From the NCBI GenBank assembly GCA_050331815.1, contig JBHJGM010000009.1, positions 11,187 through 75,186 on the forward strand: DNA of 64,000 nt. The letters run 5' to 3'. The translations under genes and the position numbers were made by a program. The DNA comes from Opitutales bacterium (GTDB lineage Bacteria; Verrucomicrobiota; Verrucomicrobiia; Opitutales; JBHJGM01). The notes beneath the pieces were generated by a model. The model worked only from the letters and a program-made list of their open reading frames with translations. It did not search any database and was not told where the DNA came from. Of the stretch, positions 1-64,000 are shown piece after piece; positions within the stretch are counted from its first letter, which is position 1, and the number at the start of each line of letters is the position of its first letter.

Positions 1-835
1 GCTCGGTCTGGCGCGCGGCGGCCACTTCCAAAATGATGTCGTCCAGGCTGGAGGCATTGGAGAGAACCGCACCGGTGCAGGTGGCATCACCGATGGTGCG
101 GAACCGCACGGTTTTCATTTCCGGAGTTTCACCCTCGGCAACGGTGATGAAATTGGTGGTCGCCAGGTAAACGCCCCCGCGATTGATGACCTCACGCTCG
201 TGGGCGAAGTACAGCGAGGGCAGCGGAATTTCCTCGGCCTTGATGTACTGCCAGATGTCCATCTCGGTCCAGTTCGAGAGGGGAAAGACACGGAAGTGCT
301 CGCCGGGCAGCTTGCGTCCGTTGAAGATGTTCCAGAGCTCGGGCCGCTGGTTTTTCGGGTCCCACTGACCGAACTCGTCCCGGTGCGAGAAAAAGCGCTC
401 CTTGGCCCGCGCCTTTTCCTCGTCACGACGCCCACCCCCCAAGGCGGCGTCGAAGCCGTGTTCCTCCAGTGCGTCCAGCAGCGTGACTGTCTGCAGCCCG
501 TTGCGACTGGCGTTGGGACCCTTTTCCTCCACCACGCGGCCTTTGGCGATGGAGTCTTCCACTAGAGCGACTTCCAGCTTCAAGCCGTTCTCGGATACGA
601 ATTTATCGCGGTACTCGATCGTCTCCTGGAAGTTGTGGCCGGTGTCCACGTGCAGCAGCGGAAAGGGCGGACGTGCGGGCCAGAACGCCTTGCGCGCCAG
701 CCAGGCCATCACGATGGAGTCCTTGCCGCCGGAAAACAGCAGCGCGGGCTTTTCAAATTGGGAGGCGAACTCGCGCAGGACGTAAATCGATTCCGACTCG
801 AGTTGTTTCAGGTGGTTGACCTCGTAAGAAGGCAT
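1..835 (-). CDS. cysD: Sulfate adenylyltransferase subunit 2 (CysD); C-terminal end runs off the window
   Basis: Absent from the ORF track because it is open to the window edge. Hand translation of the reverse strand from ATG at 835 gives MPSYEVNHLKQLESESIYVLREF..ALLFSGGKDSIVM..LLHVDTGHNFQET..FRVFPLSNWTEMDIWQYI, the CysD/PAPS-reductase-fold signature. Lies directly downstream of cysC. Confidence 0.9.
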   Translation of the reverse strand, partial: MPSYEVNHLKQLESESIYVLREFASQFEKPALLFSGGKDSIVMAWLARKAFWPARPPFPLLHVDTGHNFQETIEYRDKFVSENGLKLEVALVEDSIAKGRVVEEKGPNASRNGLQTVTLLDALEEHGFDAALGGGRRDEEKARAKERFFSHRDEFGQWDPKNQRPELWNIFNGRKLPGEHFRVFPLSNWTEMDIWQYIKAEEIPLPSLYFAHEREVINRGGVYLATTNFITVAEGETPEMKTVRFRTIGDATCTGAVLSNASSLDDIILEVAAARQTE

Positions 836-872
836 AGTCAGGGAAATGAAATCGTAGCTTAGGTCGTGTCTT

Positions 873-1559
873 TTAGAGATCAATGCGCGGGCGCAGGGTT
901 GCATGGACCAAATTCAAGCTGGCGTCCAGGTCGAGCGCTTCGGTGTCGACGACGAGGGCTCCGTCGGCGTCCAGCGGCACTTCGAAGGCCGAATCCTTGC
1001 CGGTAAACTGCTGCACCTCGCCCGCCTTGGCCTTGGCGTACAGCCCTTTCACATCGCGCTGGGCGCAGGTCTCAAAAGAGGCTTTCACAAAGACTTCCAG
1101 AAAATCCTCCGCGCCGACCACCTCGCGGGCCAACGCGCGCAGTTCACGCTTGGGTGTGATGAAGGAAGTGAGCGTCACGATACCCGCCTGGCAGAACAGC
1201 TTGGCCACTTCGGCGATGCGGCGGATGTTTTCCAAGCGATCTTCGTCGGAAAAGCCCAGATCCCGGTTGAGCCCGGAACGGATGTTGTCGCCGTCGAGGA
1301 TTTGGGTGAAGCGGCCCTCGGCAAAAAGCTGACGCTCCAACGCGTTGGCCAGGGTACTTTTGCCGGAACCGGAAAGCCCATACATCCAGACCACCAGGCC
1401 CCGCTGCCGCAGGCGCTCCTGCTTGGGCGCGCGGCCCAGCATGCGGGCAAACTCCGGGTAAATATTCTGACTGGCCGGTGGTGTCATGAATGAAGGGCGG
1501 AGGTTGGAAATGGCGTCTGGGAAAGTCAATAACTTATGTACTCTGCCTAACGAACTCAT
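873..1559 (-). CDS. cysC: Adenylylsulfate (APS) kinase
   Basis: 228 aa ORF with P-loop VVWMYGLSGSGKSTLANALERQL and the ILDGDNIRSGLNRDLGFS motif. True start may be the internal Met at 1487. Confidence 0.9.
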   Translation of the reverse strand: MSSLGRVHKLLTFPDAISNLRPSFMTPPASQNIYPEFARMLGRAPKQERLRQRGLVVWMYGLSGSGKSTLANALERQLFAEGRFTQILDGDNIRSGLNRDLGFSDEDRLENIRRIAEVAKLFCQAGIVTLTSFITPKRELRALAREVVGAEDFLEVFVKASFETCAQRDVKGLYAKAKAGEVQQFTGKDSAFEVPLDADGALVVDTEALDLDASLNLVHATLRPRIDL

Positions 1560-1784
1560 CTAATACGTCTCCTTTGTCATTCTCAACAGGCGCTCAACCC
1601 GCCCACTTCGACCACCTGACTTTTCAGAATTCAGGGGCTGCCGGCATACGAGCGCAGCTTCGGGTGAGGGGTTGAGGTCGGCGAGTTTCTTCGCTGATAC
1701 ATTCGCAGCCCGACCACCCACCACCCTTAGGCTATTTCACGAAACGATCTGGCATTTTCTGTAGCATCGGACTGCAATCAATCC

Positions 1785-2900
1785 GTGAGCCACGCACAAT
1801 CAAAGCACCGGCCGGAGTGGGCACCGAAGGATGCGGGCGAGGCATTCGCGTCCGAGGTCAAGGCGGGCATCTCAAACCCCGGCAGTTTTAATCCGCAGGC
1901 ACGGCGAAGGCGGCGTGGTCTGGGCCTCGCTGACTACGTGGCCGGTATCGAAGCGGGCGATCGCGCCGTGTTGGCCCAGGCGATCACGCTGGTCGAGTCC
2001 AACGCGCCGGCGCACTTGGAGCAGGCTCAGGCGGTACTGCAAGCGCTGATGCCGCGCACGGGTCAATCGGTACGAGTTGGCATCACAGGCGTTCCCGGGG
2101 TGGGCAAAAGCACCTTTATCGAGGCGTTCGGGCGCCACCTGTGCGAGTCGGGGCACCAGGTGGCGGTGCTGGCGGTCGACCCCAGCAGCAGCGTCTCCGG
2201 GGGCAGCGTGCTCGGCGACAAAACGCGCATGGAACTACTCGCGCGCGAACCCAAAGCATTTATCCGGCCCTCGCCCTCGGGGGGTACGCTGGGGGGCGTC
2301 ACCCGCAAAAGCCGCGAGACGCTCCTGCTCTGCGAGGCCGCCGGTTACGACGTGATCCTCGTCGAAACGGTCGGAGTGGGCCAAAGCGAGGTGGCCGTGC
2401 GCTCAATGGTCGATTTTTTCCTGCTTTTGATGATCGCCGGGGCGGGCGACGAACTGCAGGGCCTGAAAAAAGGCATCATGGAGCTCGGTGACGCCCTCTT
2501 CGTCAACAAGTCCGACGGCGACAACCGGCAACGTGCCGAAAACACCCGCGGCGAACTCGCCCGTGTGCTCCATTACCTGACACCCTTTACACGCGGTTGG
2601 AAGCCCAAGGTGCTGAGCGGCTCGGCGCTCAACGGCGGCGGCATACCGGAGGTCTGGCAACTCATCGAAAAATTTGTCGCGGCCACCCAGGCCAGCGGAG
2701 TTTTCGCCGAACGCCGCCAGCGGCAATCCATTGACTGGCTGCACGCGCTGATCGAAGACTGGCTCAAAAGTCGGTTTTACAGCGAGGAGCGGGTCCGCAC
2801 CACTCTACCAGCTCTGGAGGCGCGCATCGCCGCTGGCGAACTCAACCCCACGGCGGCGTTGGGTGAACTCGTCCAGACCTTTGAAGCAGAGAATCGATAA
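1785..2900 (+). CDS. meaB: MeaB/ArgK-type G3E GTPase (methylmalonyl-CoA mutase accessory protein family)
   Basis: 371 aa with GITGVPGVGKSTFIEAFG P-loop, ILVETVGVGQSE and VNKSDGD motifs typical of MeaB/ArgK. GTG start. Confidence 0.85.
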   Translation: MSHAQSKHRPEWAPKDAGEAFASEVKAGISNPGSFNPQARRRRRGLGLADYVAGIEAGDRAVLAQAITLVESNAPAHLEQAQAVLQALMPRTGQSVRVGITGVPGVGKSTFIEAFGRHLCESGHQVAVLAVDPSSSVSGGSVLGDKTRMELLAREPKAFIRPSPSGGTLGGVTRKSRETLLLCEAAGYDVILVETVGVGQSEVAVRSMVDFFLLLMIAGAGDELQGLKKGIMELGDALFVNKSDGDNRQRAENTRGELARVLHYLTPFTRGWKPKVLSGSALNGGGIPEVWQLIEKFVAATQASGVFAERRQRQSIDWLHALIEDWLKSRFYSEERVRTTLPALEARIAAGELNPTAALGELVQTFEAENR

Positions 2901-2960
2901 GCACAAAGGCTCGGTAGATGCTCCGTGCCTCCGCAGTTGGCTTCCCAGCTGCCCTGGACA

Positions 2961-4472
2961 CTAAACCAGCTCCTCGACCTGCACCTCGTGGGGCTGGCCG
3001 TCGATGGTGAGGCGCAAGCTGGCGGCGCGGCCCTTGCCGCCCGACTTGGCTGCGGAAGGAGCGGGCGGTGCCTCCGCACCCTTGGGAGCGGGCGCCACGT
3101 CCGGATTGCTTTTCCCGTCGCCCTTGAGCTTGTAGTAAATCTCCAGCTGCTGCGGGAACATCGCATAGATGACGCAATGCTCCTCGTCGTCAGGCAGGCC
3201 CTTCGCCTTCAAATCCGAGCGCAGCTTGTCCATGCCAGGGCGCTGCAAATCGGCGGGTCGCTCGTTGATGGGCGCCTTGCCAGCCTGCTTGGCCGCGATG
3301 GCCTGCACCTCCGCGTCGACTTCCGCCGGTGTGCGCCCGTAGTAGCCCAGCGCGATGTCTGCCGCCTGCGGGGAAATCTGTTTCCAGCGCCCGAACTTCA
3401 CGTTGAGGAACGCCTGCATGCCCACGATTTGGGAGGTAGGCGTCACCAGCGGAATCCAGCCAAGGGCCTCGCGAACCACCGGAATCTCCGCAAAGACATC
3501 CTCGAAGCGATCCTCCATTTTCTGCTCCTTGAGTTGCGTACGGAAGTTCGAAAGCATGCCACCGGGCACTTGGTAAATAAGCGCGTCGGAGTCGACGATC
3601 TCGTTTTTGTGTCCGGTAAAGGCCGACATCTCGGCGTAGACCTTGGTGAAGTGCTCGCGCAGCTCGGCCAGTTTTACCTCGTCGTAATTGGGTTGGCGCG
3701 GATGGTCGCGCAGCAGCTTTTGCATGCGCACGGTGTCGGGCTGCGCGGTGCCGTTGGCAAAGGGCACGATGGAGGTGTCCACGGCGTCCACCCCGGCTTC
3801 GATCGCCGCATAATAGGTGGGCGCTCCCAGTCCGGCAGTCTCGTGGGTGTGCAGCCAAACCGGGATCGAGAGCGCCTGCTTCAGGCCCTTGACGATGCTG
3901 TAGGCCACGTACGGCGGGATGAGACCAGCCATGTCCTTGATTACGATGGCGTCCGCGCCCATCTCGGCCAGTTCCTTGCCCAGTTCGATGAACTTGTCGG
4001 TGTCGTGCACGGGGCTGGTGGTGTAGCAAAGGGTGCCATGGGCTTCCTTGCCGGCTGCCTTGGCCGCTTCGATCGCACAGCGCATGTTCCGCGTGTCGTT
4101 GAGCGCGTCAAAGATGCGGAAGATGTCCATACCGTGCGCGGCGGACTTCGCGATGAAGGCCTGGACGACGTCGTCGGGAAAATGCGCGTACTGCACGATG
4201 TTTTGCCCGCGCAGGAGCATCATGTGCTTGGTCTTCGGACAGGCCTTTTTGAGCGCATCGAGCCGGTCGAAGGGAAACTCGTACAAGAAGCGCAGCCCGG
4301 CGTCGATGGTGGCCCCGCCCCAGGTTTCCAGCGCGCCGAAGCCAAGGGAGTCCAGGGTCTCGCAGGCATCGAGCATCTGGGCGGTGGTCATACGCGTGGC
4401 GGCCAGGCTCTGGTGGCCGTCGCGCAAGACGGTATTGTTGAAAACGATGGGCGCGGTATTCGATGAACTCAT
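2961..4472 (-). CDS. Carboxyltransferase, pyruvate carboxylase subunit B / oxaloacetate decarboxylase alpha / transcarboxylase 5S family; no biotinyl AMKM motif seen
   Basis: 503 aa, N-terminal VLRDGHQSLAATRMTT and the HTHETAGLG metal-site motif of the HMGL-like carboxyltransferase domain. The C-terminus lacks a biotin attachment motif. Confidence 0.8.
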   Translation of the reverse strand: MSSSNTAPIVFNNTVLRDGHQSLAATRMTTAQMLDACETLDSLGFGALETWGGATIDAGLRFLYEFPFDRLDALKKACPKTKHMMLLRGQNIVQYAHFPDDVVQAFIAKSAAHGMDIFRIFDALNDTRNMRCAIEAAKAAGKEAHGTLCYTTSPVHDTDKFIELGKELAEMGADAIVIKDMAGLIPPYVAYSIVKGLKQALSIPVWLHTHETAGLGAPTYYAAIEAGVDAVDTSIVPFANGTAQPDTVRMQKLLRDHPRQPNYDEVKLAELREHFTKVYAEMSAFTGHKNEIVDSDALIYQVPGGMLSNFRTQLKEQKMEDRFEDVFAEIPVVREALGWIPLVTPTSQIVGMQAFLNVKFGRWKQISPQAADIALGYYGRTPAEVDAEVQAIAAKQAGKAPINERPADLQRPGMDKLRSDLKAKGLPDDEEHCVIYAMFPQQLEIYYKLKGDGKSNPDVAPAPKGAEAPPAPSAAKSGGKGRAASLRLTIDGQPHEVQVEELV

Positions 4473-4536
4473 GACGATTGCAATCCGTTAGGTACGAGCC
4501 CGAGTTTCAGCCTCCGGCGGCGGCAGTTCAAGCCTT

Positions 4537-4937
4537 TCAGCGCTCACCTATGACTGGCAGCCAGGCCAGCTGAGGAATCCAGCCAAAGTGCGCATCGCGG
4601 CTAAAGAGCGTGAAATTGTGCTGGATACACCGCGCGGCGAACCACAAATCGTTCGTCGGGATGAGGCGGCCTGCTTCGCGCAGCATCAGAAACCCCGCGC
4701 GCCTTCAACCGTGGTCGCTTCGTCCGCCGGCAAGGTTTGTACGCCCAGCTGCAGCAAGAAACGGTCAACAATCAGCTCATTTTTATACGGGTGCTTTCTA
4801 GCGGCAAAACCCGCGCGCAATTCTCCCAGCACGGGTACCGGTACAAAGATCGCGTCAGCCGATTCAAAGATTTGCCGGTGTTCGCGGCTGCCGCGTACAG
4901 GATTGGAGTAGGCGTTGGTGTCGATCGCGAGCCTCAC
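4537..4937 (-). pseudogene. vapC: PIN-domain toxin VapC, split by a 1-nt frameshift near 4686-4704
   Basis: N-terminal frame 4686..4937: (GTG)MRLAIDTNAY..VPVPVLGELRAGF..LPADEATT then stop. A second frame from 4704 down to the stop at 4537-4539 reads RRAGFLMLREAGRLIPTNDLWFAARCIQHNFTLFSRDAHFGWIPQLAWLPVIGER by my hand translation, which is the expected VapC C-terminal half. Confidence 0.7.
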
Positions 4938-5044
4938 CGCCAGGCCTCGCCTTCAACCTGCTCAAACGTGGCGACGGTTCGATCAATCTCTGGGTCTGCC
5001 TTCAACGTTGCGCCCGGTCACAGGCGCGTGCATCTGATACGTTT

Positions 5045-6019
5045 GTGGAAGTTCACTTTTACGAGGCCTTTGCCGAGGAAGCCGAACTGCTCCAGCGCTA
5101 CCTGCCCAAGGACTGGAAAGCGGTTTTCTATCGTGAAACGATTCAGGAGGCCGGACGCCGCCCCGCACCGGCCACAGTGATTTCTGTCCGCACGCAGTCA
5201 AAAATTCCGGCCGAATGGGCGGGCCAGCTCTCAGCGATCCTCACCCGCAGCACCGGCTACGATCAGGTGAAGGCGTTCCTGCAGGCAAACGCCGCCCGCC
5301 TCGGTGACGAAGTCCAGGCCGGCAGCCTGCCCTTGTATTGCAACCGCGCGGTGGCCGAGCACGCCATGCTGCTGTGGACCGCGCTGCTCAAAAAACTCAG
5401 CCGACAGATCAAGCAATTCCGCACCTTTGACCGCGATAACCTCACCGGTGCCGAACTCGAAAGCAAGGTGCTGGCCGTCTTTGGGGTGGGCAACATCGGA
5501 CACGAAATCACACGTATCGGCAAGGGGCTGGACATGCGGGTGCTCGGGGTGGACATCGAGCGCAAGCACGCCGACGTGGTCTACCGCTCCCCAGAGGAGG
5601 CCCTGGGCCAGGCCGATGTGGTCGTCTGCGCGATGGACCTGACCGCGGACAACCGCAACTACTTCACCGCCGCGCAGCTGAAACTGGCGCGCCCCGGGCT
5701 GATTTTCGTCAACATTTCACGCGGCGAACTCTCGCCCTGCACCACCCTGTTGCAGTTGCTCAACGAGAACCATCTGGGCGGCGTCGGCCTGGATGTCTTC
5801 GACGACGAGGCCAACCTCGCGCGTGGACTGCGCGGCGGTCCTTACGAAGAAACCGATGAGGTGAAAGCTGCCGCCATCCTGCGCCTGCGTGATAACGTCA
5901 TCTTCACCCCGCACAATGCGTTCAATACCGTGGAAGCCGTCGAACGCAAAGCCCGGCAGTCCATCGAGCAACTCGAGCACTACCGCATCAACGGGCGCTT
6001 CCTTTGGCCAGTGCTGTGA
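5045..6019 (+). CDS. D-isomer-specific 2-hydroxyacid dehydrogenase family, NAD-binding
   Basis: 324 aa with Rossmann motif VFGVGNIGHEITRIGKGLDMRVLGVD and a C-terminal NVIFTPHNAF catalytic-His region. GTG start. Confidence 0.85.
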   Translation: MEVHFYEAFAEEAELLQRYLPKDWKAVFYRETIQEAGRRPAPATVISVRTQSKIPAEWAGQLSAILTRSTGYDQVKAFLQANAARLGDEVQAGSLPLYCNRAVAEHAMLLWTALLKKLSRQIKQFRTFDRDNLTGAELESKVLAVFGVGNIGHEITRIGKGLDMRVLGVDIERKHADVVYRSPEEALGQADVVVCAMDLTADNRNYFTAAQLKLARPGLIFVNISRGELSPCTTLLQLLNENHLGGVGLDVFDDEANLARGLRGGPYEETDEVKAAAILRLRDNVIFTPHNAFNTVEAVERKARQSIEQLEHYRINGRFLWPVL

Positions 6020-6037
6020 AGTAGCAGCGTAGCGCCA

Positions 6038-7279
6038 TCATCCAAACACCTGCCGGAAGGCCGAATCGGTGCGTTGGAGCGCCTCGGTGATGTCGGCTTC
6101 AGTGTGGGCGGCGCAGAGGAAACCGTTGTGGTGCGGGTGCAGGAAAAGCCCATGCTCCATGCAGGCCGCGCAAAAGGTCTGCAAATCGCGGAAATCGTTT
6201 TCGTGGGCGAAACGCACGTAGGGCATGGCGGGCGGTCCGCTTAAAACAAAAGGCTTTTCATAGCGCTCGCCCAGCGCTCGCAAGCCGTCGAAAAGCTGCT
6301 TGCCGCGTTGGCGCATCGTCTCGATAGCCTGGGTGCCTTCGATGAGTTCCAGGGTCTTGAGGGCGGCGGCCATCGGCACGGCGTTGTTCCAGTAGCTGCC
6401 TGTTAAAAAGACGCGACTGGCGGCCACCCGTAAGGGGTGGGCACCCACCGCCGCGCTGATCGGGTAGCCGTTGGCGAGCGCCTTGCAGTAGCAGGCAATG
6501 TCCGGCGTGAAGCCGAAGGCACGGTGGCTCCCACTCAGGTGCAGACGAAACCCCGCGCGAATATCGTCCAAAATCAAGAGGCTGCCCTCGCGTCTGCAGG
6601 CCGCTTCAATACCCGGCAGAAAGCCATCGGCGGGTAGCACGCTGTCCCCAAACGCCGGATGGTGAAAGGGCGTGAGAATAACCGCCGCAACCTGCCCGGC
6701 GTGGGTGCGCATCAGCTCATTGAAGCTGTCGAGGTCGTTCCAGGCAAACTCGTGGATGTGCGCGCGGTCCTCCTCAATCAGGCCGCCGTGGCCGGGCGTG
6801 CACCAGGGGTCGACGCCGTGGTAGGCCCCCTTCACCTTGAGCACTTTCTTGCGTTGAGTCGCCTCGCGCGCCACCGAAAGCGCCCAGGTGGTCATGTCCG
6901 AGCCATTGCGGCCAAACACACCCCAGTCGGCGAAATCGATCAAGGCGCATAGGCGTTCGGCAAGTTCGACCATACGTTCAGTCGGGTGATTGAAGGCGTT
7001 GCCCGCGGCACGTTGTTGCGCGGCGGCTGACTCCACTTCCGGATGGTTGTAGCCGAGGACGTTTGGGCCGTACGCGCACATCAAATCAATGTACTCGCGG
7101 CCATCGACGTCCCAATAACGACAGCCCTCCGCCCGGGCGGCAAAATACGGGCTGCGCAACGGCAGGTTCACCGCCGGACTGGTGTGACCGTAAACACCTC
7201 CGGGAATGACCCGGGCGGCCCGCTCGAAGAGTTCCATCGAACGTGGAAACAACGTCGGCCTGTCCTCGACTTCACTCAT
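6038..7279 (-). CDS. Class III (GSA-aminomutase-like) PLP-dependent aminotransferase; not canonical HemL
   Basis: 413 aa with IPGGVYGH..YIDLMCAYGPNVLGYNHPEV and DDIRAGFR motifs of the class III fold. The HemL GGVNSPVRAF motif is absent. Confidence 0.85.
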   Translation of the reverse strand: MSEVEDRPTLFPRSMELFERAARVIPGGVYGHTSPAVNLPLRSPYFAARAEGCRYWDVDGREYIDLMCAYGPNVLGYNHPEVESAAAQQRAAGNAFNHPTERMVELAERLCALIDFADWGVFGRNGSDMTTWALSVAREATQRKKVLKVKGAYHGVDPWCTPGHGGLIEEDRAHIHEFAWNDLDSFNELMRTHAGQVAAVILTPFHHPAFGDSVLPADGFLPGIEAACRREGSLLILDDIRAGFRLHLSGSHRAFGFTPDIACYCKALANGYPISAAVGAHPLRVAASRVFLTGSYWNNAVPMAAALKTLELIEGTQAIETMRQRGKQLFDGLRALGERYEKPFVLSGPPAMPYVRFAHENDFRDLQTFCAACMEHGLFLHPHHNGFLCAAHTEADITEALQRTDSAFRQVFG

Positions 7280-8042
7280 AGCGTCCTTCCAAATAATAAT
7301 CCACGCGGCGCAGCAGGTACCCCAGGTGGTCCGCCAGGGCGGCGTTGCCTTCGATCACTATATCGCCCAGACCAACCGCTGCGACTTCGTCAAGCTGTCC
7401 GCGAAGGGCCGCGCTGGCAAGCGCGGGCGAGGCAAAGGTCACCGAGGCGTCGGCGCTGGGATGCGCGGGTTGCCCATCGACCTGAAGCGAGCCGACGCCC
7501 ATCGCAACGACCTGCGGACCGCCCATAACTGCGCCCTCTATGAAAAAGGAAACCCGCCCTTGCGGACCGTCACGCAGCCGTTCACGCAGCCAGGGCTCAC
7601 CTTTGCGGGCCAGCCAGGCCCCACCCTCAAGGGCAATTCGCAGCAGCAGCCGGGACTGCCGGGCCACGAGTTCGGTCGTTAGCGACGCCTGGTCCTCAGG
7701 ATGCAGGAGACCTTCGAGGCGGCCCGTGAGCTTTTGGATCTGTAGCAGCCCGACGATGTGCCAAAAACCGCGCGTGGGCAGCGGCACCACTTTTTCACCA
7801 CGCAGCGCCCGCGCCAGGCGCTGGAAACTCCCGAAGGAAAGGGCCAGCGAGGCCTGTTTATCCGGATTCGCGCCGACCATCAAGATACCTGCGGATCGCC
7901 CCTCCGCTCGAAAATCGATCGCCAACCTGTGCGTTCGAAAAAATCGGCCGGCGTTATCCAATTCATTGACGCGTGGTAGTACCACAGCCACCGCCAGACG
8001 CGCCGCCCACTCGTCGGGTGTCCAAGGTTTGGCGGCGGTCAT
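7272..8042 (-). CDS. Hypothetical protein with two SCP2 sterol/lipid-carrier-like halves
   Basis: 256 aa. C-terminal ..DASVTFASPALASAALRGQLDEVAAVGLGDIVIEGNAALADHLGYLL resembles the SCP2 consensus (G-x-l-d-p..A...G.i.i.Gd). Overlaps the upstream gene by 4 nt and the downstream gene by 8 nt. Confidence 0.5.
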   Translation of the reverse strand: MTAAKPWTPDEWAARLAVAVVLPRVNELDNAGRFFRTHRLAIDFRAEGRSAGILMVGANPDKQASLALSFGSFQRLARALRGEKVVPLPTRGFWHIVGLLQIQKLTGRLEGLLHPEDQASLTTELVARQSRLLLRIALEGGAWLARKGEPWLRERLRDGPQGRVSFFIEGAVMGGPQVVAMGVGSLQVDGQPAHPSADASVTFASPALASAALRGQLDEVAAVGLGDIVIEGNAALADHLGYLLRRVDYYLEGRYE

Positions 8043-9199
8043 TGTTTTGTGGATACAGACTGTCCGAGTTCGTGCACCATCCGCAGAAAATCCAGCGGGT
8101 GCTCGGCCGACCGCGCCGCCTGCAGCGCCACGCGCTCGGACCGCAGTCGTGCATCGCCTTGCATGAGCGGACGAAGCAAGCCCGGCAATTGTGAAGGCCG
8201 CTTGAGCCGCCGTCCAAAACCACGTGCCCGAGCAAACTCCAGCGTGATGCGCTCCTGCGGCATCACCCCGCCGATGCCGTTAAAAATCAGCGGGCAGCCG
8301 CAGAGGATGGCCTCGCTGGTGGTGCCCGTACCCGGACGCGCAATCAACGCCGAAGCCGCCCGCAGCAACTCGGGCATTCGGTCACAATACGGCAGCGCCC
8401 GCACAGCAAACGCATCCTGTGCACGCGCCCAGGACCGCACGGCGTTGAAAGCTGCTTCACTGCGTCCACACAGGGCAACGATCTGGGGTCGCAGTTCGGA
8501 ATGCTTCAGCGCATCGAGCAGCTTCAGGTGATTATTCGCGCTGTTGGCCCCGGTGCCCAGAACCAGAATGAACTGCTCTGGGTCGAGCTTGAGTTCCTCA
8601 CGAACGAAGGTATTCCGCTCCAGATCTGTTTCCGGGGCTTCCCAGAATTTCGGATTGAGCAAAAAACCCGCGCGCATCGTTTTTTCCGGCGGCATGTTCA
8701 ACCGGGCGGCTTCGTCGCAGGTTTCTGAAACCGCCCCGGCAAAATAATCAGCTGCTGGATTCACCCAAAAGCGGCTGAAGCCGTAGCCGCCATGCAGTTC
8801 ACCGCAGTAGGTCGTGCAGCGAACCTGGCCGTGTAGAATCCGCCGGGCTTTGGCAAAGTAGCCGTGATTGAGGTGTGCGTGGGTGCTTACAATCACCTGC
8901 GGCCTGAACTCGCGCAGTTTGGCCTCAAAAGGTGCGGTGCCCTCCAAACCGCTGGCGTGCTCGTGCAGGCCAAGCACCTCCAGCGCATTGAAGTAGACAT
9001 GGTGCAACGCCGGACAGTGGCGTTGAATCCAGTTGTACAGATGAACCCCAAAACGGTACAGGGTCGGCCCGCTTTCGAGCGTCTGAAAGACTTCCGCCTC
9101 AATGGGCGGAGCTCCCTGCATATGAGTCCAGCGTACGAATGAGCGCGCGCGCATGTCATGGCCGCCGCCCGTGCTCGAAGTCAGCAGCAGGACCCGCAC
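8039..9199 (-). CDS. Glycosyltransferase, MGDG-synthase / GT28-like (diacylglycerol glycosyltransferase family)
   Basis: 386 aa. N-terminus MRVLLLTSSTGGGHDMRARSF matches the MGDG-synthase-type GGGH motif. The C-terminal half has a GT-B nucleotide-sugar binding pattern (ARPGTGTTSEAILCGCPLI). Confidence 0.75.
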   Translation of the reverse strand: MRVLLLTSSTGGGHDMRARSFVRWTHMQGAPPIEAEVFQTLESGPTLYRFGVHLYNWIQRHCPALHHVYFNALEVLGLHEHASGLEGTAPFEAKLREFRPQVIVSTHAHLNHGYFAKARRILHGQVRCTTYCGELHGGYGFSRFWVNPAADYFAGAVSETCDEAARLNMPPEKTMRAGFLLNPKFWEAPETDLERNTFVREELKLDPEQFILVLGTGANSANNHLKLLDALKHSELRPQIVALCGRSEAAFNAVRSWARAQDAFAVRALPYCDRMPELLRAASALIARPGTGTTSEAILCGCPLIFNGIGGVMPQERITLEFARARGFGRRLKRPSQLPGLLRPLMQGDARLRSERVALQAARSAEHPLDFLRMVHELGQSVSTKQ

Positions 9200-9205
9200 G
9201 GCCGA

Positions 9206-9823
9206 TCAATCGCTGCGCGAACGCCGGGAACGCTTGCCGCCACGGCGTTTGCGGCCCCCGCCCTTACGCGCGGCTTCACCAGCCCCGGAGTCCCCGCCCT
9301 TCTTGCCGCCCTTGCTTCCGTCCAAGCGACGGCGGCGGTTCTTGAGGATGCGCTTGAGCTTGCCCCGTAGATCGCGCCGCACGATGTAACCGATGCAGCG
9401 CTCGGTCCCGCACTTGCACGGGTGCTCCATGAAAGTGGCCAGATCGTAGCCGTAGTCGAAAGTCAGCTCTTCGCCCTCGGCAATGTCACGGCGCGAGTAG
9501 ATGTAAATCTTACCGCGCTGGTTGATCGCCTCGCAATTTTCCTCGCAAGAATGGTTGATGAAACGCGCGATGTTATCGGGCACGTTGCCGTCCAGATCGT
9601 AGCGCTTGTTCAGGTCAAAAATGTAGACCAGGCCTTCGCCGCTTTCGCGCGCCTGCTCCTCCCACTCCAGCGCGCGGCGCTCGGATTCCTTCTTGGTGAT
9701 TTTCTCACCGATGTACTCGATTACGCGCGTACCCTTGGGAATGTCGGCGGTGGCAAACAGCCCCCGGTTGTGAATGCCCGACTCGCGTAACTCGTAGAGT
9801 GCTTCGCTGCTCTCGTCCCTCAT
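9206..9823 (-). CDS. SET-domain protein-lysine methyltransferase-like protein with a highly basic C-terminal tail
   Basis: [37 protein letters not shown] (NHSC), EELTFDY and a post-[15 protein letters not shown] cluster. ATG at 9823 is preferred over the longer ORF start at 9892. Confidence 0.85.
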
Positions 9824-9904
9824 TGCGTTAGCTAAAACCGCAGGTTTGGATCGGCTTTGCGAAAATGCAATGACAAAGGCGCGGCTTTGCAAAAGTCCAG
9901 CCGG

Positions 9905-10180
9905 CTAGCTCGGGAACAAGCGATTGGCCGGCACCTGTTCGTTGAGAGAACGCCGGAAGAAGGCCTCGGCTTCGGCGACGAGCTTGCTGTACTTCTTGTA
10001 GTCGCCCGTCCAGGAATTCTGGATACACACGCGTTTGAGCACGCCGCCGCTCAGCTTGCCCAGGGGGTTGTACAATGGCTGAAATTCGACGATCAGGTGT
10101 GGCTCCCGCGAGCGCTTGACGTGGATGTGCGTGCCGTCGACGCACTCTTGCTCGATCAGGATGTAGTCGCTCAGCGCCAT
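9905..10180 (-). CDS. Hypothetical small protein (91 aa)
   Basis: GC-rich third codon positions on hand inspection. Co-directional between gpsA and the SET gene. No recognisable motif. Confidence 0.5.
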   Translation of the reverse strand: MALSDYILIEQECVDGTHIHVKRSREPHLIVEFQPLYNPLGKLSGGVLKRVCIQNSWTGDYKKYSKLVAEAEAFFRRSLNEQVPANRLFPS

Positions 10181-10229
10181 CGTAGCCTACGTTGGCGGGA
10201 AACCTTGGAGGGGTCAACGCCTGGGCGCA

Positions 10230-11231
10230 TCAGGCCTCCGCCTTCAAATCGCGCTGCATGAGGCGCGCCATGGCTTCCTTCGGATCGGCCTGCCCATCCA
10301 CGACCGCGCAAACTTCTCGCAAAATCGGTGCCTCAAGCTGGTCCTGCCGCGCCTTCTCGTAAAAAAGCCCGCTGGAGCGATGTCCTTCGACTACGCCTGC
10401 GCAGGCTTCCACCCAGTCAACAGCGGATTGTCCCTGGCCCAGCGCCACGCCAAAGCTGCGGTTGCGGCTCCAGGCTCCGTGGCTGGTGGCCACCAGATCG
10501 CCAAAGCCGCTCAATCCGTAAAAAGTTTCGGGGCGCCCCCCCCAGGCCGTCCCCAAGCGGGTCATCTCGGCCATAGCACGCGTCAGGAGCGCGGCCCGGG
10601 CGTTGTCACCCAGCCTCAGGCCGTCACTGACGCCCGCCGCGATCGCATAAACATTCTTCAGGCTGCCACCGATCTCGACGCCGCGCACGTCGTCACTGCG
10701 GTAAACCCGCAAGGCCTCTCCGCTGAGGGCCTCCTGCATCTCGATGGCCTTGGACGCCTCCGCGCCGCTGGCCAGCACCAGCGCTGTCGGCAACCCCTGG
10801 GCGACGTCCGCCGCGTGCGACGGACCCGAAAGAATCCCGCACTGGATATCGGGCAAGGCCTCCGTCATCACCTCGCTGGGCAGCTTCGATGCTGCGGGGT
10901 CCAGACCTTTACAAAGTGCCAGCACCAACGGCTCGGCCCAGGCATCTACCAGATGGGGACGCACGCGCTCGCAGGCGGCCCGCAAGCCCGCCGAGGGACA
11001 GGCCAACACGATCATCCGCGCCTCCATAACGACTGGGCGCACCTCGCAGCCCACCTGCAAATCGTAGGGCAGTTCGAAACCTGGCAGGTACGCCTGATTG
11101 ATTCGCGAGCTGGCAATCTCCAGCGCCTGCTCGATGCGGCGCGGGGCCAGCGTCACGCGGTGTCCTTCACGCTGCAGGTGCATGGCCAACGCGGTCCCCC
11201 AAGCACCGGCACCAATCACGGCGATGTTCAT
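10230..11231 (-). CDS. gpsA: NAD(P)H-dependent glycerol-3-phosphate dehydrogenase
   Basis: 333 aa with MNIAVIGAGAWGTALA Rossmann start and the GSLKNVYAIAAG motif. Confidence 0.9.
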   Translation of the reverse strand: MNIAVIGAGAWGTALAMHLQREGHRVTLAPRRIEQALEIASSRINQAYLPGFELPYDLQVGCEVRPVVMEARMIVLACPSAGLRAACERVRPHLVDAWAEPLVLALCKGLDPAASKLPSEVMTEALPDIQCGILSGPSHAADVAQGLPTALVLASGAEASKAIEMQEALSGEALRVYRSDDVRGVEIGGSLKNVYAIAAGVSDGLRLGDNARAALLTRAMAEMTRLGTAWGGRPETFYGLSGFGDLVATSHGAWSRNRSFGVALGQGQSAVDWVEACAGVVEGHRSSGLFYEKARQDQLEAPILREVCAVVDGQADPKEAMARLMQRDLKAEA

Positions 11232-12019
11232 TCCGGAAAGCTCCTTTCCCGCACGGCCTGCGCGTAAGCCTCAAAGGCGGCCTGGGCAGCCGTTTTCAAG
11301 TCGGCAAATTCCTTCACAAAGCCCGGTACGTGCCCCGGGTTGAGCCCGAGCAAGTCGGTGCTGACCAGCACCTGTCCGTCGCACTTCGGACCGCAGCCAA
11401 TCCCGATGGTCGGCACCTGCAAGGCGGCGGTGATTTCGGCCGCCACGTCGGCCTGGACCATTTCCATCAACACCGAAAAGCAGCCCGCGGCTTCGAGTGC
11501 CTGGGCATCTTCGAGCAAACGGTTTCGCTCCGCGGTGTCCTTGCCAAATTTACGGTAACCGCCCAGTTCGTGAAAGCGCTGCGGCTGCAGGCCGATGTGG
11601 CCCATTACCGGGATGCCTGAGTCCAAGAGGGGAGCCAGCTTAGGCGCGAGGGAACGCCCGCCCTCGATCTTCAGGGCATCCGCCCCGCCCTCCTGCATCA
11701 GGCGCCCCCCGGCCTCCAGCAGTGTGCCGTTGGCCCCAAAGGCGATCCCGAAGGGCAGATCCGCGATAACCATGGCGCTTGGACGGGCCCGGCGGACCGC
11801 CGCGGTGTGGTGAAGCATCATCTCCAACGTAACCGGCACGGTCGTATCGAAGCCCAACAGCGTCGTGCCCACCGAGTCGCCCACCAAGAGACAATCCACG
11901 CCCGCGGCGTCCGCCAGCTTCGCGGTGATCGCGTCGTAGGCGGTCACCATGACGAGGGGGCGTTCACCCTTGCATTGGCGAAAGCTGCGGGTGTTCATGG
12001 GCGTGTCCTTGGATGGCAT
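11228..12019 (-). CDS. panB: 3-methyl-2-oxobutanoate hydroxymethyltransferase
   Basis: 263 aa with VMVTAYDAITAKLADAAGVDCLLVGDSVG and ALKIEGG motifs. 4-nt overlap with gpsA. Confidence 0.92.
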   Translation of the reverse strand: MPSKDTPMNTRSFRQCKGERPLVMVTAYDAITAKLADAAGVDCLLVGDSVGTTLLGFDTTVPVTLEMMLHHTAAVRRARPSAMVIADLPFGIAFGANGTLLEAGGRLMQEGGADALKIEGGRSLAPKLAPLLDSGIPVMGHIGLQPQRFHELGGYRKFGKDTAERNRLLEDAQALEAAGCFSVLMEMVQADVAAEITAALQVPTIGIGCGPKCDGQVLVSTDLLGLNPGHVPGFVKEFADLKTAAQAAFEAYAQAVRERSFPE

Positions 12020-12043
12020 TGATGCTAAAAAACGGGAGCTTTC

Positions 12044-12343
12044 GTGCGATGGCCCCTGGGGGCAAGCTCACAACCCAACCGGATGTTCCAACCGATCTAC
12101 CGATGGCTCTGGCGGCGACGGATGCGCAAACCCTCGCGCACGCTGCTGATGGGCGGCCAGGAGGCCCGGGCGACCATGCCGTTGTGGCGGCACCGTCCGC
12201 TGACGCGCGCCGTCTTTACTCGGGCCGACCGCTGGGGCTACCTTTGGCGGTGGACGCGGCGGATGGCGCTGGCCATTGGGTTGGTCTTCCTGCTGTGGTT
12301 TGCCTACGAGAGCCTCGGCGCGATTGGGTTTTTTCAACGCTGA
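12044..12343 (+). CDS. Hypothetical small Arg/Trp-rich protein with one C-terminal transmembrane helix
   Basis: 99 aa ORF with high GC3 and C-terminal MALAIGLVFLLWFAY. A start at the Met at 12083 is more plausible. No homolog recognised. Confidence 0.35.
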   Translation: MRWPLGASSQPNRMFQPIYRWLWRRRMRKPSRTLLMGGQEARATMPLWRHRPLTRAVFTRADRWGYLWRWTRRMALAIGLVFLLWFAYESLGAIGFFQR

Positions 12344-12475
12344 GGTGTCCGCTGCTTGCGTCAAGAAAACGGTTGCCTTAACCGCCTGCCCACAGGAACA
12401 TCCGCCATTCAAGACGACGCGCCAAACGGACGGGAGGGAACGTCCGGGCCGCCGCACCCCGTTTCACCGTACACC

Positions 12476-13018
12476 ATGCTAGCTACGTCGTTTCGCGAAA
12501 AAACCGCGTTTGACCGGGAAGATCTGCTGCGCTGCGCGCGCGGCGAAGTTTTTGGGCCGGAAAATGGACGCCTGCCCCTGCCCAACCTGCTCATGTTCGA
12601 CCGCATCGTGTCGGTCGAGATCGATGGCGGGCGGCACGGCTACGGACAGGTCGTGGCCGAGTTCGACATCAATCCCGACCTCTGGTTTTTCAAGTGCCAC
12701 TTTCTGGGCGACCCGGTCATGCCTGGCTGCCTCGGCCTCGATGCAATGTGGCAACTGCTGGGCTTTTTCCTGACCTGGAAGGGTTGTCCCGGTCTCGGGC
12801 GAGCCCTCGGCGTAGGCGATGTACGCTTTCGTGGCCAGGTGCAGCCCGACGCCAAACTCGTGCGCTACATCATCGACGTGCGACGCATCGTCGAGCGCAA
12901 GTTTACTCTCGGCATCGGCGATGGCGTGCTCGAATCCGACGGCCAGCCGATCTATCACGTGGAGGGGCTGCGGGTCGGGCTCTTCACCGACCTCAAGGAA
13001 GGCGCGGAGAATTCCTGA
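12476..13018 (+). CDS. fabA: 3-hydroxydecanoyl-ACP dehydratase/isomerase
   Basis: [33 protein letters not shown] and [29 protein letters not shown] (FabA active-site His region). The in-frame ATG at 12476 gives the canonical length. Confidence 0.9.
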
Positions 13019-15353
13019 GGCTCTCCAGCCAGTTCACAAAGTCTGCCTCGTCGAGAATTCGGCGTCCCTCCTGGTATTCAATCCCCAGTAACGCCGCGTA
13101 GTCGGGTTGGGCAAAACGCTTTCCGTGCAGCAGGATAACCGCGGTCTGCCCGGGCGCGCGCACCAGTCGGCCCAACGCCTGATTCACCTTTCGCAGCCCG
13201 GGTATCTGGTAGACTGTGCGAAAGGCCGCGTTGCGCCCGCCGGGTTGACTGCGTTCCATTCGGGCTTTCTGAAGCGCATTCACCTCTGGCAGCGCAGGGC
13301 CCACGATCATGGCCCGTTCGATGCGTCCGCCCAGCAGGTCCACGCCCTCGGCAAAGCTGCCGCCTAGCACCAAAAAAAGCGCATCGGCAAAGATCAACGC
13401 CTCGTAAATCCACTCCTGCTGGCCGGCCAGATCGAAGCCACGCGGCTGCACTACCACGCGAAAGGCCGGGTCCATCGCCTGCAGGTGCGCCTGAACTGCC
13501 GCCGCGTACCGATACGACGGAAAGAAAACCGCGATGGGCTGGCCACCGTCGGCATGAAAAGCCGAAACCGTCCGCGCGGTCACAGGGTGGTAGCTGTCCC
13601 GATGCGCATAGCGCGTATCCACCCGGCAATCGACGGCCACGCGGTAGGCCGCCTCGCGCCAGAGTGCCTGCGCGGAAATCCAGCGTGCCTGCCCGGGCTC
13701 CAGACCCAGCGAAGCCTCCATCGCCTCCTGAGGTGTCAACGTGGCCGACATCAACAGACTGCAACCGAAGTCCCGCAGCGACTGGCCGATCTCCCTGGAG
13801 GCGTCCAGGCAATCCAGGCGCAGCTCGCCATTTTTCGGCGACCACAGCAGCTTTTCGATCGCCTCGTTCTCGTAAAGCTGACGCAGCGCCGGTAACTCCC
13901 AAAGCGCTTCGATCAGTGCGGGGCCGACGCGTTCAAAATCCAGCGGCACCTGCATAACAGCCTCGCTCAATACTTCCAGGTGCGCCGCCAGTTCCATCTC
14001 AACGGTCGGCGAATGCGCCTCGCTGGCTTCCAGACCCTCCAGAAATTCCACCCAGGCCACCCACGGTGAACGCAAGGCTGCCGGGGCCAGCGCGGCACGC
14101 AGACCGTCTTCGATCTCGGCGGCTTCGGCAGCGCTGGCAAAGCCCGAGCAAGCCGCCGCCGCGCGCTCGGGCAGGTTGTGCGCCTCGTCGACGATTAGCA
14201 GCGTCCGCCGGGCGTTGAAGCCCAGTTGTTCCAGAAACACCCCGCGATGCCTGGGCGAAAACACATAGTTGAAATCGCCTACCCAGATATCCGCCCACGG
14301 CAGCAGCGTGCGGGCAATCTCGTATGGGCAGATGCCGTGCAGGCGCGCCTGGCTGCGCAGTTCATCACCGGAAACCGTCGGCCCCTTTCCAAAAATCCCG
14401 AGCGGGTGCAGCCCGCTGCGCTCCCAACGCGCCTCGACCTGTTCACGGCAGGCGGGCCCCGGCCCCGCGCACCCACTGACCGGGCAACCCGAGGTCGTTT
14501 CCGCCCGTCCGCGCATCTGAAAATAGCGCAGGCTCTCCGGCTCGAGCATCGCATCCAACTGGCGGGTTACTTCGAGTTGGCCCGTGGATTTTCCCGTCGC
14601 GTAAATGACGTGCGTCCAGTGGCCGTCGCGCAGCCCCTCCAGTGCCCACTGCCAGGCCAGGCCGGTTTTGCCGAAACCCGTCGGCGCTTCCATCAACAGC
14701 TTCGCTGCCCCGGCCCCAACCGCCTGACGCAGTTGCGCCAACGCATCGGCCTGACCCTCGCGCAAGGTCGCAAAGGCCGGCTTCACCGTCAGCGTGGCCC
14801 GGCGGGTTTGCGCTTGCCAGCGCTCCTCCAGAAAACGAACCATCTGCCGCGCCTGGGCACGGACCAGCGCCTCACCTTCAGCCGCCGATTCCATCGCCAG
14901 CACCTGCTGAAAGCCGTCGCGCAGCCCGACAAAAACCAGTTCCGCGTCCACCGGGGGCGCATCCGCGAGGATTTGTGCCAGAAACTGGTACGCCGCCACC
15001 TGCCGCAGGTACTCGGGATAGGCTGCGCGCAAGGTTTCCGCATCCTCGGGCAGCGAGCGCTGGACCGTCTTGACCTCGCGGATACACGGGCGCGCGCCGT
15101 CGAGCCACTGGTCCACCCGCCCCTGCAGCTCAAAGCGCCAGCCCGACTCCAGAAGGACGCCCTCGATGGGGACTTCGAAGCGGGCGGCAGCCGTGGTCCG
15201 CTCCAGGTCGCTGCGCAGGGTCTGATGCCAGATGGTACCGGCCTGAGCCCGCCAGGGTGCGAAGCCACCACGTCCGCCGGTCGGCCCGACCTTAAACGAA
15301 GCAAACTCCCCGACGCTCAGGCTGACCCGGCGCTCTCCCACATGCAACTGCAC
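12993..15353 (-). CDS. DinG/XPD-family (Rad3-like) Fe-S DNA helicase fused to an N-terminal PD-(D/E)XK RecB/Cas4-like nuclease domain
   Basis: 786 aa. Nuclease motifs GRVD(81)..IRE(93)VK(95)T..YLRQ(118)VAAY(122). Helicase motif [15 protein letters not shown] box [10 protein letters not shown], and a Cys cluster [22 protein letters not shown] consistent with the XPD/DinG 4Fe-4S domain. Confidence 0.8.
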
Positions 15354-15409
15354 CCCGCGACCTTCGCCGAGCCCGTCGGCAAGGCAAGCCCGATGCGCGT
15401 CTGCACCCG

Positions 15410-16291
15410 CTACGGGCGCGGCGTAAACGTGCGCTCGAGGCGTTGAGCCACTTCAGCCCAGCCGTCGCGGGTGGCCACCGGCTGAAACAACTCCGGCGCA
15501 ATCCGCTCGTTGACCGAGGCCCGCAAAAGCGTCGCCGACTCGGCCAGATGCCCCGAGAGGTGATACTCCCAGCGGCTCGGCAACCAAAACCCCTCGATGC
15601 GCGTATACTTGACGATGCGCAGCTCGCAGGGAACAAGCAGGTCACCCACCGCGCGCCAGTACAGCCGGCGCGTCAGCAGAAAGGTCTTGCGGTCAAAGTC
15701 GAGCGTCTCGGTCAGGCCCGTTGGGTGATGCACCCGCACCCGATACACCGCGCGTCCGCCCCACTCCGCCTCGCCTTTGAAATCCAGGACAGAGCCGGCG
15801 GCAGCCCAGTGGTGCAAGGGGTCCGGGAAGCTGCGCCCCTGCAGCATGAAGTGCCGGTGCTGGCCGGAGATAAAACGAAAGGACGGCTCGGTCTCGGACA
15901 ACAAAAGCGACCAGGCACTGTGCCCGTCAAAACCGATGACGTCCGAAAAATCCTCACCCAAAAGCTTGCGTACCTCGACCCGCAAAAAAGCGCCATCGGC
16001 GCGCGCGATCTCGCGAATGATGCGTTCGGTGCCTCCCCGCGCCAGCCGGTACTCCAAACGCCGCGTGCGCAATTCTGCGAGCGGGCGCCCGCCGCCGAGC
16101 ACCTTCAGGTAGTTCTGCACCACCTTGGCCGCATTCACGTTGGTGCGCGCAGGCAGCGGCTCGGTCAGTTCGTGCCAGTTCTCGATCGGGTGCGTGTGTT
16201 CGCTCTCGGGCGCAGGCAGGCTCACCTGCCCCTGCAACGGCAAGGCAAGCAGCAGGATCGTTGTAAGCACGCGGGGGAGCGATAGACTCAT
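15410..16291 (-). CDS. Hypothetical secreted protein
   Basis: Signal peptide MSLSLPRVLTTILLLALPLQG from the Met at 16291 (the ORF extends to 16330). No catalytic motif recognised. Confidence 0.6.
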   Translation of the reverse strand: MSLSLPRVLTTILLLALPLQGQVSLPAPESEHTHPIENWHELTEPLPARTNVNAAKVVQNYLKVLGGGRPLAELRTRRLEYRLARGGTERIIREIARADGAFLRVEVRKLLGEDFSDVIGFDGHSAWSLLLSETEPSFRFISGQHRHFMLQGRSFPDPLHHWAAAGSVLDFKGEAEWGGRAVYRVRVHHPTGLTETLDFDRKTFLLTRRLYWRAVGDLLVPCELRIVKYTRIEGFWLPSRWEYHLSGHLAESATLLRASVNERIAPELFQPVATRDGWAEVAQRLERTFTPRP

Positions 16292-16341
16292 CACCCCCTT
16301 TATCGAAGGAACTTCGCCCCGCTTTACCACCCGGTTACTTC

Positions 16342-16977
16342 TCAGGGATCCAGATAAAAGTCCGTGCCACGCCGCATCCAGTGCTCCAGAGATTCCAAGA
16401 GCAGGCGCAAATCGGGAAGCTCGCTGGGAAGGTCAGCGAGGGGCGTGGCGAGGAAGTTCCGCGCCTGAGTGGCCAACGCTGCCTCAAGGCCTTGCAGCCA
16501 CTGCTCGCGCACCGCGTAGCCCTCGTCCTGACAGATGCGCACGAGTGCCTTGAAGTGAACCACCTCGGCGGGCGCGCCCTCGGCCAGGCAATCCAGGGCA
16601 GTCCGCGTCAACGCCAGCAGCGCGGCGGTTTCCGGCAGGTGGCCCGCGTTGCGAGCTACGAAGGCAGCCAGGCGGCTTGCAGCCTTGAATCCCGCATAAT
16701 TCCGGGCCAGGTCGCCGCGCCGCTTTTCGAGCCGAAATTCTTTTACAAACTGGCCGTCCCCCTGACGCGCCCGCTCGAGCGCGAATTCGCCATCGTCGAA
16801 AAGATCCGGAGCCTCTCCCGCCTGCTTGGCCTGCGTGCGCGAGATCCGCCAGAAGGGCTGCAGCAAGCCCTGCTCGGCCGTCAAAAACGCCAGACGCAAG
16901 TGGTGCTCGCCAGCTGGTTGGCGATCCAGCACGAGGCCCTCGGCCGTGGAAAACCGCTCGCTGGCGGCGGCGCTCAT
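16342..16977 (-). CDS. recO: RecO-like DNA repair protein (tentative)
   Basis: 211 aa. N-terminal AEGLVLDRQPAGEHHLRLAFLTAEQGLL resembles the RecO OB-fold start, followed by a helical region. No zinc-finger Cys pairs seen. Confidence 0.45.
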   Translation of the reverse strand: MSAAASERFSTAEGLVLDRQPAGEHHLRLAFLTAEQGLLQPFWRISRTQAKQAGEAPDLFDDGEFALERARQGDGQFVKEFRLEKRRGDLARNYAGFKAASRLAAFVARNAGHLPETAALLALTRTALDCLAEGAPAEVVHFKALVRICQDEGYAVREQWLQGLEAALATQARNFLATPLADLPSELPDLRLLLESLEHWMRRGTDFYLDP

Positions 16978-17696
16978 TCGGACTTGACGGAGGGGGTGGC
17001 TTCGGTGGAGACGCCCGCTTCCACGGCGGCAGGGTTGTTCAGCGCGACCGGCTCATGCTGATTCTCATCCAGGGTGTACTCGGGCACCACCGCGCCCCCG
17101 GAAATAATCAGCTTCATGCCGTCGCCGATGGACATCTCCAACTCCCGCACTTCCTCCTCGGGAATCATTAACAAAAAGCCGCTGGTCGGGTTCGGCGTGG
17201 TCGGCACAAAGACGTTCACCACGTCGCCCTTGGTCAGGGCCTGTACCTCGCCCTTGGCGTCGCTGGTCAGAAAGCCCAGCGCGTAAGCCCCACGCCGCGG
17301 ATACTCCACCAGCACAACCTTTTGAAAGACCGCCTTCTGCTGCTTGGAAAAGGTGTCCACGATCTGCTTCACCACGCGGTAAACCGAATTCACAAACGGC
17401 AGGGCATCGATCACGCGCTCAAAAACCGCGATGACGTACCGGCCCAAAAAGTACCGCGAGGCGATCCCCAGGAGCGTGATCAAAAAGACCACGATCAGCG
17501 TCGAAACAAAGGAAAAGACGTACCAGTTGACCGTGTTTTGCCGCGGCGGGTCCAGCTTGAGCACGTTCTCGAAGAACAAACGGGTGGTCGGATCGCCCAC
17601 ATTCACCAGCAACAGGTTAATGACGAAAATAGTGACTCCCAACGGGAGTAACAGCACCAGCCCGGTGATGAATGCGTTACGCAGATAGATAACCAT
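16974..17696 (-). CDS. DUF502-family membrane protein
   Basis: 240 aa. N-terminus MVIYLRNAFITGLVLLLPLGVTIFV and the later PTTPNPTSGFLLMIP motif are typical of DUF502. 4-nt overlap with the downstream gene. Confidence 0.8.
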   Translation of the reverse strand: MVIYLRNAFITGLVLLLPLGVTIFVINLLLVNVGDPTTRLFFENVLKLDPPRQNTVNWYVFSFVSTLIVVFLITLLGIASRYFLGRYVIAVFERVIDALPFVNSVYRVVKQIVDTFSKQQKAVFQKVVLVEYPRRGAYALGFLTSDAKGEVQALTKGDVVNVFVPTTPNPTSGFLLMIPEEEVRELEMSIGDGMKLIISGGAVVPEYTLDENQHEPVALNNPAAVEAGVSTEATPSVKSE

Positions 17697-17813
17697 CTTG
17701 AATCCCTGAGTCTCGTCGCGAACGGCCTCGGTTCCCAGCCAGAAAAGTGCCGAAGCGTGCCCGGAAGCAAGCCGCTTTGCACCGTGGCGGTTCCTGCCCG
17801 CCCCAAATCGCAG

Positions 17814-19430
17814 CTAGGCGCGCGCCGCTGCGCGCTCGCCAGGTGGACCTCCGTTGGCGGCCAGCGGCTGTATCATGGTTTTGAGTACGCGCCGTTCATG
17901 CTGGGCGGCGACCTGTTTCTTGATCAGACCCAAACCCTCAAGCCGCGCGTCGCGGGCCCATTCGTAAATCCGTACGTACTGCCGCGCCGAACGCTCCCAG
18001 GAAAAATCCTGCACCATGGCCCGTTGCTGCATCGCCTCGTAGTGGTGGCGGCGGTCGTACCAGGTCGAGCAGGCCCAGCCGATGGTGTAATACAGCGCAT
18101 GTTCGTTGGGCTGGTCAAAGCGAAAGCCTGTTCCCTCCCCCGTAGCCTCGTTGTAGCTCTCCACCGTGTCGACCAGCCCGCCGGTGGCACGAACGATCGG
18201 CAGCGTCCCGTACTTGAGCGAATACAACTGGTTCAGCCCGCACGGCTCAAAGCGGCTGGGCATCACAAAAAAGTCCGAACCCGCTTCGACCAGATGCGCC
18301 AGTTGCTCGCTGTAACCGATGAAGCTGCCGACGCGTCCCGGGTAGCGTCCGGCCAGCTCGCGAAACTCTCCTTCCAGCGTCGGATCGCCCGCCCCAAGCA
18401 CAACGATTTGCACCGACATCTCAGCCATGATCCGCGGCACAATCGCCGCCAGCCAATCCAGACCCTTCTGGTCATACAGCCGCGAGATCACTCCGAAAAT
18501 CGGCAGCTCGGGATTCATTTCCAGGCCCAGGTGTTCCTGAAGAGCCCGCTTGCAGTGGGCTTTCCCAGACAAATTCTCTGCGGTGTAATTGGCCGGCAGG
18601 TGCGCGTCGGTGGCGGGATTCCAGGTATCGTAATCGACCCCGTTGAGCACCCCGATCAAATCAGCCGCTCGGAAGCGCACCACCTGATCGAGCCCGCAGC
18701 CGTAGGCGTGCGTTTTGATCTCCTCGGCGTAATGCGGACTGACGGTTGTCAGTTTGGTGGCGTTGTAGAGGCCGCCTTTCAAGTAGTTGGCGAAGCCGAC
18801 CGACTCCAGATCGTCGGGCCGGAACACCTCCGGGGGCAGCCCGGCCCAGTCCAGCACCTCGCGCGGAAAAATTCCCTGATGCTGCAGGTTATGGATGGTG
18901 AAGACGCTCGCGCAACGGCCCAGCGGGGTGTGCAGCTCTGTCGTGTTTAGAAAGACCGGAATGAGCCCGACGGTCCAATCATGCGCGTGGATGACATCGG
19001 GCTGCCAGTCCAGGTGGCGGCACAGCTCGATGGCGGCTTTGGCAAAAAAGGCAAAGCGGGCGCCGTTGTCCCCATGCGCCCCCCAGGGCCCCGAATAGAT
19101 TTCTGGGCGCTGGAAGTATTTGTTAAACTCCAAAAAGTACATCGGCGCGGCGGTCTGGGGGTAGCGCGTTTCCCAAACGCGCCCGTAATCCTCCTGGCCG
19201 TAGCCTAGGTGCACATGCACGGGGGTCTTGCGGGCTTGCCAGTCATCCCCGCGCTGGATGCTGCCGTACAGCGGACAAAAACCGCGGACATCCACGCCGA
19301 GCCGATGCAGCGCCTTGGTCAGCGAGCCGGCCATGTCGCCCAGCCCGCCAATCTTGGCGTAGGGCGCCACTTCGGGCGAAACGGATAAAATGCGTAGGGG
19401 GCGAACTTCAGCAGCGTCGACGTCGCTCAT
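17814..19430 (-). CDS. glgA: Glycogen/starch synthase (GT5) with a C-terminal extension
   Basis: 538 aa with RILSVSPEVAPYAKIGGLGDMAGSLTKAL (KxGGL motif), IHAHDW, and the C-terminal MPSRFEPCGLNQLYSLKYGTLPIVRATGGL. Confidence 0.9.
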   Translation of the reverse strand: MSDVDAAEVRPLRILSVSPEVAPYAKIGGLGDMAGSLTKALHRLGVDVRGFCPLYGSIQRGDDWQARKTPVHVHLGYGQEDYGRVWETRYPQTAAPMYFLEFNKYFQRPEIYSGPWGAHGDNGARFAFFAKAAIELCRHLDWQPDVIHAHDWTVGLIPVFLNTTELHTPLGRCASVFTIHNLQHQGIFPREVLDWAGLPPEVFRPDDLESVGFANYLKGGLYNATKLTTVSPHYAEEIKTHAYGCGLDQVVRFRAADLIGVLNGVDYDTWNPATDAHLPANYTAENLSGKAHCKRALQEHLGLEMNPELPIFGVISRLYDQKGLDWLAAIVPRIMAEMSVQIVVLGAGDPTLEGEFRELAGRYPGRVGSFIGYSEQLAHLVEAGSDFFVMPSRFEPCGLNQLYSLKYGTLPIVRATGGLVDTVESYNEATGEGTGFRFDQPNEHALYYTIGWACSTWYDRRHHYEAMQQRAMVQDFSWERSARQYVRIYEWARDARLEGLGLIKKQVAAQHERRVLKTMIQPLAANGGPPGERAAARA

Positions 19431-20629
19431 GCCGGTTTGGAATCTGTCGTCGGTGCCTCGCCATCGGTGTCGCTGCCATCCTCCGGCAGTTCCTCATCTT
19501 CAAAGCTCGGCATCTTGTAGGAGAATACCGGCAACAGCAGCATCAACGCCACGCAGGTGCAACCCAGGATCATGAAACCGGCGAAGTCATGCACGCTCCC
19601 TGTCCAGTGAAACAGGTCGTTCGGAATTTTTTCCCCTGCTGCGTCCAGCACGAACTTGCCCATCGCATCGACCTGGTATTCGGCCTCGCCCCAAAAGTCC
19701 CGGTCGATGGCGAACTGGCCGCGCTCGTTGGTCCAGCCGGTGAGGAAGATACTGCGCACGATGTTGAAGAAAAAGGCGAAGAGCATCGACGCACCAACCA
19801 TCAGGACCTTCTTCCAGGTCTTGTCTAGGAACATCGCGGCTAGGAATGACCCCGCGAAGATACAGGCCGTCAACGAGCGGATGCCCGAACAGGCGTCCTC
19901 CACATGCACGCGACCGTTGGGCAGAATCAGGATGCTGCCTTCGCGGATGATGGGGATGCCCACCGCGTCAAAGACCGCAAAGGTAATGACCGTGACCTGT
20001 TTCAGCAAAGCCGTGCTGATGGCCGCCTCCAGGGGCAGCAGCAGCGGGGCCGACACCAGCCAGATCAACGCCGGAAACGTAAACAGCGAGACGAAACGCA
20101 GCCGAGACCCCAGGGTGAGTCGCCGACCCTCCACGTCCCGATCGCTAATGACGAACGCCGCGAACAGGATGAATGAGGCCAGACCCACCGAAAAGCCGAA
20201 GGTCGACCAGTCGTGCTGGCTCATGATCGCTCGGACAAACCCACTGAAGCCCAGCAGGACAATGCTGCCCGCCAGGCACAAATATCCTATTGTCGAGGCG
20301 ATACCGCCGCCTGAGTCCCCGCTTGAGTATTCAACACGGGCCTCCGGATCGGTCCCGCTGTAATTGAGACCAAAAAGGTAGCTCTTAATAGAGGGGATGC
20401 GCTCAAAGATGACGTACGCCACAAAGAGCGGCACCAAATATCCAAAGAGGTAGTCGTCCAGCGTGTCCCACCAGTAGCTCTGGTCCCAGATCACAAACCC
20501 CATAAAGGCAGCGGCCAGGCCGATCAGCCCAAGCGTCCACGGATCGAGCTTCGCCCAATCGGAGTTTTTTGGCTCGGCCTTGGGCACCGGCGGCGGTGCC
20601 TGCGTAGGGGTTGGGACAACGGTTTCCAC
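19427..20629 (-). CDS. Exosortase-family transpeptidase (multi-pass membrane protein)
   Basis: 400 aa with VEDACSGIRSLTACI (catalytic Cys motif), FFFNIVRSIFL (Asn/Arg motif), a later His region and multiple TM segments. The stop overlaps the glgA start as ATGA (19427-19430). Confidence 0.8.
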   Translation of the reverse strand: METVVPTPTQAPPPVPKAEPKNSDWAKLDPWTLGLIGLAAAFMGFVIWDQSYWWDTLDDYLFGYLVPLFVAYVIFERIPSIKSYLFGLNYSGTDPEARVEYSSGDSGGGIASTIGYLCLAGSIVLLGFSGFVRAIMSQHDWSTFGFSVGLASFILFAAFVISDRDVEGRRLTLGSRLRFVSLFTFPALIWLVSAPLLLPLEAAISTALLKQVTVITFAVFDAVGIPIIREGSILILPNGRVHVEDACSGIRSLTACIFAGSFLAAMFLDKTWKKVLMVGASMLFAFFFNIVRSIFLTGWTNERGQFAIDRDFWGEAEYQVDAMGKFVLDAAGEKIPNDLFHWTGSVHDFAGFMILGCTCVALMLLLPVFSYKMPSFEDEELPEDGSDTDGEAPTTDSKPA

Positions 20630-20859
20630 GATGGTTGGGTTAGGACGCGTACAATCCAGTAAAGTGCCGCACGCTAGGAGGTTTTTCGGACGCGTTCAAG
20701 CTCGCGACGCAATCGTCACACTTATGAGTAACCGTAGCGAGACTTCGCGGACTTTTCGAACGTTTTCGATCTTTTCAAGCCACCTGCGAACGCGCTATCC
20801 TTTGCGAATTGGCTTGGAGTCGGGACGGACGTTACGCCCGCCGGGTCATCACATCCTTT

Positions 20860-21369
20860 ATGCAGCATTTGCACGCCCATCGGCGCATGCCTTACATCGA
20901 GGCACCACAAGCCTCGAACGGCAGTCGCGAGGACCTCTTTGAGCAACTGGCCCGGAGCGACGACGACCGGGCTTCGCTCATCCTCCGGCGCACCGAACAC
21001 AGCTTCTTGGTTATGAACAAGTTCCCGTACAACGCGGGACACCTGCTGGCCGTGCCCAACCGCAAGGTCGCCCAGCTGGTCGAGCTCAACGCCGCCGAGC
21101 GCGTCGATTTTTTCGATTCCATCGTCGAGGGCCAGGCCATCTTGGAGCGTGCGCTCAGCCCGGATGGTTTCAACGTCGGGTTCAACCTGGGTAAGGCCGC
21201 CGGCGCGGGCATCCCGCAACACCTGCACTGCCACATCGTGCCCCGCTGGGAAGGCGACACCAACTTCATGCCCGTGGTCAGCAACACGCGCGTCCTGCCC
21301 GAGGCGATGGAAGCGATGTGGGAACGCCTGCGCACCTTTGTCGACGAGTTTTCCGCAAATGGCTCCTGA
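20860..21369 (+). CDS. HIT-family nucleotide hydrolase/transferase (Ap4A phosphorylase-like)
   Basis: Histidine triad HLHCHIVPRW. The N-terminus from the Met at 20860 (MQHLHAHRRMPYIEAP) matches the family start better than the ORF start at 20809. Confidence 0.85.
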   Translation: MQHLHAHRRMPYIEAPQASNGSREDLFEQLARSDDDRASLILRRTEHSFLVMNKFPYNAGHLLAVPNRKVAQLVELNAAERVDFFDSIVEGQAILERALSPDGFNVGFNLGKAAGAGIPQHLHCHIVPRWEGDTNFMPVVSNTRVLPEAMEAMWERLRTFVDEFSANGS

Positions 21370-22369
21370 CTCCGCCGCCGCTCAATCCACCCCCGAGGCA
21401 CCGGAAACCGACGACGGGTTGGTGTTGCATTTCTCCAGCCCCCGGCTGCTGAATTCGCTGTACTGCGGCCGCGAATCGAATTTGCGCAAGGTCGAGCAAA
21501 CCTTTAGGGTGACGCTGGTTACGCGCGAGGACTGGGTCCGCATCGACGGTCCCGAGGAGGCCACCGCAAAGACCACCGAGCTGTTCAAACTGCTCGACCT
21601 GGCCCGCGAACAGGGGCTGAAGATCGGTAACGCCGATTTTGACAATTTTCTGGCCGCGGTCGCCCGGGGCGATGCCGCCAACCTGCGCGAAGTCTTCGAT
21701 GAGCCCGTCGTCCTAAGGCTTAAGCGCAAGAGCATTGTCCCGAAAACCATCAACCAGAAGCGATACCTCCGCTTCATTCACAAAAATGCCATCGTCTTCG
21801 GCATCGGTCCCGCCGGTACGGGCAAAACGTACCTGGCCATGGCTTCGGCCCTGCAAGCGCTGGCGGAGGGCTCGGTGGAGCGTATCATCATCACGCGCCC
21901 GGCGGTGGAGGCCGGCGAGGCCCTCGGCTTTTTGCCCGGAGACCTTCAGGAAAAACTGCTTCCGTATCTGCGGCCCCTCTACGACGCCCTTCACGAAATG
22001 GTGGGCAAGGAAGAGACCGCCCGCATGATCGAACGGGGCATCCTGGAAATCGCCCCGCTGGCCTACATGCGCGGACGCACGCTCTCCAACGCCTACATCA
22101 TCCTCGACGAGGCCCAGAACACGACACCGGAACAAATGATGATGTTTTTGACCCGACTCGGTGACGAAAGCCGCATGATCATCACCGGCGACATCACGCA
22201 GGTAGATCTGCCCCGCTCGAAGATTTCCGGCTTGAAGCAGGCCGTGCACGTGCTTTCGCACGTCGAGGGCATCAAGCTTTTCTATTTTGAGAACATTGAT
22301 GTGGTCCGCAATCCGCTGGTAGGCCGCATTATCGCCGCATACGACCGGTTTCATTCCGACAGCGAATGA
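21359..22369 (+). CDS. phoH: PhoH-family ATPase
   Basis: FGIGPAGTGKTYLAMASALQAL Walker A, ILDEAQNTT, ITGDITQVDLP. In-frame ATG at 21359; the longer ORF from 21149 overlaps the HIT gene. Confidence 0.9.
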   Translation: MAPDSAAAQSTPEAPETDDGLVLHFSSPRLLNSLYCGRESNLRKVEQTFRVTLVTREDWVRIDGPEEATAKTTELFKLLDLAREQGLKIGNADFDNFLAAVARGDAANLREVFDEPVVLRLKRKSIVPKTINQKRYLRFIHKNAIVFGIGPAGTGKTYLAMASALQALAEGSVERIIITRPAVEAGEALGFLPGDLQEKLLPYLRPLYDALHEMVGKEETARMIERGILEIAPLAYMRGRTLSNAYIILDEAQNTTPEQMMMFLTRLGDESRMIITGDITQVDLPRSKISGLKQAVHVLSHVEGIKLFYFENIDVVRNPLVGRIIAAYDRFHSDSE

Positions 22370-22469
22370 ACACTTTCTGCCGTTGAAGCTGTCTAACCCA
22401 TTGCTACCCGACCCGGCTACCCGATCTGCCGAGCCCGATTCGGCCCCGATCGTCTGATTTTTCCAAACT

Positions 22470-24842
22470 GTGCGCTTTTTTAATCGCAAACGCTCCAAAA
22501 AGGAGGAGATGGCGAAAAACCGCCGCAAGCGCCTCATCGAGGCCAGCGGCAAACGCACCAACCTCTTTGCCGCCAATCGCGTGCGCGCGGCGGCCCTCTT
22601 CTTCGTTCTGGGCTCCGCTTGCGCCTTCATCTGCTTTTTCGGGCAGGGTTCGCAGCACGTGCGGCTGCTGCCGGGCGAACGGGCGCAGTCCCGGGTGCTC
22701 TCCTCCTTCGATTTTACTTACATCAGCGATCTGCGAACCGCCCGGGCCAAAGAGGAAGCGCGTCAGAAGGTCGGCACGCGCTACCAACACGATCGCGCAA
22801 TCTTCCGTGACTTCCGCGACCGCATCCTCGAGTTGAGCGATTCGCTGGGACGCCAGGATGCGTTTTTCGCCATGCTCGGCGAAAATGCAGAGGAGGAGCC
22901 CTGGCTCGTCATTCAACGCGCCTTTCCCATCGCTTCGGAGCGTCGGACCTTTCTCGAGCACAAATTGGAGCCGGTGCGCCGGCTCATGCAGGAAGGCGTG
23001 CGCCAGCCGGATGCCGAAAACCTCGAAGATGGCCTGGTACGCGTTTACGGGCGTTCTCTGAGCGAGGCCCAGCGGCAGTTGCGCTTCGCCCTGCTGTCGG
23101 TGGATCCGCAGTACGAAGATCTCTCACCGGAGGTTTCGGACGCCCTAGTGAGCGTACTTTCCAAAGGCATCCAACCCAACCTGACTCCCGATCTGCAACG
23201 CCTGCAGGAGGAGCGCGCCGCCGCCGCCGCCGCGGTCGAACTGGTCAGGGTGCCGGTGGCCAAGGGCGATGTGATTCTCGAAGCCGGTCAGAACGACGAT
23301 TACCAGGTGGAGCGCTTTCTGGCCTACCGTCAGCTGCTCAACGAACGCGAGCAATGGGCTGGGTTTACCCTGCGCTTCGTGCGCAAGTGGATCGGCTCGC
23401 TGGCGCTGCTCGGCGCGGGCATGATTTACATCACCGTTAGCCTGCCGCAACTGAGCAAATCCGGACGCCGCCTGACTCTCAGCCTGCTTGTGCTCTTCGT
23501 GAACCTTGCCTTGATCCGGTTGACACTGACCCTCGGCAATTCCGACTTGCTTGGCGATCGCATCGAGTGGCTGACCACCGTGCCGTATCTGGTCACCGTG
23601 GCGCTCGGACCGATGATCCTCACGATGATGATCGGCTCGGCACCGGCGGTGCTGCTGGCCATCCTGCTCTCGGCTTTCAACGCCATGATGCAGGGCAACT
23701 CCATGGAGGTGTTGATCGTCTCGCTGCTTTCGTCGCTGATGGCGGTAATGTTCTCGCGCGAAGTGCGTCAGCGCGCGCGGGTCATTCGCGCCGGCCTGGC
23801 CAGCGGAGCGGTCACCGCCGTATCGGCCGTCGCCCTGGGCTTGTTTCAGGAGGAACTGGCCCCGGTGCTGATCGCCTACCAGGTCGGGGCCTCGCTGGGG
23901 GTCGGTATCCTTACGGGGATACTCGTGGTGGGCATCTTGCCCTACCTCGAAAATCTCTTCCACTACATCACCGACATCACGCTGCTGGAGCTGACCGACT
24001 ACAACCACCCACTCCTGCGGCGCCTGCAGATGGTGGCACCGGGCACGTATCATCACAGCCTGATGGTAGCCAACCTCTCTGAGCGCGCTGCGCTGGACAT
24101 CGGCTGCAATCCACTGGTCTGCCGTGCCTCGAGCCTCTTTCACGACGCCGGCAAAATGGTTAAGCCCGACTACTTCATCGAGAACCAGCATCCGGGCGAA
24201 AACCCGCACGAGGAAAAAAATCCCTCGATGAGCGCCTTGATCATCAAGTCGCACGTGAAAGAAGGCGTGGAGATGGCCCGCCAGGCGAAGCTGCCCCTGT
24301 TGATGGTCGACATCATCCAGCAGCACCACGGCACCACCCTGATTCGCTATTTTTACGAAAAAGCCCGCAGCCAGCAGTCGCAGACCCGCCTGCCCATCCC
24401 GGAAGCTGCCGGGGTACACCCCAGCGACGACCTTGACGAAGCGGGTTTTCGCTACGACGGGCCACGTCCACGCTTCAAAGAGAGCGGCATCATCTTTTTC
24501 GCCGACGCGGTCGAAGCGGCCTCACGCACCTTGAAAAAGGTGACCGCCCAGAGCATTGAGGAATTGATCGACCGCATCTTTGCCGACCGCATCGAGGATG
24601 GTCAGCTCGACGAGTGCCCGCTAACCTGCCGCGAGATCAACCTGATCAAACGCAGCTTCACCTTCACCCTGCTGAACATGATGCATGCGCGCGTGGAGTA
24701 CCCGGGCCGTTCAAAATCAGCGCAGGTCACCCGCGCGCCCTTTGTGAAAATGCCGCCGTTGCCGGTCTCGCAGTTGCCCGCCGTCGAGGAAAAAGCCGCC
24801 GGGCAGCCTGTCAGCGAGGCCGCCTCCTCACGCAATAATTAG
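22470..24842 (+). CDS. 7TM receptor with intracellular HD phosphohydrolase domain (YqfF/PgpH family)
   Basis: 790 aa with a central 7-TM block, then the HD domain HHSLMVANLSERAA..FHDAGKMVKP..IIQQHHGTTL. Conserved phoH-yqfF-ybeY order. Confidence 0.85.
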   Translation: MRFFNRKRSKKEEMAKNRRKRLIEASGKRTNLFAANRVRAAALFFVLGSACAFICFFGQGSQHVRLLPGERAQSRVLSSFDFTYISDLRTARAKEEARQKVGTRYQHDRAIFRDFRDRILELSDSLGRQDAFFAMLGENAEEEPWLVIQRAFPIASERRTFLEHKLEPVRRLMQEGVRQPDAENLEDGLVRVYGRSLSEAQRQLRFALLSVDPQYEDLSPEVSDALVSVLSKGIQPNLTPDLQRLQEERAAAAAAVELVRVPVAKGDVILEAGQNDDYQVERFLAYRQLLNEREQWAGFTLRFVRKWIGSLALLGAGMIYITVSLPQLSKSGRRLTLSLLVLFVNLALIRLTLTLGNSDLLGDRIEWLTTVPYLVTVALGPMILTMMIGSAPAVLLAILLSAFNAMMQGNSMEVLIVSLLSSLMAVMFSREVRQRARVIRAGLASGAVTAVSAVALGLFQEELAPVLIAYQVGASLGVGILTGILVVGILPYLENLFHYITDITLLELTDYNHPLLRRLQMVAPGTYHHSLMVANLSERAALDIGCNPLVCRASSLFHDAGKMVKPDYFIENQHPGENPHEEKNPSMSALIIKSHVKEGVEMARQAKLPLLMVDIIQQHHGTTLIRYFYEKARSQQSQTRLPIPEAAGVHPSDDLDEAGFRYDGPRPRFKESGIIFFADAVEAASRTLKKVTAQSIEELIDRIFADRIEDGQLDECPLTCREINLIKRSFTFTLLNMMHARVEYPGRSKSAQVTRAPFVKMPPLPVSQLPAVEEKAAGQPVSEAASSRNN

Positions 24843-24845
24843 GGC

Positions 24846-25328
24846 ATGGCACGCTCAACGACCATGAAGCGGGTCGTCGATGTGGCCGTGCGCCATCCAC
24901 ACTATTCCGTGGATACCGCGATCCTGGAATCAATTATCCACACCCTGGATGCGTGGGAGGCTTTTTCTATTCCTGCGGGCGAGCTGTCCATCGCCCTGAC
25001 CAGTGGCCCGGAACTGGCCCGCCTGCACGCGCATTTCCTGAACAATATGTCGCCCACCGATGTAATCACATTTTTGGGCGATACGGACGCCGATTTCGCC
25101 GGAGAAATCTGCCTTTCCATCGATCAGGCCGTGCTGGAAGCCGCCCTTCGGGACGGCTGCGCGGAACGAGAATGCGTTCTCTATCTCGTTCATGGCTGGC
25201 TACATCTGGCAGGCCTGGACGATCTCCACGCAGCGGCACGTGCGACCATGCGCACGGCTGAAGCGGCTGCCTTAGAGTACCTGAAATCGCGTAACGTGCA
25301 GGTGACAGGCTGGTTGCGAAAACGTTAA
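24846..25328 (+). CDS. ybeY: rRNA maturation endoribonuclease YbeY
   Basis: 160 aa with zinc motif LVHGWLHLAGLDD (HxxxHxxxxxH family). Confidence 0.9.
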   Translation: MARSTTMKRVVDVAVRHPHYSVDTAILESIIHTLDAWEAFSIPAGELSIALTSGPELARLHAHFLNNMSPTDVITFLGDTDADFAGEICLSIDQAVLEAALRDGCAERECVLYLVHGWLHLAGLDDLHAAARATMRTAEAAALEYLKSRNVQVTGWLRKR

Positions 25329-25420
25329 ATAAAGATTGCCAGCCCAGTGCTTTTGGGACTTAATGATAAGCATCTGCCAAACGGCGGACTATAGCTACCC
25401 CTTAGGGCTTGTGCCCCGTC

Positions 25421-25460
25421 GAGCGGGAATCGTTTTTAAAGCGGTTCCCGCTCTCGTTTT
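25421..25460 (+). terminator. Candidate intrinsic terminator after ybeY
   Basis: Perfect 9-bp stem gagcgggaa (25421-25429) / ttcccgctc (25445-25453) with a 15-nt loop, followed by tcgttttgg. The loop is large and the site is about 90 nt after the stop. Confidence 0.35.
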
Positions 25461-25734
25461 GGTACCCGCGGGGGTGGCTCAGGAAAACCCCGTAGGTGAC
25501 ATTGTCGGGGATGCCGGGGAGTGACACCGAAACGTTCACGTAGGCATGTGAAATTGCGTTAAAGGCTTACAAAGGGGTCCGACCTTACCCGCAGCTACAC
25601 TCGCTACGCCAACTCCAAACAAGCCTACGACTCCGCCCAGCAATCTGCTGGTGACGCGCCCTTCTCGGCGAAAAGCCGATGTCGCGTTCTGGAATCGATA
25701 ATCAGTAATCAGACACCATTAAGTATCTCCCGTT

Positions 25735-27528
25735 ATGAACAGGAAACTTCTTACCGCGCTCAGCGCCCTGTTTACAGCCGTCACCCTCCAGGCTGCCCCA
25801 CTAAACATTCATGTCAGCAACTACGGAGCCGTCCCCAACGACGGCAACGACGACACCGTCGCCATCCGTAATGCGATCAAAGCCATCGAGAACAATCCTG
25901 ACGGCGGCACGATCAACTTCGGCTCGGGCACCTACCACTGTGCGCCGCAGACCATTTCCGAAGGCGTCATTTTTTACCTGCGTAAGAACAACATGACCCT
26001 GAAGGGCGCGGGCCGCGAGGCGACCACGCTTTCCATGTACGTGTACGGCATGCGCGACCCCGACGAGTGGTACATCGAGCGCAAGGACAATCAGTACCGC
26101 GTTCAGCACGTCAACAATTGGAACAACGACTGGACCTTCTCACACCGCTTTCACGGCTTCATCTTCGCCCCGCCGGAAGGGCAGAAAAAAGCCGACATTC
26201 ACAACGTCACGATTCGCGACATGCGCATCACCGGCAACGCCACCCCGATCGACAACGACCGCTGGTGGAGCAAGGAAGAGCGCGTGAAGTACTGGGACAT
26301 CAGCCACAAGGGCATCGGCTTTGGCTGGGGCTCGGTCGCCCTGTACGGTATCCTAATCGAAAACATCGAGATCGACCACTTCCGCGGGGAGATCATTTAC
26401 AAGGGTGGCTCGGCCGCGTGTGAGGCGATCATTCGCAACTCTAAGGTCCACGGTACACCCTCGTCGGCGATTTCCGGCCCCTCGGGCATCATCGAGAATT
26501 GCGAAATTTACGACTGCTTCAATGCCGCGGTCGAAACCTACCTCAGCAATCGGCGTGAGGGCGGCACCCAGTCGCTGATCCTGCGCAACAACACCTTCTC
26601 TCCGGGCAAGAATTACCCGAACTGGGCACCGCGCAATGGCGTCTCCGTGGCCAACGACCCGAACTGGGACGGCGAATTCACCTTTGGCAACGCCAACGTG
26701 AAGTACAACTCCACGCCCTCGACGCTGGAAGTGCACAACAACGTGTTCGAGAAATTCTCCAAGTTCGGCTTCTTCTCCTACGGCCTGTCCAACGCGGTCA
26801 TCAAGGACAACCTCTTCCGCAAGTTCAGCGGCAACGCGCTGGCCCTCTGGGCCTACGGCAACAACGCCTGGGGACTGGCCCCGCACTTTGAGAACAACCT
26901 CATCATGCGCAACACCTTCCAGTATGACCACAACAACAGCACGCCGTGCATCATGCTGGTCAGCCCCTGGTTGCGCTCGGGTGCGTGTCTGTTCGTCAGC
27001 AACGAGATTACCGGAAACGGCTACCCGCGCTACTTCCTGAGCCTCTCGGGTGCCTCGCCGAACGTGTCCGAGGACAACTACACCGTGATGGGCAACAAGG
27101 GCCGCGTGGCCTACAGCGCCTACGGCAACCACTGGGGCGGCAACGTCAGCCGTCCGCTGGAATCGGGTAATTTCTTCGATGTAGTCGAGCCGCACCAGTC
27201 AAAGATCCGCCTCGACGACAACCTGCCGGTGGCCGACTACCATGCCCCGCACAGCCGCATTTATACCTGGGATGCCAATATGGTCTATGGCGTCTCCAAG
27301 AACAACGACGACTTCGACATGCAGGTACACGTCGACTCCTTCCCGGACGGCTACATCCTGCAGCTCCAGCTCATCGACAACCCCGACGTGCAATCGGTCA
27401 CGCTGCCGGTGGCCTGGTGGAACGACCTGAGCGAGCCCATCGTACTGAATGACTCCGACCAATATGTCTTCTTGATCAAGCAGGCCGGCAAATTCCGACT
27501 GCTGGGCTATTACGAAGACCCCAATTAG
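25735..27528 (+). CDS. Secreted right-handed beta-helix protein (pectate-lyase-superfamily / tailspike-like glycan-active enzyme)
   Basis: 597 aa. Signal peptide MNRKLLTALSALFTAVTLQA. N-terminal NIHVSNYGAVPNDGNDDTVAIRNAIKAI..GGTINFGSGTYH is the classic Pectate_lyase_3-type start. Asn-rich repeats follow. Confidence 0.75.
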   Translation: MNRKLLTALSALFTAVTLQAAPLNIHVSNYGAVPNDGNDDTVAIRNAIKAIENNPDGGTINFGSGTYHCAPQTISEGVIFYLRKNNMTLKGAGREATTLSMYVYGMRDPDEWYIERKDNQYRVQHVNNWNNDWTFSHRFHGFIFAPPEGQKKADIHNVTIRDMRITGNATPIDNDRWWSKEERVKYWDISHKGIGFGWGSVALYGILIENIEIDHFRGEIIYKGGSAACEAIIRNSKVHGTPSSAISGPSGIIENCEIYDCFNAAVETYLSNRREGGTQSLILRNNTFSPGKNYPNWAPRNGVSVANDPNWDGEFTFGNANVKYNSTPSTLEVHNNVFEKFSKFGFFSYGLSNAVIKDNLFRKFSGNALALWAYGNNAWGLAPHFENNLIMRNTFQYDHNNSTPCIMLVSPWLRSGACLFVSNEITGNGYPRYFLSLSGASPNVSEDNYTVMGNKGRVAYSAYGNHWGGNVSRPLESGNFFDVVEPHQSKIRLDDNLPVADYHAPHSRIYTWDANMVYGVSKNNDDFDMQVHVDSFPDGYILQLQLIDNPDVQSVTLPVAWWNDLSEPIVLNDSDQYVFLIKQAGKFRLLGYYEDPN

Positions 27529-27562
27529 AGCAAAGGGCCCAAGCGCCATCGACCCCGATTTC

Positions 27563-27598
27563 GGGCAGGTCTCCTCGCGAGGCCTGCCCTTTTCTTTG
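27563..27598 (+). terminator. Candidate intrinsic terminator after the beta-helix gene
   Basis: gggcagg (27563-27569) pairs with cctgccc (27583-27589). The inner cctcg/cgagg also pairs. Followed by ttttctttg. Confidence 0.5.
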
Positions 27599-27777
27599 CC
27601 TTGGAGGCAAAGCGACTAAAGCGCTGGATGGAAGCGGTCGATGACCCGAATCTGCGTGGGGACTTGCGCTCGCCCCGCAGGCAGGCAGCGGTCGAAGCCC
27701 TGGGCTGAGCCGGCCCGAAGGGCGAATGCGTTTGCATTCGCTCGGAATGTACTGACACTGCGCTATCACTCCCACCG

Positions 27778-28197
27778 ATGCTTCAGGAAAAAACACAGAC
27801 CCAACCCCTACCCGGCAAAAGCGAAGGCATCCGCCACGTCATACGCGCATTCAACTATTCGTTTGACGGGTTGGCGTCCGCGCTGAAGCACGAATCGGCG
27901 TTTCGCTGGGAGGTCACCTTTGCGATGGTGCTGATCCCGCTAGCAGTGTTGTTACCGGTCGGGCTGCTGGGCAAAGCGCTGATGATCGGTAGTATCTTTG
28001 TGTTACTGGCGGTGGAGCTGTTGAACTCAGCCGTGGAATGGACGGTCGATCTGGTCTCGCCCGAATACCACAGCTACGCCAAGCGCGCCAAGGACATGGC
28101 CAGCGCGGCGGTCGCGGTCAGCATCACCAACCTGGCGGCGATGTGGGTGCTGGTCCTCAGCTTCAACTGGGAGCGGATCAGCGAACGCTTCTTTTAG
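27778..28197 (+). CDS. dgkA: Diacylglycerol kinase (prokaryotic DgkA family)
   Basis: 139 aa, three TM helices. N-terminal RAFNYSFDGLASALKHESAFRWEV and LLNSAVEWTVD motifs. Confidence 0.85.
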   Translation: MLQEKTQTQPLPGKSEGIRHVIRAFNYSFDGLASALKHESAFRWEVTFAMVLIPLAVLLPVGLLGKALMIGSIFVLLAVELLNSAVEWTVDLVSPEYHSYAKRAKDMASAAVAVSITNLAAMWVLVLSFNWERISERFF

Positions 28198-28211
28198 AGC
28201 GTTTTGCCGAA

Positions 28212-29123
28212 TCAGACGCCCAGACCGTCGCGTCCGGGCACGCCAATCTTGAAGGCCTCGTGCAGGTCTTCGGCAGAGATCTCGCGGTCGAAGAAGCGAC
28301 TGGCGGCCACCATGTAGGTCAACCCCAGCTGCAACGCCTGCCCGTAATGGCTGTGGGCGTCGACGACAAGGTTGGCCAATGGATCGGTAGACTGCATGGG
28401 CACCTGCATGGCGTGTTCGTTTTCGAGCGCGCGCGCCTGAGCCACGATCGGGTCTTCCGAATCGTAGTAATTCGGCTCTTCGACAAACTTGCGCCACAGC
28501 TCCGGATCGGGGTCCAAGATCGCCTTGGCGTAGCGCGGGAGCGAGTCCTGGAAATGCTGAATGCGTGAGGAGACGTTGCCGATCCAGGCCCAGACGTCGT
28601 CAGGCTCGGGAATGAAGGTGTGCAAGCGGATCAACTGAGCCTGTAGCAGCGTTTCCGCAAGTTGGCTGGCGCGCGCCATCTCCGGCTTGGCATCGATGGC
28701 GACCTTGGCAGCCGCATCGAAAACACCCGCGTACGGATCATCGGGCTGGTTTTGAAAGACGTTTCGGTAGACCACGGCGTCGTGGTAAATTGTACACTCG
28801 CGGGGCTTGCCCAGGGGCTCGGGCTCGACCTCGCGCAGAAGCGGCTTGACCTGGCGGTCGGCGGCGCGATGGCTCATCCAGCCAATGACAAAGGCCAAGC
28901 GCTTGGAGGCTTCGGGGCGTTTTTCAGCGTCGGGCCACTCGTCACGAATGCGCTCCAAGAGGCCCACCGTAAAGCGATCACCCCAGCGCGTGATCGAACC
29001 CAGGCGGCAGACAGCCACCTGTTCGCGCGCGGTGTAGTGAAAGGACTCAGTGATTGAGGCGGAGGCCAGCAGCAGGCGCAACCCGTCGTTGAGCAGGGCG
29101 ATGTGGGCGATGTTTTCGGACAT
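28212..29123 (-). CDS. Hypothetical protein (possible zinc-dependent hydrolase-like His motifs; function unassigned)
   Basis: 303 aa with coding-like composition. His-containing motifs IAHIALL, GWMSHRAADR, YHDAVVY. Nothing I can assign firmly. Confidence 0.55.
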   Translation of the reverse strand: MSENIAHIALLNDGLRLLLASASITESFHYTAREQVAVCRLGSITRWGDRFTVGLLERIRDEWPDAEKRPEASKRLAFVIGWMSHRAADRQVKPLLREVEPEPLGKPRECTIYHDAVVYRNVFQNQPDDPYAGVFDAAAKVAIDAKPEMARASQLAETLLQAQLIRLHTFIPEPDDVWAWIGNVSSRIQHFQDSLPRYAKAILDPDPELWRKFVEEPNYYDSEDPIVAQARALENEHAMQVPMQSTDPLANLVVDAHSHYGQALQLGLTYMVAASRFFDREISAEDLHEAFKIGVPGRDGLGV

Positions 29124-29186
29124 ACCCCACAGCTTGGCGCTTTGCCTGAAGCGCTGGCAACGGCAATCCGTCGGTGTCGTATCGAG

Positions 29187-30110
29187 TCAGCTGGCTGTGC
29201 CGCCCAGGCGCTTGCGCACGAGGTCGTACTGATCGCTGGCTTCTTCGGCGTGGTAGGAAGAGCGCACCAGCGGGCCGGATTCGCAGACGCCGAAACCAAT
29301 TTCCAGCGCGAAGGCCTTCCACGCGTCGAATTCCTCGGGCGTGACCCAGCGGTCGATGGGGGCGTGCTTGGGCGTAGGCTGGAGGTATTGGCCGAGGGTC
29401 AGAATGTCGACTTCGACCGCACGCAGGTCGCGCAAGGTCTGGGCCACCTCTTCTTTTTGCTCGCCGATGCCCAGCATGAGCCCTGACTTGGTGATGAAGC
29501 CGCGGCGCTTGGCGTGGTCGAGCACCCACAGTGTGCGCTCGTAGCGCGCCGTTCGCCGGATGGGGCGTTGCAGGCGTTCGACGGTCTCCATGTTGTGGTT
29601 GAGAATGTCCGGCGCGGCGTCGAGCACCGTATCCAACTGGTCGGCGTTGCCCTGAAAGTCGGGAATGAGCACCTCGACGGCGGTGCCGGGGTTGCGATGG
29701 CGCACCGCACGGATGGTGGCCGCCCAGACAGAAGCCCCGCCGTCCTTCAAATCATCCCGAGCCACAGAGGTGATGACCGCATGCTTCAGGCCCATTTGGG
29801 CAACGGCTTCGGCAACCCGTGCAGGTTCGCCCAGGTCGAGTTCGGTGGGCCGCCCGGTAATGATATTGCAAAAGGTGCAGGCACGCGTGCAGACGTTGCC
29901 TAGAATCATCAGCGTCGCGGTACCGCGCGACCAACACTCGCCCATGTTCGGGCACTGGGCGCTCTGGCAGACCGTGTGCAGCTTTTTGCCCTCAACGAGT
30001 CCGAGCGTCTCCTTGTACGCCGGGCTGCTGGGCAGCTTCGCACGCAGCCACGGTGGCTTGCGTTTTAAACTGGAAGTATCCGGGTTTTCAGCGGTTTGGG
30101 TCATCTTCAA
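29187..30110 (-). CDS. lipA: Lipoyl synthase
   Basis: 307 aa with CQSAQCPNMGECW plus the radical-SAM CTRACTFC cluster motifs. Confidence 0.93.
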   Translation of the reverse strand: MKMTQTAENPDTSSLKRKPPWLRAKLPSSPAYKETLGLVEGKKLHTVCQSAQCPNMGECWSRGTATLMILGNVCTRACTFCNIITGRPTELDLGEPARVAEAVAQMGLKHAVITSVARDDLKDGGASVWAATIRAVRHRNPGTAVEVLIPDFQGNADQLDTVLDAAPDILNHNMETVERLQRPIRRTARYERTLWVLDHAKRRGFITKSGLMLGIGEQKEEVAQTLRDLRAVEVDILTLGQYLQPTPKHAPIDRWVTPEEFDAWKAFALEIGFGVCESGPLVRSSYHAEEASDQYDLVRKRLGGTAS

Positions 30111-30221
30111 AAGTCAGTTTCGACAAGGAGGCCGGCAAGTTCAAGTCTACGCGGAGCTTTCGCGCTCTGCCGGCAAGCCCGGCTTGGGGATTGCTTCAAC
30201 AATGGAGGTAGGTGAAACTTA

Positions 30222-30518
30222 ATGCTCCCAAACTCCCTTTATTCATCCCCTCGCCCTATGGAACTGCCCAACCTCATTGCTTACGGCATCATCGCCGCCG
30301 GAGCCGGCCTGGCTTTGTTCATCATTATGAAAGTCGGCCAGAAGCTGCTGAAGTTCGCGGCCATCGTCTTCCTGCTGGTGGTCGGCTACTACTTCGTCCA
30401 AGGCGGTTCGGCGACAGAGATACGCCAATCTCTGGACGAAGCGTGGCAATCGATCACCGGCGCGGCCAACGAAGTTCTGGAGAAGACCGAAGACGCTGCC
30501 GAGGACGTGGTCGAGTAA
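30222..30518 (+). CDS. Hypothetical small membrane protein (two TM helices)
   Basis: 98 aa with LIAYGIIAAGAGLALFIIM and FAAIVFLLVVGYYFV helices. The Met at 30258 is a likely alternative start. Confidence 0.5.
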   Translation: MLPNSLYSSPRPMELPNLIAYGIIAAGAGLALFIIMKVGQKLLKFAAIVFLLVVGYYFVQGGSATEIRQSLDEAWQSITGAANEVLEKTEDAAEDVVE

Positions 30519-30542
30519 GCCAACGGGCTCCTTACGGCAGGC

Positions 30543-31502
30543 TCAGGCGGCCAGCGTTTTGAGCGTGATGCGCAGTTTGCGGCGTTTGCGCACGTAGGCT
30601 CGCGACGAAAACACATCGTAATCGCGCCGTTCGATCTCGTCGAGGATGCCGGCGTAAATGCGCGCCATCAACCGTGCGCAGAAACGTGAGCCATCGGCCC
30701 GCAACAGGGGCAGCCCTTCAGAACCCAGGCGGAAATACTCCCGGGCGCGCCCGATTTGAAACTGCATGAAGCCACGCCAGCGATCATCAACAACCCCATC
30801 GGCCAGGTCGGCGTCGCTGAGGTCGTGGGCCGCAAGTTCATCCGCCGGCAGATAAATGCGCCCCATCTCGAAGTCCTCGCGCACGTCGCGCAGGATGTTC
30901 GTTAGTTGCATGGCGATGCCCATGTCGACCGCCTGCTCCATGCCGGTACGCCCCTTCAACCCAAACACACGGCTCATCATCAGCCCCACCACCGAGGCAA
31001 CCCCGTAGCAGTAGCTTTCCAGTTCGGCAAAGTTGGCCAGACGCACCGAACGGCAGTCGCGGCAGCAGCCGGCCACCAGCTCAAAGAAAAGCTCCTCGGG
31101 GATGCTGTACTGTGTGACCGCAGCACGGAACGCCGCCGCAAACGGCAGCGAACTCCCTCCGCCAAGCATGCGGCGCACCTCAGCATGCAGGTCTTCGGGA
31201 TCCGGCCCCCCTGCGATGTCGGATTCGTCGATGCAGTCGTCGACCCAGCGGCAGAACGCGTACAGGGCAAAGGCCGCCTGCTTGCCGGCGGGCGGCAACG
31301 GAAAGGACGAGAAGTAAAAACTCTTGGCGTGCTTACGCGTCATCTGGCGACACACCGCGAGGGAATTGCGCAGATCATTACGCAGATGCCAGTCGGGCTC
31401 TGGCTGCAGGGGCGGCCAGTTTTTGGGGAGGCGTTGCTTAAGCTGGGGAGACACGCAAAAAGGCAGGGCGCAAGGATCGGGTCTGGCCCGTGGGGACTGC
31501 AA
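30543..31502 (-). CDS. Squalene/phytoene synthase family enzyme
   Basis: 319 aa with SKSFYFSSFPLP..ALYAFCRWVDDCIDE (first Asp-rich motif) and LTNILRDVREDFEMGRIYLP (second motif). Confidence 0.85.
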   Translation of the reverse strand: MQSPRARPDPCALPFCVSPQLKQRLPKNWPPLQPEPDWHLRNDLRNSLAVCRQMTRKHAKSFYFSSFPLPPAGKQAAFALYAFCRWVDDCIDESDIAGGPDPEDLHAEVRRMLGGGSSLPFAAAFRAAVTQYSIPEELFFELVAGCCRDCRSVRLANFAELESYCYGVASVVGLMMSRVFGLKGRTGMEQAVDMGIAMQLTNILRDVREDFEMGRIYLPADELAAHDLSDADLADGVVDDRWRGFMQFQIGRAREYFRLGSEGLPLLRADGSRFCARLMARIYAGILDEIERRDYDVFSSRAYVRKRRKLRITLKTLAA

Positions 31503-31558
31503 GCATGGGTTCCCGCGCCGAGCGGCTTGTGTAATTGAAAAGATGGCCGAAATAAAAG

Positions 31559-31643
31559 TGGTGCTCAGGGCGGGACTCGAACCCGCACACCCGAAGGCAC
31601 TGCCCCCTCAAGACAGCGTGTCTGCCAGTTCCACCACCTGAGC
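31559..31643 (-). tRNA. tRNA-Leu (anticodon GAG), CCA encoded
   Basis: Reverse complement reads GCTCAGGTGGTGGAACTGGCAGACACGCTGTCTTGAGGGGGCAGTGCCTTCGGGTGTGCGGGTTCGAGTCCCGCCCTGAGCACCA. Acceptor GCTCAGG/CCTGAGC, anticodon loop TTGAGGG, long variable arm, T-arm GCGGGTTCGAGTCCCGC. Confidence 0.92.
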
Positions 31644-31663
31644 GATATCGGCGAAAAACGACG

Positions 31664-31692
31664 TTGAAAGTTCAAATGGTAGGATCTAATCT
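31664..31692 (+). promoter_or_regulatory. Candidate sigma70-type promoter upstream of the RGG/IDR protein gene
   Basis: TTGAAA (31664-31669), 17-nt spacer, TAATCT (31687-31692), in a lower-GC intergenic stretch. Implies a 5' UTR of about 170 nt. Pattern match only. Confidence 0.25.
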
Positions 31693-31869
31693 CGACAACT
31701 CAACCTGAAAAAGCGACTTCGTCGAAGCCTCCCACGTCGAATTTGCAGGCCTTCCTTCCTGAACTTTTTTCCTGTCGTGCAACGGTTTTGTGAATCGCCC
31801 TCTTTTACATTGGCTTCTCTCGGGTGAGGTTCTAATTCGACCTCCCTTTTTCATTGGTCCCCATCGCGT

Positions 31870-34287
31870 ATGTCCGGCACCAGCGGCGACAATCCGTCCG
31901 ACGCACTCAATCAGGGCATAGACCTGAGTGAGCTGCAAAACCTGCAATTCGGTCCGGACTGGACCGAAGACAGTACTTCGCGCGATCACAGTCGCGCCAC
32001 GGGCCGTGACGAACGTCGTCCCGGGGGCGGTTCTCGTGGCGGCGGTCCCGCCCGCAAAGATCGGCGCTCTGGCGGACGCCCCGAAAGACGCGCGCCCAGC
32101 AACCGCGGCGGCGGCGGGGATCGAACGGGAGCCGGCGGCTCGCCTCAAGGTGGCCAACGCGGACGCGGCGGCCCGCGCGGTGAACGCGACTCGGGTGCTC
32201 GTGGTGAGCGGCGGGGCGGACGTTCGCAGGGCCGTGGTCAATTCCAACCGCCCTTTCAGCCGACCGTCGACGTCCTGTTTTACCCGGAAGACATTCCTTT
32301 CCGCGCGCTGACCAAGGCCCTGCGTGCCTCCATGCGTACGTATGAGTTGTTCGAAATCGCCCGGCTTATTCTGGACAAGCCCGATCGTTTTGTCGTGGTG
32401 GTGAAGCAAAAAGGCGCCTCCAAACATCGGAAAGACGACGACGAAAGCTCCAAGGAACCCAAGGAGATGGAACCGGATGCCGAGGGCGGTTTTGTAATTA
32501 CCCTGCCCGATGGCGTGCCCTTTGAAAACGAAGACGCCGCGCTGAGTCACGTGCTCAAGCACCAGCTCGAGCAGTTTTTCCGGACCGAAGAGGTCGAGGT
32601 GGAGCCGCCCAAGGGCTCATTCCAGTTTGTGAACCGCTGCTCGATCACCGGTGTATTGCTGGGCCCGCCCAATTATCACCGCTACCAGGCGATTGTGCAG
32701 GCGCATCACGCCGAGCGGCTCGCGCACATGCCCTTCGAGCGTTTCCAGTCCAAGATTGAGCAGGTGCGCGAACAGGAAGTCATCGACCAGTGGATGCAAC
32801 AGATGACCAAAGCCACGCGCTACATCCTCAAGGAGCCCGGCGAAAACGATCCGCCCTTTTTTGAGTCTGCCGAAAGCGCAAAGCACTTCCTGGCTTCGCA
32901 ACGCCGGGCCAAAATCCTGCGCAAGGTTGAATCGCCGCGCATGTCGGGCAAGCAGATTGAGCACATGCCCGAGACGGACCTGCGCCGCTCGATTGAAACC
33001 GTGCTCGAACAGCAGCACCGCTTTCCGCTGGACACCGCCAACAACCTGCGCGGGCGCCTGCGCCGCATGCGTTTCAACATTTATAAGCGTGGCTCAAAGG
33101 GAGTTTCGTACGTCTCGGCCATCAAGCGGAAGTTCCGCGACGAGAAGACGCGCTTCTCCGAATCGATCGAGGGTTTGATCCAGTTTCTCGAGGCCCACCC
33201 GAACATTTCGATCACCGAGCTTCCCGAGAAGTACCTCGGCCTGGACCTTGAAGCGTTGCGCCAGCCGCTTGAGGAAACGCCACCGGCGGCACCCGCCGAT
33301 ACTCAGGCTCCGGCGGTCGCAGCGGAAACCGCTCCCCCAGCTCAGGAAACGGCGACTCCAACTGAGGCCGCAGCCTCAGCCACCGATGCTGAAACGACCG
33401 TCAGCGCGGAAAAGCCGGATACGGTCGAAGCTCCCGCCGCTGCTTTGGAATCAGAACCGGCTATCCCTGCGCAAGCCGATGCACCGGTTGAAGCCGTTGT
33501 CGCTGAAACGTCCGTAAACGAGGAAGCCCAGGCACCTGCGGCTCCCGAAGCCGTTGCCGCCGATAAGACCGATACATCTGCGGAAGCCTCGCCCGCGGAC
33601 GCCGAATCTGTACCGGCTGAAGCTCCGGTTGACGAGTCTGCCAAAGCTTCTGCGCCCGAGCCCGCCGCTTCCTCGGACCAAGTCGAACAAAAAGCAGCAG
33701 CCGCGGCCCCGCCGGCCAAGCCGCAGGACGAGTTTCCTCGGGCCACACCTGAGCAGAAAGCCAAGCTGCGTCAGATGTCCAGCGATCTGCGTTGGCTGGT
33801 AGCCGAAGGCTATGTGACGGAATTTGGCGACGGCACTCTGTTCGCCCCACCCGCAGTTTCCACGCCGGCGCCCAAGCCCAAAGAGCCGAAGCCTGCGCCC
33901 GAGCCCGCAACAGGCAGTGCCGCCACGCAAGCCGCTGCGCCGCCCGTGGCCGAGGTGGCTCACGATACGCCCGTGTCGGAGGCTGCACCGCCCGCTCAGG
34001 CAGCGGAAACGCCTGCCGCCTCAGGCGAGGAGACGGTTGTCCCGGCACCACCTCCCCAACCAGAGTCGTCGGTGTCTGCAACAACAATGGAGACGACCGC
34101 GACGCCTTCGCAGCCGCCGCCTGTTGAAACCGCGCCCGGGCTGGATCCAGCCACGACGTCCGCAGCTGAAACACCCTCGAGCGACGGCGATACAACCGTC
34201 GAAAAAGAACCGGAACATCCTGAGGCCGACGCTGTTCCCGCCGCGTCCGCCAGCGAGGTTACCAGCAGCGAAGACAAGCCGAACTGA
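31870..34287 (+). CDS. Large hypothetical protein: RGG-rich disordered N-terminus, globular middle, Ala/Pro/Glu-rich disordered C-terminus
   Basis: 805 aa with coding-like GC3 throughout. Residues about 35-125 are Arg/Gly repeats (GGGSRGGGPARKDRRSGGRPERR..RGGRSQGRGQ). The middle (about 130-470) has ordinary composition. The last about 330 aa are A/P/E/T low complexity. Confidence 0.7.
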   Translation: MSGTSGDNPSDALNQGIDLSELQNLQFGPDWTEDSTSRDHSRATGRDERRPGGGSRGGGPARKDRRSGGRPERRAPSNRGGGGDRTGAGGSPQGGQRGRGGPRGERDSGARGERRGGRSQGRGQFQPPFQPTVDVLFYPEDIPFRALTKALRASMRTYELFEIARLILDKPDRFVVVVKQKGASKHRKDDDESSKEPKEMEPDAEGGFVITLPDGVPFENEDAALSHVLKHQLEQFFRTEEVEVEPPKGSFQFVNRCSITGVLLGPPNYHRYQAIVQAHHAERLAHMPFERFQSKIEQVREQEVIDQWMQQMTKATRYILKEPGENDPPFFESAESAKHFLASQRRAKILRKVESPRMSGKQIEHMPETDLRRSIETVLEQQHRFPLDTANNLRGRLRRMRFNIYKRGSKGVSYVSAIKRKFRDEKTRFSESIEGLIQFLEAHPNISITELPEKYLGLDLEALRQPLEETPPAAPADTQAPAVAAETAPPAQETATPTEAAASATDAETTVSAEKPDTVEAPAAALESEPAIPAQADAPVEAVVAETSVNEEAQAPAAPEAVAADKTDTSAEASPADAESVPAEAPVDESAKASAPEPAASSDQVEQKAAAAAPPAKPQDEFPRATPEQKAKLRQMSSDLRWLVAEGYVTEFGDGTLFAPPAVSTPAPKPKEPKPAPEPATGSAATQAAAPPVAEVAHDTPVSEAAPPAQAAETPAASGEETVVPAPPPQPESSVSATTMETTATPSQPPPVETAPGLDPATTSAAETPSSDGDTTVEKEPEHPEADAVPAASASEVTSSEDKPN

Positions 34288-34295
34288 CCGCGGGC

Positions 34296-34742
34296 TCAGC
34301 CTGCCGTCAGTTGAATTTCGCGCCGATTTTCCGATACCGCAGACAGCCGCAGCCAATAGTGCTTCGGGGGTAGCCAGGGCCGCACGTTTTCCGGCCATTC
34401 AATCGCGAGCACGGTCTGCGCATCCATCCAGTCCTCGAGTCCTAGGTCATCCATCTGCGTTGGAGCACTCAGTCGATAGGCGTCAACGTGGAGCAGTCGA
34501 CGCGGACCGTTGTATATCTGAAACAGATTAAATGTGGGACTCGTCACCGGTGTCTCGCAACCCAACCCGCGCGCCAGCCCGCGCACGAAGCAGGTCTTTC
34601 CAGCGCCGAGTGGTCCTTCCAGGCAAATAATCGCCTGACCGGCCAGCGCAACGGCGAGATCTGCGCCGATGTTTTCGGTTTGCTCTGGCGAATCCGTTTG
34701 CACGCCTTGGCGAAGCTGCTCCAGCAATTCGGCCGGGCTCAT
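34296..34742 (-). CDS. tsaE: tRNA t6A37 biosynthesis ATPase TsaE (YjeE)
   Basis: LEGPLGAGKTCFVRGLARGLG, VTSPTFNLFQIY, LLHVDAYRL. The Met at 34742 gives an ATGA overlap with the thiL stop. Confidence 0.88.
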   Translation of the reverse strand: MSPAELLEQLRQGVQTDSPEQTENIGADLAVALAGQAIICLEGPLGAGKTCFVRGLARGLGCETPVTSPTFNLFQIYNGPRRLLHVDAYRLSAPTQMDDLGLEDWMDAQTVLAIEWPENVRPWLPPKHYWLRLSAVSENRREIQLTAG

Positions 34743-35716
34743 CGGTGCTCCCAGCCTCCGGCAAACGGCAGGGGTTTGCCTTGTGCATCGAGGAGCGCGG
34801 CCTGCGTTTGGTCGCGCGAGACGACCGTTCCGATGCACGTGAGTTCGGTGTCAAACTCGCCACGCCAGGCCTGAGCAAAACGACTGGCGTCCGCCTGTCC
34901 GTCGCTGACAAAGGCCAGCTCGTAGTCTTCGCCATCGGTAAAGGCATGCTCCAGAGGTGACTTGCCCGATTTGCTTGCAGACGCGCGCGCAGCCTCGCTG
35001 AGTGGAATCGCATTCAGGTCGAGCCTGGCCGCGGCTTCGGTCCCGATCAACTTGGGGAGGTCGCTGGCGAGACCATCGGAAAGATCGATGGCACTTGTGA
35101 TGCAGCGCTGCCGCGCCAGCCACTGGCCCTCGGCCAGACGTGGCATAAAGTTCAGGTGCGCGCCTCGCAGACTCCCGCCAAGCCTGCCGCTTACCCAAAG
35201 AACATCCCCCGTCCGCGCGAGGCCCCGGGGCAAAGGCCGCTCGGCCCAGCCCGAAAGAAAGAGCGAGGCCGCGAAGGTGCCAGGCGGCGCGCCTGAAACA
35301 TCGCCCCCGGCCAGCGTCACGGAAAAACGGATACAGTCCGCGCGCATGCCGGCAAAAAACGCCTGTAACCACTTCATGGATACGCCGCTGCCGAGAAAAA
35401 GCGTGAGCAGCGCCGTTTCGGGCGTCGCGCCCATGGCGGCAAAGTCGCTGAGGTTGCGCCGCAGGAGCTTGCCAGCGGTGGCTTCGGCAGGAGCCGAGTC
35501 GTCGAAGTGCAGGCCATAAACCAGGGAATCCGCCGCCTGGACCGCGCAAAAACCTTCGGGTATTAAAGATTTGAATACGGCCGCATCGTCGCTTCGGCCA
35601 AACGGTTGCAACAGCTGCGGGTCCGCGCCCAGCCAGTCGTCGAGCGCCGCCAGCAGGCGCCCTTCACCAAAGGTAGCAAAGGCGTCAGCCGGGTTGCTGG
35701 TCAGCGGTGAGGGCAT
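34739..35716 (-). CDS. thiL: Thiamine-monophosphate kinase
   Basis: 325 aa, AIR-synthase-related fold, with DDAAVF, NLSDFAAMGA and AIDLSDGLASDL motifs. Confidence 0.88.
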   Translation of the reverse strand: MPSPLTSNPADAFATFGEGRLLAALDDWLGADPQLLQPFGRSDDAAVFKSLIPEGFCAVQAADSLVYGLHFDDSAPAEATAGKLLRRNLSDFAAMGATPETALLTLFLGSGVSMKWLQAFFAGMRADCIRFSVTLAGGDVSGAPPGTFAASLFLSGWAERPLPRGLARTGDVLWVSGRLGGSLRGAHLNFMPRLAEGQWLARQRCITSAIDLSDGLASDLPKLIGTEAAARLDLNAIPLSEAARASASKSGKSPLEHAFTDGEDYELAFVSDGQADASRFAQAWRGEFDTELTCIGTVVSRDQTQAALLDAQGKPLPFAGGWEHR

Positions 35717-35717
35717 C

Positions 35718-36524
35718 TCATTCGAGGGGCAGCCAGATTGAAAGGACGGTCATCGCGTTGAAGAGCCCGTGCATCACAATGGGGACCAGCAGTCGGCCGG
35801 TCTTTTGGTACGCGCGGGCAAAGAGGTAGCCTAGAACAGTCAGCGGCACAATCGCGATGGGGTGCAGGTGCATCAGCCCAAAGAGCAGTCCGCTCAGCCA
35901 CGCGGCCATGTTCGGGGAGAGGTACTTGATCAAAAACCGGAAGACCCCGTGACGAAAAATCAGCTCCTCGGCGATCGGTGCCAGCCCGACCGCGCCCAGG
36001 CCCAGCAAAAACATCGCCAACGCGGATTCGGTCGTGGCCAGGGTGGTGACGATTTCCTGTATCGGTGCGGCTTGGGGATAGGCCGACTGCAGGAAAACGT
36101 ACCAGGCTTGCTGCACCAAAAACACAAGCGGCAGGGCCGCGAACAAAAAGAAGACGCCCAGCCCAAAGCCACGCAACAGCGGCAGCGCGGGTTTCCAGTC
36201 GAGTAGTTCGTCGCGCTTGCCTTTGAGCACCGTGAAAAAGACCAGTGCGGTCAGCAGCCAGGCCCCTTGTGTCGCTACCACGACCAGACCCGTTCGCAGG
36301 TCATCGGCGTAGGCGAGTCGCTCGGCCAGCCCCGCCGCCAGTATGCTCACCATAGTGGCCGAAAACAGCACCACCCAGATAAAGACGATGAACTCCGCTA
36401 TGGAGATGCGCCAGGGGGCCGGAGCGGGTCCGGCCGAGCGCCCCCAAAAGAGCAACCCGTCCAGTAGCAGGCACGCCAGACTGACGGCCAGGATTCCCCC
36501 CGAGATTAGATATTCCGGCGACAC
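35718..36524 (-). CDS. CPBP-family intramembrane glutamic endopeptidase (CAAX protease-like)
   Basis: 268 aa multi-pass protein with motifs EELIFRHGVFRFL, FGLMHL and HGLFNAM. Confidence 0.85.
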   Translation of the reverse strand: MSPEYLISGGILAVSLACLLLDGLLFWGRSAGPAPAPWRISIAEFIVFIWVVLFSATMVSILAAGLAERLAYADDLRTGLVVVATQGAWLLTALVFFTVLKGKRDELLDWKPALPLLRGFGLGVFFLFAALPLVFLVQQAWYVFLQSAYPQAAPIQEIVTTLATTESALAMFLLGLGAVGLAPIAEELIFRHGVFRFLIKYLSPNMAAWLSGLLFGLMHLHPIAIVPLTVLGYLFARAYQKTGRLLVPIVMHGLFNAMTVLSIWLPLE

Positions 36525-36539
36525 ACTACCAGGCGACCC

Positions 36540-37847
36540 CTAGATAGCGGTTGAAACCGCGGCCTCGTGCACCAGCCGACCGCCCACAAAGGTGTAGCGG
36601 ATTTCGCCGTGCAGCGCACGGTGGTTCCAGGGCGAGTTGAAGGAGCGGCTGTGCGTGCGCGCGGGTTCGAAGACAAAGCTGCTTTTGGGGTCGAAAACGA
36701 CCACGTCAGCCGGACTGCCGGGCTTGAGCGAACCCGCCTCCAGATGCAGCAGCTTGGCCGGAGCGGTGCTCAGCCGCTCAATCAAAAACGGCAGGCCGAC
36801 CTTGCCCGAGTTGACCAGTGTTTCCAGGCACACGGGCAGGGCCGTTTCTAGCCCGGTGATCCCGAAGGGCGCGTAGTCGAACTCGACATCTTTTTCGTCG
36901 GGCGTGTGCGGGGCGTGGTCGGTGGCGATGATGTCGAGCGTGCCGTCGACCAGTCCCTCGATCAGCGCCTGGCGATCAGACTCGGCCCGCAGCGGTGGGT
37001 TCATCTTGAAGTTTGTATTGTATTCACGGATACATTCGTCCGTAAGCGAGAGGTGGTGCGGGGTGGCTTCGGCGGTCACGCGGATGCCCCGCTGCTTGGC
37101 GCGGCGGATGATGTCCACCGAATACGCCGAGCTGACGTGCTGCATATGAATGTGCGCGCCAGTGTGCGAAGACAGGATGATGTTGCGGGCCACGATGATA
37201 TCCTCCGCCGGCGAGGGCCAGCCCCGCAGCCCCAACTTGAGGGACCACATCCCCTCGTGCACGACTGAGCCGGCGGTCATCGACATATCCTGGCAGTGGT
37301 CCATGACCGGCAGATCGAACATCTTCGCGTACTCGACCGCGCGGCGCATCAACTCGCTGTTTTGGATGCAATCGCCGTCGTCGGTGATGGCAACCACCCC
37401 CGCCCGCTTCAGCGAACCGATGGGGGCCAGGCGCTCACCCTTGCGACCGACCGTGATGCAGCCGGTAGTGTGTACACGGACGCAGGCCTTGCTCGCGATG
37501 ACGTTGTGAATGTACTCGATGGTGCCGGCGTTGTCGCAAGGCGGGCTGGTGTTGGGCATGCAAACCACGGTGGTAAAACCGCCCGCCGCGGCTGCGCGAG
37601 TGCCGGTTTCGATGGTCTCCTTGTGCGTCTGGCCGGGTTCGCGAAAGTGCACGTGAATGTCGACCAGCCCCGGGCAGACCACCAGGCCGTTTGCGTCGAT
37701 CCGCCGGGCGTGCTTGCGCTGGTCCGCGTCGAGCCCTTCGACGATACGGCCGTCCACGGCAAACACATCGCCGGGGCCGTCGCGTTGAGCAGACGGGTCG
37801 ATGACCTGCCCACCTTCAATCCACAGCGGTGCCTTGTCCAGAATCAC
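36540..37847 (-). CDS. pyrC: Dihydroorotase (long, allantoinase-like type)
   Basis: 435 aa with DIHVHFREPGQTHKETIETGTRAAAAGGFTTV and IATDHAPH motifs. 4-nt overlap with pyrB. Confidence 0.9.
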   Translation of the reverse strand: MILDKAPLWIEGGQVIDPSAQRDGPGDVFAVDGRIVEGLDADQRKHARRIDANGLVVCPGLVDIHVHFREPGQTHKETIETGTRAAAAGGFTTVVCMPNTSPPCDNAGTIEYIHNVIASKACVRVHTTGCITVGRKGERLAPIGSLKRAGVVAITDDGDCIQNSELMRRAVEYAKMFDLPVMDHCQDMSMTAGSVVHEGMWSLKLGLRGWPSPAEDIIVARNIILSSHTGAHIHMQHVSSAYSVDIIRRAKQRGIRVTAEATPHHLSLTDECIREYNTNFKMNPPLRAESDRQALIEGLVDGTLDIIATDHAPHTPDEKDVEFDYAPFGITGLETALPVCLETLVNSGKVGLPFLIERLSTAPAKLLHLEAGSLKPGSPADVVVFDPKSSFVFEPARTHSRSFNSPWNHRALHGEIRYTFVGGRLVHEAAVSTAI

Positions 37848-38827
37848 GCGAGGCCTCCTTTGCGGTACTTGGGACTGGCCGCGGCGCAGAGGTAAAGCAC
37901 CGCCATGCGCACGGCGATGCCGTTGGTGACCTGCTCCAAAATCACCGAGCGCGGTGAATCCGCCAATGCCGAATCAAGTTCGACACCTCGATTGATGGGC
38001 CCCGGGTGCATGATGAGGGCCTCGGGCTTGAGCCACTCCAGGCGTGCCTGATTGAGCCCGAACATGCTGGTGTACTCGCCCAGCGAGGGGAAATGTGTGG
38101 AGGTCTGGCGCTCGTGCTGTATCCGTAAAAGCATGACAGCGTCGGCGTCCTCCAGCGCGCTGCGCAAGTTATGGCAGACCCGCACGCCCAGCTGTGAAAA
38201 ATTCTCCGGCACCAGTGTTGAGGGCCCGGCTACGGTCACCTCAGCCCCCAGCTTGGTCAGGGCCCAGATGTTCGAGCGTGCTACCCGGCTGAAGAGGATG
38301 TCGCCAAGGATGGTGATCTTGCGCCCGGTCAGGTCCTCGCCAAAACGCTCGCGCAGCGTGAAGGTGTCGAGCAGGGCCTGGGTGGGATGCTCGTGCGCGC
38401 CGTCGCCGGCGTTGATGACCGGAATGTCCATCTGGCGGCTCAGGTAGAGTGCCGAACCGGCCGCGGAGTGCCGCATCACGATCATGTCGGCGTTGAGGGC
38501 CTGGAGGTTCATCGCGGTATCGCGCAGGGTCTCGCCCTTGGTCAGGCTGCTGGCATCGCCCGAGATCGTCACCACGTCGGCGCTGAGGCGGGTGGCTGCG
38601 ATGTCGAAGGCGATCCGCGTGCGCGTGCTGGCCTCCATGAATAGGTTCACGATGGTCAGCCCCCGCAGCGAGGGCAGCTTCTTTTGCGAACGATCCAGGG
38701 TCGCCTTGAAATTGCGAGCCGTCGCAAAAATGATCTCCAACTCTTCGCGGGAAAGCTCCTCGATGGACACCAGATCCTTGCGGTGCCAGACGGCGGTTTC
38801 TGGCTGAGTGGCGGCAGATGTGCTCAT
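37844..38827 (-). CDS. pyrB: Aspartate carbamoyltransferase catalytic subunit
   Basis: 327 aa with EASTRTR, HPTQALLD and HPGPINRGVE motifs. Confidence 0.93.
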   Translation of the reverse strand: MSTSAATQPETAVWHRKDLVSIEELSREELEIIFATARNFKATLDRSQKKLPSLRGLTIVNLFMEASTRTRIAFDIAATRLSADVVTISGDASSLTKGETLRDTAMNLQALNADMIVMRHSAAGSALYLSRQMDIPVINAGDGAHEHPTQALLDTFTLRERFGEDLTGRKITILGDILFSRVARSNIWALTKLGAEVTVAGPSTLVPENFSQLGVRVCHNLRSALEDADAVMLLRIQHERQTSTHFPSLGEYTSMFGLNQARLEWLKPEALIMHPGPINRGVELDSALADSPRSVILEQVTNGIAVRMAVLYLCAAASPKYRKGGLA

Positions 38828-39366
38828 GCGGGGCGGCGTTCGATGTAGGAGTCTTGCGGGCGCTCCTGGTTCAGGTGCACCTCGATGTTGTCGCTGACGG
38901 GAACATCCTGGCGCATCGCGATGAAATCCGGTTGGACCGGCAGACGCCGACCGCCACGGTCCACCAGAACCACCAGCACCAAACGTTCCGGGCGGCCCTG
39001 ATCGAAGACCTCGTTGATGCCCGCGCGCGCGGACCGCCCGCTGAAGATCACGTCGTCGGCCAGCAGAATGGTCGCCTCCTCCACATCGAAGGGCAAATCT
39101 GTCGGGTTGGTCGCGGGCGGGATGGGACGCTGGCCGATGTCGTCGCGATGAAAGGCGATGTTGACCGTGCCGTAGGGAATCTCACGGTCCAGGGCCTGGG
39201 AGAGTCCGCCGGCCAACATCTGCCCAAAGGGAATACCGCCATCGGCGATCCCGGCCACGGCGAGCAGGCGCGCCTGGCCAAAGGTTTCGGCCAGCACCCG
39301 CACCAGGCGATCGATCTCCTCCTTGATCACGGACCCATCGGTCCGCTGCACCTCATCTGTCACCAC
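38824..39366 (-). CDS. pyrR: Bifunctional pyrimidine operon regulator / uracil phosphoribosyltransferase PyrR
   Basis: 180 aa with the PRTase motif ILLADDVIFSGRSARAG and a PyrR-like N-terminus. First gene of pyrR-pyrB-pyrC. Confidence 0.9.
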   Translation of the reverse strand: MVTDEVQRTDGSVIKEEIDRLVRVLAETFGQARLLAVAGIADGGIPFGQMLAGGLSQALDREIPYGTVNIAFHRDDIGQRPIPPATNPTDLPFDVEEATILLADDVIFSGRSARAGINEVFDQGRPERLVLVVLVDRGGRRLPVQPDFIAMRQDVPVSDNIEVHLNQERPQDSYIERRPA

Positions 39367-39457
39367 AGCGCAGGAGCCTGCGAAAGCTGACGCCCCAAAT
39401 CAACCGCAATTCGAGTTTGAGGGCGCAGATCCGCCCAGAGGTGATAGTTTAAGGTAT

Positions 39458-39919
39458 ATGCAAGCAATTATAGCCTCATCCAAATATTGGCTGGTCGGAG
39501 GACTGTTTGTCCTCCTCATGGCTGGCTGCAAAACCGTCGATAACCGCATCGAGAAAAACCAGGCGTACTTCGACAATCTGCCTGTGGAAACCCGGCAGCT
39601 GATCCGCAACGAGCAGGTGGACCTCGGCTTTACCATGCGCGATGTGCGTATCGCCCTGGGCAATCCCGACCAGGCCTTCACCGAACAGGGCGAAGACGGC
39701 GACCAGGTCCTTTGGGTGTACACCCGCAGCATCCCGGTCACGGTGGTGGACCCCTTCTTTACGCGTTCGCGGGTAAAGTTTAGCCGCTTTGGCTCTTTCC
39801 GCTACGTAGGCCGACCGATTCGCACCATCCCGACGACCGTTGAGGAATTCCAGTTGGCGGTTTCCTTCCGGGACGGCCAGGCACGCTCAATCCTGCGTCC
39901 GGACTCCAAAAAAGGCTGA
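39458..39919 (+). CDS. Hypothetical lipoprotein
   Basis: From the Met at 39458: MQAIIASSKYWLVGGLFVLLMAGCKT, a signal peptide with lipobox LMAGC. Confidence 0.65.
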   Translation: MQAIIASSKYWLVGGLFVLLMAGCKTVDNRIEKNQAYFDNLPVETRQLIRNEQVDLGFTMRDVRIALGNPDQAFTEQGEDGDQVLWVYTRSIPVTVVDPFFTRSRVKFSRFGSFRYVGRPIRTIPTTVEEFQLAVSFRDGQARSILRPDSKKG

Positions 39920-40049
39920 CTCGATCAGCCGGCCTGGTCCAGTCGCTGGATTCGTATCCGCAGGCAACCAAGTATCTGTTTGCAGGTGACCCTGCAGGCG
40001 GAATTTGTTGTGGCGCTAGCCGGTTAGGCCTGTCCAAACGCGGCTAGGA

Positions 40050-40925
40050 TTGACCCCTGCCCGCGACATCGGCAAAACCCACAAGCGGATGATGCCGGCT
40101 CTTGAAGATCAATACGAGGACGTCCTGAGCAAGGCTTGCTCCGGAAAAGGGATTGGAAAACGCGAACTCACCGCGCAGGCGGGGCTCAGCGACGAGGCAG
40201 TCCACCGGGCCTTTCGCGGGGAATGCGAGCCGGAGACGGCCCATGCCGTTGCCAAGGTCCTGAAGCTGCATGCCCCGAGCCTGGTGCGCCTGGGTGAAAA
40301 GACACCGCATCCGCAAGTCATGCCCCCGGCAGGTGTGGGCGCCTTTACTACGCCCCATCCGGTGCCCGGCTACGAGGAAATGACCGTCAACGCCTACCTC
40401 GTTTGGGACACCTCGACCCGGGAAGCGGTCGTCTTCGATTCGGGTGCCGACGCCGATCCGATCCTCGAAGTCATCCGCAGCGAGAATCTGAGCCTGAAAT
40501 ACATTTTGTTAACGCACGCGCACGGTGATCACATTGCCGATCTCGAAAAACTGGCCAGTGCGACCGGCACGCCGCCCATCTTTATCAACGCCCGGGAAAG
40601 CGCGCCCAAAGCGCAAGGCATGCAAGGTGGCGAACGTTTTGAGGTCGGCAACCTGAAGATCACGACGCGTGAAATCAGTGGGCATTCGCCGGGCGGGACG
40701 ACCTTTGTGATTGAGGGGCTCGAACAGCCGGTGGCAATCGTCGGCGACGCCATTTTTGCCTGCTCGGTGGGCGGTGCCGGCAACGCCTGGGAAGCGGCCC
40801 TCGAGGCCATCCGCACGCAAATCCTTTCCCTGCCGGACGACACGATTCTGTGTCCGGGCCATGGACCTTTGACCACCGTCGCCCTCGAAAAAGCCCACAA
40901 CGCTTTCTTCCCCGAGTTCAAGTAA
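40050..40925 (+). CDS. MBL-fold metallo-hydrolase (glyoxalase II-like) with an N-terminal HTH-like extension
   Basis: LLTHAHGDHIADL zinc motif and GHSPGG..CPGHGP. The N-terminal 80 aa (GIGKRELTAQAGLSDEAVHRAFRGE) look XRE-HTH-like. TTG start uncertain. Confidence 0.8.
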   Translation: MTPARDIGKTHKRMMPALEDQYEDVLSKACSGKGIGKRELTAQAGLSDEAVHRAFRGECEPETAHAVAKVLKLHAPSLVRLGEKTPHPQVMPPAGVGAFTTPHPVPGYEEMTVNAYLVWDTSTREAVVFDSGADADPILEVIRSENLSLKYILLTHAHGDHIADLEKLASATGTPPIFINARESAPKAQGMQGGERFEVGNLKITTREISGHSPGGTTFVIEGLEQPVAIVGDAIFACSVGGAGNAWEAALEAIRTQILSLPDDTILCPGHGPLTTVALEKAHNAFFPEFK

Positions 40926-40956
40926 GCCTTCGCGTTCACCTCAACCTCTCCGAAGC

Positions 40957-41844
40957 ATGCCCTCGAAGCGAATTGGATTTGTCGGCGTTGGCCGCATGGG
41001 TGCCAACATGGCGCGCCGCCTCCATGAAACCGGCCACCGCGTGAGCGTCCTTTACGACCGCCACGGCTCGAATGCGGAATCCCTGGCGCACGAAATCGAC
41101 GCGCAACCCGTGAAAACCCTCGCCGAGGTGACCGCTGGCGCGGACGTCATCTTCACTGTCGTCACCGACGACGCTGCGATGCGCAAAATCTTTACCGCCA
41201 AAAAGGACAACCTGCTGAGCCACTCGAAGGGCCGCATCTTCATCAACTGCGCCACCGTCAGCCCGGACATCCACCGCAAGATCGAGATCCTGGCCCAGTC
41301 GGCCGGGGCCGCCTCGCTGGAAGCCTGCATGGCCTCGTCGATCCCACAGGCACGCTCCGGCACCCTCTACCTCATGATCGGCGGCGAAAAGCGCGTATTC
41401 AAACGTGTGGAAAACGTCCTGAAGGACCTGAGCGAGGCCCCCAGGTACATCGGCGAAGCCGGACGCGCCGCCGAGGTCAAAGCCCTGGTCAACATGGTTA
41501 TGAATATCAACACCGCGGCGCTGGCGGAAGGGCTCGGGCTGGGCGAGGCCCTGGGGTTGGAACTGACGCTGCTGCGCGAGGTTTTCGGGCAGACCGGCGC
41601 GGCCTCACGCGTGCTGGTGACCGATGGCGAGGACATGCAGCAGCGTGACCACGAGTGCTACTTTTCCGCCGCCCACGCCGCCAAAGACTCCGGCATCGCG
41701 CTGTCGCTCGGCAAAAAACACCGCCTCAAGCTGCCGCTGGCGGAAGCCACCCTCGGACAGTACGAAACCATGGTTGAAAAGGGTCTGGGCGAACTCGACA
41801 AGTCCGGCGTTGCGGAATTGACCTTCAAGGGACGGGGCAAGTAG
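40957..41844 (+). CDS. NAD(P)-dependent oxidoreductase, 3-hydroxyisobutyrate / 6-phosphogluconate dehydrogenase-like family
   Basis: 295 aa with IGFVGVGRMGANMARRL Rossmann motif and a family-typical KALVNMVMNINTAALAEGL helix. Confidence 0.85.
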   Translation: MPSKRIGFVGVGRMGANMARRLHETGHRVSVLYDRHGSNAESLAHEIDAQPVKTLAEVTAGADVIFTVVTDDAAMRKIFTAKKDNLLSHSKGRIFINCATVSPDIHRKIEILAQSAGAASLEACMASSIPQARSGTLYLMIGGEKRVFKRVENVLKDLSEAPRYIGEAGRAAEVKALVNMVMNINTAALAEGLGLGEALGLELTLLREVFGQTGAASRVLVTDGEDMQQRDHECYFSAAHAAKDSGIALSLGKKHRLKLPLAEATLGQYETMVEKGLGELDKSGVAELTFKGRGK

Positions 41845-41884
41845 GGGTTACCTTTTCACCCCTTGCGAACCTGTCCTTGCTTAC

Positions 41885-42748
41885 ATGTCCGACCAGCCGC
41901 CCGCCAAGCCGCGCCTGAGCCAATTCGCCGCGCTGTGGAGCCTTCAGGAATACCCCTCCAAACGTGCTGAGTGGAGTCTGGAGCGCAAGTTTGCCGAGGT
42001 CGCGAAAGCCGGCTACGTTGGCATCTTCACCATGGCTGAGCCCGAGGTGCATGGCCCACTGTTGGAAAAGCATGGCATGCGTCTTCTGAGCTTGTTCAAC
42101 ATCCAGACCAAGACGCAGATCCGCCCACAGGTGCGTAAGCAAGCCGAAGCGGGGGCGGAAAAAATCGTGGTCCACCTGGCCAAGCCCAAAACGCCCGTTG
42201 AGAAAGCCGCGGCGCTGATGGCTCGTATCGTCGACGAGGGCGCCAAGTTCGACATCCCGGTTTTTCTGGAAACACACCGCGCCACCTGCACCGAAAATCC
42301 CGCGCACTTTCTGGCCCTGGCCGACGCCTTTCGAAAGCTCACCGGGGTCGACCTGCCGGTTAACTGGGACCACTCCCACCTGGCCGTGGTGCAACACCTC
42401 AACGCGGACGCCTGGGATAGCGTTCTGCTCATGCCGCGCACGTTGCACCAGGTCAGTCCCATGGCGCACCTGCGGCCGTTTACCGCGCATCACGCCCAGA
42501 TTCCGACGACCGACGGCAACGGCAAGAACTCACCCGAATTTTCCGAGTGGCTGGACTTTTGCGAACGCTACTTCCGCATCTGGCTGGAGGGCCCGCGCCC
42601 GGGCAATGAGCTGTGCGTGGTGCCCGAACTCGGCCCCAAATGTTCCGGCTACCCGATGCAGCACTTTCCGGATCTCTGGCAGGATGTCCTGGCCTGCCAA
42701 AAAGGCATCGAAAAGTGCTGGAAGCGCGTGCTGCGCACTACGATCTAG
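41885..42748 (+). CDS. Putative sugar phosphate isomerase/epimerase (xylose-isomerase-like TIM barrel), tentative
   Basis: 287 aa. Pattern of alternating hydrophobic strands and conserved H/E/D (VFLETHR, NWDHSH). Assignment by general resemblance only. Confidence 0.45.
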   Translation: MSDQPPAKPRLSQFAALWSLQEYPSKRAEWSLERKFAEVAKAGYVGIFTMAEPEVHGPLLEKHGMRLLSLFNIQTKTQIRPQVRKQAEAGAEKIVVHLAKPKTPVEKAAALMARIVDEGAKFDIPVFLETHRATCTENPAHFLALADAFRKLTGVDLPVNWDHSHLAVVQHLNADAWDSVLLMPRTLHQVSPMAHLRPFTAHHAQIPTTDGNGKNSPEFSEWLDFCERYFRIWLEGPRPGNELCVVPELGPKCSGYPMQHFPDLWQDVLACQKGIEKCWKRVLRTTI

Positions 42749-44412
42749 GGCAGCAGCATGAAGCACAGCCCCATGATCACCGTGGGGATTGCCGCGCCAA
42801 AGAGCAGGCCCATCGGGTTGATACCGCCGTCAAAGTATTTCGCCAGCAGCGATTGACCTGCCGGGTTGGGCGCATTGGCGATGACCGTCAGACCTCCGCC
42901 CGTAACTGCCCCGGCCACCACCGCAAAGGAGGCGATCTCCGCAAACTCGCCTCCGGTGACCGGGTTGAACTCCGGCACCAGCGAAGCCAGAAAGGTGATC
43001 GCTGCGTTGTCGTTGAAGGCGGTCAAAATCGTTGAGCCCACGAAGAGCGGGACCTCGCTCAGGCTACTGAGCACAGGCGCAATCCACCAGCTTTGAAAGC
43101 CGCCATGGGTGACCAGCGCGCCCAGAAAGAATCCGACCAGGATCGGCCCGCGCAGGCTGATCGGCTCGTGGTGATGGTCGGTCGCCTTGGTGAAGGCCAG
43201 GAAAAAGAGAAAGCCGACGATGACCAGCGAGTAGTGGTGCAACACCAGCACCGTCCAGCCGATGAACAGCAGGTTGACCGCGACAACCCACCCCGGAATC
43301 CGGTAGCTGCGCTCGCGTTTCATACCGGCTTCGCGCAGCGCGCGGGCCTTCAGCTCCTTGAATTCACCCCGGAAGTAAGCCAGGTAAATCAGGTTGGAAA
43401 TCACGATACCGGTGGCGGCCTTCCAACCAAAGTTCGTCATCATGTAGGCGATATCGAAGCCCCAGACCCCTTGCACCATCAGCACCGGCGGTGCGGCGAA
43501 GTTCGTCAAGGTGCCGCCGACCGAGACGTTGACGAAGAGCAGACCCAGGGTCGCGAACTTCAATTTGCCAGATGGCCCCAGCGCATAAAATTGCCGGCCC
43601 AACAACAGTGCGGCCACCGTCATGGCGGCGGGTTCGGTGATGAAGGAGCCCAGCAGCGGGGCGATCGTCAGAATCGATAGCCACCAGGCCAGCGGTGTCT
43701 GCTTGCCGAGTTTGGCCACGTAGCCGAGCATGCTCTCGGAAAAGCGGATGACCGGCTGGGTGGAGGCCATCGCCATGATCACCACGACGAAGATGGGCTC
43801 CGAGTAGCGACTGGTGTACTCGCCTTGCAGGTAGTAGTGCTCCATCGTGTGGAAGTAGTGCACCACGTAATCCCAGCCATGCAGCATCGAGGTCAGCAAC
43901 CCGTGCCCGGAGATGAGGTGCTCGTAGCCGTAGTAGCCGATGGTGAAGAGGATCAGCGGTACCAGCCAGATACCAAAGACCGCCTCGATCTCTCCAAGAA
44001 AGTGAAAGATCACCGCCTTGATGCTGACCGGCACCTGCACGTCGGGATCGTTCTTCTTGATCTCCCGCCACTTCTCTTCGTGCGCGTGCTCGATCTTGTG
44101 CGACAGCTTCATAAAAAAGCTGGCCAGAAACGTGTGCACAATCGCCAGAAAGAATAACAGCGAGGCGATCAGGTTGAAAGGTTCCTGCTGGATACGATAC
44201 TTCAACTTGCCAAAGAGAGACTCGATGTGGGCATCGTCGTAGGCATCCAGTCCCAGCGGAAATTCCAGATGCGCGCCGTGGCCGGAGTCCTCGCCATGGC
44301 CGTGCGCCGCGGCCTCGGCCTCGCCTCCGCCCGCACCGAAAACGACCGCACAAGCGGCCAGCAACACAGCAAAAACAAGCGAAAACCGAAGGATGCGGGG
44401 GGTCATGGACAT
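42745..44412 (-). CDS. Multi-pass membrane transporter, putative Na+/H+ antiporter-like family; His-rich periplasmic N-terminus
   Basis: 555 aa with a signal/TM start, AAAHGHGEDSGHGAHLEF, then more than 10 hydrophobic segments. Family call from recollection of putative-antiporter family architecture. The 673 aa ORF 43364..45385 on the same strand is a shadow. Confidence 0.55.
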   Translation of the reverse strand: MSMTPRILRFSLVFAVLLAACAVVFGAGGGEAEAAAHGHGEDSGHGAHLEFPLGLDAYDDAHIESLFGKLKYRIQQEPFNLIASLLFFLAIVHTFLASFFMKLSHKIEHAHEEKWREIKKNDPDVQVPVSIKAVIFHFLGEIEAVFGIWLVPLILFTIGYYGYEHLISGHGLLTSMLHGWDYVVHYFHTMEHYYLQGEYTSRYSEPIFVVVIMAMASTQPVIRFSESMLGYVAKLGKQTPLAWWLSILTIAPLLGSFITEPAAMTVAALLLGRQFYALGPSGKLKFATLGLLFVNVSVGGTLTNFAAPPVLMVQGVWGFDIAYMMTNFGWKAATGIVISNLIYLAYFRGEFKELKARALREAGMKRERSYRIPGWVVAVNLLFIGWTVLVLHHYSLVIVGFLFFLAFTKATDHHHEPISLRGPILVGFFLGALVTHGGFQSWWIAPVLSSLSEVPLFVGSTILTAFNDNAAITFLASLVPEFNPVTGGEFAEIASFAVVAGAVTGGGLTVIANAPNPAGQSLLAKYFDGGINPMGLLFGAAIPTVIMGLCFMLLP

Positions 44413-44560
44413 ATCTGGGATACGCGCGTCGAAACGCCGAACAAACGCATCCGGGGCGACGATGGAAAGGTTTTTCTCGGATCGTCGACACCGGAGCGGT
44501 TTTCATGCCACGGGTCCAAGGCTTGCCATCGCCTGGGTGATCTGCTGGCTTGCCGGGCCT

Positions 44561-45787
44561 ATGCGCATCCAAGCCTTTCAGGGCCTCCGGCCCGATCCCG
44601 AACGTGCCCCCGAAGTGGCCTCGCTGCCCTACGACGTGGTTTCCACCGAGGAAGCCCGCGAACTGGCTGCCGGCAATCCGCTGAGCTTTCTGCACGTTGT
44701 GCGGGCCGAGATCGATCGGCCGCCCGACAGCGATCCCTACGCCGACGCCGTTTACGCCAAGGCCCGCGAAAATCTCGAGCGCCTGCAAGAGTTGCAAGTC
44801 CTCGTCCGCGAGCCTGAGCCCTGTTTGTATATCTACGAGTTGGAGATGCTTGGGCGCACCCAGCGCGGACTCGTCACGGTCTGCCACATCGGCGATTACG
44901 AAAACGACGTCATCAAAAAGCACGAAAAGACCCGCAAAGCCAAAGAGGACGACCGCACCAAACTCAACGCCACGCTCTCGGCCCATCCGGGTCCGGTCTT
45001 TCTGACCTACCGTGACCAGCCGGAAATCAACGCCCTGGTCAACCGGGTCTGCGAGGAAGCGCCGTTCATCAACTTCACGGCTGAGGACAGCGTGCGCCAC
45101 ACGATCTGGCGGGTGCCCGGCGGGGGCGACTTCCCGCACAGCTTTAGCAGCGTGCCGGTGGCCTACGTGGCCGACGGGCACCACCGCAGTGCCAGCGCCG
45201 CCCGCGTCGGCGGCGAACGCAGGGCCAACAACCCCAGCCACACCGGCGAAGAGCCCTACAACTGGTTTCTGGCCGTGGCCTTTCCCGCCTCCGAGTTGAA
45301 CATCCTCGCTTACAATCGCGTGGTTTTCGATTTGAATGGGCTTAGCGCCGACGACTTTCTCAAGCAGCTGGAAGCCAGTGAACACCTAGCCGAAGTCTCC
45401 GAGGAAGCCGCCGCCGTGCCGGCTCAGACCGGCGAGGTCTGTTTTTACCTCGACGGCAAATGGCGCTCGCTACGTTTCGAGGCCATCCACACCGACGACC
45501 CCGCCGCGCGCCTGGATGTCGCCCGGCTGCAGGACAATGTGCTGGCGCCCATCCTTGGCATCGGCGACCCGCGCACGGATGCACGAATTGATTTTGTCGG
45601 CGGCATCCGCGGCACCGAATTTCTGGAGAAGCAGGTCGACTCCGGGAAGGCAGCCATCGCCTTCTCGATGCATCCGGTCACGGTTGACGAGCTTATGGCG
45701 ATAGCGGACGCCGGAAAAATCATGCCGCCGAAGAGCACCTGGTTTGAGCCCAAGCTGCGCTCCGGTCTCTTCGTCCACACCTTCTGA
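44561..45787 (+). CDS. DUF1015-family protein
   Basis: From the Met at 44561: MRIQAFQGLRPDPERAPEVASLPYDVVSTEEARELAAGNPLSFLHVVR and later ADGHHRSASA, typical of DUF1015. Confidence 0.8.
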   Translation: MRIQAFQGLRPDPERAPEVASLPYDVVSTEEARELAAGNPLSFLHVVRAEIDRPPDSDPYADAVYAKARENLERLQELQVLVREPEPCLYIYELEMLGRTQRGLVTVCHIGDYENDVIKKHEKTRKAKEDDRTKLNATLSAHPGPVFLTYRDQPEINALVNRVCEEAPFINFTAEDSVRHTIWRVPGGGDFPHSFSSVPVAYVADGHHRSASAARVGGERRANNPSHTGEEPYNWFLAVAFPASELNILAYNRVVFDLNGLSADDFLKQLEASEHLAEVSEEAAAVPAQTGEVCFYLDGKWRSLRFEAIHTDDPAARLDVARLQDNVLAPILGIGDPRTDARIDFVGGIRGTEFLEKQVDSGKAAIAFSMHPVTVDELMAIADAGKIMPPKSTWFEPKLRSGLFVHTF

Positions 45788-46014
45788 GCCACGCACCTCG
45801 GCATCCAGCCCCACACCCGTAAATAAGATCAGAGTCCCCGATCACCACAACCCAGGCAGCTTTCCCAACGATGAACGAGGTCCGTGTAACCAAGCACAGC
45901 TCCCCGACCACACGACATCAGGACCTCCTGACAACTCGACCTTCTGACCAAGCACCAAGTACGAGGTACTAAGCACTAGGAACCAAGTACTATCACTCCG
46001 AGCTCCGTGCTTCC
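45788..46014. repeat. C/A-rich, G-poor intergenic repeat region (copy A)
   Basis: Shares ctgacca (45944-45950) and the exact 13-mer ggtactaagcact (45965-45977) with 49434-49453. Contains iterated YYAAGYAC units and a gacatcaggac motif. Confidence 0.45.
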
Positions 46015-46923
46015 CTACTCTTTAACACGGGCCTCGATGGTCCAGTTGCCCTTTTCGACTTTCGGGGGACCCTCGCCGGTGCTGCGGATGAGCGGAGTGG
46101 GCGCATTGGCAGTGTCGCTGGGTCTGGAGAGCGGTGCGCGATCCACGTTGCCGCTAGAGCGCAGCTTCGACTGCGAATAAATCGGGTCGGGGTCGAAAAT
46201 CGGACTGGGCGGCGGGAGGCCGCGCTGGGCGGGCGCGTTGACGCTTTGCACGGGAATCGGTCCGTCGGGACGATTCGAGCTGAACTGGTAGCGGTTGAGG
46301 TCGCGCAACGAAAGTTTGTCGACGTCCTGAGTGAGGGCCTCGCGGTCGACATCGCCAAAGCGCCCGACCTCAGCCTCCGAATACTTGCGCACCAACACGG
46401 TCTCCTTCATCTGATCCCAGTTGGAGAAGTACGCGCGCTCATCCTGCAGCACCTCGTTGCGCTCAAAGCCCCAGCGGCGACCGGCCCCGCCAAACATTTT
46501 GCGCTCCAGCACATCTTTTCGCTGGTTATCCTCCAGGTCGATGGGTGCGCGCCGGTCATTCAAAAAGGACATCTCCTCGCCGCCCCACTGACGCACCATG
46601 AAGCGCTTGTCGCCGAGTACCGCGTTCAACTCGGGCGACTGCTGGCGAAAACGGCTGTTGATCTGATTCTGCGTGGGGGCGAACCGCAGCGAGTTCGCCG
46701 AGCTGGTGCCCGTCGTGGGATTGGCAATGACGTTGGAGCCGTTCCCGCCACCTGCCGATGACATCCAGCCCTGGGCGATCGTGGACCCGCTGCTTTGCGC
46801 ACCGCCGCCGCTGAAGGTGCTGGCGTTGGTCAGCCCGCGCGTACGCGTGGCACCGAGCAGGGTGTCGGCTGCCAGGAGGGCGATGAAGGTCAAATAGAGG
46901 GTTGGGGCAAGCACCCGTAACAT
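46015..46923 (-). CDS. Hypothetical secreted protein
   Basis: 302 aa. Signal-like MLRVLAPTLYLTFIALLAADTLLGA, then a Gly/Ser/Asn-rich segment and a charged middle. No motif recognised. Confidence 0.6.
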   Translation of the reverse strand: MLRVLAPTLYLTFIALLAADTLLGATRTRGLTNASTFSGGGAQSSGSTIAQGWMSSAGGGNGSNVIANPTTGTSSANSLRFAPTQNQINSRFRQQSPELNAVLGDKRFMVRQWGGEEMSFLNDRRAPIDLEDNQRKDVLERKMFGGAGRRWGFERNEVLQDERAYFSNWDQMKETVLVRKYSEAEVGRFGDVDREALTQDVDKLSLRDLNRYQFSSNRPDGPIPVQSVNAPAQRGLPPPSPIFDPDPIYSQSKLRSSGNVDRAPLSRPSDTANAPTPLIRSTGEGPPKVEKGNWTIEARVKE

Positions 46924-46987
46924 GGTTGTAAACTAGGGATTTCCGAGCGTACTTGCAAGGCTCCAGCCAGCGCCCCATTGTTCAGGC

Positions 46988-47788
46988 ATGGAGGCTTATC
47001 TGCAGCTTTTGAGGCACGTGCGCGACCGGGGAGAACCGCGCCAGGATCGCACCGGCGTTGGCACGCGCAGCGTTTTTGGGGCACAGGTGCGCTTCGACCT
47101 GCGCAAGGGCTTCCCGCTGCTGACCACCAAAAAAGTTCACTTCAAATCTGTCGCCATTGAGCTGCTCTGGTTCCTGCGTGGGGACACCCATCTCGATTTC
47201 CTGCACGCGCACAAGGTCTCCATCTGGGACGAGTGGGCCGACGCCAACGGCGACCTCGGGCGGGTCTACGGCGCGCAGTGGCGCTCCTGGCAAAAACCGG
47301 CCAGTGCGGAAACCATCGACCAGATCGGCAACGTCGTCGCCTCCCTGAAAACCGATCCGCACAGCCGGCGGCATCTGGTTTGCGCCTGGAATCCCGGCGA
47401 ACTCGACCAGATGGCGCTGCCTCCCTGCCACGCGCTCTTTCAGTTTTACGCGCACGAGGACGGCGGGCTCAGCTGCCAGTTGTACCAGCGCAGTGCGGAC
47501 CTGTTTTTGGGAGTGCCTTTCAACATCGCCAGCTACGCCCTGCTGACCCACATGGTCGCCCAGGTGACAGGCCGCACGCCGCGCGAATTTATCCACCCCT
47601 TCGGCGACCTGCACCTTTACAACAATCACCTCGAGCAGGTGGAGCAACAACTGGCCCGCACGCCCCGCCCCCTGCCCCGCCTGCAACTGGACCCTACCGT
47701 CGAGCGCCTGGAAGATTTCGAGTACGGCCACCTGCAGGTTCTCGACTACGACCCGCATCCGGTCATCAAGGCACCCATCGCGGTCTGA
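46988..47788 (+). CDS. thyA: Thymidylate synthase
   Basis: 266 aa with [23 protein letters not shown] and the [10 protein letters not shown] catalytic Cys motif. Confidence 0.95.
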
Positions 47789-47794
47789 TCCAAG

Positions 47795-48283
47795 ATGGAG
47801 CGCCTGCCCTACAAGGCCATCGCGGCCATGAGCGAGAACCGCGCCATTGGGCGCGACAACGACCTGCCCTGGGACCTGCCCGAGGACGTGCGCTGGCTCA
47901 TGTTGCGCACCCGCCGGGCTCTCTGCGTGATGGGCCGCAAGACCTTCGAGTCCATGCCCAAGCCGATGAAAAACCGCGAAACTGTGATCGTGACCCGCCA
48001 ACGCGATTACACCCCCCGATTCGAGGCCAAGGTCATTCACGAACTCGATGACTGCCTGCCCCTGGCACAGGGCCGGGAGATTTTTATCTTCGGCGGCGAG
48101 GAGATTTATCGGCTCGCCATGCCCAAAACCAGCGAGATTTACCTCACCCACGTGCACCGCACCGTCGACGGCGACGCCTTTTTCCCGCCCTTTGAAGCGA
48201 GCTTTCGGGCCGACCACACGCTGCGCCAGACACCCGAATTCAGCATCGTTCACTACACCCGCCTGCCCGTCTCCAACGCATGA
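47795..48283 (+). CDS. folA: Dihydrofolate reductase
   Basis: 162 aa with [34 protein letters not shown] motifs. 4-nt overlap with the next gene. Confidence 0.9.
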
Positions 48284-48696
48284 AGCATTTACGCAAGGAA
48301 CTCTGGTTCGAGCTGCCCAACCGGCGCGAACTGGTCAACATAACCCCCGAAGTGGAAGCCGCCGTACGCGAAAGCGGCGTCTTTCACGGGCTTTGCCTGG
48401 TCAACGCGATGCACATCTCGGCCAGCGTCTTCATCAACGATGACGAGTCGGGGCTGCACCACGACTTCGAGGTCTGGCTGGAAAAGCTGGCCCCCGAACT
48501 GCCGCATGAGCAGTACCAGCACAACGGCCATGAGGATAATGCCGACGCGCACCTGAAACGCACCGTCATGGGGCGCGAGGTGGTGGTCGCGATCACCGAT
48601 GGCAAACTCGACTTCGGTCCCTGGGAGCAGATTTTCTACGGCGAGTTTGACGGCAAACGCAAAAAACGCGTCCTCATCAAAATCATCGGCGAATGA
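48280..48696 (+). CDS. yjbQ: YjbQ/UPF0047 family (secondary thiamine-phosphate synthase) protein
   Basis: 138 aa with [45 protein letters not shown], typical of UPF0047. Confidence 0.85.
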
Positions 48697-48774
48697 GAGC
48701 CTGACATCCTGACACCCAGACGACAGGACATCCGGACAACGCGGCCAACAGTCAAGGCCCGCCGCATCCTCATC

Positions 48775-49278
48775 ATGGGCACGAGTTGCTCGGGCAAAAG
48801 CACCCTGGCAGAGGCGGTCGGCGCGAAAACAAACCTGCCGGTCACTCACCTCGATGACTTGTTTTGGAATCCCGGCTGGGTCGAGACGCCGCTCGAAGCA
48901 TTTCGCGACAAAGTGCGTCGCGCTGTCTTTGAAGAAAACTGGATCATCGACGGCAATTACAGCCGCATCGCCGAGCTGACCCGCAACCGGGCTACGGAAA
49001 TTGTCTGGCTGCACCTGCCGTTCACGCTGGTGTTCGCACGCTGCCTCAAGCGCACAATGGGGCGCGCCGTCACGGGTGCGCCCTGCTGCAACGGCAACCG
49101 CGAGTCCCTCCGGCGCTCCTTCCTCAGCCGCGACAGCATCATCCTCTGGGTCCTGCGCTCGCATCGAAAAGCACGGCAACGCTATGCGCGTGAGTTTGCG
49201 CCCGGACAGCCGAACGCAGAGAAAGTCACCCGCCTGGATTCCCGTCGCGCCATCCAAGCTTGGCTGGAGGCTTTGTGA
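48775..49278 (+). CDS. P-loop NTPase / adenylate-kinase-like small kinase
   Basis: MGTSCSGKSTLAE Walker A at residue 2, then HLDDLFW..NWIIDGNY. The expected beta-1 strand (RRILI) is encoded upstream of the first ATG (see findings). Confidence 0.75.
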   Translation: MGTSCSGKSTLAEAVGAKTNLPVTHLDDLFWNPGWVETPLEAFRDKVRRAVFEENWIIDGNYSRIAELTRNRATEIVWLHLPFTLVFARCLKRTMGRAVTGAPCCNGNRESLRRSFLSRDSIILWVLRSHRKARQRYAREFAPGQPNAEKVTRLDSRRAIQAWLEAL

Positions 49279-49549
49279 AGCGTGTCACCGACAGCCGCTC
49301 CGCCTTCCAGACATCCGACTTCCCGAAACTCCGACACCCAGACAACAAAACGACAAGTCGACAGGACACCCAAACACGCCGCCAAACAAATGCACCAAGC
49401 ACTCGTTTACATCTGCCCTCTCCGGCCGACTAGCTGACCAGGTACTAAGCACTCTGTACGAAGCACCGCGCCTACAGGACATCCAGACCACAGGACATCA
49501 AGGATCACCGGACAACACGACCGACTGTCTTCGCCGCCTTAGGCGGTGG
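49279..49549. repeat. C/A-rich, G-poor intergenic repeat region (copy C)
   Basis: Shares exact gacacccagac (49333-49343), acaggacatcc (49474-49484) and ccggacaac (49508-49516) with 48711-48740, and ggtactaagcact (49441-49453) with 45965-45977. Hand count over 49301-49440 is roughly 56 C vs 22 G. Confidence 0.45.
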
Positions 49550-51145
49550 TTAAAACAGCCAGCCGGCGAAGAGTCCCTGATAAATGCCGACCACCACGGT
49601 GAGAACGCTGAGCGCACCCAAGGCAACGCGGTCAAAAATCCCGAGGCTGAGCGCGGGACGCGACTCAGCGGAGGCGGTCTGGGAGGCCCCCTCGGTCATG
49701 TCGGGTTCATTGATGGAGCGGTGCAGGAAGAAGGCCTCCTGAACCCAGCCAAAGTAGTAATAAATCGAGATAACCGCGCCGAGCACAGTGATGCCCAGCA
49801 ACAGGTAAGCCTCAGCCTGGAAGGCCGCGATGAAGAGAAACACTTTGCCGATGAAGCCCGCCAGGGGTGGTATCCCCGCGAGCGATCCCAGCCCGATGGC
49901 CAGCACGCCGGAAAGAAACGGCCCGCGCCGCGCAAGGTTGGCATAGTGCTGCAGTTCCTGGGCGTCGTCTTGCTCGCCGGCCATGTGCGCCATGACGCCA
50001 AACACTGCGAACGAGCCCAAAAGGTACGTCACCAGGTAGAAGAAGATGGCCCCAAGCGCGAGGGTCGACCCCTGTGTCAGCGCAACGACGCCCACCAGCA
50101 GGTAGCCCGCATGCGCCACGCCTGAAAGACCCATCAGGCGCTTCACGTTGCGCTGCGGCAGCGCGGTCAAGTTGCCAAAGAGGATGGTGACCGACGCAAT
50201 CGCGATGAGAAAGGGTGCGAGCTTGCCATCGCCCGAGAACAACGGAGCCAGCGGACCCGTCGCAGGGTGCAGCAGGTTCACCAGCACGAAAAAGCCTGCG
50301 GCCTTGGAGCCCACAGCCAAAAACGCGGTCACGGGCGTCGGGGCACCCTGGTAGACATCGGGCACCCAAATTTGGAAGGGGAAAGCAGCGATTTTGAAGG
50401 CGACGCCGGCCAGCACAAGCAGGGCCCCAGCGTTGACCAGCAGACTGTCGGGGTGGGCCGCGATGTAGGCCTGAAGGTTTTCAAACTGGATCGGGTCGAC
50501 CAGCACCGGCGGGAGGTTGTGCTCGGAGAAAAACGCTGCGACCTCCAGGTCGGGCATGCCTGCCGCGCCGTACAGCAGCACGATGCCAAAGAGCAAAATT
50601 GCCGAACTGACCCCGCCGAGGATCAGGTACTTCAGGCCAGCTTCCAGGGAGGCGGGATTCGTCCGGCAGTAGCTGACCAGCACGTAAAAGCCCACTGTGA
50701 CCGTTTCCAGCGCAACGAAGAGCATCACGAAATGCGCACTTTGGGTGAGCAGCATCATCGCGGCGGTCACGACCAGCAGCACGTGGAAAAACTCCACGCG
50801 CGGGAGCTTTTGCTTGCGGAAATAAATCAGCCCGAGCCACGAAGCCAGCACCGCGCTCGCCAGCAGAAACAGCCGCATGACCTGCCCGCTGGCTGAGACC
50901 ACAATCATGCCCGAAAACAAGCGTGTATCCGCCCAGTCCTGCCAGTTCGCGAAAAGGATCGCCTGGGCCACCAGCAGCGCGGTCAGCCCGGCCATCGTAA
51001 TCCAGGGGATGAGCCGCTGCGCCTGTTTGCCCAACAGCAATTCCAGCAGCAGGAGCCCCAGCGCAAAGCCGCCCAACACCAGTTCCGGCCACAGGGCCAG
51101 CCAGTGGTTGGTGTTCGCGAATATGGAAAAGGCTTCGAAATTCAT
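49550..51145 (-). CDS. nuoN: NADH-quinone oxidoreductase subunit N
   Basis: 531 aa polytopic antiporter-like subunit. Last gene of the nuo block, with family-typical motifs. Confidence 0.92.
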   Translation of the reverse strand: MNFEAFSIFANTNHWLALWPELVLGGFALGLLLLELLLGKQAQRLIPWITMAGLTALLVAQAILFANWQDWADTRLFSGMIVVSASGQVMRLFLLASAVLASWLGLIYFRKQKLPRVEFFHVLLVVTAAMMLLTQSAHFVMLFVALETVTVGFYVLVSYCRTNPASLEAGLKYLILGGVSSAILLFGIVLLYGAAGMPDLEVAAFFSEHNLPPVLVDPIQFENLQAYIAAHPDSLLVNAGALLVLAGVAFKIAAFPFQIWVPDVYQGAPTPVTAFLAVGSKAAGFFVLVNLLHPATGPLAPLFSGDGKLAPFLIAIASVTILFGNLTALPQRNVKRLMGLSGVAHAGYLLVGVVALTQGSTLALGAIFFYLVTYLLGSFAVFGVMAHMAGEQDDAQELQHYANLARRGPFLSGVLAIGLGSLAGIPPLAGFIGKVFLFIAAFQAEAYLLLGITVLGAVISIYYYFGWVQEAFFLHRSINEPDMTEGASQTASAESRPALSLGIFDRVALGALSVLTVVVGIYQGLFAGWLF

Positions 51146-51178
51146 GGCGAGTCTTGGGCCAGGGGCGCAGGCGGCCCG

Positions 51179-52840
51179 TCAGGGAGCCGGCGGATTCATC
51201 TCCGTAACATCCAGGGGCGTTGGGGTAGAAGCCAGTGATGGCGCGGAGGCAGGTACTTCGGAAAGCTCCAGCAGCGGCGCGGTAATCACGTTTTCAGGCA
51301 GGCGCTCAAGGTAAGGCGCGGGCGGTTCATCGCCGAGCAGGGCCATCAGTTCCTCGTCGACGACGGTGCCCAGGCCCGTCGGCCAGATGCCAAAGAACAG
51401 CAGGGTGCCCAGCAGCAGACTGGCGGGCACGCGTTCGGCCAGGCTGAGGTCCTGCATGGGCTGGCCGTTGGGGTCGGTCTGGCGAAAGGGTTCGCCAAAG
51501 CAAATACTTGCCACTGCGCGCAGCCCGTAAATAGCCGAGATAATAATGCCCGCCACCGCCGGGTAGACCGCCCAGGCATGCGCATCCCACAGGCTCAAAA
51601 AGACGCTTAGCTCGCCCCAGAAATTCGCCATGCCGGGCAGGCCGATGTTGGCCATGATGGCAGCGATGAAAAAGCCGGCCAACAGCGGCGTACGCTTGGC
51701 CATGCCACCCATCTCGCCCAGATCGTAGGTACCGGTGCGCTGGCAGATGGCCGTCGCCAGCAAAAAGAGCAGCGCCACCGAAAGTCCGTGGGCGAACATC
51801 ATGAGGATCGCCCCGCCCCAGCCGATCACGCTGAAGGCCGCGATCCCCAGAAAGGCGTAACCCATATGCATAACCGAGCTGAAGCCCAGCAGCTTTTTCA
51901 AATCGCGCTGGGCCATTGTGATCAGACCGATGATGATCACGTTGCCCAAGGCCAGGGCGAGGATCCAGGGGGTCCAGATTTCCAGCCCAAGTGGCAGCAG
52001 CGGCGCGGCGATTTGAATCAGACCATAGAGCCCGAATTTTTTCAGTACCCCGGCGTGCAGCATGGCATTCGAGGCCGGGGCCGCCGCGTAGCCACGCGGC
52101 GCCCATGAATGAAACGGAAAGAGCGAAACGAGGATGCCGAAGCCAAACAAAAGCAACCCGAAGATAATCTCCTGCTGCTCGCCCGAAAACCCTTCCGCTG
52201 CCACGTAGGCTTTCAGGTTGATCAGGTTGAAGCTGCCGGCCGCACCGAAAAAGCCGCTAAAGACATAGAGCGAAATCAGCCCAATAAGCGAAAGCAGCGC
52301 GCCGAGGGTCAGATAGATGGTCATCTCCATGGCGGCGACACGGCGCTCCGTTCCGCCCCAGATGCCGATCATGATGAAGGTCGGGATCAGTGCCAGCTCG
52401 TGGAAGAAGTAAAAGAAGAAGATGTCGACCGAGGCGAAGGTCCCCATCAGCCCGCCGTGCATGGTCAACAGCAGACCCAGGTAGAGGCTCTTACGCTTGG
52501 CCGGCGACTGCAGCGCGTACAACCCGGCGGCCATGCCTACAATCCCGGCCAGCAGGTACATCGGCAATGAGATGCCGTTGAGCCCCAGGTGCAGCTGCAC
52601 GCCGAGCCAGTCGAGCCCGGTACTGGCGATGGTCACAAAGCGATAGCCGCCCGGTCCGGCCTGCGCCTGGCTGTAGAGAAGCGCCAGCACCAGCGACGCC
52701 AGAAACGGCACCGCAAACCCAAGGAAGGCGATGGTGCGCGCGGCGGCCACCCCAAAGCGCTCCGCAAACAAGAGCATCACCGCCGCCACCAGCGGCGAGA
52801 GGATCGACAACGGGATCAGGTATGGCAGAAATTCGTCCAT
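51179..52840 (-). CDS. nuoM: NADH-quinone oxidoreductase subunit M
   Basis: 553 aa antiporter-like subunit with HAGVLKKFGLYG and SVMHMGY motifs. C-terminal Pro/Ala-rich tail. Confidence 0.92.
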   Translation of the reverse strand: MDEFLPYLIPLSILSPLVAAVMLLFAERFGVAAARTIAFLGFAVPFLASLVLALLYSQAQAGPGGYRFVTIASTGLDWLGVQLHLGLNGISLPMYLLAGIVGMAAGLYALQSPAKRKSLYLGLLLTMHGGLMGTFASVDIFFFYFFHELALIPTFIMIGIWGGTERRVAAMEMTIYLTLGALLSLIGLISLYVFSGFFGAAGSFNLINLKAYVAAEGFSGEQQEIIFGLLLFGFGILVSLFPFHSWAPRGYAAAPASNAMLHAGVLKKFGLYGLIQIAAPLLPLGLEIWTPWILALALGNVIIIGLITMAQRDLKKLLGFSSVMHMGYAFLGIAAFSVIGWGGAILMMFAHGLSVALLFLLATAICQRTGTYDLGEMGGMAKRTPLLAGFFIAAIMANIGLPGMANFWGELSVFLSLWDAHAWAVYPAVAGIIISAIYGLRAVASICFGEPFRQTDPNGQPMQDLSLAERVPASLLLGTLLFFGIWPTGLGTVVDEELMALLGDEPPAPYLERLPENVITAPLLELSEVPASAPSLASTPTPLDVTEMNPPAP

Positions 52841-52856
52841 CGTACGCGCGGGCTCG

Positions 52857-54707
52857 TTACTTCAGGCCCAAAGCCACGGCTCCAAACAGCACCGTGCCAG
52901 CCACAAACCACCAGACATAGCCCTGAATGCTGCCCGTATGCAGGCTGCGGCCCAGCAACCCGAACAATCCCGCCAGACCCGCCGAGCCACGGACCAGCAG
53001 CCCGTTGATCAACAGCAAGTCGAGGAACGCCAGCAGATCGGCTACGCGCTGCTGGATTTGGTTGACGTAAAAAGCATAGATCGCATCGAACCAGAGCCGC
53101 TGCTTCAAAAAGCCGTAGACAACCGGCACCGCCTTGGCCAGACGATCCTCGCGCGCCCCCACCCCGTACAAAAGAGCTGAACCCGCCAGGCCGCCCAGAT
53201 AGCAAAGCGTAGTGACAATGACAACCAGGGTCTTGCTGCCGGCTTCGGCGATCGACTCGTGCACGCCTTCCAGCGTCGGCTTGATGACCTCACCCAGTCC
53301 CCAGGGCCAGAACGAGAGAAAGCCACCGGCCAGCGCCAGCACCGCCAAGACAACGAGCGGCAGGCACATCGCCCAGCCATTCTCGCGGGCGTGAGAGGCA
53401 TCGTCAGACTTGGGCGCCCCGAGAAACGCCGTCCAGAAAAGCCGGCCCATGTAAAGCGCGGTCAAAAAGGCCGAGAGGCACAGCAACCAGAAGGCCGTGA
53501 GGTCGCCTTCGACATGCGCTGCTTCGATGATGCCGTCCTTGGAAAAGTAGCCCGAGGTCAGAAACACGCCGCAGAGCGCTACGGTGCCAATCGCGAAGGT
53601 GGCGGTCGTAATTGGCATGCGCTTGTACAGCCCGCCCATCTTGAAAATGTCCTGCTCGTGGTGGCAGGCATGGATGACCGACCCCGCACCCAGAAACAAC
53701 AGCGCCTTGAAAAAGGCGTGGGTGATCATGTGGAAAAGCGCCAGTTGCCAGTAGCCCAGGCCCACCGCTGCGGCCATGTAACCCAGCTGCGCCAGCGTCG
53801 AGTAAGCCAGAATGCGCTTGATGTCGCTTTGGGCCAGGGCGCAAAAGCCTGCGTAGAGTGTCATCGAAACGCCCAGCCAGAGGATGATCTCCTCGACGGG
53901 CGGCAGCATAAAGGCCGTGCGACAAAGCAGGTAGATGCCCGCCGCGACCATGGTGGCCGCGTGAATCAGGGCCGACACCGGGGTGGGTCCGGCCATCGCG
54001 TCCGGCAGCCAGACGTGCAGCGGAAACTGCGCACTCTTGCCGATGAAGCCGCAGATCAGCAACGCCGCCAGACCAAACGGCACTGCCTCCGGGCTGACCA
54101 TGACCAGCGGCGCGAGCTCGCTCAGGTTGACCGTGCCGTAGTGCCAGAAGCACCAGATGATCCCGATCAGGAAACCGAAGTCTCCCACCCGGTTCACGAT
54201 GAACGCTTTCATCGAGGCGTTGGCCGCCTCCGCCTTCGACGCGTAGTGACCGATCAGCATGTACGAGGCAAAGCCGACCAGCTCCCAGGCGATGAAGAGC
54301 ATGAAGAGGTTGTCGGCCAGCACGATGCCGGTCATCGCAAACATAAAGATGGACAGCCCGCCAAAGTAGCGGCCCTTGGCCCGGTCCTCCTCCATGTAGC
54401 CGAGGCTGAAAAGGTGAATCAGAAAGGCCACGAAGGTGACCATCACCAGTGTGGATGCCGCCACCTTATCAAAGAGAAAGCCCAGCCGCAGATCGAAGTG
54501 CCCAAGGGTCAGCCAACTGACACTTTCGCGGATGGGCAGCCCGTCCCACTGGATAACAGTGATCAGAGTGGTGACCGCCATCGTCCCGCAGGCAGCCACC
54601 GAAACCGCTCCCGCCAGCCAGCCCACGCGTCGCAGAAACAGCGCGATGAGCACCGCCGCCACCAGAGGAGTTAGCCAGATGCCAAGGAGCAGGTAGGTCG
54701 GGTTCAT
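52857..54707 (-). CDS. nuoL: NADH-quinone oxidoreductase subunit L
   Basis: 616 aa with WELVGFASYMLIGHY, GKSAQFPLHVWLPDAMAGPTPVSALIHAATMV and a C-terminal lateral-helix region. Confidence 0.93.
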   Translation of the reverse strand: MNPTYLLLGIWLTPLVAAVLIALFLRRVGWLAGAVSVAACGTMAVTTLITVIQWDGLPIRESVSWLTLGHFDLRLGFLFDKVAASTLVMVTFVAFLIHLFSLGYMEEDRAKGRYFGGLSIFMFAMTGIVLADNLFMLFIAWELVGFASYMLIGHYASKAEAANASMKAFIVNRVGDFGFLIGIIWCFWHYGTVNLSELAPLVMVSPEAVPFGLAALLICGFIGKSAQFPLHVWLPDAMAGPTPVSALIHAATMVAAGIYLLCRTAFMLPPVEEIILWLGVSMTLYAGFCALAQSDIKRILAYSTLAQLGYMAAAVGLGYWQLALFHMITHAFFKALLFLGAGSVIHACHHEQDIFKMGGLYKRMPITTATFAIGTVALCGVFLTSGYFSKDGIIEAAHVEGDLTAFWLLCLSAFLTALYMGRLFWTAFLGAPKSDDASHARENGWAMCLPLVVLAVLALAGGFLSFWPWGLGEVIKPTLEGVHESIAEAGSKTLVVIVTTLCYLGGLAGSALLYGVGAREDRLAKAVPVVYGFLKQRLWFDAIYAFYVNQIQQRVADLLAFLDLLLINGLLVRGSAGLAGLFGLLGRSLHTGSIQGYVWWFVAGTVLFGAVALGLK

Positions 54708-54741
54708 CGGTTTGGGAAGGCGTCAGGGAACAGGGAGGGCG

Positions 54742-55047
54742 TCAGTTTTTCAACGAGGCCAGTTCGTCGACCAGGATGGTCTGGCGGCGGCGGTACAAGG
54801 CCACGATAATGGCCAGTCCCACGGCCACCTCGGCGGCGGCCACCGTGATGATGAAGAACACGAAAATGTTGCCGTCGAGCATGTTGTTGTAGCGCGAGAA
54901 GGCGACCAGGGCCAAATTCACCGCGTTGAGCATCAGCTCCAGGCACATGTACATCACCAGCACGTTGCGCCGTACCGTCAACCCGAACAGCCCCACAAAA
55001 AAGAGCATCGAGGCGACGATCAGGTAGGCGTTGAGACTGATGGGCAT
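54742..55047 (-). CDS. nuoK: NADH-quinone oxidoreductase subunit K
   Basis: 101 aa, three TM helices, [15 protein letters not shown] motif. Confidence 0.92.
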
Positions 55048-55086
55048 GCGGTTGAGACGCTGGGAGGGCGATAAAGAAGGAGCGAT

Positions 55087-55767
55087 TCAGCTGCCGAGCA
55101 TCGGCGAGCGTTTTTTGGTGGGCTTGGCCTCAGGGTCGTATTTTCGCGAGATGACAATCACGCCGATCATCGCGATCAGCAGTAGAAAACCCGTCACCTG
55201 AAACGGCAGCATGTACTTGCTAAAGAGCCCGGCACCGTATCCACGGATGGAGCGTGCGTAGGTCATCGCCTGCAGAGAGGCGGCCTCGCTTTCGACCTGC
55301 AGGACATAGGCTTCGTCTTCTGTCGACAGCGCGGTGGTCGGTGCCTCCGGTACGATTACGGTGGGAAACTCCGCCGCCTCAACCGGGTCACCCACGTGGC
55401 CGGCTTCTTCCTGAATCAGGTAAACCGAGCCCGTCATCAGCAGAAGCAGGGCGATCACGCTCGCTACTATGGAGAGGGTCTGCGGGCGCGGGCGCTTGGG
55501 TGTTTCCACCTCGATCAACATGATGATGAAGAGGAACAGCACCATGACCGCCCCCGCGTACACCACCACCTGCAAGGCGGCCAAAAAGAACGCCTCCAGC
55601 AGCACGAACAGCCCGGCCAGTCCCACAAAAGAGACAATCATGAACATCGCACTGTTGACCGGGTTGCGATTAAGCACCACCAGCACGGCGGGAAGCAGCG
55701 TCAGGACCGCAAAAACAATAAATAGCGCGTCGGAAACCGAAAGCATCGAAGCAGCGAAGCTAGCCAC
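55087..55767 (-). CDS. nuoJ: NADH-quinone oxidoreductase subunit J
   Basis: 226 aa, position between nuoK and nuoI, NPVNSAMFMIVSF..VVYAGAVMVLFLFIIML motifs. Confidence 0.87.
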   Translation of the reverse strand: MASFAASMLSVSDALFIVFAVLTLLPAVLVVLNRNPVNSAMFMIVSFVGLAGLFVLLEAFFLAALQVVVYAGAVMVLFLFIIMLIEVETPKRPRPQTLSIVASVIALLLLMTGSVYLIQEEAGHVGDPVEAAEFPTVIVPEAPTTALSTEDEAYVLQVESEAASLQAMTYARSIRGYGAGLFSKYMLPFQVTGFLLLIAMIGVIVISRKYDPEAKPTKKRSPMLGS

Positions 55768-55829
55768 ATCCGTCTGGCCGGATAAAGCAAAATTCCACCA
55801 GTCAGCCGGAATAGTTCCGGACGGGAGGC

Positions 55830-56381
55830 TTAGTGGTGTCTCCCACCCGAGGCAGCAACTTCGGCTGCCTCACGTTTCTTGTCCCACTTGTAGTGGCGGT
55901 CTGGGAGCGTGCCGCCCAGCTCCAGTAGCTTGTCCTTGTGGTAGACGAGTTCTTCGCGTGAGTAACCCGAAACCGAGTAAGTGTCCTGCAAAAAGATAGC
56001 TTCCTCAGGGCAGACTTCCTGACACAGCCCGCAGTAGATGCAGCGCAGCATATTGATCTCAAAGTCCTGGGGCTCTTTTTCGACGTGCGCGGTTTGGCTT
56101 GCCTCGTCGATTTCGCTCGGGGTGATGCGAATAGCCTTGGGTGGACAGACAAATTCGCACAACTGACAGGAAACGCATTTCACGCGATCGTTCGGATCCT
56201 TCACCAGCGTGGGCACGCCGCGATAGCCGTCCGGAATCTCCGGGCGGTGATCGGGATATTCGAGCGTGACCGCCGGCTTGAAGATGTTGCGGAAGGTCAC
56301 CTTGAGGCCCGCAGCGACTTGCGGTATCCCGGTACGCTCCAGCGCACTTAGCGGCTTACGTTCACAAACTTTGACGGCCAT
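55830..56381 (-). CDS. nuoI: NADH-quinone oxidoreductase subunit I (2x[4Fe-4S])
   Basis: 183 aa with CVSCQLCEFVCP and CIYCGLCQEVCP ferredoxin motifs. Confidence 0.93.
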   Translation of the reverse strand: MAVKVCERKPLSALERTGIPQVAAGLKVTFRNIFKPAVTLEYPDHRPEIPDGYRGVPTLVKDPNDRVKCVSCQLCEFVCPPKAIRITPSEIDEASQTAHVEKEPQDFEINMLRCIYCGLCQEVCPEEAIFLQDTYSVSGYSREELVYHKDKLLELGGTLPDRHYKWDKKREAAEVAASGGRHH

Positions 56382-56405
56382 ATCGGAAAAGCGGTTCGGC
56401 GAAAA

Positions 56406-57518
56406 TTAGACAGAGTCGTAAATGGCGATGGCGATAGCATAGAAGACAAGGTTGGCAACCGCCAGCGGTAGCAGCACTTTCCAGCCCAGCGCCATAACCT
56501 GGTCGTAACGGTAGCGGGGCAGCGTCCAGCGAATCCACATGAAGAAAAAGACCAGAAAGAGCGTCTTGGCGATGAACCAGCCGATACTGAGGATCGTGCC
56601 CAGCAGGTTTTCGGGCCACGGATTGGCGATGCCCGGAAGGAAATTCCAGCCTCCAAAGAACAGCACCGTGAAGACCGCCGAGCCAATGAACATGTGGGCG
56701 TACTCGGACACGAAAAACAGCCCGAATTTAAAGCTGCCGTATTCGGTGTGAAAACCGCCCACGAGTTCCGTCTCCGACTCCGGCATGTCGAAGGGCAGAC
56801 GGTTGGTCTCAGCAAAAAGCGCGGTTAGAAAAATCAGCGCGGAGACCGGCTGGAGCAGAATTAGCCACAAACCTTCCTGGTAAGCCACCACGTTGACCAG
56901 ACTGAGGCTGTTCGCGCTGACCAGATTCAGATCGCTATGCACGCCGCCAGCGGGGCTCGCCATCAGGAACACCGGCAGAATCGACAGGCCCATCGCAAGC
57001 TCGTAGGAAATCATCTGCGCCGAGGACCGAATGCCGCCCAGAAACGGGTATTTGCTGTTCGCCGCCCAGCCCGCCAGCACGATGCCGTACACGCCCAGCG
57101 AACTGACCGCGAAGATGAACAGTATGCCCAAGTCGAGGTTGGCCAACAGCATGGGCGAGGCGCCCTCCTCGCCGTACCAGACCCCGAAAGGCACCACCGT
57201 CATCGTGACCAGGGCCGGAATCAGCGCCACCAGCGGGGCGAGGTAGTAGTAAACCTTGTTCACGTGCCCGGGGACCGGGTCTTCCTTAAAGAGGAACTTC
57301 AGCCCGTCGGCCGGCAGCTGAAAAATGCCCAGCCGCCGGATGAAACGACCGATGATGGGCAGGCCTCCGACGAGCGGCACATTCGTTCGGTTAGGGCCAA
57401 CCCGTCCCTGAATCCAGCTTGATACCTTGCGCTCGGCCAGGACCGAGTAGCCCGAGAAAGTCATCACGGCGATGACCACGGTCAGCGCATAGGCAATTTT
57501 TATCAGGACTTCGATCAT
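56406..57518 (-). CDS. nuoH: NADH-quinone oxidoreductase subunit H
   Basis: AERKVSSWIQGRVGPNR and FAETNRLPFDMPESETELVGGFHTEYG motifs. The Met at 57518 (MIEVLIK) is preferred; the ORF extends to 57632. Confidence 0.92.
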   Translation of the reverse strand: MIEVLIKIAYALTVVIAVMTFSGYSVLAERKVSSWIQGRVGPNRTNVPLVGGLPIIGRFIRRLGIFQLPADGLKFLFKEDPVPGHVNKVYYYLAPLVALIPALVTMTVVPFGVWYGEEGASPMLLANLDLGILFIFAVSSLGVYGIVLAGWAANSKYPFLGGIRSSAQMISYELAMGLSILPVFLMASPAGGVHSDLNLVSANSLSLVNVVAYQEGLWLILLQPVSALIFLTALFAETNRLPFDMPESETELVGGFHTEYGSFKFGLFFVSEYAHMFIGSAVFTVLFFGGWNFLPGIANPWPENLLGTILSIGWFIAKTLFLVFFFMWIRWTLPRYRYDQVMALGWKVLLPLAVANLVFYAIAIAIYDSV

Positions 57519-57559
57519 CGTCTTGGCAGCGCGGCGCTGAGAAAAGGTGGCACAGCGGT

Positions 57560-59281
57560 TTAGACCGTCGCCGGCTCCGCGGCCTCGGCGGATTCCGCTT
57601 CGGGCGCGTAGTGCAGGCTTGGTCCCTCGCAAAAGGGAAGTTCCTTCCAGGCCGCGGCGTCAAGCAGCAAGCCTTCGTCGCTGATATCCTTGAACGAAAT
57701 CCCCTTGAGCGCCTCCACTGCGCCTGACAACTCGCGCCAGAGCTGCGCAATGGATGCCGTAGGCCCGGGCGACTCCTTTTTCAACAGCGCCGCCAGCCGG
57801 TCCAGCAGTACACCATCGGCAACCAGACCCGCCGGTCCCGGCACTGCCTGATCAAAGCGCTGCAGCCGGAACTGCTGGTTGATGAACGAGCCGCGCTTTT
57901 CGAAAACCGTCAGGCTTGGCAGCACCACCCGGGCCGCCTCGCTGGTCGCGTTGGCCTGCGTGCCGATGTAAATGATGTTAGCTTTCTTGAGCTTTTCCTT
58001 AGGGAAGCCGGCGGTGGTCAGGTCCTGATTGACGACGACCACGGTCTGCACTTCGCCCTGCTCCACTTGCTCGCGCAGGGTCGAGAGCTCAGCCACGGGC
58101 AACTCACGCGAAAGCCCGGTGACGAGCGCCCCACGCACATTTGGCGTGCGATCCTTGGAAATAAGCAGGCTATCGCCTTCGCCGGTTTGCCCGATCAGGT
58201 GCACCCCGCCCGGCTCTACCTCAATGACTTTACGCAAGAGATACTGCTCCTCGACACTCATGTGCCCGTTTGCCACATAGGCGATACCGGTCACGCTCAA
58301 AAGCTCAACCGCCCGTGCCAGCGCTTCTTCGGCGTCTGACTTATGCCCGTCCGCCCGGAATTGCGTGAGGCGGTTCTCGGACTCAACCTGCTTGTAGAGC
58401 ATGCGGCCCGAATCGCTCATCCAGGTGTCGTTGACGGCGTCGTTGCGGCGCGGGGTGATGCGGTAGACCTTTCCCTCGCGGCTCCACACTTCGGTGTTCA
58501 CCCCAACCGAGCTCTCCGTGCAGATGCCCTTGACCGGCTTCAAAAACCAGACGCGCATTTTGAAGCGGAAGTCCGTGCTGGTCAGCGCGCCGACCGGGCA
58601 GATGTCGACCGTGTTCAGCGAGTAATTCGAGTCGAGTTCGCGGCCTGGATGGCAGGTCAAGGTGGAATGGCTGCCGCGGTCGATGAAGCCCAGAATCGGA
58701 TCTTCGATGATCTCGTTGCAAAAGCGGATACAGCGCGAGCAGAGGATGCAGCGCTCGTCATCAAGGGTGACGCGCGGCCCGAGCCGGGTGCGCTTGGGCT
58801 TGACGTTCTTGTCTTCGACAAAGCGCGAGTAGCCCCGCCCGTAATCGGTCGCAAACTCCTGCAAGCGACACTCCCCGGCCTGGTCGCAAATCGGACAGTC
58901 CAGCGGGTGATTCACCAGCAAAAACTCCATCACGCCCTCCTGGCACTCCTTGACCATTTTCGACTGTGTCTTCAGGTGCAGGTTGGGCGATACCTTGGAG
59001 TTGCAGGCGATGGCCGGCTTCGGCATCCAGCCGATCTTCTGCTTGCCGGTGGCCTCGTCGATAATCGGCTCCTTAGTCGCGCGGTCGGCCATGGGCATGC
59101 CCATTTCCACCAGACACATTCGACAGTTACCGGCCACGCTCAGCTTTGGGTGGTAGCAATAATGCGGGATCTCGATGCCGATTTGTTCCAGCGCGTCGAT
59201 GCAATTGAGCCCGGCGGGCACTTCGTATTCCTTGCCGTCGACGTTGATGGTCACCAGCTGCGGTTTTTCGTCTGCAATCAT
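57560..59281 (-). CDS. nuoG: NADH-quinone oxidoreductase subunit G (short form, 573 aa)
   Basis: N-terminal 2Fe-2S and 4Fe-4S motifs: INVDGKEYEVPAG..HYCYHPKLSVAGNCRMCLVE..HPLDCPICDQAGEC..CILCSRCIRFC. Confidence 0.9.
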   Translation of the reverse strand: MIADEKPQLVTINVDGKEYEVPAGLNCIDALEQIGIEIPHYCYHPKLSVAGNCRMCLVEMGMPMADRATKEPIIDEATGKQKIGWMPKPAIACNSKVSPNLHLKTQSKMVKECQEGVMEFLLVNHPLDCPICDQAGECRLQEFATDYGRGYSRFVEDKNVKPKRTRLGPRVTLDDERCILCSRCIRFCNEIIEDPILGFIDRGSHSTLTCHPGRELDSNYSLNTVDICPVGALTSTDFRFKMRVWFLKPVKGICTESSVGVNTEVWSREGKVYRITPRRNDAVNDTWMSDSGRMLYKQVESENRLTQFRADGHKSDAEEALARAVELLSVTGIAYVANGHMSVEEQYLLRKVIEVEPGGVHLIGQTGEGDSLLISKDRTPNVRGALVTGLSRELPVAELSTLREQVEQGEVQTVVVVNQDLTTAGFPKEKLKKANIIYIGTQANATSEAARVVLPSLTVFEKRGSFINQQFRLQRFDQAVPGPAGLVADGVLLDRLAALLKKESPGPTASIAQLWRELSGAVEALKGISFKDISDEGLLLDAAAWKELPFCEGPSLHYAPEAESAEAAEPATV

Positions 59282-59305
59282 TGTGAAAGAGAAACGTGGA
59301 AGAAT

Positions 59306-59539
59306 TTAAATCGCACGAGCGTGCAACACTGCCTTGGAGTTTCGTGGCAAGAGTTGCATTGCTCTCAAAGTTAAAAACGCCTGGGTCTCACCGTCCAGGC
59401 GTACAAATTCAACTTCGTAAGCCTCAGGAACGTGATACACCGCTGCAATCGTGCCAAGATACCCTTTGCGCAAACCTGAGTGAGCGACCTCCTCGGCAAG
59501 CTGTACGCAATCTAACTCCTTGAATTTCATTTCAGTCAC
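59306..59539 (-). CDS. DUF4926-like small protein
   Basis: 77 aa. FKELDCVQLAEEV..GLRKGYLGTIAAVY..EAYEVEFVRLDGETQAFLTL matches my recollection of the DUF4926 pattern (D.V.L...GL..G..GTIV....YEVEF.d..G.T). Lies in a low-GC insert between nuoG and nuoF. Confidence 0.65.
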   Translation of the reverse strand: MTEMKFKELDCVQLAEEVAHSGLRKGYLGTIAAVYHVPEAYEVEFVRLDGETQAFLTLRAMQLLPRNSKAVLHARAI

Positions 59540-59563
59540 GACTTTTAGGAAGCGGGAAGCAGG

Positions 59564-59861
59564 TCACAAAACTAAAGTAATCTGTTTCATAGGGCAGCAG
59601 CCAGGCTGTTCTGACGAGCGACCAGATGCCGGCATTGCTCTCAAAATGCTATCAACGTGAACTAGATACCCATATTGACATTCTTTTGAGAGGACTGGAA
59701 CGCATGAACTGGCCTGTTGAAGCAGTGCAGCATGTAACTTGTCAGGATGATTTCTGGAAAATCCGACAGATTCGAAAAACTCACATTTTGAGCTACCGAC
59801 AGGATGCGCAGCGTTGAGCAAGTAATCTTGGATTTTTTCCTCGCGAATACTCAGCCTGCAT
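59564..59861 (-). pseudogene. DUF6883-like gene, apparently frameshifted at an A6 run (or using TTG at 59821)
   Basis: Domain frame reads ..EEKIQDYLLNAAHPVGSSKCEFFESVGF.. (DYLL..HP.G..K..FF..GF pattern) and is open up to a TAG at 59894-59896 with no ATG/GTG. The only ATG (59861) is offset by one frame. Deleting one A of the A6 run (plus-strand T6 at 59833-59838) would give MQAEYSRGKIQDYLLNAAHP... Confidence 0.5.
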
Positions 59862-59908
59862 ATGTTCCAAGATTCCTCCCAGGATTTGGATATCTAACTG
59901 CAAAAAAA

Positions 59909-61300
59909 CTAAACCAGCGACCACGGTGCTTTGGAGCCATTGCCATTACCGGAACCGTTTCCGTTCGCATGTCCGTTGCTGTTTGTAGCGTGCGCTGCCT
60001 TGGCCACAAATTCGTCGCGGAACTTTTTGACGAAGCTCTCCGTGGGCCAGGCACAGGCTTCACCGTGGGCGCAAATCGTCCGCCCGGATATTTGTTGCGA
60101 AATCGAAAAGAGCAGATCGGCGTCTTCTTCTCCCCGCGCACCGCCATGGGCCATGCGGTCGGTCACCTTTTTCATCCAGAGCGAACCTTCGCGGCAGGGC
60201 GTGCACTGACCGCAACTTTCGTGGGCGTAGAAGGCGTTGATGTTGGCCAGTACTTCCACGATGTCCGCCGAGTCGTCCATTACCGTGACCGCGCCAGAAC
60301 CTGACATCGAGCCGCAAGCCATCAGCGAGTCGAAGTCCATCGGGATGTCTTCAAGCGCCCAATTAAATTCCTGTCCGCCCTTGAGCTTGCCCTGAAAGCG
60401 CTCGCCCGCCTTCAGCACCTTGGCCGAAGACCCCCCCGGAATCACCGCCTTGAGCGAACGGCCTGGACGCAAGCCCCCGGCCACCTCGTTGATCAACTGC
60501 CCCAAGGTGACTTCGCCACAGGCAAACTCGTAGTAGCCGGGTTTTTGCACATGCCCGCTCACGCTCCAAATACGGGTGCCGGTATTGCCGGGCGTGCCGA
60601 TTTTGGAAAATGCTTCACCGCCCATCTCGATAACGTGCTTCACGTGGCAGAGCGTCTCGACGTTGTTCACAATGGTTGGACACATGTACAGGCCGAGCAC
60701 CGCCGGAAAGTACGGTGGTTTGATGCGCGGGTACGCACGCTTGCCTTCGAGCGATTCGATCAGGCCGGTTTCCTCGCCGCAGATGTAGGCGCCGGCTCCA
60801 CGGTGCACAATCAGATCGCAGGAGTAGCCGGAGCCGCAGATATTTTCGCCGACAAAACCTTTCTCACGAGCTTCCTCGATGGCACGTTCGAGGATGCGCG
60901 CACCTTCATACATTTCTCCGCGAATGTAGATAAACGCCAAGGCGGTCTTGGTCGCAAAAGCACTAATCATCATGCCTTCGATCAGCTGATGCGGATCTTT
61001 ATGCATGATCTGCCGATCTTTGAAAGTGCCGGGCTCGGACTCGTCGGCGTTGCAGATCAGGTAAATGGGCTTGCCGGACTTGCGGTCCAAAAATTTCCAC
61101 TTCATACCGGCCGGAAAGCCCGCGCCTCCGCGACCACGCACGCCCGATTTTTCGACCTCGCTGCAAAGGTCCTCGGGTTTTTGTTGCACGGCTTTCTTCA
61201 ATACCTCGTAGCCACCGTGCTGCATGTAACAGTCGATGTCATTGGTGTAACCGGGCGCGTCGGCGTGCTTCAGGATGATGCGTCGTTCTTGAATGGCCAT
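59909..61300 (-). CDS. nuoF: NADH-quinone oxidoreductase subunit F, with low-complexity Asn/Gly C-terminal tail
   Basis: 463 aa with GRGGAGFPAGMKW (FMN/NADH site) and ESCGQCTPCREG (4Fe-4S). The tail is ..HATNSNGHANGNGSGNGNGSKAPWSLV. Confidence 0.93.
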   Translation of the reverse strand: MAIQERRIILKHADAPGYTNDIDCYMQHGGYEVLKKAVQQKPEDLCSEVEKSGVRGRGGAGFPAGMKWKFLDRKSGKPIYLICNADESEPGTFKDRQIMHKDPHQLIEGMMISAFATKTALAFIYIRGEMYEGARILERAIEEAREKGFVGENICGSGYSCDLIVHRGAGAYICGEETGLIESLEGKRAYPRIKPPYFPAVLGLYMCPTIVNNVETLCHVKHVIEMGGEAFSKIGTPGNTGTRIWSVSGHVQKPGYYEFACGEVTLGQLINEVAGGLRPGRSLKAVIPGGSSAKVLKAGERFQGKLKGGQEFNWALEDIPMDFDSLMACGSMSGSGAVTVMDDSADIVEVLANINAFYAHESCGQCTPCREGSLWMKKVTDRMAHGGARGEEDADLLFSISQQISGRTICAHGEACAWPTESFVKKFRDEFVAKAAHATNSNGHANGNGSGNGNGSKAPWSLV

Positions 61301-61320
61301 GGAAAGAATAGGTTGAACGT

Positions 61321-61836
61321 TTACTCCGCGGAGGCAGCGGCAGCAGTGGTGGGAAGACCGGCTTCCTCGCGTAGCTTCTGGGCAAAAGCTTCCGCCGTAT
61401 CGGGCGTGACTATTGCGTAATCGGTTTCATCGACCTGTACGGCCGGAGCGATGTGGCAGTTGGCGAGACACTCAACGAACTCGATTTGAAATTCGCCGTC
61501 CGCGCTGCGCTCGGTTTCGGCGTCGATGCCGAGCTCCTTTTCCAGAATTTCGCGAGTTTTGTAGCACCCGGCCAGAGCACAGCTCAACGTGCGGCAAACC
61601 CGGATTTGACGTTTGGCCGGCGGCTCTCGCAAAAACATCGGGTAAAAAGTGACAACCTCGTAGACCTGGATTGGCTCAATCTCGAGCCTTTCGGCGATCC
61701 AGGGATGACTTTCGTCCGCAACGTAGCCTTTTTCTTCCTGAATGGCGTACAGCACCATCAAGAGTGCGCTGCGTTTTTGCGGGTAGCGCGCAATCAGCTT
61801 GTCGATGTAAGCGGTGGTTTTCTCGGAAAGTTCCAT
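61321..61836 (-). CDS. nuoE: NADH-quinone oxidoreductase subunit E ([2Fe-2S] thioredoxin-like)
   Basis: 171 aa with RVCRTLSCALAGC and VECLANCHIAPAVQVD motifs. Confidence 0.92.
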   Translation of the reverse strand: MELSEKTTAYIDKLIARYPQKRSALLMVLYAIQEEKGYVADESHPWIAERLEIEPIQVYEVVTFYPMFLREPPAKRQIRVCRTLSCALAGCYKTREILEKELGIDAETERSADGEFQIEFVECLANCHIAPAVQVDETDYAIVTPDTAEAFAQKLREEAGLPTTAAAASAE

Positions 61837-61858
61837 GCGGTAATTTTCTACCGCAGCG

Positions 61859-61884
61859 ATATTACCAGCTCAAGCGCAGGTCAA
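61859..61884 (-). promoter_or_regulatory. Weak candidate promoter upstream of nuoE
   Basis: On the minus strand TTGACC (61884-61879), a spacer of only 14 nt, then TAATAT (61864-61859), 22 nt before the nuoE ATG. The alternative TTGAGC-17-TAGAAA overlaps it. Pattern match only. Confidence 0.2.
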
Positions 61885-61976
61885 GCTATCCACCGGTGTT
61901 CATGCGTCTACGCACGAGGCCGAATCCGGCCCACGTCCATTTGCACGACTATAGGACATCAACGACGTTGGGCGTT

Positions 61977-62480
61977 CTATTCAGCGAGGAAACGCTGGCG
62001 CAACAACGCCCGACCCTCATCCGCGTCAAAGGGCTCAGCTTCGCTGTACATGGTGCGTTCCTGTACCTGAGCCTGTCGTGACTCCAGGTAGCGGGAGGTT
62101 AGCGAGCCCGAGGAGACGTGGCGGCTAGAGCCGTCGGCGGAGTTGGCCGAGTCGTAAGCTGCCTGAGAGCGCGCGATGGCTGTTTCGCCAGTGGTCCCGC
62201 GGTAGTAGCCAGGAAAATCGCGGTAGACCGGACGAAAGTAAGGGCGCACGTAAACCCTGCTGTAGCTGCGGAAGGGAAACCCATGCGAGCGGAAGTGGCC
62301 CACGTGTCCTCCGAAAAAAGGATGCCCGAAGCTGCTGCGTGCGTAACTGCGGTAGCCAAATCCATAACCCAAGCAACTGCCGGCCTGAGCTGCCAGCGGA
62401 GCCCCGGCGATCAGGGCGAACAAAACGACTAAACGGGCTTTCCTCAGCCCGCGCAAGAATTGGGTCAATGGAGCGCGCAT
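61977..62480 (-). CDS. Small secreted Gly/aromatic/Arg/His-rich protein (family member 1)
   Basis: 167 aa. Signal peptide ..LVVLFALIAGAPLAAQA|GS. Mature N-terminus CLGYGFGYRSYARSSFGHPFFGGHVGHFRSHGFPFRSYSRVYVRPYFRPVYRDFPGYYRG. Confidence 0.65.
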   Translation of the reverse strand: MRAPLTQFLRGLRKARLVVLFALIAGAPLAAQAGSCLGYGFGYRSYARSSFGHPFFGGHVGHFRSHGFPFRSYSRVYVRPYFRPVYRDFPGYYRGTTGETAIARSQAAYDSANSADGSSRHVSSGSLTSRYLESRQAQVQERTMYSEAEPFDADEGRALLRQRFLAE

Positions 62481-62503
62481 GGTAATAAGAGTGACGATGT
62501 AAA

Positions 62504-62532
62504 ATGATATTCCCGAAGCGCCTCGAATGCAA
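62504..62532 (-). promoter_or_regulatory. Candidate sigma70-type promoter for the 61977..62480 gene
   Basis: Minus strand: TTGCAT (62532-62527), 17-nt spacer, TATCAT (62509-62504), 23 nt upstream of the ATG at 62480. Confidence 0.35.
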
Positions 62533-62586
62533 GCGGGCAGCCGGCTTCACAGCGACTGAGTTCGCTGCAGACCAACCAGCAAGGAC

Positions 62587-62624
62587 GCAAAAAGGCCAGA
62601 GACGTCACCTCCACGTCTCTGGCC
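62587..62624 (-). terminator. Intrinsic terminator after the 62789..63268 gene
   Basis: Perfect 12-bp stem (ggccagagacgt 62594-62605 / acgtctctggcc 62613-62624) with a 7-nt loop. On the minus strand it is followed by TTTTTGCG (A-run 62589-62593 on plus). Confidence 0.6.
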
Positions 62625-62788
62625 CGGATGTCGGTCTGTTCATTCCGCAGACGCGAACAAGTTTTACAGACTTTCAAACCAACTAAACGAAATCCGCTGC
62701 GGTGATGTTGGTTCGCAGGCCAGCCTGTACGGGCACCCGCAGGTGCCCGCGAGGCATTTGAGCCGTTCGACCTGACAAGACCGGTCAA

Positions 62789-63268
62789 TCAATAGCGTTT
62801 GCGCAACAGCTTCTTTTTCAAAACGAAGCCGCGCTTGTGTCCAAAATGCGTGCGATGGTGCTTCTTCACCACCCCGGTGCCGAGGTAGGCATGGGGATGC
62901 TTTTTTACGATGACCTTCTTCTGCACCCCATGCGTCTGGGCATGGTAGGCCGGGGTCTTGTGCTTGAGCACCGGCTTGGGATGGTGCACCGCGCCGTGTT
63001 TGTAGCCCGGATGCTTGAAGACAAAGCTCTTGCTGAAGGCACCCGGATGCACGTACTGCGGGCTGCGGTTATACACGCGGTGCCCCAAAGCGGGCTTGCC
63101 AATGACCCCACGATTAAAATTGGAGTGGCCAAAGCTGTGCCCGAAGCTGCGGTGGCCAAAATTTGCCTGAGCGGTCAAAGTGGTGCCCAGCAAAAGACTG
63201 GCAGCCACGAGTAATTTGAAGAGAAAACTGCGAGGCAGCCCCCTGTCGGTTCGAAGGTTCTTAATCAT
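62789..63268 (-). CDS. Small secreted His/Lys-rich basic protein (family member 2)
   Basis: Signal ..FLFKLLVAASLLLGTTLTAQA|NFGH. Mature part has about 18 His (NFGHRSFGHSFGHSNF..KHPGYKHGAVHHPKPVLKHK..KKHHRTHFGHKRG) and ends ..LLRKRY. ATG at 63268 is preferred over the TTG at 63286. Confidence 0.7.
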   Translation of the reverse strand: MIKNLRTDRGLPRSFLFKLLVAASLLLGTTLTAQANFGHRSFGHSFGHSNFNRGVIGKPALGHRVYNRSPQYVHPGAFSKSFVFKHPGYKHGAVHHPKPVLKHKTPAYHAQTHGVQKKVIVKKHPHAYLGTGVVKKHHRTHFGHKRGFVLKKKLLRKRY

Positions 63269-63445
63269 GCCGGTGCGACCCTTCAAACGGTTGTTTTATT
63301 CCGACTGGTCCCGAATTCCACAAAGAAGCTGGGATGAGGTTCGCTTATTTTACGTGGGATAATCCGGCAATCAGGATGCACCCCGGGCACCTCCGAAAGG
63401 CACCTGTGCCGGGCGCGTTGAATTTGATCGCCGTTACTGTGATTT

Positions 63446-63522
63446 GAAGAAACCCGGGCGCCGCCAACAGGAGCAGGGTTGCTCGGGAGTTAGGGCATGG
63501 CGACGCCCGGGCGGATTTCTTC
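63446..63522 (-). terminator. Long stem-loop immediately after the 63543..63983 gene (possible terminator or RNA element)
   Basis: gaagaaa+cccgggcgccgcc (63446-63465) pairs with ggcgacgcccggg (63499-63511) and tttcttc (63516-63522). About 20 bp of pairing with one wobble and a loop of about 33 nt. T-rich 3' side on the minus strand. Confidence 0.35.
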
Positions 63523-63542
63523 ACATTAGTATCTCTACACGT

Positions 63543-63983
63543 TTAATAGCGCGGGAAAGTACGCTTGGTGACGCCAACCACCACGCGGGTATCCCCGTTA
63601 TTGTAGACCACGCGCCCGCCTACCTTGCCACGCGGCGGCAGCGGAGCCGCGCAGATATTGCCGGGCCCGTAGACGCGCCGCTGGACGTGCGCTCGGCGCG
63701 TTTGCGCGCAACCGCAATTGTAATGCTGGCGATGGAAACGGCGCTGCTGCCAGGCGTGATAGCGCTGACCGTAGCCGTAGGGTCGCCAGTGGTTGGCACG
63801 GTGGCGCGGGTAGTGGATGCGTTCCGTGACCACCTCCCGGTGGACGACTTTGCCCTTACCGTAAGGCCCACCTCCCCGGATCTCCTTGTGGTATGGATTG
63901 GCCTGAGCAGCCGCAGCTGCGGTTACAAGCAGGCTCGAAACTACAAGGAGCTTGAGCGCTGCGAGGGTTTTTGGGTTCCCCAC
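63543..63983 (-). CDS. Small secreted His/Arg/Tyr-rich protein (family member 3)
   Basis: 146 aa, GTG start. Signal ..LKLLVVSSLLVTAAAAAQA|NPYH. Mature part IHYPRHRANHWRPYGYGQRYHAWQQRRFHRQHYNCGC.. and ends ..TFPRY. Confidence 0.65.
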   Translation of the reverse strand: MGNPKTLAALKLLVVSSLLVTAAAAAQANPYHKEIRGGGPYGKGKVVHREVVTERIHYPRHRANHWRPYGYGQRYHAWQQRRFHRQHYNCGCAQTRRAHVQRRVYGPGNICAAPLPPRGKVGGRVVYNNGDTRVVVGVTKRTFPRY

Positions 63984-64000
63984 CCGATGTGTCAGGTTGT

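Follow-up and report, generated by a model that had tools for sequence, protein, structure and literature searches.

The nuoF-nuoG spacer of the window, the whole 64-kb stretch of Opitutales DNA that was analysed, contains a two-gene DUF6883 + DUF4926 cassette, which is probably an acquired toxin-first toxin/immunity pair whose toxin has been inactivated, whose immunity gene is intact and which is now a nonfunctional passenger. A two-gene toxin-immunity cassette of this kind (toxin-first, type II toxin-antitoxin-like) would have been acquired horizontally and inserted, in the orientation of the nuo operon, into the short T-rich spacer between the two genes. Its DUF6883 toxin presumably cleaves tRNA or other RNA via a Lys-Tyr-Thr(+His) site and would be neutralised by DUF4926, intact modules being translationally coupled by overlapping stop/start codons. 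Here the toxin would have been inactivated by the lack of a canonical start ahead of the catalytic-candidate residues and by a 1-nt deletion, with the immunity gene left intact and the cassette persisting as a passenger on the nuo transcript. In functional type II toxin-antitoxin systems both genes are intact and the antitoxin neutralises the toxin by binding it directly, and in this cassette DUF6883 is disrupted; the broken toxin gene would therefore leave no working addiction or defence module. The insertion appears to be recent, the cassette in all likelihood persists as a harmless passenger in decay, and its presence is probably neutral for the biology of the host genome.

The spacer (59282-59908) measures 627 nt in a complex I block where the other gaps between nuo genes are of about 20-60 nt. 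Coordinates and Pfam matches of both flanking genes (Table 1) agree on this point with the preliminary description, which had singled out the spacer in an otherwise tight block. NuoF has the same C-terminal ending (...PWSLV*) as in the relatives. The GC content of the spacer is 46.25%, compared with 57.8% in nuoF, 61.0% in nuoG and 61.4% in the whole window, and the preliminary count of 283 G+C in the 600 nt from 59281 to 59880 was 282 of 600 when recounted. In the sliding-window analysis the spacer had the lowest GC among all 627-nt windows of the 64 kb, whose GC has a mean of 0.614 and an sd of 0.030; it lies about 5 SD under the mean, and this is the only region of the window that falls below 50%. 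The GC at third codon positions (GC3) was also lower, 0.42 in DUF6883 and 0.52 in DUF4926 where nuoE, F, G, I and J have values of 0.65-0.80, and the compositional steps were sharp at both boundaries of the spacer.

Table 1. Features of the nuoF-nuoG junction in the window, with the evidence for each.
Feature	Position	Strand	Evidence or remarks
nuoG (NADH dehydrogenase 75-kDa subunit)	57560..59281	-	Pfam Fer4_Nqo3, NADH-G_4Fe-4S_3, Fer2_4, Molybdopterin; intact
24-nt T/C-rich nuoG leader, ATTCTTCCACGTTTCTCTTTCACA	59282..59305	-	Comparison with relatives' spacers
Intact DUF4926 gene for a 74-aa protein (putative immunity protein or antitoxin to DUF6883)	59306..59530	-	Pfam PF16277; NCBI MGF1484476.1
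DUF6883 pseudogene, putative BECR-fold RNase toxin	59532..59893	-	Pfam PF21814, homolog-only HMM and family alignments
DUF6883 frameshift zone	59632..59650	-	Three-frame translations and family alignment; 1 nt fewer than homologs
DUF6883 N-terminal 24 codons without ATG, GTG or TTG	59821..59893	-	Translation and family alignments
15-nt T-rich remnant of native nuoF-nuoG spacer, TTTTTTTGCAGTTAG	59894..59908	-	Likeness to relatives' spacers
nuoF (NADH dehydrogenase 51-kDa subunit)	59909..61300	-	Pfam Complex1_51K 159.9 bits, NADH_4Fe-4S 97.7 bits; intact

The cassette was absent from all 153 nuoF-nuoG junctions of Opitutales relatives, tblastn included, and the spacers of these genomes have a median length of 27 nt and a maximum of 557 nt. 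In the nearest relatives they are of 0-48 nt and several are T-rich, resembling the 15-nt and 24-nt flanks that are all that separates the cassette from nuoF and nuoG. The last codon of the 15-nt remnant is an in-frame TAG located directly before the DUF6883 frame, and the 24-nt nuoG leader probably represents the rest of the native spacer, judging by its sequence and by the spacers of relatives. The closest host relatives, among genome and metagenome contigs, reach at most 69% NuoG identity. In 11 of the 153 relatives, members of the Opitutaceae, a small gene does occupy this junction, coding for a 23S rRNA-intervening-sequence protein (four-helix-bundle, PF05635). Like the cassette it is a co-oriented accessory gene at the same intergenic site, but it belongs to an unrelated family, is not a toxin-immunity pair, and is apparently inherited within a clade. 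Its spacers, with a GC of 0.53-0.66 in loci of 0.56-0.70, differ by few points and are far less depressed than the one described here. The 15-point drop in GC, the drop in GC3 and the absence from 153 relatives support the foreign origin that had been proposed for the cassette.

No inverted or direct repeats were found at the cassette boundaries. An integron or transposon cassette was considered and discarded, with no repeats, no attC and no room for either. Searches for DNA-level similarity of the cassette to plasmids or phages found none, and no donor lineage could be named from the homolog searches with the proteins of the window. Word-index searches with the two proteins recovered nothing beyond the proteins themselves. 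In an exhaustive HMMER scan the nearest DUF6883 relatives were only about 40-50% identical and none fell below an E-value of 1e-10. The DUF6883/DUF4926 pair is widespread, the DUF6883 cluster representatives numbering more than 1,500.

Both family assignments made in the preliminary description held in profile-HMM searches. DUF4926 (PF16277) scored 57 bits (E 1.2e-15) over positions 1-56 of the 57 of the profile, a full domain above the gathering cut-off of 29.1 bits. DUF6883 (PF21814, gathering cut-off 27 bits) was above the cut-off already as encoded, with 29-46 bits (best 46.3 bits, profile 4-80, in the frame from 59893), and reached 66.0 bits over positions 4-109 of 110 when its two frames were joined. 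Furthermore, DUF4926 was found directly downstream of DUF6883 and on the same strand in nine of the nine other loci checked (six of six metagenomic or genomic homologs plus Nitrosococcus, Rubrobacter and Meiothermus plasmids), as expected from the earlier suggestion that the two families occur as adjacent pairs. Elsewhere the two genes overlap by 4 nt or 1 nt or are separated by a short gap, and in the window the ATG of DUF4926 (59530) sits 1 nt past the ancestral DUF6883 stop (TGA A ATG). Because the two genes are adjacent in nine other genomes and plasmids, their arrangement argues that they are a conserved two-gene module, into which the cassette of the window fits through the presumed ancestral TGA-A-ATG. 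In six other genomes the GC of the pair deviates from its flanks only by -0.075 to +0.03. Neither protein matched the PADLOC anti-phage defence models or NCBIfam at E <= 1.

The structural model points to the kind of toxin that DUF6883 may be. An AF2 model of the frame-repaired protein (pLDDT 88.7, pTM 0.80) begins with four helices, after which comes an antiparallel sheet of four strands. Compared with the PDB by Foldseek its sole significant matches were the four chains of one entry, 6CP9, the CdiA-CT/CdiI complex of Klebsiella pneumoniae 342 (E ~2e-4, prob 1.00, TM 0.65-0.69, sequence identity 17-18%). In this complex the toxin has five helices and then four strands, and CdiI has an alpha-helix and nine beta-strands (PMC9086364 Table 1). 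The match is assigned to the toxin and not to CdiI because the topology of the former fits the model and that of the latter does not. CdiA-CT Kp342 uses K157, Y160, H170, R252 and T255 (PMC9086364). In alignments of the DUF6883 family K20, Y24 and H30 are invariant and R108 and T111 near-invariant; being of the same types, in the same order and at similar spacing, these are candidate counterparts of the toxin's residues. The protein of the window has Ser at position 108, where a large subfamily has Arg, and this position varies among its nearest relatives. Phage "minor capsid" proteins of 473 and 497 amino acids also have this fold in their C-terminal domains (TM 0.80 and 0.84, E 5e-8 and 4e-9); proteins of this kind are the MuF class of polymorphic-toxin carriers (PMC5576092), and a DUF6883 domain makes up the extreme C-terminus of a 648-aa protein. 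Sequence searches against the PDB returned spurious de novo TIM-barrel repeats or nothing. By its modelled fold DUF6883 is best described as a putative family of ribonuclease toxins with a BECR fold of the colicin D / CdiA-CT Kp342 type, and a ribonuclease activity would be predicted for it; this supports, at the level of the model, the toxin-antitoxin-like nature that had been suspected for the pair. In the searchable literature there was no experimental report of toxicity, RNase activity or neutralisation for DUF6883/DUF4926, and both DUFs are mentioned in a preprint on BECR RNases.

The preliminary description had counted two small same-strand ORFs in the spacer. One of them, DUF4926, is intact, but the frame of DUF6883 is broken by the lack of a canonical start and by a 1-nt frameshift. 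Starting at ATA 59893, a first frame encodes residues 1-83; the last ~37 residues are encoded in the -1 frame, which closes with TGA 59534-59532. The simplest reading of the frameshift, from the sequence, is that one T was lost from the T-run at 59643-59646 (ATTTTG). The first canonical start is TTG 59821 (Leu25), downstream of the invariant K20 and Y24, and the 85-aa ORF that begins there (59564..59821) is a mere fragment of the gene. The homologs are unbroken ORFs of ~110-120 amino acids with a canonical start, a pattern that is not found here. The NCBI annotation is limited to 59564..59893, given as a protein of 109 amino acids that starts at ATA, and no gene was called at DUF6883 by the gene caller behind the Logan assemblies. 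An HMM built from homologs only gave 58.7 bits to the protein as encoded and 76.5 bits to the joined frames, a score reached by none of 1000 shuffled C-termini, so that with either model joining the frames gains about 18-20 bits.

As for expression, the cassette is co-oriented with the nuo operon, and neither a terminator-like nor a sigma-70-like site was detected on the coding strand of the spacer. Since no terminator or promoter consensus was found there, the nuoE-N transcript most likely runs through the cassette, and the co-transcription with complex I anticipated in the preliminary description fits these data. Rfam gave no family match in the spacer. A possible RNA element was discarded, the ilvB-OMG match being sub-threshold (15.5 vs 95.9 bits).

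With the toxin dead, DUF4926 might have been kept by selection as an orphan immunity gene on the nuo transcript, acting against DUF6883-type RNases of competitors or phages. We regard this as possible, although rather unlikely. It would agree with the full length of DUF4926 and the conservation of all of its 17 invariant columns in a 7-sequence alignment, and with the occurrence of DUF6883-fold domains on MuF-like minor-capsid proteins of phages and as the C-terminal end of a large protein. DUF4926 is also found alone, without DUF6883, on Deinococcus and M. avium plasmids, where a degraded DUF6883 upstream was looked for and not found, and it is annotated in phage genomes. However, an immunity protein of CDI systems usually acts specifically on the toxin it is paired with, according to a review (PMC9086364), and the unameliorated composition suggests that the cassette is too young for further decay to have taken place. 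The role of DUF4926 as the neutralising partner of DUF6883 is itself putative; no DNA-binding domain was evident in the protein, and its single-sequence structure model was poor (pLDDT 50).

A fully functional addiction module co-expressed with complex I, with lesions that are artefacts or are bypassed by ATA initiation plus slippage, seems very unlikely. The family-invariant residues are all still encoded, spread over the two frames, there are only two lesions and no internal stops, NCBI accepts the ATA start and the frameshift lies at a short T-run. Against artefacts, the cassette is the same to the base in three assemblies, made from two separate runs at least, and it is 100% identical, both lesions included, in two separate single-run Logan assemblies (SRR6462985 and SRR6462995), runs that may represent the same population and sequencing chemistry as the MAG. 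Against bypass, ATA is a very weak initiator codon, and programmed slippage in DUF6883 is unlikely because the T-run is of 4 nt only and no slippery heptamer (X XXY YYZ) exists in the spacer sequence around the frameshift; programmed frameshifting was rejected on these grounds. The product of the first frame would lack beta-strands 3 and 4 of the modelled fold and the conserved W...VT..P motif, although a truncated 109-aa product may be made from the ATA start at a low level. Two suggestions of the preliminary description, a working addiction module and a coupling of an activity to respiration, are therefore not sustained, given the absence of ATG, GTG or TTG upstream of K20 and Y24, the loss of the last two strands, and lesions that are the same in two separate assemblies.

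An assembly chimera, in which a foreign fragment was mis-joined into the contig, might come to mind for a metagenome-assembled genome with such sharp compositional steps, but it is highly improbable: the nuoF-cassette-nuoG junctions are the same in both Logan assemblies (100% identity over 711 nt), nuoF and nuoG are complete, and the short flanks have the appearance of a native spacer that was split. The idea that the two ORFs belong natively to the nuo operon of Opitutales, as accessory genes conserved in the lineage, to which their tight co-oriented packing and the small gene of other Opitutaceae could lend some appeal, is effectively refuted by their absence from all 153 relatives examined, their foreign composition and GC3, and the presence of the same pair in unrelated settings as well as on plasmids from other phyla.

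An acquired and then disarmed cassette provides a clean, datable-looking case of a selfish toxin-immunity cassette that entered an essential respiratory operon. It also indicates, as does the other small gene found there in relatives, that additional, presumably co-transcribed genes are tolerated between nuoF and nuoG in Opitutales. The model-based comparison adds independent computational support for the uncharacterised DUF6883/DUF4926 pair being a BECR-type RNase toxin and its immunity partner, and offers a concrete hypothesis for intact DUF6883 homologs, that of a Lys-Tyr-Thr/His tRNase. Far more speculatively, and we think improbably, the orphan DUF4926 on the complex I transcript could constitutively neutralise injected DUF6883-type BECR RNases (phage MuF or polymorphic toxins), or the crippled toxin, made at a very low slippage-dependent level, could couple a tRNase to respiratory expression.

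Among known systems, polymorphic toxins, including those of phage MuF proteins, share with DUF6883 its C-terminal position in the 648-aa protein and the similar fold of the minor capsid proteins. Typically, these systems also include toxin/immunity cassettes that stand alone and immunity genes that are orphans. Unlike them, the DUF6883 of the window lacks an N-terminal trafficking domain, has no secretion genes as neighbours and is found in a housekeeping operon. Toxin-first type II toxin-antitoxin systems (RelE/BrnT-like; brnTA, higBA) are also small, cytoplasmic operons of two genes, the first of which codes for a toxin of BECR-type fold, and brnTA and higBA, like the DUF6883-DUF4926 pair, lie dispersed over chromosomes and plasmids. 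The structural neighbours listed for CdiA-CT Kp342 include BrnT (PMC9086364), and HigB2 appeared in the fold search with DUF6883 as a weak match at rank 44; however, RelE, BrnT and HigB have no sequence or Pfam relationship with DUF6883. The system with the significant structural match is CdiA-CT/CdiI of K. pneumoniae 342 (6CP9), a colicin D-like BECR tRNase that shares with the DUF6883 model the topology of helices followed by a four-stranded sheet, the order Lys, Tyr, His, (Arg), Thr, and a toxin gene followed by a small neutralising gene (putative in the case of DUF4926). It differs in that DUF6883 stands alone, lacking the CdiA delivery region, and in the identity of only 17-18%; and CdiI(Kp342) is a dimer made almost wholly of beta-strands (PMC9086364), whereas DUF4926 is a protein of 74 amino acids.

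The preliminary description had drawn attention to a low-GC spacer with two small ORFs between nuoF and nuoG, in an otherwise tightly packed complex I block, and both observations hold. The gaps between the other nuo genes are of about 20-60 nt, and a recount of positions 59281-59880 gave 282 G+C in 600 nt (originally 283). With a GC content of 46.25%, versus 57.8% in nuoF, 61.0% in nuoG and 61.4% in the window, the spacer is the minimum among all 627-nt segments of the 64 kb (mean 0.614, sd 0.030) and the sole region below 50%. Third-codon-position GC was 0.42 and 0.52 in the two genes, which code for a DUF6883 and a DUF4926 protein respectively, versus 0.65-0.80 in nuoE, F, G, I and J. The names on both cassette proteins lead to an Opitutales (Verrucomicrobiota) MAG.

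Position of the cassette-bearing spacer and of the genes at both sides of it
Feature	Coordinates	Strand	Length	Basis
nuoF	59909..61300	minus		Pfam
nuoG	57560..59281	minus		Pfam
nuoF-nuoG spacer	59282..59908		627 nt	

As to the surrounding genes, the C-terminus of NuoF (59909-59990) is an Asn/Gly-rich low-complexity tail (NSNGHANGNGSGNGNGSKAPWSLV) not common to most relatives, alignments to which stop at residues 431-449. Directly 5' of nuoE there are three small minus-strand ORFs (61977-62480, 62789-63286 and 63543-63983; 146-167 aa), each with a hydrophobic signal-peptide-like N-terminus followed by a sequence in which His, Arg, Gly, Tyr and Phe abound; none of them has a Pfam match. Genes nuoA-D are absent from the ~2 kb 5' of nuoE within the window.

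We gathered 160 NuoG loci from species-representative genomes and metagenomes, all with 55-69% identity to the NuoG of the window; no closer relative of the host turned up. In the 153 with nuoF ahead of nuoG, the gap between the two coding sequences (nuoF stop to nuoG start) had a median of 27 nt and reached at most 557 nt, and similarity to either cassette protein was found in none, indicating that the cassette is not a conserved nuo feature. Together with the steps in GC and GC3, this supports the foreign insertion originally suggested. The nearest relatives have spacers of 0-48 nt, several of them T-rich, and the short stretches on either side of the cassette, of 15 nt (TTTTTTTGCAGTTAG) and 24 nt (ATTCTTCCACGTTTCTCTTTCACA), resemble them, so the cassette seems to have split a native spacer leaving nuoF and nuoG undamaged. 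Boundary repeats are absent, and the flanks leave no space for an attC site. Neither plasmids nor phages resemble the cassette at the DNA level, and the spacer matches no Rfam family. The coding strand of the spacer has no terminator-like or sigma-70-like site, hence read-through from nuoF to nuoG across the cassette, and its proposed co-transcription with the complex I genes, are likely.

The nuoF-nuoG junction is permissive in Opitutales. In 11 of the 153 Opitutales relatives (NuoG-bearing loci L042:3538-3966, L018, L023, L048, L065, L118, L124, L135, L139, L164 and L175) the spacer measures 418-557 nt, and at least nine of these 11 encode a co-oriented 23S rRNA-intervening-sequence (four-helix-bundle, PF05635) protein (87 bits in L042); in another clade, then, this junction accommodates a small accessory gene of a different kind. 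In a Ruficoccus MAG, the second-closest relative (L002:3791-4000), a 210-nt spacer of 47% GC encodes a hydrophobic, putative membrane ORF of 64 aa (beginning MQFILAQVPAGIFF) without a significant Pfam match.

Profile-HMM searches bore out the assignment to both families. DUF4926 (PF16277, 57 bits, profile positions 1-56 of 57) is encoded in full length by the downstream ORF, which most likely starts at the ATG at 59530 (74 aa), a start on which NCBI annotation and homolog alignment agree. The upstream ORF is a DUF6883 (PF21814), with 29 bits for the 85-aa ORF opened by a TTG and 46.3 bits for the longer frame from 59893. Neither protein is covered by a model in NCBIfam or PADLOC.

The DUF6883 gene of the window is broken, lacking a canonical start before K20 and Y24 and carrying a frameshift. 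Its frame begins with ATA (59893), directly 3' of a TAG stop, and the first ATG, GTG or TTG is the TTG at 59821 (Leu25), downstream of the family-invariant K20 and Y24. The Pfam match of the encoded frame ends at profile position 80 of 110, and the missing C-terminus (ending in NAGIWSLVRTAWLLPYETDYFSFVTCFPLPKSRD before the stop) is encoded in the -1 frame. With both frames joined, the Pfam score is 66.0 bits instead of 46.3 and the match extends over profile positions 4-109; with an HMM built only from homologs the encoded product scored 58.7 bits versus 76.5 for the repaired one, a value reached by none of 1000 versions with a shuffled C-terminus (maximum 64.6). The shift lies within ~59632-59650, and would most simply be explained by one T having dropped out of the run at 59643-59646. 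The ancestral stop would be the TGA at 59534-59532, one base ahead of the DUF4926 ATG, a tight coupling as in intact homologs. In the NCBI annotation the gene begins with the ATA and its 109-aa product includes an out-of-frame tail; the gene caller of the Logan assemblies placed no gene here.

These lesions are not assembly errors, since the Logan contigs of SRR6462985 and SRR6462995, two independently assembled runs, match the window with 100% identity across a 711-nt stretch that includes the entire cassette. Programmed recoding is unlikely as well, because the DUF6883 sequence has no X XXY YYZ slippery heptamer and transcriptional slippage would not be efficient on a T4 run as short as this. 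A 14-nt direct repeat without mismatches (TTTGAGAGCAATGC, minus strand) occurs at 59356-59369 in DUF4926 and at 59632-59645, exactly in the frameshift zone, and is read as LRAM in the present frames of both genes (chance expectation in 627 nt, ~7e-4). In the DUF6883 N-terminal region (59859-59880, minus strand) a Shine-Dalgarno-like GGGAGG lies 13 nt 5' of an out-of-frame ATG (59861) that opens a mere 22-codon ORF (MQAEYSRGKNPRLLAQRCASCR and a stop); this is probably coincidental.

An exhaustive HMMER scan gave 184 DUF6883 representatives at E <= 1e-3. The nearest are ~40-50% identical and only the window protein itself falls below 1e-10, which places it on an isolated branch. A profile search widened the family to 1,538 members. 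The suggested occurrence of both families as adjacent pairs was confirmed: in all six member contigs inspected a co-oriented DUF4926 gene lies directly 3' of DUF6883, the two overlapping by 4 nt or 1 nt and surrounded by unrelated housekeeping genes. Annotated pairs also occur on plasmids of Nitrosococcus halophilus, Rubrobacter radiotolerans and Meiothermus taiwanensis. In these other genomes the GC of the pair minus that of its flanks ranges from -0.075 to +0.03, a contrast that underlines the unameliorated composition of the window cassette. Five prime of one pair (L085:1506-2445) a succinate dehydrogenase/fumarate reductase-type FAD-binding flavoprotein gene (FAD_binding_2, Succ_DH_flav_C) is broken into three short called genes (71, 70 and 55 aa), probably indel noise of the assembly. 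Three homologs have unusual architectures: an N-terminal MNT-type nucleotidyltransferase (NTP_transf_2) fused to DUF6883 (P0061), a DUF6883(1-82)-DUF4926 fusion that looks like another frameshift casualty (P0094), and, in a toxin-like deployment, DUF6883 as the very C-terminal part of a 648-aa protein (P0143).

The AlphaFold2 model of the repaired DUF6883 (120 homologs; pLDDT 88.7, pTM 0.80) shows four helices and, after them, an antiparallel sheet of four strands. Its sole significant PDB matches were four chains of 6CP9, CdiA-CT/CdiI of Klebsiella pneumoniae 342 (E about 2e-4, probability 1.00, TM 0.65-0.69). The toxin in this complex has five helices and then four strands and the immunity protein one helix and nine strands (PMC9086364 Table 1), so the match is to the toxin, a colicin D-like BECR tRNase that acts on uncharged tRNA-Ile through a Lys-Tyr-Thr triad plus His and Arg (K157, Y160, H170, R252, T255) (PMC9086364). 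Across the DUF6883 family K20, Y24, H30 and K36 are invariant and R108 and T111 near-invariant; K20, Y24, H30, R108 and T111 follow the same order with similar spacing, a likeness in sequence order rather than by superposition, making a correspondence with the catalytic set suggestive. The window protein keeps K20, Y24, H30 and T111 and has Ser at 108, a position that varies in its nearest relatives too. By its predicted structure DUF6883 falls in the BECR fold class and looks like a BECR RNase toxin. Both families are named in a preprint that classifies BECR ribonucleases, DUF6883 six times and DUF4926 twice. The fold was also found in BFVD models A0A8S5PTW3, A0A8S5QFC3 and A0A8S5MSY7 (TM 0.63-0.84), namely phage 'minor capsid' proteins of 473 and 497 aa (TM 0.80-0.84, E down to 4e-9) and a 316-aa 'zinc-binding metallo-peptidase'. 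Minor capsid proteins are known carriers of polymorphic toxin domains (PMC5576092), and the models suggest that virion-associated polymorphic toxins use a DUF6883-like, RNase-like domain.

From its invariable downstream overlapping position we infer that DUF4926 is the immunity or antitoxin partner; its single-sequence model (pLDDT 50) was unusable. DUF4926 is annotated in phage genomes and occurs alone on Deinococcus and Mycobacterium avium plasmids, where no DUF6883 remnant was found nearby, consistent with orphan immunity or anti-toxin genes.

The intact module would consist of a small cytoplasmic RNase, probably a tRNase, and a translationally coupled neutralising protein, either a toxin-first type II TA-like or an orphan polymorphic-toxin cassette. 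Its foreign composition and few lesions point to a recent entry into the spacer, after which the toxin would have been silenced by loss of the start codon and by the frameshift, the latter removing the conserved W…VT..P motif along with beta-strands 3-4. DUF4926, the putative immunity gene, is still intact and is probably transcribed with nuo; it may be kept by selection as an orphan. The suspected toxin-antitoxin nature is supported by the predicted fold of DUF6883 but does not extend to function in the window, where the toxin gene is disrupted, and the idea of a working addiction element in the complex I operon is not supported: the cassette is best seen as a disarmed passenger. Its location is unusual, yet probably inconsequential given the inactivated toxin. 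Among characterised systems CdiA-CT/CdiI(Kp342) comes closest, and in a wider sense the BECR toxins of the colicin D and BrnT/RelE types together with their inhibitors.

Follow-up and report, generated by a model that had tools for sequence, protein, structure and literature searches.

On the minus strand of the window, the 64-kb stretch of DNA from an uncultured member of the Opitutales that was analysed as a whole, three open reading frames, here called G1, G2 and G3, lie at the coordinates first reported. G1 occupies positions 61977..62480 and encodes 167 aa, G2 occupies 62789..63268 and encodes 159 aa from its ATG, and G3 extends from 63543 to the window edge at 64000. Read within the window, G3 spans 63543-63983 and encodes 146 aa from a GTG; its true start is an ATG seven codons further upstream, at about position 64004, so that the first 4 nt of the gene lie past the edge and the full-length product, which begins with MNNLTHRV, has 153 aa. 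The start was set there because both a 4.9-kb contig that is identical to this region and reaches past position 64000 (L001) and a conserved upstream motif place the ATG at this point. The gaps upstream of G1, G2 and G3 measure 308, 274 and 150 bp, respectively (the last figure is from L001). As first noted, two of the three proteins, those of G2 and G3, end in RY. It should be mentioned that automated annotation shortens two of the three proteins and thereby strips them of their export signals.

Two further Opitutales metagenome-assembled genomes (MAGs), for which 20-kb loci (L002 and L003) were compared, keep the order G3-G2-G1 between thuA and nuoE. The window G1 protein shares 49% and 42% identity with its orthologues P0004 and P0005, respectively, and all three have 167 aa after correction of the starts; those of G2 lie at 9348-9779 (L002) and 8965-9396 (L003), and those of G3 at 8277-8753 (L002) and 8297-8791 (L003). 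Between genomes the trio proteins are 34-53% identical, compared with 81-86% for NuoE, and they diverge far faster than the Nuo subunits. One reading of such sequences is that they are non-functional or mis-called frames in GC-rich intergenic DNA, which would agree with their low complexity, with the annotation of all of them as hypothetical and with the presence of long antisense ORFs. However, in the closer genome pair the dN/dS ratios are 0.12 (G1), 0.21 (G2) and 0.19 (G3), next to 0.16 for ThuA, third-position changes are in excess, indels are in frame, and a full-length open frame common to all nine orthologous genes exists in the sense direction only. Signal peptides are likewise conserved, and conserved promoter-like motifs sit exactly at the ATGs of the trio. 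The mis-calling explanation is therefore largely refuted and has very little probability left. The sequence-only reading had allowed that the ORFs might turn out not to be conserved in relatives; instead, they recur in both sister MAGs under purifying selection, and, judged by these comparisons, G1, G2 and G3 are real, lineage-restricted genes of one Opitutales clade.

All three proteins begin with a basic n-region and a hydrophobic core followed by AQA at residues 31-35, in agreement with the AQA-ending signal peptides claimed earlier. When examined by hand for a basic n-region, a hydrophobic h-region of 10-15 residues and small residues at -3/-1 (A-x-A) some 20-35 residues into the protein, the nine trio proteins of the three genomes all had the features of Sec/signal peptidase I substrates: the n-region contains K/R, the Kyte-Doolittle 12-mer mean is 1.9-2.7, and AQA or AHA lies near residues 31-37. 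All of this is retained across the genomes even though the flanking and mature sequences diverge. In the window, the predicted signal peptide of G1 covers 62382..62480 on the minus strand (aa 1-33, ending ...APLAAQA before GSC), and that of G2 covers 63164..63268 on the same strand (aa 1-35, ending ...GTTLTAQA before NFGH), the junction of A-x-A with NFG being invariant in all three genomes. An invariant Cys lies 2-3 residues past the AQA of G1. A lipoprotein was considered for this protein under the rule [LVI][ASTVI][GAS]C or PROSITE PS51257, {DERK}(6)-[LIVMFWSTAG](2)-[LIVMFYSTAGCQ]-[AGS]-C, and rejected on a hand check of the three orthologues, as a Gln at -3 (orthologues) or -4 (window) breaks the rule. 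The same class was dismissed for G2, which has no Cys, and for G3, in which the Cys residues are far from the signal. Export by the Tat pathway was also rejected, because the twin-arginine motif (S/T)RRxFLK is not conserved in the n-regions: RR occurs only in the G2 protein of L003 (SFRRNLK), the corresponding residues being GRKF in L002 and RTDRG in the window. The trio products would probably be located in the periplasm, with the reservation that a Sec signal alone is no proof of periplasmic retention.

Several features indicate that the three genes are separate transcription units. The strong hairpins noted earlier after G2 and G3 were recovered, and both combine a GC-rich stem-loop with a U-run past the stop codon, as is typical of intrinsic terminators. 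The one after G2 (62588..62625, minus strand; L001 3076-3108) has a 13-bp GC-rich stem, a 7-nt loop and U5, with -27.8 kcal/mol and a z-score of -4.9, while the terminator-like hairpin after G3 (63445..63523, minus strand; L001 2190-2248) is long and GC-rich, with a 15-bp GC-rich core in an extended stem followed by UUUCUUC, and has -44.5 kcal/mol and a z-score of -6.6; in neither case was any shuffled sequence as stable. A terminator with an 11-bp stem and U5 follows G3 also in L002 (z -3.4), and no hairpin was found after G1 (z +0.5). In one relative, a gene on the opposite strand lies between G3 and G2. Together with the presence of a promoter-like motif ahead of each gene, these features bear out the earlier proposal of three monocistronic units.

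The upstream motif has the form GGAAY-N18-19-GTC/TCT-N7-9-ATG and is present ahead of eight of the nine trio genes in the three genomes on which this footprint rests. For G1 it reads GGAAT-N18-TCT-N7-ATG (62478..62513, minus strand), and its counterparts in L002 (10003-10039) and L003 (9620-9657) read GGAAA-N19-TCT-N7/8-ATGCGCG. The form at G2 and G3 is GGAAY-N18-GTC. At G2 (63266..63302, minus strand; GGAATAAAAC-N3-CGTTTGAA-N2-GTC-N8-ATG) it is a near-invariant block amid diverged intergenic sequence and matches nowhere else in the 64-kb window, and the motif of the window G3 is degenerate (TGCAAC-N17-GTT-N11-ATG). Both in the window and in the two 20-kb loci, the trio genes are the only places where the motif precedes an ORF of 50 aa or more. 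Overall, the loose motif shows no enrichment in the window (3 observed versus 2.3 expected), and thus the weight of the motif lies in its position and conservation. A scan for sigma70-type promoters gave no match ahead of the trio genes.

Promoters recognized by ECF sigma factors have the consensus GGAAC/T-N18-19-GTT, exemplified by the SigE/SigH/SigR promoters of actinobacteria, while those of E. coli sigmaE have a -35 GGAAC and a -10 GTC, and some described ECF promoters lie 0-1 nt from the start codon (PMC10012870). Measured against this consensus, with a -35 GGAAC/T (AAC core), a spacer of about 16-19 nt, a -10 of GTC/GTT/CGT and conservation among orthologues as the marks of the class, the upstream motifs of the trio resemble the ECF type (PMC10012870). 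GGAAY-N18-GTC agrees with ECF-sigma regulons in the -35, the -10 and the spacing, and the targets in both cases encode envelope proteins; G1 differs by TCT in place of GTC/GTT, and for the regulon as a whole dependence is inferred from the three genomes. The trio promoters may therefore depend on an ECF sigma factor; a Pfam survey of the about 40 ORFs of the 64-kb window revealed no ECF sigma gene. The palindrome AAACG-NN-CGTTT inside the G2/G3 motif allows an alternative reading, in which this element could be a repressor operator. As the motif ends only 7-9 nt (11 nt for the window G3) before the ATG, near-leaderless mRNAs are implied, and the trio transcripts would start at or very near to their start codons.

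On the far side of the window edge, the identical contig continues with thuA and nuoD, and further copies of trio-like genes, which the sequence-only reading had thought possible beyond position 64000, are thus not what comes next; a composition scan of the window, L002 and L003 also found none. It follows from these neighbours that the nuo cluster is split and that the trio occupies the gap, which is bounded on its other flank by nuoE (61321..61836, minus strand; PF01257), the gene that opens the nuoE-N block. Could the three proteins serve respiratory complex I, as periplasmic accessory or assembly factors specific to this lineage? All three genomes keep the trio between nuoD/thuA and nuoE, and no terminator lies between G1 and nuoE, so that transcripts of G1 may run into nuoE-N. 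Yet the synteny weighs little, because the three genomes are close relatives (NuoE 81-92% identical), and each trio gene has its own motif whereas nuoE has a distinct, sigma70-like promoter (61856..61884, minus strand; TTGACC-N17-TATCGC), in which TTGACCTG is invariant in 3/3 genomes. The terminators moreover isolate G3 and G2, the same gap also houses unrelated PIN, ankyrin and SRPBCC genes, and the fast divergence of the trio is not matched by the Nuo subunits. A role in complex I is thus highly improbable, and the location of the trio probably has a historical rather than a functional reason, the gap that separates the two nuo transcription units being plastic.

The three genes had been described as paralog-like, a description that did not survive an all-vs-all comparison. 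BLASTP gave E = 0.003 for G1/G2 and E > 2 for G3 versus the others, and hhalign of the orthologue profiles aligned the signal peptides (G1/G2 columns 7-66, G2/G3 columns 9-39; G1/G3 probability 0.9%), with only the G1/G2 alignment extending about 20 residues further. Common descent of G1, G2 and G3 is therefore not demonstrable from their sequences, and their common part is the signal-peptide region.

The earlier statement that the family is not recognisable was upheld by every search. A single-sequence search of 5.8 billion proteins retrieved only G2 and G3 themselves and, for G1, its two orthologues. Because this word-indexed search missed the true orthologues of G2 and G3, the apparent restriction of these two genes is a lower bound on their distribution. 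A full HMMER profile search with G1 against 1.84 billion representatives returned its own family and one junk repeat protein (P0006), a genome-contig scan found matches solely from the two known MAGs, no match came from metagenomes scanned with the G1 profile, and none from viral contigs scanned with the G2 and G3 profiles. The metagenome scan with a ThuA profile retrieved only a 30%-identical ThuA. The three window proteins and their six orthologues had no Pfam match at E <= 1, NCBIfam yielded only a 0.23 match to the signal peptide, PADLOC and PHROGs gave no match for the trio, and no PDB profile hit was below E = 0.05. In Rfam, the sole match of the locus was a spurious sub-threshold miRNA in G3, and no riboswitch or leader RNA was found. 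A search of the literature on His-rich periplasmic disordered proteins yielded no family matching the trio.

The mature proteins of G2 and G3 are low-complexity and very basic, as had been claimed for all three, whereas that of G1 is only moderately basic. The mature G2 protein (124 aa) has a pI of 11.5, a net charge of +26, no Asp or Glu, 14.5% His and 14.5% Lys; the mature G3 protein has a pI of 11.1, a net charge of +20, 16% Arg and 7.6% His; and the mature G1 protein has a pI of 9.6, a net charge of +5 and 3.7% His. In all three genomes the net charge of G2 and G3 is between +20 and +26, with 0-3% acidic residues. The charge-hydropathy boundary places all trio proteins among disordered chains, and the AF2 pLDDT values of 49.5 (G1) and 45 (G3) agree with mature chains that are predicted to be mostly disordered; at 45-50, the values of these models are too low for a meaningful comparison of folds. 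G1 is built from the signal peptide, a disordered N-terminal half rich in Gly/Arg/Ser/Tyr/Phe and a conserved helical C-terminal half ending GRALLRQRFLAE, with helices predicted by AF2 at 99-113, 127-142 and 153-166. In G2, FGH repeats occur alongside weakly repeated units of the K/H-G-V-V-x-K type, each about 14 residues long; the periodicity of the two orthologues reaches z ~2.5-2.7 (lags 13/14 and 28), and the top lags of the window protein are 5, 17 and 28. G3 has a conserved C-terminal motif, C-A-x-P...NG-x-TRV-x-x-GV-x-K.

The His content suggests a periplasmic metal buffer or 'sponge', in which the His-rich G2 and G3 would bind Ni, Zn, Cu(II) or Co and a metal-responsive ECF sigma factor would switch on their genes, by a logic like that of SilE/PcoE or ZraP; this is the main rival to a polycation function. 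Some ECF sigma factors, for example CnrH, control metal resistance. In its favour, across the three genomes His accounts for 10-15% of the residues in mature G2 and for 8-11% in mature G3, GHxxGH/FGH repeats are present, and the G3 orthologues contain runs of HHHH and HHHHH, with significant clustering (P = 0.05 and 0.002). However, the window G3 has no such run (P = 0.42), His is unclustered in G2 (window P = 0.65) and over-dispersed relative to random in its orthologues (P = 0.98), and the positional conservation of His does not exceed the average (0.28 versus 0.29-0.31), while conservation at Gly, Val (in G2) and Lys/Arg positions equals or surpasses that of His. In addition, the low His content of G1 does not fit, the high net charge without carboxylates disfavours cation binding, the load of Lys/Arg is left unexplained, and neither a survey of the about 40 ORFs of the window nor the L002 and L003 loci revealed a metal transporter or sensor gene nearby. 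Composition rather than individual sites is conserved in the trio proteins, the metal-binding idea of the first reading is weakened by these patterns, and, although it is the strongest competitor, we regard it as rather unlikely.

A further possibility is that the proteins are secreted cationic antimicrobials, bacteriocin- or histatin-like, directed against competitors. The C-terminus of G2, KKHHRTHFGHKRGFVLKKKLLRKRY, resembles in composition histatin-type and cationic amphipathic peptides, and the fast divergence of the trio would also fit. On the other hand, there are no adjoining immunity, processing or export genes, a Sec signal alone would leave the product in the periplasm of the producer itself, PADLOC, PHROG and the bacteriocin families of Pfam gave no match, and purifying selection together with stable synteny in a housekeeping operon is atypical of such systems. 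An antimicrobial function has no specific support and is improbable.

The descriptive part of the explanation that we favour, apart from function, is very likely correct. As a whole, with a probability of roughly 40%, it holds that the trio encodes ECF-type, Sec-exported disordered polycations that bind anionic envelope material under stress. Each gene would be transcribed separately from an ECF-sigma-type promoter, GGAAY-N18-19-GTC/TCT, that abuts the ATG and yields a leaderless or nearly leaderless mRNA. After export by the Sec pathway, signal peptidase I would cut behind A-Q/H-A and release a periplasmic disordered polycation of 110-135 residues that is rich in Arg/Lys, His, Gly and aromatic residues. 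Envelope stress would induce the genes, and the ligands would be peptidoglycan carboxylates, anionic lipids, LPS or acidic glycans, bound via multivalent electrostatic and cation-pi contacts, while the abundant His might make the charge tunable via pH and/or metal. Polyanion binding suits the features common to the trio better than metal binding; ligand and physiological role are putative. It should be noted that G1 is at odds with the polycation idea, with its net charge of +5 and its conserved helical, partly acidic C-terminal half unexplained, and that the HHHH(H) runs of the G3 orthologues speak for metal binding and against the polycation idea. A more far-reaching version, which we consider speculative and doubtful, is that the trio forms an ECF-sigma-switched periplasmic module, in which the three disordered polycations act jointly, perhaps as a pH/metal-tunable condensate or coat that covers peptidoglycan or membranes and protects or remodels the envelope; a role as supernumerary periplasmic partners of complex I is less likely still. 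G1 and G3, which have a single invariant Cys each, might form a disulfide-linked pair.

Several known systems share some of these properties. SilE and PcoE are small periplasmic disordered metal 'sponges' of silver/copper resistance operons, and they resemble the trio in a length of about 140 aa, a Sec signal, a disordered mature chain, induction by stress and a function that resides in composition and short motifs instead of a fold, the latter two being proposals for the trio. However, SilE and PcoE are rich in Met/His, have HxxM/MxxH motifs, are acidic to neutral and are plasmid-borne together with efflux pumps, whereas the trio is essentially Met-free, extremely basic and chromosomal, without metal genes nearby, and the Pfam and PDB profile searches revealed no sequence similarity between them. 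Spy, CpxP and ZraP (LTXXQ family) are small, Sec-exported periplasmic envelope-stress proteins, and ZraP ends Gly/His-rich; each has its own stress-responsive promoter, as would each trio gene. They are, however, folded alpha-helical cradles under two-component systems, in contrast to the predicted disorder of the trio and its motif of the ECF rather than the response-regulator type, and profiles of these and of metal-chaperone families gave no significant match to the trio. Histatin-5 and other His-rich cationic peptides share the richness in His/Lys/Arg/Gly/Tyr/Phe, the scarcity of acidic residues, secretion and disorder. Histatins bind metals and anionic membranes, but they are eukaryotic salivary peptides of 24-38 aa, whereas mature G2 is several times longer, bacterial and probably retained in the periplasm, and no homology exists. 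Marine adhesive and coacervating proteins, such as mussel foot proteins and the His-rich proteins of squid beak, which bind polyanions and surfaces and can undergo pH-dependent phase separation, have similar basic, Gly/Tyr/His/Lys-rich low-complexity 'sticker-spacer' sequences; they are, however, extracellular materials of animals, and the trio proteins show no sign of passage through the outer membrane, of DOPA modification or of forming a material.

To our knowledge, disordered polycationic proteins in the bacterial periplasm have barely been studied, and we are aware of essentially no characterisation of promoters in Verrucomicrobiota. If the trio proteins were simple metal or polyanion binders, they would be a modest addition to a known theme. 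If the favoured explanation is true, they would offer a compact and tractable case of disordered polycations at work in the bacterial periplasm, a verrucomicrobial regulon of the ECF type whose mRNAs are leaderless, and an example of fast-evolving orphan genes that have stayed together within a core cluster of respiratory genes. Should the three proteins indeed act as a condensate or coat, they would represent a type of envelope-stress effector without a described counterpart.

Three consecutive genes, all on the minus strand, occupy the region 61977-64000, as the sequence-only reading had claimed: G1 (61977-62480, 167 aa), G2 (62789-63268, 159 aa counted from ATG) and G3 (63543-63983 inside the window, 146 aa from GTG). 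A TTG six codons upstream of the G2 ATG has no support from conservation as a start. The identical public 4.9-kb contig L001 (Logan SRR6462985) extends beyond the window edge and reveals the true G3 start, an ATG seven codons further up (window coordinate ~64004), which yields a full-length protein of 153 aa with the N-terminus MNNLTHRVGNPKTL... The next genes in L001 are a ThuA-like gene (PF06283; 878-1546, ~64155-64823 in window numbering) and the nuoD 3' end, so that the local order is nuoD-thuA-G3-G2-G1-nuoE-nuoF...nuoN, and the array ends here, the further copies considered possible past 64000 being absent. The gene for the cytoplasmic ThuA-like protein directly follows nuoD in all three Opitutales genomes (L002, 6233-6895; L003, 7043-7705); this breaks the nuo cluster into two blocks, nuoA?BCD-thuA and nuoE-N, and the trio occupies the gap.

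The trio is present in an Opitutales MAG (Verrucomicrobiota), where its proteins are annotated as hypothetical (ACFBZ8_08955, _08960 and _08965; identity 99% or complete); the public (PGAP) annotation of this MAG places internal starts in G1 and G2 (148 and 139 aa) that cut into the signal peptides, with loss of the n-region. Homologues of G1 occur in two other Opitutales MAGs (P0004, 49% identical, over-extended in its annotation to 179 aa vs the conserved 167 aa; P0005, 42% identical). Their contigs, L002 and L003, have the same layout, nuoBCD-thuA-variable gene(s)-three small genes-nuoE-F-G..., and the small genes, which are without Pfam matches, encode clear G3 and G2 orthologues too (alignments A1-A3). 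The thuA-trio gap is plastic, with a PIN-domain gene in L002 (7553-7984) and an opposite-strand ankyrin-repeat gene in L003 (7712-8164); an SRPBCC/AHSA1-like gene lies on the opposite strand between L002 G3 and G2 (8834-9277). Between nuoF and nuoG, L003 carries a DUF6883 + DUF4926 gene pair (12217-12784), missing from the window and L002, that looks like a small toxin-antitoxin-type insertion.

Several other features of the window should be mentioned. The C-terminus of NuoF is a low-complexity tail of Asn and Gly (...NSNGHANGNGSGNGNGSKAPWSLV; ~59909-59985, minus), foreign to the usual 51-kDa subunit, and directly downstream of nuoN five consecutive ORFs (43364-49257, minus; 322, 423, 302, 123 and 673 aa) have no Pfam match at E <= 1e-5. 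Two further large ORFs are without Pfam match (2925-4466, plus, 513 aa; 31870-34287, plus, 805 aa), a gene for a bacterial SET-domain protein is found at 9206-9892 (minus), and an exosortase (EpsH) gene (19427-20629, minus) adjoins a GT5 starch/glycogen-synthase-like gene (17814-19430, minus).

That the trio represents spurious ORFs can effectively be excluded. The dN/dS values, computed on the less saturated pair L002/L003, are 0.12, 0.21 and 0.19 for G1, G2 and G3, compared with 0.16 for the neighbour ThuA and 0.03 for NuoE, third-position changes in this pair are in excess, as expected of coding DNA, and the sense frame alone is uninterrupted from end to end in every one of the nine genes. 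GC3 also exceeds the overall GC. The trio proteins diverge faster than the neighbouring gene products (34-53% identity to the window vs 63% for ThuA and 81-86% for NuoE).

All nine proteins start with a K/R-containing n-region and a hydrophobic core, followed by A-Q-A or A-H-A at residues ~31-37 (conserved junctions AQA|NFG in G2 and AQA|G(S)C in G1), and thus appear to retain the proposed pattern of a signal peptide ahead of a basic, low-complexity mature part. The mature proteins have a pI of 11.5 and a net charge of +26 (G2; His and Lys 14.5% each, no Asp/Glu), 11.1 and +20 (G3; His 7.6%, Arg 16%), and 9.6 and +5 (G1; His 3.7%, Arg 13%, Ser 13%, Gly 11%, Tyr+Phe 17%), and by their position relative to the charge-hydropathy boundary all three are predicted to be disordered. 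AlphaFold2 gave a mean pLDDT of 49.5 for G1 (three-sequence alignment; residues 28-99 and 116-147 below 50), with predicted helices at 99-113, 127-142 and 153-166, and of 45 for G3, with a low-confidence beta-hairpin (131-144) as its sole element. Conserved islands comprise the extreme C-terminus of G1 (...FPGYY...GE(S/T)AIARS.AA..SA...HVSSG...SR...EGRALLR(Q/E)RFLAE) together with one invariant Cys beside the G1 cleavage site, C-A-x-P...G..V...NG-x-TRV-x-x-GV-x-K with one invariant Cys in G3, and NFG-x-R..GH in G2, followed by scattered H/G/V/K columns of weak periodicity (lags 13/14 and 28 in two orthologues, z ~2.5-2.7; top lags 5, 17 and 28 in the window protein). The G3 coding region contains a GC-rich palindrome (GCGCGCAAACGCGCCG / CGGCGCGTCTACGGGC; L001 1990-2038, window ~63663-63711), where an Rfam miRNA match was judged spurious (29.9 bits, below the gathering score of 73).

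The suggested paralogy of the trio could not be demonstrated: BLASTP gave E = 0.003 for G1/G2 and E > 2 for G3 against either, and profile-profile comparison of the orthologue alignments aligned the signal peptides alone, plus ~20 residues for G1/G2 (G1/G3 probability 0.9%). G1, G2 and G3 are better regarded as three families with export signal type and composition in common. No known family was recognised, in agreement with the sequence-only reading: the window proteins and six orthologues matched nothing in Pfam or NCBIfam at E <= 1, the trio proteins had no matches in PADLOC or PHROGs and none among PDB sequences below E = 0.05, and Rfam found no element in the locus. Against 1.84 billion representative proteins, a full HMMER search with the G1 alignment as profile retrieved nothing but members of the family and a single spurious repeat protein, and no further trio locus came to light when species-representative genomes, JGI metagenomes and IMG/VR were scanned. 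The narrow range of the G2 and G3 families is a lower bound, because word-indexed single-sequence searches overlooked the orthologues present in L002 and L003.

The strong hairpins reported after G2 and G3 were recovered, a canonical intrinsic terminator after G2 (~62588-62625; 13-bp stem + U5, -27.8 kcal/mol, z -4.9) and a long GC-rich hairpin followed by UUUCUUC after G3 (63445-63523; -44.5 kcal/mol, z -6.6); L002 has an 11-bp stem + U5 immediately 3' of G3, and G1 lacks a terminator-like structure (z +0.5). In the otherwise poorly conserved intergenic DNA a sharp footprint directly precedes each start codon: GGAATAAAAC-N3-CGTTT.AA-N2-GTC-N8-ATG at G2 in all three genomes, GGAACAAAACGAACGTTTGATTTGTC-N9-ATG at G3 in L002 and L003 (degenerate in the window, TGCAAC-N17-GTT-N11-ATG), and GGAA(T/A)-N18/19-TCT-N7/8-ATGCGCG at G1. 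These terminators and footprints, together with the opposite-strand gene within the L002 trio, argue for separate transcription units, as had been proposed. The upstream pattern matches the published ECF-sigma promoters of actinobacterial SigE/SigH (GGAAC/T-N18-19-GTT) and E. coli sigmaE (-35 GGAAC, -10 GTC) (PMC10012870). The expression GGAA[CTA]-N17-19-(GTC|GTT|TCT)-N6-11-ATG, with an ORF of 50 aa or more behind it, matched at the trio genes only, in the 64-kb window and both 20-kb loci; without the ORF condition, three matches were observed in the window vs 2.3 expected, so that the signal is positional and phylogenetic and not one of overall abundance. Where the site is well conserved (eight cases), only 7-9 nt separate the -10-like triplet from the ATG, so that transcripts would have little or no leader. 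The block upstream of G2 and G3 might alternatively be read as a palindromic operator, AAACG-NN-CGTTT; this palindrome is missing at G1. The conserved element of the G1-nuoE gap differs from these motifs; it includes TTGACCTG, invariant in three genomes, at a sigma70-like promoter (61856-61884, minus; TTGACC-N17-TAnnnC, ~20 nt upstream of the nuoE ATG), which implies that nuoE-N is its own transcription unit. An accessory role of the trio in complex I is very improbable, since the genes have their own predicted promoters and terminators, other cargo is present in the same gap and the three genomes are close relatives. Taken as a description, it is highly probable that the trio genes are real, separately transcribed and clade-restricted, and that their products are exported and disordered.

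With regard to function, the features common to the trio are predicted export and disorder, a positive charge and a composition rich in Gly and aromatics, rather than His clusters. A chain that carries a net charge of +20 to +26 and lacks carboxylates chelates cations poorly and is an excellent polyanion binder. The preferred reading, to which we assign a probability of roughly 0.35, is therefore that stress would induce the trio via the ECF-type promoter and that the products would be periplasmic polycations binding anionic envelope components, with His adding pH and/or metal tunability. The main rival, a metal buffer or sponge, would account for the maintenance of His at 8-15% and for poly-His runs, for example the HHHH(H) run that makes the G3 orthologues significantly His-clustered (P = 0.05 and 0.002) and that window G3 lacks; it is nevertheless rather unlikely, as conservation at His positions does not exceed the average (0.28 vs 0.29-0.31 overall), His is unclustered in window G2 (P = 0.65) and, in the G2 orthologues, spaced more evenly than by chance (P = 0.98), and G1 contains few His. 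An antimicrobial role is improbable, as adjacent immunity or export genes are lacking.

In their logic, SilE/PcoE, Spy/CpxP/ZraP, histatins and the adhesive or coacervating marine proteins rich in His, Tyr and Gly come closest to the trio; the likeness is one of composition and architecture only, and profile searches placed the trio in none of these groups. MAGs commonly encode secreted low-complexity orphan proteins, and the trio comprises three new orphan families that belong to the broad kind of small, low-complexity stress proteins destined for export. The observation is well founded and the family new, with no sign yet of a new mechanism; what the trio adds is, for Verrucomicrobiota, a putative ECF-like promoter architecture with near-leaderless transcripts, and the fact that its genes are kept together inside a divided nuo cluster.
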